DNA of 11,978 bases from assembly GCA_041677685.1 (NCBI GenBank), contig JBAYPN010000022.1, positions 1 through 11,978 of the forward strand, in the 5' to 3' direction. This document shows positions 1 through 11,978 of this stretch, one piece after another. The DNA is from an archaeon (GTDB lineage Archaea > Iainarchaeota > Iainarchaeia > Iainarchaeales > CSSED10-239). The notes below the pieces were generated by a model, which was not told the origin of the DNA, made no database searches, and saw only the letters and a list, made by a program, of their open reading frames with translations. Numbering within the stretch: position 1 is the stretch's first letter; every line of letters begins with the position of its first letter. Made by a program: the position numbers and the translations under genes.

Positions 1-118
1 AACCATAAAACTTAGTTAAATTTTTAACGTCAATAATATTTTTTTCTAATTTAATTTTATTTGCTTGTTTAATATTATTTCTTTTTTTAATATCATTTAC
101 TTGTTTAATAGTTTTCAT
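1..118 (-). CDS. N-terminal 39 codons of a gene running off the left edge; possibly an ABC-transporter ATP-binding subunit
   Basis: Not in the ORF track because the window edge truncates it. ATG at 118..116, with a GTGAT Shine-Dalgarno-like pentamer (rev-comp of 124..128) 5 nt upstream. Hand translation: MKTIKQVNDIKKRNNIKQANKIKLEKNIIDVKNLTKFYG. The I-x-V-K-N-L-T-K-x-Y-G stretch resembles the first beta-strand of ABC ATPases. The Walker A motif would lie outside the window. Confidence 0.4.
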   Translation of the reverse strand, partial: MKTIKQVNDIKKRNNIKQANKIKLEKNIIDVKNLTKFYG

Positions 119-195
119 AAAAAATCACTTTTAAGTAATATATCTATATGTAATTTAATTTATATTAACTTCTAATTTAAAAAATCAATTAAAAA

Positions 196-948
196 TTAAC
201 CTAACAAAAGTAATAATATTAACATAACTCCAATTCCTAAAAAAATACCTAACAATTGAATTAATGATTTATAAATATTTGTTTCTTTTTTTAATTCAGG
301 AATTAAATCAGCAGTAGCAATGTAAATAAAACCACCTGCAGTTATTGCTAAAATAATGTTTAAAAAAGTAGAACTAACTTGTCCAAGTAATAATGCAATA
401 ACAACTCCTACAATAGAAGTTAAAGCTGTTAAAAAATTCATAACTAATGCTTTTTTAATTGTAAAGCCTCCATGTATCAAAACTCCAAAATCACCTATTT
501 CTTGTGGAATTTCATGTAAAATTACAGCAATAGTTGTTGCTATCCCAATTGGAATTGAAACTAAATAAGTTCCACCAATAACTAATCCATCAATAAAGTT
601 ATGTAAAGCGTCCCCTACAAGATTCATATAAGCAAAAGGATGAGGATGCTTTTTTGAAGTTGGAACATGGCAGTGTCTCCAATGAATAAACTTTTCTAAA
701 ATAAAAAATATAATTAAACCAAAAATAAAAAATAGAGATAAAGATAAAGTAAATCCACCATCTTTAACTAACTCAGGTAAAATATGTAAAATTGCATCTC
801 CAATTAAAGCACCTGCTGAAAAGCTAATTGCAAATAGTAATATATTATTCATTTTTTTTATTTTAAAAAAAAGAGTTATGATTCCAATTAATGAAATTAA
901 ACTAACAATTAAAACACTAATTATTGAATATAACCAAACACTTAACAT
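196..948 (-). CDS. ZIP (Zrt/Irt-like, ZupT/GufA-type) divalent metal transporter
   Basis: ORF track gives 196..957, whose first codon is GTG. I use the first ATG at 948..946. Multi-pass hydrophobic protein with His-rich loop HWRHCHVPTSKKHPHP. It also has GDALHNFIDGLVIG and HEIPQEIGDFGVL, the metal-binding TM signatures of the ZIP family. Confidence 0.85.
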   Translation of the reverse strand: MLSVWLYSIISVLIVSLISLIGIITLFFKIKKMNNILLFAISFSAGALIGDAILHILPELVKDGGFTLSLSLFFIFGLIIFFILEKFIHWRHCHVPTSKKHPHPFAYMNLVGDALHNFIDGLVIGGTYLVSIPIGIATTIAVILHEIPQEIGDFGVLIHGGFTIKKALVMNFLTALTSIVGVVIALLLGQVSSTFLNIILAITAGGFIYIATADLIPELKKETNIYKSLIQLLGIFLGIGVMLILLLLLG

Positions 949-960
949 AAAAATCACAAG

Positions 961-1440
961 TTAATTTAAAATAAAAACAGATATTGTTAAAAATGTAGCA
1001 AATAAAACCCACAAAAAATAAGGTATTAATAAATATGCAGCAAGCTTATTAATTTTATAAAAATAAATTATTGAAAATAATATTAAAATTTCTAAAATTA
1101 TAATTTCAATACAGACTAATAATAATAAATTTAATTCAAAAAATAATAATGACCATAAAATATTAAATATTAATTGAATTGAAAATAACCAAATTGCAAT
1201 TTTTCTAAAGTCAGTATTTTTTTTAGATTTATTAATTAATATTAAGTAAAAAGAAATAATCATTAAAATAAATAAAATATTCCAAACAATTGGGAAAACA
1301 AAATTAGGTGGAACTAGACTAGGTAGATTAATTGTTTTATACCAGAAAGGTATATTTCTGCTAGTAAATATTGAACCTAAAAAAGCAGTTATTATAACCG
1401 ATATAAGAGAGATTATAAAATATTTTAAATTCTTTTTCAT
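961..1440 (-). CDS. TspO/MBR family (tryptophan-rich sensory protein-like) membrane protein
   Basis: ORF track gives 961..1449, which starts at TTG. The first ATG is at 1440..1438. FWYKTINLPSLVPPNFVFPIVWNILF fits the W-Y-x-x-L-x-x-P-x-x-x-P-P...VW signature of TspO. About five hydrophobic helices. Its stop lies 12 nt upstream of the ZIP ATG, so the two are probably co-transcribed. Confidence 0.7.
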   Translation of the reverse strand: MKKNLKYFIISLISVIITAFLGSIFTSRNIPFWYKTINLPSLVPPNFVFPIVWNILFILMIISFYLILINKSKKNTDFRKIAIWLFSIQLIFNILWSLLFFELNLLLLVCIEIIILEILILFSIIYFYKINKLAAYLLIPYFLWVLFATFLTISVFILN

Positions 1441-1587
1441 AATAAACAATTTATCTTATTAATTAATTTTTATATTATAATATTATATTTAAAAGATTAT
1501 ATAAACATTTGTTTTAAAATAATAAATCTATTTGTATATAAAATAATTTTAAAATAAAAACTTAGAAACTTTTAGCTATATTTTAAT

Positions 1588-1609
1588 CTAAAGTGAAAAG
1601 TGATCTTTC
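1588..1609 (+). repeat. Q repeat, copy 1 (CTAAAGTGAAAA + GAAA-N7-TTTC)
   Basis: Exact 12-mer at 1588..1599, in the divergent TspO/panD intergenic region. Confidence 0.8.
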
Positions 1610-1698
1610 TAAATAGTATATTATATTAATTTTAAAAAAAGATAAAATATATAAATAGAATATACATTAATATTAATATTAAAAAAAGAAAGATAATT

Positions 1699-2040
1699 AT
1701 GAAAGTAATACTGAAATCTAAAATACATATGGCTACTATTACAGAAGCCAAAAAAGAATATGTAGGAAGTATAACTATTGATAAAGAATTAATAGATAAA
1801 GTAGGGATTATAGAAGATGAAAAAGTTTTAATTACATCTTTTGATTCAAGAAATAGACTTGAAACAAATGTTATTCCTGGAGAAGCTGGTTCAGGTAAAA
1901 TTGAAATGAATGGTCCTACTGCTAATCTAATTAAAAAAGGTTAAAAAGTAGTAATTATGGCTTTTGAAATTACAGATAAACCTATTAAATCTAAAAAAAT
2001 ATTAGTAAATAAAAATAATAAATTTATTAAATATCTTTGA
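1699..2040 (+). pseudogene. panD: Pyruvoyl-dependent aspartate 1-decarboxylase (PanD) interrupted by a single in-frame TAA at 1942..1944
   Basis: The 81-aa ORF 1699..1944 carries KIHMATITEAKKEYVGSITID (Gly-Ser self-cleavage site) and GSGKIEMNG. Reading through TAA in the same frame gives KVVIMAFEITDKPIKSKKILVNKNNKFIKYL, ending at TGA 2038..2040. This matches the conserved PanD C-terminus; compare Bacillus subtilis ...GDKVIIISY...KVAVLNDQNKI as I recall it. The stop sits where the conserved Asp of G-D-x-V-I-I is expected. Confidence 0.8.
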
Positions 2041-2045
2041 TACTT

Positions 2046-2573
2046 ATGAAAATACATAAAATTGTTAAACCAAAAGGAAAATTATTAAATAAATTATTAG
2101 AAATTTCTGAATTAAATCACATACAAAATATAGAAAATAAATCAAAAGGATTTCTACTTAAAAAAGATTATAAAAAAATATTTTCTACTGCTACAAGAAT
2201 ATATGTTGATAATCCTAAAGAACCTACTTATGTAATTGCTTTTTTTAATAACTCAGATTTTAAAAAGCATATGGGTCAAATTCCAAAAAAAGTTATAGAA
2301 AATTATATACACGCATATGCGGTAATGAAAGATCCAAGAAAAAAAGGTAACTATTTAGATTTTGTTAAAGCTTATGTTGATGCTGAAAAAAAACATTCTC
2401 CAGGAATGTGGGTATTAATCTCTGAACATCCTGAAAAAAATAATAAATCTATTGAATTACATACTAATTTAGGATGGGAAAAGATTGGAGAACATAATGA
2501 ATTTATAAGTGATATAAATCAAAATGTTAAATGGGGAGTTTACATTTTAGATTATAATAAATTAAAAATATAA
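2046..2573 (+). CDS. GNAT-fold (acetyltransferase-like) protein
   Basis: ORF track gives 2037..2573 (TTG start). The first ATG is at 2046, 5 nt after the panD-frame TGA. VMKDPRKKGNYLDFVKAYVD is a degenerate R-x-x-G-x-G/A acetyl-CoA loop. NNKSIELHTNLGWEKIGE resembles the C-terminal N..S...Y.K.GF..G element of GNATs. Assignment is by motif only. Confidence 0.5.
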   Translation: MKIHKIVKPKGKLLNKLLEISELNHIQNIENKSKGFLLKKDYKKIFSTATRIYVDNPKEPTYVIAFFNNSDFKKHMGQIPKKVIENYIHAYAVMKDPRKKGNYLDFVKAYVDAEKKHSPGMWVLISEHPEKNNKSIELHTNLGWEKIGEHNEFISDINQNVKWGVYILDYNKLKI

Positions 2574-2632
2574 TATACTATTTAAATATAATTATTATCA
2601 GTTAAAATTTATGTAAGTTAAAAGCTTTCTTT

Positions 2633-2646
2633 TTAAGCTTCTGGCG
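2633..2646 (+). repeat. P repeat, copy A (TTAAGCTTCTGGCG)
   Basis: Exact 12-mer AAGCTTCTGGCG at 2635..2646. It lies between the convergent GNAT-like (+) and LD-carboxypeptidase (-) genes. A degenerate half copy, AAAGCTTTCT, sits just upstream at 2621..2630. Confidence 0.8.
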
Positions 2647-2721
2647 ATATTTTATTATAACTCAAACATTGGGTGTCAACTGACCAAAACCAGTTGTATT
2701 GAACTAAAATTAAATACTCTT

Positions 2722-3762
2722 TTAATTAACAAATATATTTTCAACTAATTTAACTGTTTTTTTAGAACAATCAATTTCTGTTTTAATCCCTAAAGGCAAA
2801 ATTAGTTGAGGATCAGTATGCCCTATATCAAAATTTGTAATTATTGGTAATTTATTATTTTTAAACTCGTCTCTAACTATTTTTAATATAACATTATTTA
2901 ATTCATCTTTTTCTTTTTTTGTAAAATCTCTTGCTCTTCCAAAAATAATACCAGATATTTTATCAAAAACACCTTGTAAACCATAATTTCTTAACATATA
3001 TTTTATTTGATCTAAAGAAGGTTTATCTTCTGAAGTTTCAAAAAAAAGAATTTTATTTTTAAAGAAATTTAATTTAGGAAAATATTTTGTAGATTTTGTA
3101 AATTCTAATACTTCTATGCACCCACCATATAATTCTCCAACAAATTTTCCTTTACCTTGTAAAAATATCCATCCATCATTTTTTATTTTATTTTTAACCT
3201 TACCAACATTTTCTTTTTTAGACCAATCAAGATATCCATTCACATATTTATTATATTCAAAATATTGATAACTAGAATTATTATTAAATAATATTTCTTT
3301 TATATGTTCTAAATATTTTTGTTCTAAATCATACATTTGAGAAAAACCAGCCATTATTGAAGGCCCATTAAATGTAATTAATCCCAATTGATTAAAATAA
3401 GTATTTAATGTAGCTGTATCTGAAAAACCCATAAATATTTTTGGATTATTTTTAATAATTGTTTCATCTAAATAAGGAAGTATTCTATTACAATCATTTC
3501 CACCAATAACAGTAAATATTGCTTTTATATTTTTATCTTTAAATGCATTATTAACATCATTAGCTCTAAATTTAGGATTATTACTTATAAAATCAAAAGA
3601 TTTTTTAGTTGTAGGATATTCAACTACTTTTAATCCTAAATCTAATAATACTTTTATTCCATTTTTATAAATATGAGGAAATACTTTACAAAGACCACTT
3701 GAAGGAGCAATTACAGCAACAGTATCGCCTACTTTTAACATTTCGAATTTTTTATATTTCAT
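2722..3762 (-). CDS. LD-carboxypeptidase, peptidase family S66 (LdcA / MccF-like)
   Basis: 346 aa with ATG at 3762. VAVIAPSSG near the N-terminus, GGNDCNRILPYLD, nucleophile motif GFSDTATL, FETSED, and the C-terminal GHTDPQLILPLG histidine motif. The size fits the longer MccF-like subgroup. Confidence 0.8.
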   Translation of the reverse strand: MKYKKFEMLKVGDTVAVIAPSSGLCKVFPHIYKNGIKVLLDLGLKVVEYPTTKKSFDFISNNPKFRANDVNNAFKDKNIKAIFTVIGGNDCNRILPYLDETIIKNNPKIFMGFSDTATLNTYFNQLGLITFNGPSIMAGFSQMYDLEQKYLEHIKEILFNNNSSYQYFEYNKYVNGYLDWSKKENVGKVKNKIKNDGWIFLQGKGKFVGELYGGCIEVLEFTKSTKYFPKLNFFKNKILFFETSEDKPSLDQIKYMLRNYGLQGVFDKISGIIFGRARDFTKKEKDELNNVILKIVRDEFKNNKLPIITNFDIGHTDPQLILPLGIKTEIDCSKKTVKLVENIFVN

Positions 3763-3848
3763 AATAATTAACCATATATTATAGATATAAAATGTTTTTA
3801 AATAAAATGGTTAAAAATCTTTTTAAAGTTTATGACAAAAATTCAAAT

Positions 3849-3871
3849 CTAAAGTGAAAAGTACTCATTTC
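3849..3871 (+). repeat. Q repeat, copy 2
   Basis: Exact 12-mer at 3849..3860, 4 nt beyond the stop of the RelE-like gene on the minus strand. GAAA (3856..3859) and TTTC (3868..3871) could pair. Confidence 0.8.
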
Positions 3872-4134
3872 ATATTACGATACCACTTTTCATAATCTTT
3901 ATGATTTTTAAAACAAATTACAAAAATTAAATGATCCTTCTCTATTTTATATATCATTCTTGAAGAATCAGTAACTTTTTCAACAAAATAAGGAAGACCA
4001 TACTTTAAATGCTTTCTAGAAATATCTTCTAGTTTCACTTTTTCAATTTTCTTAAAAAATCTTTTTCTAAGATCTATTGGTAAATTATCTAAGCTTTTAA
4101 AAAATATTGGAGTGTAACTTATTTTAAAACTCAA
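3865..4134 (-). CDS. RelE/ParE-superfamily type II toxin
   Basis: 89 aa. The first available start is TTG at 4134..4132, with an in-frame TGA just upstream, 10 nt after the upstream RHH gene. The pattern ISYTPIFFKSLDNLPIDLRKRFFKKIEKV ... SSRMIYKIEKDHLIFVICFKNHKDYE matches the RelE/ParE layout: an N-terminal helical hairpin, then R-x-I-Y-x-I..., then a beta-sheet ending in H-x-x-x-Y. Confidence 0.7.
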   Translation of the reverse strand: MSFKISYTPIFFKSLDNLPIDLRKRFFKKIEKVKLEDISRKHLKYGLPYFVEKVTDSSRMIYKIEKDHLIFVICFKNHKDYEKWYRNMK

Positions 4135-4144
4135 AAATAATCAC

Positions 4145-4411
4145 TTATATTAAATCTTTATATTTTTTTTTAAAATCTTCTTCAGAATATAATTTTTTTT
4201 TATTTTTTTTAATACCATTTAATTCTTTTTCAACAGCAATACCTACAAGACCTAACTCTTCTTTAGAAATATCATTATATAAATATTTCATACTTACCTC
4301 TAAAATACCAAGTCTTACAATTTCAGATTTTGTTTTAAAATAACCATCTTCTATTAATCTATCCATATATTCTTTTGGTTTGCCTTTTAATCTTACTAAA
4401 AATTCAGTCAT
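4145..4411 (-). CDS. Ribbon-helix-helix (CopG/Arc-like) antitoxin
   Basis: 88 aa, ATG at 4411, GTGAT SD-like 5 nt upstream. FLVRLKGKPKEYMDRLIEDGYFKTKSEIVRLGILE has the beta-strand/helix/helix pattern of RHH DNA binders. It lies immediately upstream of the RelE-like gene. Confidence 0.65.
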   Translation of the reverse strand: MTEFLVRLKGKPKEYMDRLIEDGYFKTKSEIVRLGILEVSMKYLYNDISKEELGLVGIAVEKELNGIKKNKKKLYSEEDFKKKYKDLI

Positions 4412-4451
4412 AAATAATCACATATAATTTATATATAAAAATAATTAAAAA

Positions 4452-4478
4452 GATATGTTTTTGATATGTTTTTGATAT
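4452..4478. promoter_or_regulatory. Tandem 11-bp direct repeat (GATATGTTTTT x2 plus GATAT); candidate operator of the RHH-RelE operon
   Basis: GATATGTTTTT occurs at 4452..4462 and 4463..4473, with a partial third copy at 4474..4478. It lies between P-B and a TTTATATA box that sits 20 nt upstream of the RHH ATG. The 11-bp period is about one helical turn, which suits RHH dimers. Confidence 0.4.
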
Positions 4479-4520
4479 TAAGCTTCTGGCGAGATTTAAA
4501 CCAAAAATGAAAAATATTCT
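4478..4520 (+). repeat. P repeat, copy B (TTAAGCTTCTGGCG plus about 30 nt of extended similarity to copy C)
   Basis: Exact 12-mer at 4480..4491. The following AGATTTAAACCAAAAATGAAAAATAT aligns to copy C GGAGTTAACCCAATATTTAAAAATAG at 19/26 positions by hand. It sits 67 nt upstream of the RHH start and about 47 nt past the GNAT stop. Confidence 0.8.
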
Positions 4521-4537
4521 TTTATGTTTTAATAGTT

Positions 4538-5050
4538 TTATTTAATATACTTAAAATCTAAATTACATTCAGCACTTAATTTTTTTCCTAATAATAATCC
4601 TTGATCTGTAAAAACCCACCCAAATAAAACTAAATTACTATTTTTATTTAAATAAAAACGAATCATATCTTTATATGTTTTTTTAATTATACCTTTTTTT
4701 CTATAGTTAGGATCTATATATGCAGCAGTAAGAAATAAAGTATCAAAATTATCCAAATTAATATTTTCATCAATATTTTTAACAAGTTCAGCTTCATTAA
4801 TCTTCTTACTTAAAAAATCATTCATTAATTTTTTAGAACAAGGTAATAAAGTTACAAATCCTATAATTTTATTTTTATCTTTAATAATACAAAAAGAAAA
4901 AGGAAATTGTTTTTGTAAATTATAAAATTCTAATTCAGTAGGATTATATTGATTAGGATCATCTTTAAATCCAAATTCTTTATCTGCAATTTCAAAAATA
5001 AAATTTAAATCAGTTAACATTATATCAGAATTATATAAATATTTTAACAT
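4538..5050 (-). CDS. GNAT family N-acetyltransferase
   Basis: ORF track gives 4538..5068 (TTG start). I use the first ATG at 5050..5048; the start remains uncertain. LFLTAAYIDPNYRKKGIIKKTYKDMIRF is a good beta4/alpha3 motif A (R-x-x-G-x-x). IIGFVTLLP is a typical preceding strand. Confidence 0.6.
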   Translation of the reverse strand: MLKYLYNSDIMLTDLNFIFEIADKEFGFKDDPNQYNPTELEFYNLQKQFPFSFCIIKDKNKIIGFVTLLPCSKKLMNDFLSKKINEAELVKNIDENINLDNFDTLFLTAAYIDPNYRKKGIIKKTYKDMIRFYLNKNSNLVLFGWVFTDQGLLLGKKLSAECNLDFKYIK

Positions 5051-5127
5051 AAATAAATTATAACACAAATATATTTAAATTTAAGTTTTAATAAAATTTA
5101 AACTAAAAATAAAAAATTACATTTTTT

Positions 5128-5502
5128 TCATTTATTATATTTTGCAAATTCTAACAAATTACCTTCTGTATCATAACATTGAAAACAACGATATGGATAA
5201 TCAGTAAAATCAAGATCTATAGGTTTATGTATTATTTTAACACCTAATTTCTTTATTTTAGAAAATATTAAATCAACATTGTCTGTCCAAAAAACAATAA
5301 CAGAATTATTCCCACAAATACGTTTATTTGATATAATTTTTGGATCAATTAAACCTAAATAAACATCTTTTCCTATATCAAAATCAGCCCAAGTATTATC
5401 CTCTCTATGTTTTACTTTACAAGATAATACATTTTCATAAAATTTAACTGCACGATCCATGTTTTTTACAGATAAATAAATGTGATCTAATTTAACTAAC
5501 AT
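5128..5502 (-). CDS. VOC (glyoxalase / bleomycin-resistance / dioxygenase fold) family protein
   Basis: 124 aa, ATG at 5502. LDHIYLSVKNMDRAVKFYENVL is the canonical first beta-alpha-beta of the VOC fold. The C-terminal CYDTEGNLLEF is typical of the last strands. Confidence 0.7.
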   Translation of the reverse strand: MLVKLDHIYLSVKNMDRAVKFYENVLSCKVKHREDNTWADFDIGKDVYLGLIDPKIISNKRICGNNSVIVFWTDNVDLIFSKIKKLGVKIIHKPIDLDFTDYPYRCFQCYDTEGNLLEFAKYNK

Positions 5503-5647
5503 AATAATCTAATTCAATAACCATTCTATAAAGTACAAATCATTTAGCCCCATATAAATTAAATAATATATAATTAAGTTGACAACAAATTTATAAACGG
5601 TTACATCTACTAATTTTTAAAAAATCAGCTACAAAAGAGCTTCTACC

Positions 5648-5670
5648 CTAAAGTGAAAAACGCTCCTTTT
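5648..5670 (+). repeat. Q repeat, copy 3
   Basis: Exact 12-mer at 5648..5659, 9 nt beyond the stop of 5669..6004 (-). GAAA (5655..5658) and TTTT (5667..5670) could pair, with a G-U wobble. Confidence 0.8.
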
Positions 5671-6004
5671 ATTTTTTAGAACTATGTTCTTTATTACTTC
5701 TAATCATAAAGTCATATTTTAAGTATAGTAAAACATCTTCTTTCACACCAGGATATTTATTAAAATTTTTGTTAACTATATCTATTACTTGTATTTCAGA
5801 TAATTTTTTTTTATTAATTTCTCTAGCTAAAAGAACAGTACTTTTAAATAATTTAGAATCAGGTCCTTTTAAAATTTCTTTTCCAATTCTATTTCTTTCA
5901 GCAGTTAATTCAGATAAATTACTTAAATTTACAGATTTTCTAATAGTAGGCTTAGGTTTTTTTGATATAGATTTATTAAATAATTTTGATAATGTTTTTT
6001 TCAA
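5669..6004 (-). CDS. Hypothetical lysine-rich protein (111 aa)
   Basis: TTG start at 6004..6002, preceded by GAGGTGAT SD with about a 3-4 nt spacer (rev-comp of ~6008..6015). No family recognised. Confidence 0.55.
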   Translation of the reverse strand: MKKTLSKLFNKSISKKPKPTIRKSVNLSNLSELTAERNRIGKEILKGPDSKLFKSTVLLAREINKKKLSEIQVIDIVNKNFNKYPGVKEDVLLYLKYDFMIRSNKEHSSKK

Positions 6005-6030
6005 ATTATCACCTCTTAATTATATATTAA

Positions 6031-6189
6031 TTACAAACATTTATATTGTTTTGTAAAAGTTAAGCTTCTGGCGGGAGTTAACCCAATATTTAAAAATAGA
6101 ATATAAACATCCCCCCTCCCAGATTCGGACATTGGGGAGGTACGAGTTTGTTGTTCGTTGTTAGAAGTTAGTAGATACTTTCCTTTCAT
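6031..6189 (-). CDS. Candidate 52-aa small ORF spanning the P-C repeat and a GC hairpin
   Basis: Below the ORF-track size cutoff. ATG at 6189..6187, with AAGGAG (rev-comp of 6199..6204) 9 nt upstream. Hand translation: MKGKYLLTSNNEQQTRTSPMSESGRGDVYILFLNIGLTPARSLTFTKQYKCL. TAA stop at 6033..6031. No homology recognised, so it may be fortuitous. Confidence 0.3.
   Translation of the reverse strand: MKGKYLLTSNNEQQTRTSPMSESGRGDVYILFLNIGLTPARSLTFTKQYKCL
6060..6102 (+). repeat. P repeat, copy C
   Basis: Exact 12-mer at 6062..6073. It lies 56 nt upstream of the TTG start of 5669..6004 (-) and marks the left edge of the higher-GC block. Confidence 0.8.
6115..6140. other. GC-rich hairpin CCTCCC-N14-GGGAGG
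   Basis: CCTCCC at 6115..6120 and GGGAGG at 6135..6140, conspicuous in very AT-rich DNA. It lies about 140 nt downstream of the 390-aa gene stop and inside the candidate 52-aa ORF. Neither strand has a clean U-tract. Confidence 0.4.
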
Positions 6190-6244
6190 TCTTACCAACT
6201 CCTTTTAGTTTATATTAATATTCTGATTGAAAGCTTTTATAAAA

Positions 6245-6268
6245 GTGTAGCTTGTGTAGAGAGTGTAT
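6245..6268. repeat. Three direct GTGTA(G/T) hexamers at 9-nt spacing
   Basis: GTGTAG at 6245..6250, GTGTAG at 6254..6259 and GTGTAT at 6263..6268. They lie between the 390-aa gene stop and a TTTATAAAA box upstream of the 52-aa ORF (minus-strand sense). Confidence 0.5.
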
Positions 6269-6279
6269 ACAAACTCAAG

Positions 6280-7452
6280 TTATCTGCACACTACATTTAT
6301 TATTTTTTGAATATCAGCATATTTTTCATAATCGCAAATTAATTTCCCCTTATTAAATTCAGAAGAATTACTAAACCATAAATTAACCACACCTTTAGAA
6401 TAACACGCACAAATTAAAGTATACAGTTGATTAGATTGATAATATAATTCTGATTTCTTACGATAAAGTCTATCAACATCTTTATCTCCACTGGTAAACT
6501 CTAAAGCAATAGGGGGATGAACTGTTTTTAATTTACACATATCTTCTAATTCTTCATTACTTCTTGATGCTTTATTTATATATATTTTATATTGGTCTAT
6601 ATCTGAAGTAAAATAATCATATAATTTGTGTTTGTCTTTAAGTAAAGCAATTATTTCGATTAATTTCCCCCTTATACTTTTTTTAAGTTCTATTTCTTTA
6701 TTATATTCATATATTTTAGTAGATAATTTTGCTCTTTCTTCTTCTAATTTGAGTAGCTTATTTTGAGAAGGTGTGTTTTTGGAGGTGTCATAATAAAATG
6801 TATTACTACATTCTCCACGCAATTTATTTACTTGCTCATCTATTTTGTTGTATTCTTTAATATCTGGGCATTCTTCTAAGTATATAGATAAAGGAGCATA
6901 ATTTGTGGTATAGAATAAATCTATTTTTGTTATTAGTTTTTCTTTTTTTCCTTCTGTAATTGCAGGAAATATACTTTTGGAATCTTGTTCTTTAATATTA
7001 TCACTTAAAGTATCCAAAACCAATTTTATAAAATCAATAGGATATTTCTGATTTAATAAATCAAATATATCATAAAATTCATTTAAATTTAAAGTTCTAT
7101 GCAAAATTATATTTTGCGCTAAATCAAATCTATTTTTTTTAATTAAATTTTTAGCATAAAGTATTTGATTTTCATCAAATGCTCGTTTATAGTAATAAAT
7201 CATATCATTTCCATTTACCAGAATATCTAAATCAAAAGCTTTCTTGAATTTAGTTGCTTTCAATTTATCAAATATGTCCTTATCTGTTGCCTTAAACCAA
7301 CGTTCAATTATATCTCTCGCACGTTCTTCTGAAATATCATTAGTGCTATTAAACTTTGAGATTATCAAATCAGATAAATCATTTTTCGTACAATAAGTCT
7401 TTTCTTTTATTGTTTTTTCAATAAAAGGGTATATTTCTTCTTTTGCATCCAT
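6280..7452 (-). CDS. Hypothetical 390-aa protein, divergent from the rightward operon
   Basis: ORF track gives 6280..7461 (GTG). The ATG at 7452..7450 has AAGGTGG 5 nt upstream. The N-terminus (TKNDLSDLIISKF...ISEERARDIIERWF) could be helix-turn-helix-like. The central region is coiled-coil-like (KLLKLEEERAKLSTKIYEYNKEIELKK). No catalytic motif recognised. Confidence 0.7.
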   Translation of the reverse strand: MDAKEEIYPFIEKTIKEKTYCTKNDLSDLIISKFNSTNDISEERARDIIERWFKATDKDIFDKLKATKFKKAFDLDILVNGNDMIYYYKRAFDENQILYAKNLIKKNRFDLAQNIILHRTLNLNEFYDIFDLLNQKYPIDFIKLVLDTLSDNIKEQDSKSIFPAITEGKKEKLITKIDLFYTTNYAPLSIYLEECPDIKEYNKIDEQVNKLRGECSNTFYYDTSKNTPSQNKLLKLEEERAKLSTKIYEYNKEIELKKSIRGKLIEIIALLKDKHKLYDYFTSDIDQYKIYINKASRSNEELEDMCKLKTVHPPIALEFTSGDKDVDRLYRKKSELYYQSNQLYTLICACYSKGVVNLWFSNSSEFNKGKLICDYEKYADIQKIINVVCR

Positions 7453-7660
7453 ACATTCCACCTTTATTTGCTTCCAAACTACTATAAAAGTCTGGAGTAT
7501 TTTTATTATTATTAAATAATTACGACCCTAAATGCTTATAAATAGTGCGGTTTATTGGAGCGATAAACCACTCCTATGCTGTTTAAATAAGCAGTTAAAA
7601 ATCGTTTAGTGCAATATTATGTAATAATACCAGAAAACAACAAAAAGGAGAAGAAGAAAT
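7453..7660. promoter_or_regulatory. Divergent control region between the 390-aa gene and the rightward operon
   Basis: 208-bp intergenic region with SD sites at both ends. It contains CTTATAAATAG, the inverted repeat GGTTTAT (7549..7555) / ATAAACC (7563..7569), an overlapping GGAG...CTCC pairing, and a CTGTTT-AAAT-AAGCAG hairpin. Confidence 0.5.
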
Positions 7661-7897
7661 ATGTCAGAAAGAAAAACGATAGAAGGCACAGTGTTATCAA
7701 TATCTAACAAAGTAAATCCAAAGGGGGTATCTTATTCAATATATAAGGTTTCTACTCTCGAAGGGAAAGAGTTGGACTTGTTTCTGTGGAATAATAATCT
7801 CAGATTATTAAATAGACTTTGTAGATTTGAAATAGAATCCAACATTAAAGATGACAAACAATACAATACAATCATAACAATGGAGGCGAAAGAATGA
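7661..7897 (+). CDS. Small OB-fold-like protein, possible ssDNA-binding
   Basis: ATG at 7661 with AGGAG upstream. IEGTVLSISNKVNPKGVSYSIYKVSTLEGKELDLFLWNNN...RFEIESNIKDDKQYNTI follows the I-x-G-x-V...G...-hydrophobic-...G-x-x-hydrophobic-x-x-x-W pattern of RPA/anticodon-binding-type OB folds. The function is inferred. Confidence 0.6.
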   Translation: MSERKTIEGTVLSISNKVNPKGVSYSIYKVSTLEGKELDLFLWNNNLRLLNRLCRFEIESNIKDDKQYNTIITMEAKE

Positions 7898-8169
7898 AGG
7901 TATATGAACTGATGGATACGACACCGTATCCTAAACTTAAACAAGGTAACACTGTTTTTGAATTAAAGACACAAAGTGATTTCGAACAGGCAATTTTGGA
8001 TAATGATGGAGAGATTTTTGTTGAAGATACTAAATGTTATCTTCTAACTAAAAATAATAGGTGTTATGTATTGTTTTACAAAGATAAAACGCCAATAGTA
8101 AGAATGTTGAAAGATAGAATGGATGGAGGAAACAACAATGACAACAATAGAAGAAATATTAGCAAGTAA
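7894..8169 (+). CDS. Hypothetical protein (91 aa)
   Basis: ATG at 7894 overlaps the upstream TGA (ATGA). GGAGG lies 7 nt upstream at 7882..7886. No family recognised. Confidence 0.55.
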   Translation: MKVYELMDTTPYPKLKQGNTVFELKTQSDFEQAILDNDGEIFVEDTKCYLLTKNNRCYVLFYKDKTPIVRMLKDRMDGGNNNDNNRRNISK

Positions 8170-9700
8170 TCCTACTCAATATTCTAATTTATCTATGGGA
8201 ATCAAAGATGGTTTATTCTATTATGGTAAAATGGTTGAACATAAAGGGCAACTATTAGAGATGATTGTCTTGTCTAATAAACAACTATTGACTAACTATA
8301 GTAGTCTAAACACAAAAACAGATAAAAGACCTAATGAAATAAATGATTGGGGAATATTTTATCAAGATTTACCTATAAACATTTCTAACAATGACTGGTC
8401 TAATGATAGTATAACTAAGTTTATTAGCTCTAATAATAGACTAATGAACAAAAAAGAAGTTTACAATAGAATAAAAGAACAGATAACCAAATATATGGAT
8501 TTATATGATGAAAGAATTAGTTCTATGGTTGCTTGTTGGTGTATGGGAACTTATATCTATAATCTGTTTTCAGGATATGGGTATATACTACTTACAAGTC
8601 AAAAGGATTCAGGGAAGAGTAAATTACTAAAAATCATTGGACAACTTTCAAGAAATAGTATCTATCTAAGTTCTCCAAGCGAGTCTGTTTTATTTAGAAT
8701 GATAAATGGAAATAGACCTACTTTACTTCTTGATGATTTTGAGACATTAAAGAATGAAGAAAGGACACACTATATCTTGCAAATACTTAAGATTGGTATA
8801 GATGAAGATGGGGCAATTCCAAGAAATGAAAAGTATAAGGATACCTTTGTTCCAAAAAACTATAATTGTTTTTGCCCTAAAGCATTAACAAATACTTGCT
8901 CTCTTGACCCAATTACCATAAGTCGTTGTATAACTATTAATCTACTTCCAACAAATACAGAAAAAGGTAAACTAAAACCAAATAAAAGAGATTTAATTTG
9001 GCAAGAAATCAGAGATGATTTACATATATTGATTATGGAAAATTATCAAGAAATAATTGATATATACAATAATGAATCTTTTGGAGATTTTAATTCAAGG
9101 CAATTAGATACTACTAAAGGATTATTATCTATTGCAAAGTTTATTGATGATTCAGTTTATCAAGAAGTTTCAGAATTTCTTAAAGAATCTTTTAAGGATA
9201 GAGACCTTCAAGACCTCAGTTCAGATTGGGAATACTTATTATTTAAGCAACTTTATGAAAAAGTGCCAAGCCCAAGATGGTGTTCTATAAAAGAAATAAA
9301 TGAGTGGTTAAAAGAAGTTGCAATTCCTACAGACTACAATAAAGGATTTAATCAATATATTGGTTTTGTTTTGAGTAAATTATCTTCATTATTTCCAAAA
9401 CAAAGACATAATGATGGAATTATGTATTTGATATCTCCAAAAAGTGTCCAAGAATATATGAGTTTAAAGAAGTATCCTTGCACCTTAGAGGGTTCACAGG
9501 ATACACAACCTACACTTGATTTCAAAGATGAACCATTTAGAGAATTAAAAAATGAAATTATGGATACTTGTGTAAATTGTAATCAAAGAACCTACGTTAA
9601 ATATACTTCTAAAGTTGTAAAGGGCAGAAACATTTGTGAAGACTGTGTAAAGAGTGAAGCCAAAAGGAAGGGTAAAGAATTATTAGATAGTATGTATTGA
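8138..9700 (+). CDS. P-loop NTPase of mobile-element replication type (DUF3631-like / SF3-helicase-like core) with C-terminal zinc ribbon
   Basis: ORF track starts at 8123. The ATG at 8138 has GGAGG (8125..8129) 8 nt upstream. Walker A is LLTSQKDSGKSKLL and Walker B is PTLLLDDFETL. They are followed by CPKALTNT (motif-C/sensor-like Asn) and ITISRCITINL (Arg). From memory, this order and spacing resemble DUF3631 proteins of prophages and ICEs. The C-terminus has CVNC-x18-CEDC. Confidence 0.6.
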   Translation: MTTIEEILASNPTQYSNLSMGIKDGLFYYGKMVEHKGQLLEMIVLSNKQLLTNYSSLNTKTDKRPNEINDWGIFYQDLPINISNNDWSNDSITKFISSNNRLMNKKEVYNRIKEQITKYMDLYDERISSMVACWCMGTYIYNLFSGYGYILLTSQKDSGKSKLLKIIGQLSRNSIYLSSPSESVLFRMINGNRPTLLLDDFETLKNEERTHYILQILKIGIDEDGAIPRNEKYKDTFVPKNYNCFCPKALTNTCSLDPITISRCITINLLPTNTEKGKLKPNKRDLIWQEIRDDLHILIMENYQEIIDIYNNESFGDFNSRQLDTTKGLLSIAKFIDDSVYQEVSEFLKESFKDRDLQDLSSDWEYLLFKQLYEKVPSPRWCSIKEINEWLKEVAIPTDYNKGFNQYIGFVLSKLSSLFPKQRHNDGIMYLISPKSVQEYMSLKKYPCTLEGSQDTQPTLDFKDEPFRELKNEIMDTCVNCNQRTYVKYTSKVVKGRNICEDCVKSEAKRKGKELLDSMY

Positions 9701-9729
9701 TTTTTCAAAAACGAACTTAGGAGATTATT

Positions 9730-10164
9730 ATGGCAAATACAACAAAAGGTAAAGAAATATCGAAAATGAATGCTGTAAAGAATGGATTATATCTAAGATT
9801 TGCAGATTTTTTCCCTTGTAATCTATGTATTAATAGAAATAAATGTAAAGATTTTGTTCCTGGAGGTTCTTGTTCAATTGATTCTGAATTATTTAATCAA
9901 TTAGTAACTACTGAAGTAGATGAACTAAAAGTTTTAGACCAATTGATTAATTACAATATAGTTAGACTATCAAGAGCAACAGAACAAGCAAGAGAAAGAC
10001 CAGACCACATTGAATTAAGTAGGATATCTGCAGAAATAAGAAACCTTATTCAAGCAAGATTCATAATAAAACGAAGAATAGAAGGTGAAAAAGAAGATGC
10101 ACGAATTAAAGTATTGCAACCATTGTCCGATTCGAGCCAATTGCATTTATTTCAAGAAAAATAG
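9730..10164 (+). CDS. Cys4-motif protein A (C-x2-C-x5-C-x8-C); function unknown, possibly DNA-binding or small-terminase-like
   Basis: ATG at 9730 with GGAG upstream. Contains CNLCINRNKCKDFVPGGSC. The N-terminal NAVKNGLY resembles the N-A-x-K-H-G-x-Y repeats I recall from some phage small-terminase-like proteins; this is weak. The last ~23 codons overlap the next gene. Confidence 0.55.
   Translation: MANTTKGKEISKMNAVKNGLYLRFADFFPCNLCINRNKCKDFVPGGSCSIDSELFNQLVTTEVDELKVLDQLINYNIVRLSRATEQARERPDHIELSRISAEIRNLIQARFIIKRRIEGEKEDARIKVLQPLSDSSQLHLFQEK
10081..10107 (+). repeat. Gene-junction repeat, copy 1 (GAAGGTGAAAAAGAAGATGCACGAATT)
   Basis: 24/27 identical to 10373..10399. It contains the SD (AGGTGA) and ATG of the downstream gene while encoding EGEKEDARI in the upstream gene. 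Confidence 0.75.
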
Positions 10165-10402
10165 TTTTTGTGAAAAAGAACAATTAATCACAGAATTTGT
10201 ATATGGTATTGATGATGCTTATAGGAAAAAAGGAGGTTTTCTTTTAGATATTGGAAGAACAGAAGAAGAAAACAATAAATCAGAGTTTTATAAAAATATA
10301 AGAAAAGAATTTGTTGAAATCTATAAAGATTTAGCAGATGAAGAAGAAGATAGTGAAGACAATGAAGAGACTGAAGGTGAAACAGAAGATGCAAGACTTT
10401 AA
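10097..10402 (+). CDS. Cys4-motif protein B (paralog of A) with strongly acidic C-terminal tail
   Basis: ORF track starts at GTG 10085. The ATG at 10097 has AGGTGA 9 nt upstream. CNHCPIRANCIYFKKNSFC has the same C-N-x-C-x-x-R-x-x-C-x8-C pattern as protein A. The tail is DLADEEEDSEDNEETEGETEDARL. Confidence 0.55.
   Translation: MHELKYCNHCPIRANCIYFKKNSFCEKEQLITEFVYGIDDAYRKKGGFLLDIGRTEEENNKSEFYKNIRKEFVEIYKDLADEEEDSEDNEETEGETEDARL
10373..10399 (+). repeat. Gene-junction repeat, copy 2 (GAAGGTGAAACAGAAGATGCAAGACTT)
   Basis: It encodes EGETEDARL at the end of Cys4 protein B and carries the SD and ATG (10389) of the four-helix-bundle gene at the same offset as copy 1. Confidence 0.75.
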
Positions 10403-10739
10403 AAAATTAAAAATCTGGCAATTAGGAAGAGAATTTACTAAAGACATCTATGATATCACAGAACACTTCCCAAAACACGAATTTCATTCGATGACCAATC
10501 AATTAAGGAGAGCTTCTTACTCTATTCCAAGCAACATTGCCGAAGGTTGCGGGAAAAATAGTCAAAAAGAATTAGGAAGATATCTATCCATTGTTAATGG
10601 TTCAATAAAAGAATGCGAATGTTTCTTGATTCTTTCAAAAGACTTAGAATATATAACTAACAAAGAATTTAATGAATTAAATCAAAAGTTAGAAATTATT
10701 GCAAAGATGTGTAATAAATTATTAATGAAATTAAATTAA
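10389..10739 (+). CDS. Four-helix-bundle protein (23S rRNA intervening-sequence protein / Avd-like family)
   Basis: ORF track starts at 10338. I prefer the ATG at 10389, which has AGGTGA 9 nt upstream and the same junction sequence as at 10097. FKKLKIWQLGREFTKDIYDITEHFPKHEFHSMTNQLRRASYSIPSNIAEGCGK...LSIVNGSIKECECFLILSKDLEYI carries the family hallmarks (W-Q-x-A..., Q-L-x-R-A-x-x-S-I-x-x-N-I-A-E-G, S-x-x-E). Confidence 0.8.
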   Translation: MQDFKKLKIWQLGREFTKDIYDITEHFPKHEFHSMTNQLRRASYSIPSNIAEGCGKNSQKELGRYLSIVNGSIKECECFLILSKDLEYITNKEFNELNQKLEIIAKMCNKLLMKLN

Positions 10740-11092
10740 CTATTTACATATTGTTTTATACAGGTATATTCCGCTTTTATTTTTCCAAATTCTTCATCTG
10801 CATTTTTCCAATCTGGTGGGCAATATCGATAGGATTCACTTATGGTTCTTAAATGCCTATATGCCTTATAGATTTGGTTAGCATTTTTAGAAATAAATTC
10901 CTCTCTTTCTGAATGTGTTCCTGGTTTTTGTACTTTTGGAAATTTGTTAAGTACAAAGAAATTTACCCAATGAACTGCAGAATAAAAATAAATAATTGAC
11001 GACCAAGCTTTACAATTAGATTCAGAATCTTTTGCGATTGTTTCGTTGTGTTTTGCAAGTTCTGAAAAGTCATACTTATCCAATATAATCAC
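10736..11092 (-). CDS. Hypothetical all-alpha protein; weak HEPN-like features
   Basis: Last gene of a three-gene minus-strand operon. The track start GTG at 11092 overlaps the upstream TAG by 1 nt. An alternative TTG at 11083 has GTGAT 4 nt upstream. YFYSAVHWVNFF, GTHSEREEF and LRTISESYRYCPPD loosely recall the helix/T-H-x-L/...R-Y-P layout of HEPN domains, but there is no canonical R-x4-6-H. Its stop overlaps the stop of the convergent four-helix-bundle gene (TTAA at 10736..10739). Confidence 0.55.
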   Translation of the reverse strand: MIILDKYDFSELAKHNETIAKDSESNCKAWSSIIYFYSAVHWVNFFVLNKFPKVQKPGTHSEREEFISKNANQIYKAYRHLRTISESYRYCPPDWKNADEEFGKIKAEYTCIKQYVNS

Positions 11093-11463
11093 TATTTAAT
11101 TAATGTCTTTGCATTTTCAGGGATTTGTTGCATAAAATAAGAAGTATCTGAAAAAACATTAAATTCAAACATTATTTTTTCATCTTTAAATTTATCTCTT
11201 AATTCTAATTCTAAATCATAAATTTTATCTCTACTATCATAATCATTAGGGTCAATTAATGTCCAAAATTTAATTACTTTTCTATCATTCATAACATACA
11301 ACTTTTTTACAAATGGTAATGAACTAACGGAATGGAAGTAAAATTTAATTGCATATACCTTTGTAATAATAGTAATTGGATTATATAATTGTTTATTTAT
11401 TCCAATATAACACTCATCTATTAATCCCAAAGTATTTGTGTTTGCTTGTTTATTAATATACAT
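11092..11463 (-). CDS. Hypothetical protein (123 aa)
   Basis: ATG at 11463, 7 nt after the upstream stop. No family recognised. VIKFWTLIDPNDYDSRDKIYDLELELRDKF...IMFEFNVF has a strand-loop-helix-strand look, and no more can be said. Confidence 0.5.
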   Translation of the reverse strand: MYINKQANTNTLGLIDECYIGINKQLYNPITIITKVYAIKFYFHSVSSLPFVKKLYVMNDRKVIKFWTLIDPNDYDSRDKIYDLELELRDKFKDEKIMFEFNVFSDTSYFMQQIPENAKTLIK

Positions 11464-11470
11464 ATAATCC

Positions 11471-11836
11471 CTACTTTGTTTGTGTTTTCAAATCTAATGT
11501 TTTTATTTGCTCAGAAATCTTTGCTAAATTTTCGGATGCTAATTTAAGTTTATCTGCATAATCTTTTTTCTCAGATAATGATAAATTTAATAAATTCTTA
11601 TCAATTGTTGCCATCTTTAAATTATAAATTAAATCTTTATATATCTCTGAAAGTTCAGGAGAGTCATTTTTTATTAATGAAATTAATAATTCTTCATCAT
11701 TTAATACTTCGTTCATTTTCTTAAGTTTATCTGCATCATTAGATTCTAAAGTATAGACCTCATTAATGAAACCACTAATTATCTTTAACAATTTAGAATA
11801 GGCTATAATAAAATCAATAAGTATTTCTTTGTCCAT
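11471..11836 (-). CDS. Hypothetical helical / coiled-coil protein (121 aa)
   Basis: ATG at 11836. First gene of the minus-strand trio. Heptad-like, K/E/L-rich. No family recognised. Confidence 0.5.
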   Translation of the reverse strand: MDKEILIDFIIAYSKLLKIISGFINEVYTLESNDADKLKKMNEVLNDEELLISLIKNDSPELSEIYKDLIYNLKMATIDKNLLNLSLSEKKDYADKLKLASENLAKISEQIKTLDLKTQTK

Positions 11837-11978
11837 ATGTAATCTATATAGTTATTAAATAGGTTAATAAATATAACTATTTTTAAAGGCAATTTGTTTC
11901 AACTATATATATATTATATATAGAAAAATATATAAATAGAAAATTAATACACTATAGTTTACTTTCATAACTTTGAGT

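Follow-up and report, generated by a model that had tools for sequence, protein, structure and literature searches.

The window, an 11,978-nt stretch of DNA from a DPANN archaeon, carries two 12-mers, P (AAGCTTCTGGCG) and Q (CTAAAGTGAAAA), that alternate along an island of small gene modules (1564-6101). A sequence-only reading took them for recombination sites or ends of mobile cassettes of a type that it could not name or, alternatively, for a paired operator and terminator, and the question raised by this locus is which of these they are. All sequences compared come from metagenomic contigs and represent three or four genomes; to judge by the k141 prefix that the contigs bear in ENA, they were assembled with k = 141.

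As first described, each motif has three exact copies, all on the plus strand (P at 2635, 4480 and 6062; Q at 1588, 3849 and 5648), alternating strictly as Q,P,Q,P,Q,P; no shuffle matches either. A chance origin of P is indeed unlikely: allowing up to two mismatches returned the same three matches only, versus 0.12 expected, and three or more matches occurred in none of 200 shuffles. An exact Q match was absent from every shuffle, and at two mismatches Q was not enriched (7 found versus 5.75 expected); later analysis showed the loose match at 4502 to be a true decayed Q half. All P copies extend to the plus-strand 14-mer TTAAGCTTCTGGCG, and two of them, P-B and P-C, stay similar to about 25 nt, where some 30 nt beyond the 12-mer had been claimed.

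P and Q had been read as two kinds of boundary. They are instead the halves of a single composite attachment site, about 42 nt long, that is found at all six boundaries (S1-S6; Table 1). On the minus strand, which is the gene strand, the site consists of the Q half GAGCGYTTTTCACTTTWGG, a 7-nt T-loop relic and the P half CCCGCCAGAAGCT. Every boundary has a Q-type and a P-type half, and what alternates is well-kept and decayed halves, not two site types.

The P half is tRNA sequence, namely the part of a tRNA-Thr(GGT) gene from the T-loop to the 3' end. Behind the 7-nt T-loop of the site (TTCAATT), it comprises the 3' strands of T-stem and acceptor, followed by the discriminator base (CCCGC-CAGAAGC-T). 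The exact P 14-mer ends the ARAGORN-called tRNA-Thr(GGT) gene in L256 (ending GCGGGTTCAATTCCCGCCAGAAGCT, then TAA); the match is 14/14 within the window and 22/22 (of GGTTCAATTCCCGCCAGAAGCT) in the sites of L265 and L323. Compared with the 23-mer spanning T-loop to trailer of tRNA-Thr, the P halves agree at 20, 20, 18, 15 and 13 of 23 positions (S1 and S3 at 20, S4 at 15, S6 at 13), with about 6 expected by chance. A tRNA 3'-end fragment is the classic scar of att recombination by tyrosine integrases, and the identity of the P half is one of several results that support a mobile-cassette reading. If this reading is true, the host tRNA-Thr(GGT), or some tRNA of the lineage, would end in CGCCAGAAGCT. 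The Q half is not tRNA sequence; its TTTWGG mismatches the T-stem 5' strand of the tRNA (GCGGG), so that the composite site may not find a good partner in a real tRNA-Thr gene.

An independent profile, built solely from eight sites of L265, recovered S3 (E 5.6e-6, full length), S1 (6097-6061, E 0.004), and S4 (E 0.015, full length) on the minus strand and at the boundaries, and about 230 kb otherwise contained no match below E 0.1, save same-species copies of the sites and the tRNA-Thr gene. At S2, which has lost T-loop and T-stem by deletion, the Q half was detected by both profiles (E 0.14-0.16) and the P-half relic, AGAAGCT, was recognized by eye as 7 contiguous bases. At S5, the seed profile matches the P half; its long-spacer design, with a hairpin in the spacer (CAACTG..CAGTTG), also occurs in L006 and L323, window 2627-2693 being 78% identical to L323 2359-2425. 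S6 scored E 1.9e-5 with the seed profile, which includes S6 itself, and E 3.3 with the independent one. Mismatches between S4 and an intact site of L323 are almost all G/C to A/T. S1, whose trailer ATTCTATTTTTAAA is common to the island-free relative L254, is an attL-type hybrid at the head of the array; S4 is an attR-type hybrid, and S6 joins the island to the native upstream region of TspO as an attR-type junction. Folding of all six boundaries on either strand gave nothing better than shuffles (z -0.3 to +0.6 for four), S5 being the sole boundary with a notable fold (z = -2.3), and the mini-hairpins noted beside Q are not thermodynamically distinctive. An assembly artefact was considered and is unlikely, as identity between sites extends over at most about 25 nt, below the assembly k-mer.

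Table 1. Features of the window and their coordinates
Feature	Position	Strand	Description
Native genes distal to the island	196..1449	-	TspO 961-1449, ZIP 196-957 (Pfam)
S6	1564..1605	-	Exact Q half (Q1), TTAAAAT at the T-loop position, weak P-type relic
E3	1606..2632	+	panD with in-frame TAA 1699-2033 (PF02261), 175/178-aa GNAT-like ORF 2037-2573
S5 (long-spacer variant)	2633..2721	-	Decayed Q half (2703-2721), ~48-nt spacer, exact P half
P-A 14-mer in S5	2633-2646		
Putatively older cassette	2722..3762	-	LD-carboxypeptidase, Peptidase_S66 (Pfam PF02016, PF17676)
S4	3824..3866	-	Exact Q half (Q2), T-loop relic, decayed P half TTGAATTTTTGTCATAAACTTTA
E2	3865..4477	-	Operator-like repeats ~4455-4476, RHH antitoxin 4145-4411, RelE-like toxin 3865-4134
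S3	4478..4519	-	Decayed Q half GAATATTTTTCATTTTTGG (14/19), T-loop relic TTTAAAT, exact P half
P-B 14-mer in S3	4478-4491		
Putatively older cassette	4538..5502	-	VOC/glyoxalase 5128-5502 (PF00903), GNAT acetyltransferase 4538-5068 (PF00583)
S2	5636..5665	-	Exact Q half GAGCGTTTTTCACTTTAGG (Q3), directly followed by acceptor-strand relic GTAGAAGCT
E1 cargo	5669..6004	-	111-aa orphan ORF (ORF list); own upstream region 6005-6059
S1	6060..6101	-	Native tRNA-Tyr trailer (6083-6101), T-loop relic GTTAACT, exact P half
P-C 14-mer in S1 (CGCCAGAAGCTTAA)	6060-6073		
Displaced tRNA-Tyr(GTA) 3' fragment	6109..6138	-	attR of a separate 13-kb element
Right part of ~13-kb integrative element	6139..11978	.	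Outside the P/Q array

The cassettes between these sites measure 0.4 to 1.1 kb, and most have their own upstream region; that of RHH-RelE in E2 contains repeated ATATC boxes, conserved next to P. Pfam confirmed the gene content as previously read for ZIP, TspO, panD with its in-frame TAA, Peptidase_S66, GNAT, and glyoxalase/VOC, and gave no match for RHH, RelE, the 111-aa ORF of E1 (also without PHROG or NCBIfam match), or the 178-aa protein of E3; two close homologues of RelE (91% and 78% identical) are named RelE by JGI. The cargo of E3 is inverted relative to the orientation of the sites. The closest relatives of the S66 peptidase (55-59% identity) are found in CPR bacteria and one uncultured archaeon, and no P/Q-type sites were found near the genes of these relatives.

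Comparison across strains and genomes shows the cassettes to be modular: a whole unit may be present or missing, and the same unit turns up elsewhere between different neighbors; the modules are not collinear in relatives. Strain L010 lacks E3, the left break lying at 2646/2647, the outer edge of P-A, and the right break being blurred by indels; in silico removal of E3 yields a sequence that aligns with L010. In L006, E3 is followed by a different site and neighbor, and divergence from the window begins exactly at S6. E2 recurs in L323 (window 4513-3846 and L323 228-895 share 93.9% identity across 668 nt) with different neighbors, the homology stopping inside the sites, and a cassette of L265 is 78.6% identical to it. 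An AAA_14 cassette occupies three positions: right after tRNA-Tyr in L012, after E2 in L323, and in L265. The array in L265 packs nine sites into 11 kb; all point the same way, and each cassette of one to four genes is followed by one.

The island is a tandem array of such cassettes inserted between the tRNA-Tyr gene and TspO, which are adjacent to each other in relatives (in L251, L252, and L254, TspO directly follows DUF2666 and tRNA-Tyr). The sites are restricted to the island: six lie within 4.5 kb, and the remaining ~25 kb has none. About 40 3' ends of other genes in this genome carry no composite site, and the motifs were not seen beside syntenic core genes in the ~30 kb sampled. No tRNA-Thr gene was found at the head of the array, which abuts the tRNA-Tyr trailer, or in the ~30 kb seen, and no integrase in or beside either array. 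The proposal that P and Q are recombination sites or ends of mobile cassettes is supported by the tRNA-Thr 3' end, the loss in L010, the recurrence of E2, and the confinement to the island, and a name for their type can be given, at least partly: they are tRNA-derived att sites.

The sole PF00589 gene belongs to the neighboring 13-kb element, which uses another att. Comparison of an empty site (L001) with an occupied one (L011) places its att core, CGAATCTGGGAGGGGGGAT, at 6109-6127, beginning in the T-loop of tRNA-Tyr. The element is present in L003, L007, and L011 and absent in L001, L002, L004, L005, and L006; its Phage_integrase gene adjoins the intact tRNA-Tyr, and it further encodes an N6_N4 methyltransferase, ResIII/RE_endonuc, DUF5655, a DUF5906-like 525-aa protein, and 23S_rRNA_IVP. 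It is a same-locus precedent for integration from the T-loop to the 3' end of a tRNA gene.

Taken together, the array was probably built by serial site-specific integration of cassettes at composite tRNA-derived sites, the crossover falling in the T-loop and being carried out by a trans-acting tyrosine recombinase. A circularized cassette would bring a joined Q-T-loop-P site and recombine with a resident site, the recombinase being supplied in trans and strand exchange taking place in or next to the T-loop. We place the crossover there because the repeat TAAAATAT flanks E3 at the T-loop position of both junctions, TTTAAAT and TTTGAAT flank E2 at the T-loop, and the att core of the 13-kb element starts in a T-loop. 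Each insertion would leave an upstream hybrid of resident Q and incoming P (attL-like) and a downstream hybrid of incoming Q and resident P (attR-like). Judged from this one array, E1 (the 111-aa ORF), E2 (RHH-RelE), and E3 (panD/GNAT-like) may be recent insertions into the three junctions of an older, decayed array with the order tRNA trailer, VOC + GNAT, S66, TspO; three insertions with hybrid junctions would give exact P followed by exact Q, three times over, and hence the alternation. The missing tRNA-Thr gene and integrase, the non-tRNA Q half, the loss of the T-loop at S2, the weak P relic of S6, and the blurred right break in L010 count against this account, and the shuffling of cassettes could instead have occurred by homologous recombination between the short repeats.

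One alternative is ordinary wreckage, in which full-size elements entered serially and decayed, P being att scars and Q a conserved arm of the element family. The modules would then be deletion leftovers, with no mobility at the level of cassettes, and their sharing would reflect common descent with loss or homologous recombination. Fragments of tRNA genes are a routine product of integration (PMC9897764; PMC4383910), arrays that grow in tandem and include decayed members without an integrase are known (PMC5704250; tycheposon islands, 10.1101/2020.12.28.424599), and the arrays here have no integrase, several decayed site halves and, in L323 and L265, a partly shared order (64 aa, RHH-RelE, AAA_14). 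We nevertheless consider this account improbable. Three modules of 0.4 to 1.1 kb have retained exact ends on either side, an outcome not favored by random deletion, and E2 is 94% identical between two genomes in which its neighbors are unrelated and its homology ends in the sites. Sites as dense as in L265, each after a one- to four-gene unit, are far denser than expected from decayed elements of 10 to 20 kb; unrelated cassettes and genomes share a conserved Q half, and Pfam revealed no integrase pseudogene fragments in the ORFs tested.

It is very unlikely that the 42-nt unit is a tRNA-derived miniature repeat, MITE- or REP-like, that itself proliferates with the genes between as bystanders. 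The unit is short and intergenic, has a conserved consensus, and is multi-copy in at least three genomes, but its copies are clustered and share one orientation, it lacks terminal inverted repeats (7/14 match), target duplications do not surround it, and the polymorphisms involve whole gene modules, not the unit alone.

We give very little credence to a cis-regulatory pair without mobility, in which Q would be a terminator and P an operator or promoter of co-regulated modules. Q does lie within 0 to 9 nt after stop codons, with T-runs (Q2 and Q3 begin 4 and 9 nt past them, as had been reported), P-B and P-C lie 68 and 57 nt upstream of start codons (right to about 1 nt in the sequence-only reading, which gave 67 and 56), and the conservation of the ATATC-box region next to P would also fit. 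For P, however, this account is contradicted by the tRNA-Thr sequence, and P-A is upstream of no start, since the gene that it faces is convergent and turns its 3' end to it; about 40 other genes of the genome lack the motifs, and modules vary in presence and neighbors exactly at the sites. An operator/terminator pair is unsupported for P; the Q half may additionally act as a terminator.

A canonical integron or CALIN (an attC cluster without integrase) has next to no chance of being the explanation, even though one- to few-gene cassettes with one site each, in one orientation, and toxin–antitoxin and acetyltransferase cargo fit, and integrons exist in archaeal MAGs including DPANN (PMC9668308): the site is tRNA-derived, reading the sites gave no conserved R''/R' boxes (RYYYAAC...GTTRRRY), no IntI-type integrase was found, boundaries folded as single strands no better than shuffles, and at least one cassette has its own operator/promoter region.

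Among known systems, tRNA-targeted islands of the Islander type, which use tyrosine integrases, likewise have displaced 3' tDNA fragments in direct orientation at module ends, crossover in the T-loop or T-acceptor subsite, and a position adjoining a tRNA gene, and the 13-kb element in tRNA-Tyr is a textbook example in the same window. In Islander, the T-loop figures among the standard crossover subsites, and tandems of three or more were found only four times in 3919 islands (PMC4383910). In contrast, the present arrays have six to nine sites, modules of 0.4 to 1.1 kb that all lack an integrase, no cognate tRNA-Thr at the head, and a conserved non-tRNA half (Q) in every site. CIMEs (ICESt1-type, Streptococcus) also lack an integrase and retain attL and attR, and an incoming element integrates into a resident att site to give tandem composites (PMC5704250); they differ in being bacterial, kilobases long, derived from ICE/IME decay, and few per locus, with a known cognate helper integrase, whereas none was found for the present array. 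Prochlorococcus tycheposon islands are likewise flexible-gene islands beside tRNA genes, with partial tRNAs between adjacent elements and others scattered through the island, a pattern interpreted as successive integrations by which older cargo is pushed inwards (10.1101/2020.12.28.424599). Tycheposons differ in their own tyrosine recombinase and replication genes, larger modules, cyanobacterial hosts, and partial tRNAs that match the island's own tRNA.

Gene capture in archaeal chromosomes by SSV-type integrases was reportedly described by She et al. in 2001. Such captured segments (see also PMC7253208) are likewise archaeal and bordered by direct partial-tRNA repeats, but there the integrase gene is split, with int(N) and int(C) flanking the element, and no such fragments were seen here. 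Integron arrays, including archaeal ones (PMC9668308), share the compact cassettes with a 3'-end site each in one orientation, the toxin–antitoxin and acetyltransferase cargo, the occurrence of the same cassette in different arrays, and an attI-like first site beside a fixed landmark. The present array differs from them in having no IntI, no folded attC hairpin, and no R/L boxes, in a site that stems from a tRNA 3' end, and in that some cassettes, at least, come with a promoter/operator of their own. It is no integron; its cassette layout is integron-like, yet built from tRNA-integration scars, and we regard the array as a form of tRNA-targeted island accretion.

Exact matching recovered P (AAGCTTCTGGCG) and Q (CTAAAGTGAAAA) three times each on the plus strand of the window, confirming the earlier observation of six copies in one orientation and in the order Q,P,Q,P,Q,P. 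The region has a G+C content of 16–25%. Three copies of P were reached in no dinucleotide-preserving shuffle, even with two mismatches allowed, and exact Q occurred in none; with two mismatches allowed, Q was not enriched in the window. Most genes in the left half are encoded on the minus strand, and the content ascribed to them was upheld by Pfam (ZIP, TspO, aspartate decarboxylase with an in-frame TAA, Peptidase_S66, GNAT, and a glyoxalase-fold protein). The distances reported from the 12-mers to stop and start codons were also right, those of P within about 1 nt.

Coordinates of the features discussed, in the window and in compared loci (L numbers)
Feature	Window position	Strand	Position in other loci
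P-A, P-B, P-C	2635; 4480; 6062	plus	
Q1, Q2, Q3	1588; 3849; 5648	plus	
Boundary S1 (tRNA-Tyr end)	6060-6101	minus	
Boundary S6 (TspO end)	1564-1605	minus	
Island	~1564-6101		
Segment missing from L010	1541-2646		
E2 homology with L323	4513-3846		
Decayed Q half (example)	4501-4519		
Decayed P half (example)	3824-3846		
Long-spacer insert	2655-2702		L006 12184-12223; L323 2355-2400
panD	1699-2033		
In-frame TAA in panD	1942-1944		
S66 LD-carboxypeptidase gene	2722-3762		
Direct repeat, AAAACATATC twice	4455-4476		L265 ~5060-5085; L323 ~265-290
ABC-transporter ATPase gene (start)	118	minus	
18-nt tandem repeat in the ATPase gene	34-114		
~13-kb element	6139-11978 (part)		L011 2656-15727
tRNA-Tyr(GTA) gene	6109-6138 (3' end)		L001 7534-7655
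Diverged tRNA-type fragment			L012 12085-12125
Transposase unit			L265 8098-10884

The clue to the identity of P came from the loci of RelE-like toxin homologues. A tRNA-Thr(GGT) gene that ARAGORN called in L256 ends with exactly the 14-mer CGCCAGAAGCTTAA (...GGTCGCGGGTTCAATTCCCGCCAGAAGCT|TAA), and because of this match the reverse complement of P is the end of the T-stem, the 3' strand of the acceptor, the discriminator base, and three trailer bases. Sites in L265 and L323 match the tRNA-Thr end at 22 of 22 positions. What looked like a spacer between Q and P is a decayed T-loop (TTCAATT becoming GTTAACT, TTTAAAT, etc.). If P is derived in this way, the tRNA-Thr(GGT) of the host would end in CCCGCCAGAAGCT. 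Tyrosine integrases characteristically leave displaced 3' pieces of tRNA genes as scars, and the T-loop is among the three crossover subsites that they usually employ (PMC4383910; PMC9897764). No intact tRNA-Thr gene was found in the window or in the ~30 kb around it, and none heads the array, which begins 36 nt past the tRNA-Tyr fragment. Rfam returned nothing on L323 or L324 and, on the window, nothing beyond a sub-threshold miRNA match. Two other tRNA assignments were rejected: reading Q as an anticodon arm, or the site as a whole tRNA half, gave 5–6 nt where 14–15 are needed, and the host tRNA-Glu did not match.

On the minus (gene) strand, all six cassette boundaries (S1 to S6) have the same order, namely a Q-type half, a T-loop relic, and a P-type half. 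Where P is exact, Q is decayed (e.g., with 14 of 19 positions matching), and where Q is exact, P is decayed, as in TTGAATTTTTGTCATAAACTTTA, which matches the tRNA end at 15 of 23 positions versus ~6 expected and whose mismatches to the intact copy are nearly all G/C to A/T. The treatment of P and Q as separate features therefore has to be revised, as they are two halves of one tRNA-derived att site, whereas their role as cassette boundaries stands. An independent profile, based on eight sites of L265 only, recovered S3 (E = 5.6e-6), S1 (E = 0.004), and S4 (E = 0.015) on the minus strand of the window, where all its sites lie, together with the Q half of S2 (E = 0.16), which has lost its T-loop, and, weakly, S6 (E = 3.3). 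S5 is a long-spacer variant with an internal hairpin, a design also present in L006 and L323. Across ~230 kb of archaeal loci, nothing else fell below E = 0.1 other than the tRNA-Thr gene, which the profile aligns solely from the T-loop onward, and the copies of these sites in loci of the same species. The insert of ~45–50 nt that separates the halves in some sites contains a comparatively G+C-rich hairpin and a conserved CAATGGTTTGA..AAAT segment ahead of the P half.

The Q half is kept across cassettes and genomes and is not tRNA sequence; its TTTWGG does not mimic the 5' strand of the T-stem. Q is no general terminator, since the motif is missing from ~40 other gene 3' ends sampled over ~30 kb of this genome.

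Exact-protein look-ups found the locus again, at ~99.9% identity, in contigs of several metagenomes and in three NCBI MAGs. An archaeal 16S rRNA gene lies 4.5 kb from the locus, and a homologue of the neighboring DUF2666 protein is listed at NCBI as ‘Candidatus ainarchaeum sp.’ The host is accordingly placed among the DPANN archaea. Relatives in which DUF2666 is 60–61% identical have the order DUF2666, tRNA-Tyr, TspO, with no gene between, and those in which it is 69–75% identical have other genes after the tRNA; P was found in neither group. Because tRNA-Tyr and TspO are adjacent in relatives, the array is, judging from this synteny, an island inserted between them. The T-rich stretch just ahead of P-C is the native tRNA trailer, since ATTCTATTTTTAAA is common to the window and L254. 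At the other end of the window, the ABC-transporter ATPase gene contains, within its first ~28 codons, an 18-nt tandem repeat (3–4 copies) that encodes a repeated KxxNxI hexapeptide.

The right-hand part of the window is missing from five contigs and belongs to a strain-variable integrative element of ~13 kb that has inserted into the 3' end of a tRNA-Tyr gene with an intron. The element encodes a Phage_integrase, an N6_N4 methyltransferase with a ResIII/RE_endonuc protein (a restriction-modification pair), DUF5655, a DUF5906-like protein of 525 amino acids, and a 23S_rRNA_IVP/bAvd-like protein. P was rejected as the att site of this element because its att core (CGAATCTGGGAGGGGGGAT), which begins in the T-loop, is the tRNA-Tyr end and not P; P-C lies outside that core, in host DNA 36 nt beyond the tRNA-Tyr end. 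Another host (L012, L013) carries this element at the same tRNA. In the tRNA-Tyr(GTA) gene, an intron of ~37 nt follows the anticodon; the gene was missed in L001 by ARAGORN and, at the gathering score, by Rfam; an intron-less orthologue in L244 was called by ARAGORN. A diverged tRNA-type fragment (GTTTAACGCCCGCTAGAAACTTAC) lies ~40 nt after tRNA-Tyr in the second host, and this similar position suggests that the spot after tRNA-Tyr is a recurrent primary docking site.

Comparison of loci indicated that the units between sites are modular. A related strain (L010) lacks E3, the panD/GNAT-like cassette, along with Q1 and P-A; its left break is the outer edge of P-A, and once E3 is cut out in silico at the T-loop position, the window aligns with L010, apart from indels toward TspO. 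L006 departs from the window at Q1 and then shows another composite site. E2, the RHH-RelE cassette with its upstream ATATC repeats, recurs in L323 with 93.9% identity over 668 nt, where it is flanked by a 64-aa gene and an AAA_14/DUF4143 ATPase, in place of the GNAT and S66 genes of the window. In L323 the sites on both sides are complete, and the homology ends within them, so that here, as for the missing E3 in L010, the breakpoints fall at att repeats. L323 and L265 share an AAA_14 cassette at 84.7% identity; in a different host (L012, L013), the first cassette downstream of tRNA-Tyr is a more diverged copy that has the same P half and 5' hairpin. The loci L265, L266, and L268 carry nine sites in 11 kb, all in one orientation and one after each unit (CN_hydrolase; HicBA; two small ORFs; RHH-RelE-TM2-Zn ribbon; AAA_14; a 410-aa ORF with an IS4-like transposase), and MetRS follows the last site. 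Assembly chimeras are unlikely to be the cause because identical stretches between sites are ≤ ~25 nt. A short tRNA-derived site demarcates units of one or two genes (toxin-antitoxin pairs, acetyltransferases, an ATPase, and the S66 peptidase), and these units recur across arrays and genomes.

Some cassette genes deserve separate mention. In panD (Pfam E = 3.5e-32), the TAA falls where GD.VII is expected and the length of the called ORF varies by contig (71, 81, or 94 amino acids); it is probably a decaying gene within E3. The closest relatives of the S66 peptidase (55–59% identity) are CPR bacteria (Saccharibacteria, Magasanikbacteria) and one uncultured archaeon, and this mainly bacterial set suggests a cross-domain import now kept as a cassette; a search for the protein in GTDB genomes gave bacterial homologues without sites. 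The direct repeat just downstream of P-B, which in L265 takes the form GATATC..GATATC, is conserved upstream of RHH-RelE in three genomes and is probably the antitoxin operator. The transposase unit of L265 combines an IS4-like DDE transposase (PF01609) with a 410-aa ORF on the opposite strand that has no detectable family. Orphan ORFs had no matches in PHROGs or NCBIfam.

E1 (the orf111 cassette), E2, and E3 each have one exact P half and one exact Q half and contain no recombinase. The comparisons above establish the tRNA origin of P, the composite site, the island, and its modularity. Beyond these, we infer that composite sites recombine with one another site-specifically and exchange strands within or next to the T-loop, such that each insertion would leave an attL-type site (resident Q, incoming P) and an attR-type site (incoming Q, resident P). 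Three recent insertions, E1, E2, and E3, one per junction of an older array (trailer, VOC+GNAT, S66, TspO), would reproduce the exact and decayed halves as well as the strict alternation; random placement of three intact P and three intact Q halves would give this arrangement with a probability of 1 in 400. Short repeats lie at the T-loop position on either side of E3 (TAAAATAT at both junctions) and of E2 (TTTAAAT and TTTGAAT); for E1, such evidence is poor. In this refined form, the suggestion of the sequence-only reading that P and Q are recombination sites or element ends of small mobile gene cassettes is supported. The recombinase that it proposed to look for close by did not turn up: none was seen in or near the window array or the L265 array (Pfam gene lists for ±10 kb and the L265 array; PHROGs and NCBIfam), and the only integrase is that of the 13-kb element, with a different att. 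In viral contigs, the P 14-mer gave random singletons among the matches listed, and three longer site patterns gave zero matches or chance matches inside phage genes. The tRNA-Tyr 3' end retrieved one relative, without the site, from metagenome contigs, and the window had no match in a phage collection.

The genomes of DPANN archaea, which are host-dependent, are tiny, and the ways in which these archaea acquire and reshuffle accessory genes are, to our knowledge, poorly understood. One possible reading, which we regard with somewhat more doubt than belief, is that this lineage has a dedicated integron-like gene-cassette system, with a recombinase encoded elsewhere (chromosome, plasmid, or virus) and single, self-expressed cassettes that could excise as circles and re-enter any of the resident sites. 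Each cassette would carry a ~42-nt site, made of the conserved Q box and the T-loop-to-3' end of tRNA-Thr; the cargo would comprise TA pairs, acetyltransferases, ATPases, and bacterial imports such as the S66 peptidase, and the spot just downstream of tRNA-Tyr would be a primary docking site. If so, the non-tRNA Q half would be the feature separating the system from ordinary tRNA integration, and the 42-nt signature would offer a search handle for flexible-gene hot spots in uncultured archaea. A trans-acting recombinase driving the array would make it a second, independent integron-like cassette route from the tRNA-integration toolkit. In annotation, such scars are too short for tRNA-fragment calls and would otherwise pass for unexplained repeats.

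Among known systems, tRNA-targeted islands share with the array a site that is a 3' tRNA fragment in one orientation and strain presence/absence at att repeats. They differ in that no intact cognate tRNA lies at the array end and no integrase (PF00589/recombinase domain) was found in the island ORFs or the L265 array; together with the non-tRNA Q half, these points speak against a plain tRNA-targeted island. CIME/accretion composites are alike in having units with attL and attR and no recombination genes. Integrons are alike in their compact, one-orientation cassettes, each ending in a site (six in the window, nine in L265), but no IntI adjoins (Pfam, ±10 kb; L265 array) and the sites, read by eye, have no conserved RYYYAAC/GTTRRRY pair. 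Folding, proposed earlier as a check, gave no sign of an attC-like hairpin: in DNA folds, neither strand of the six boundaries outperformed shuffles, with z about 0 for most and one z of −2.3 that is due to unrelated small hairpins. This unremarkable fold, the missing tRNA-Thr and recombinase, and the non-tRNA Q half rule out a canonical integron. A dif site is a 28-bp sequence with two 11-bp inverted arms and a fixed 6-bp spacer, in alternating orientation in pdif modules; a dif-like 11-6-11 site, suggested by TTTGGATATAA in L006, was rejected because the distance between the TTTWG and CCAGA boxes varies (~11–18 nt by hand), and the orientation is the same throughout. An IS or MITE is dismissed because P matches the reverse complement of Q at 6–7 of 14 positions by hand, which leaves no terminal inverted repeats, and the flanking repeats are imperfect and lie inside the site, unlike target-site duplications. 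Lacking IntI and attC, the array falls outside the integrons; lacking a cognate tRNA and an integrase, it falls outside classical islands as well. It behaves as an accretion array with an integron-like layout, and its closest known counterparts are tandem tRNA-targeted islands (Islander), CIME accretion, and tycheposon islands, with integrons close by layout only.
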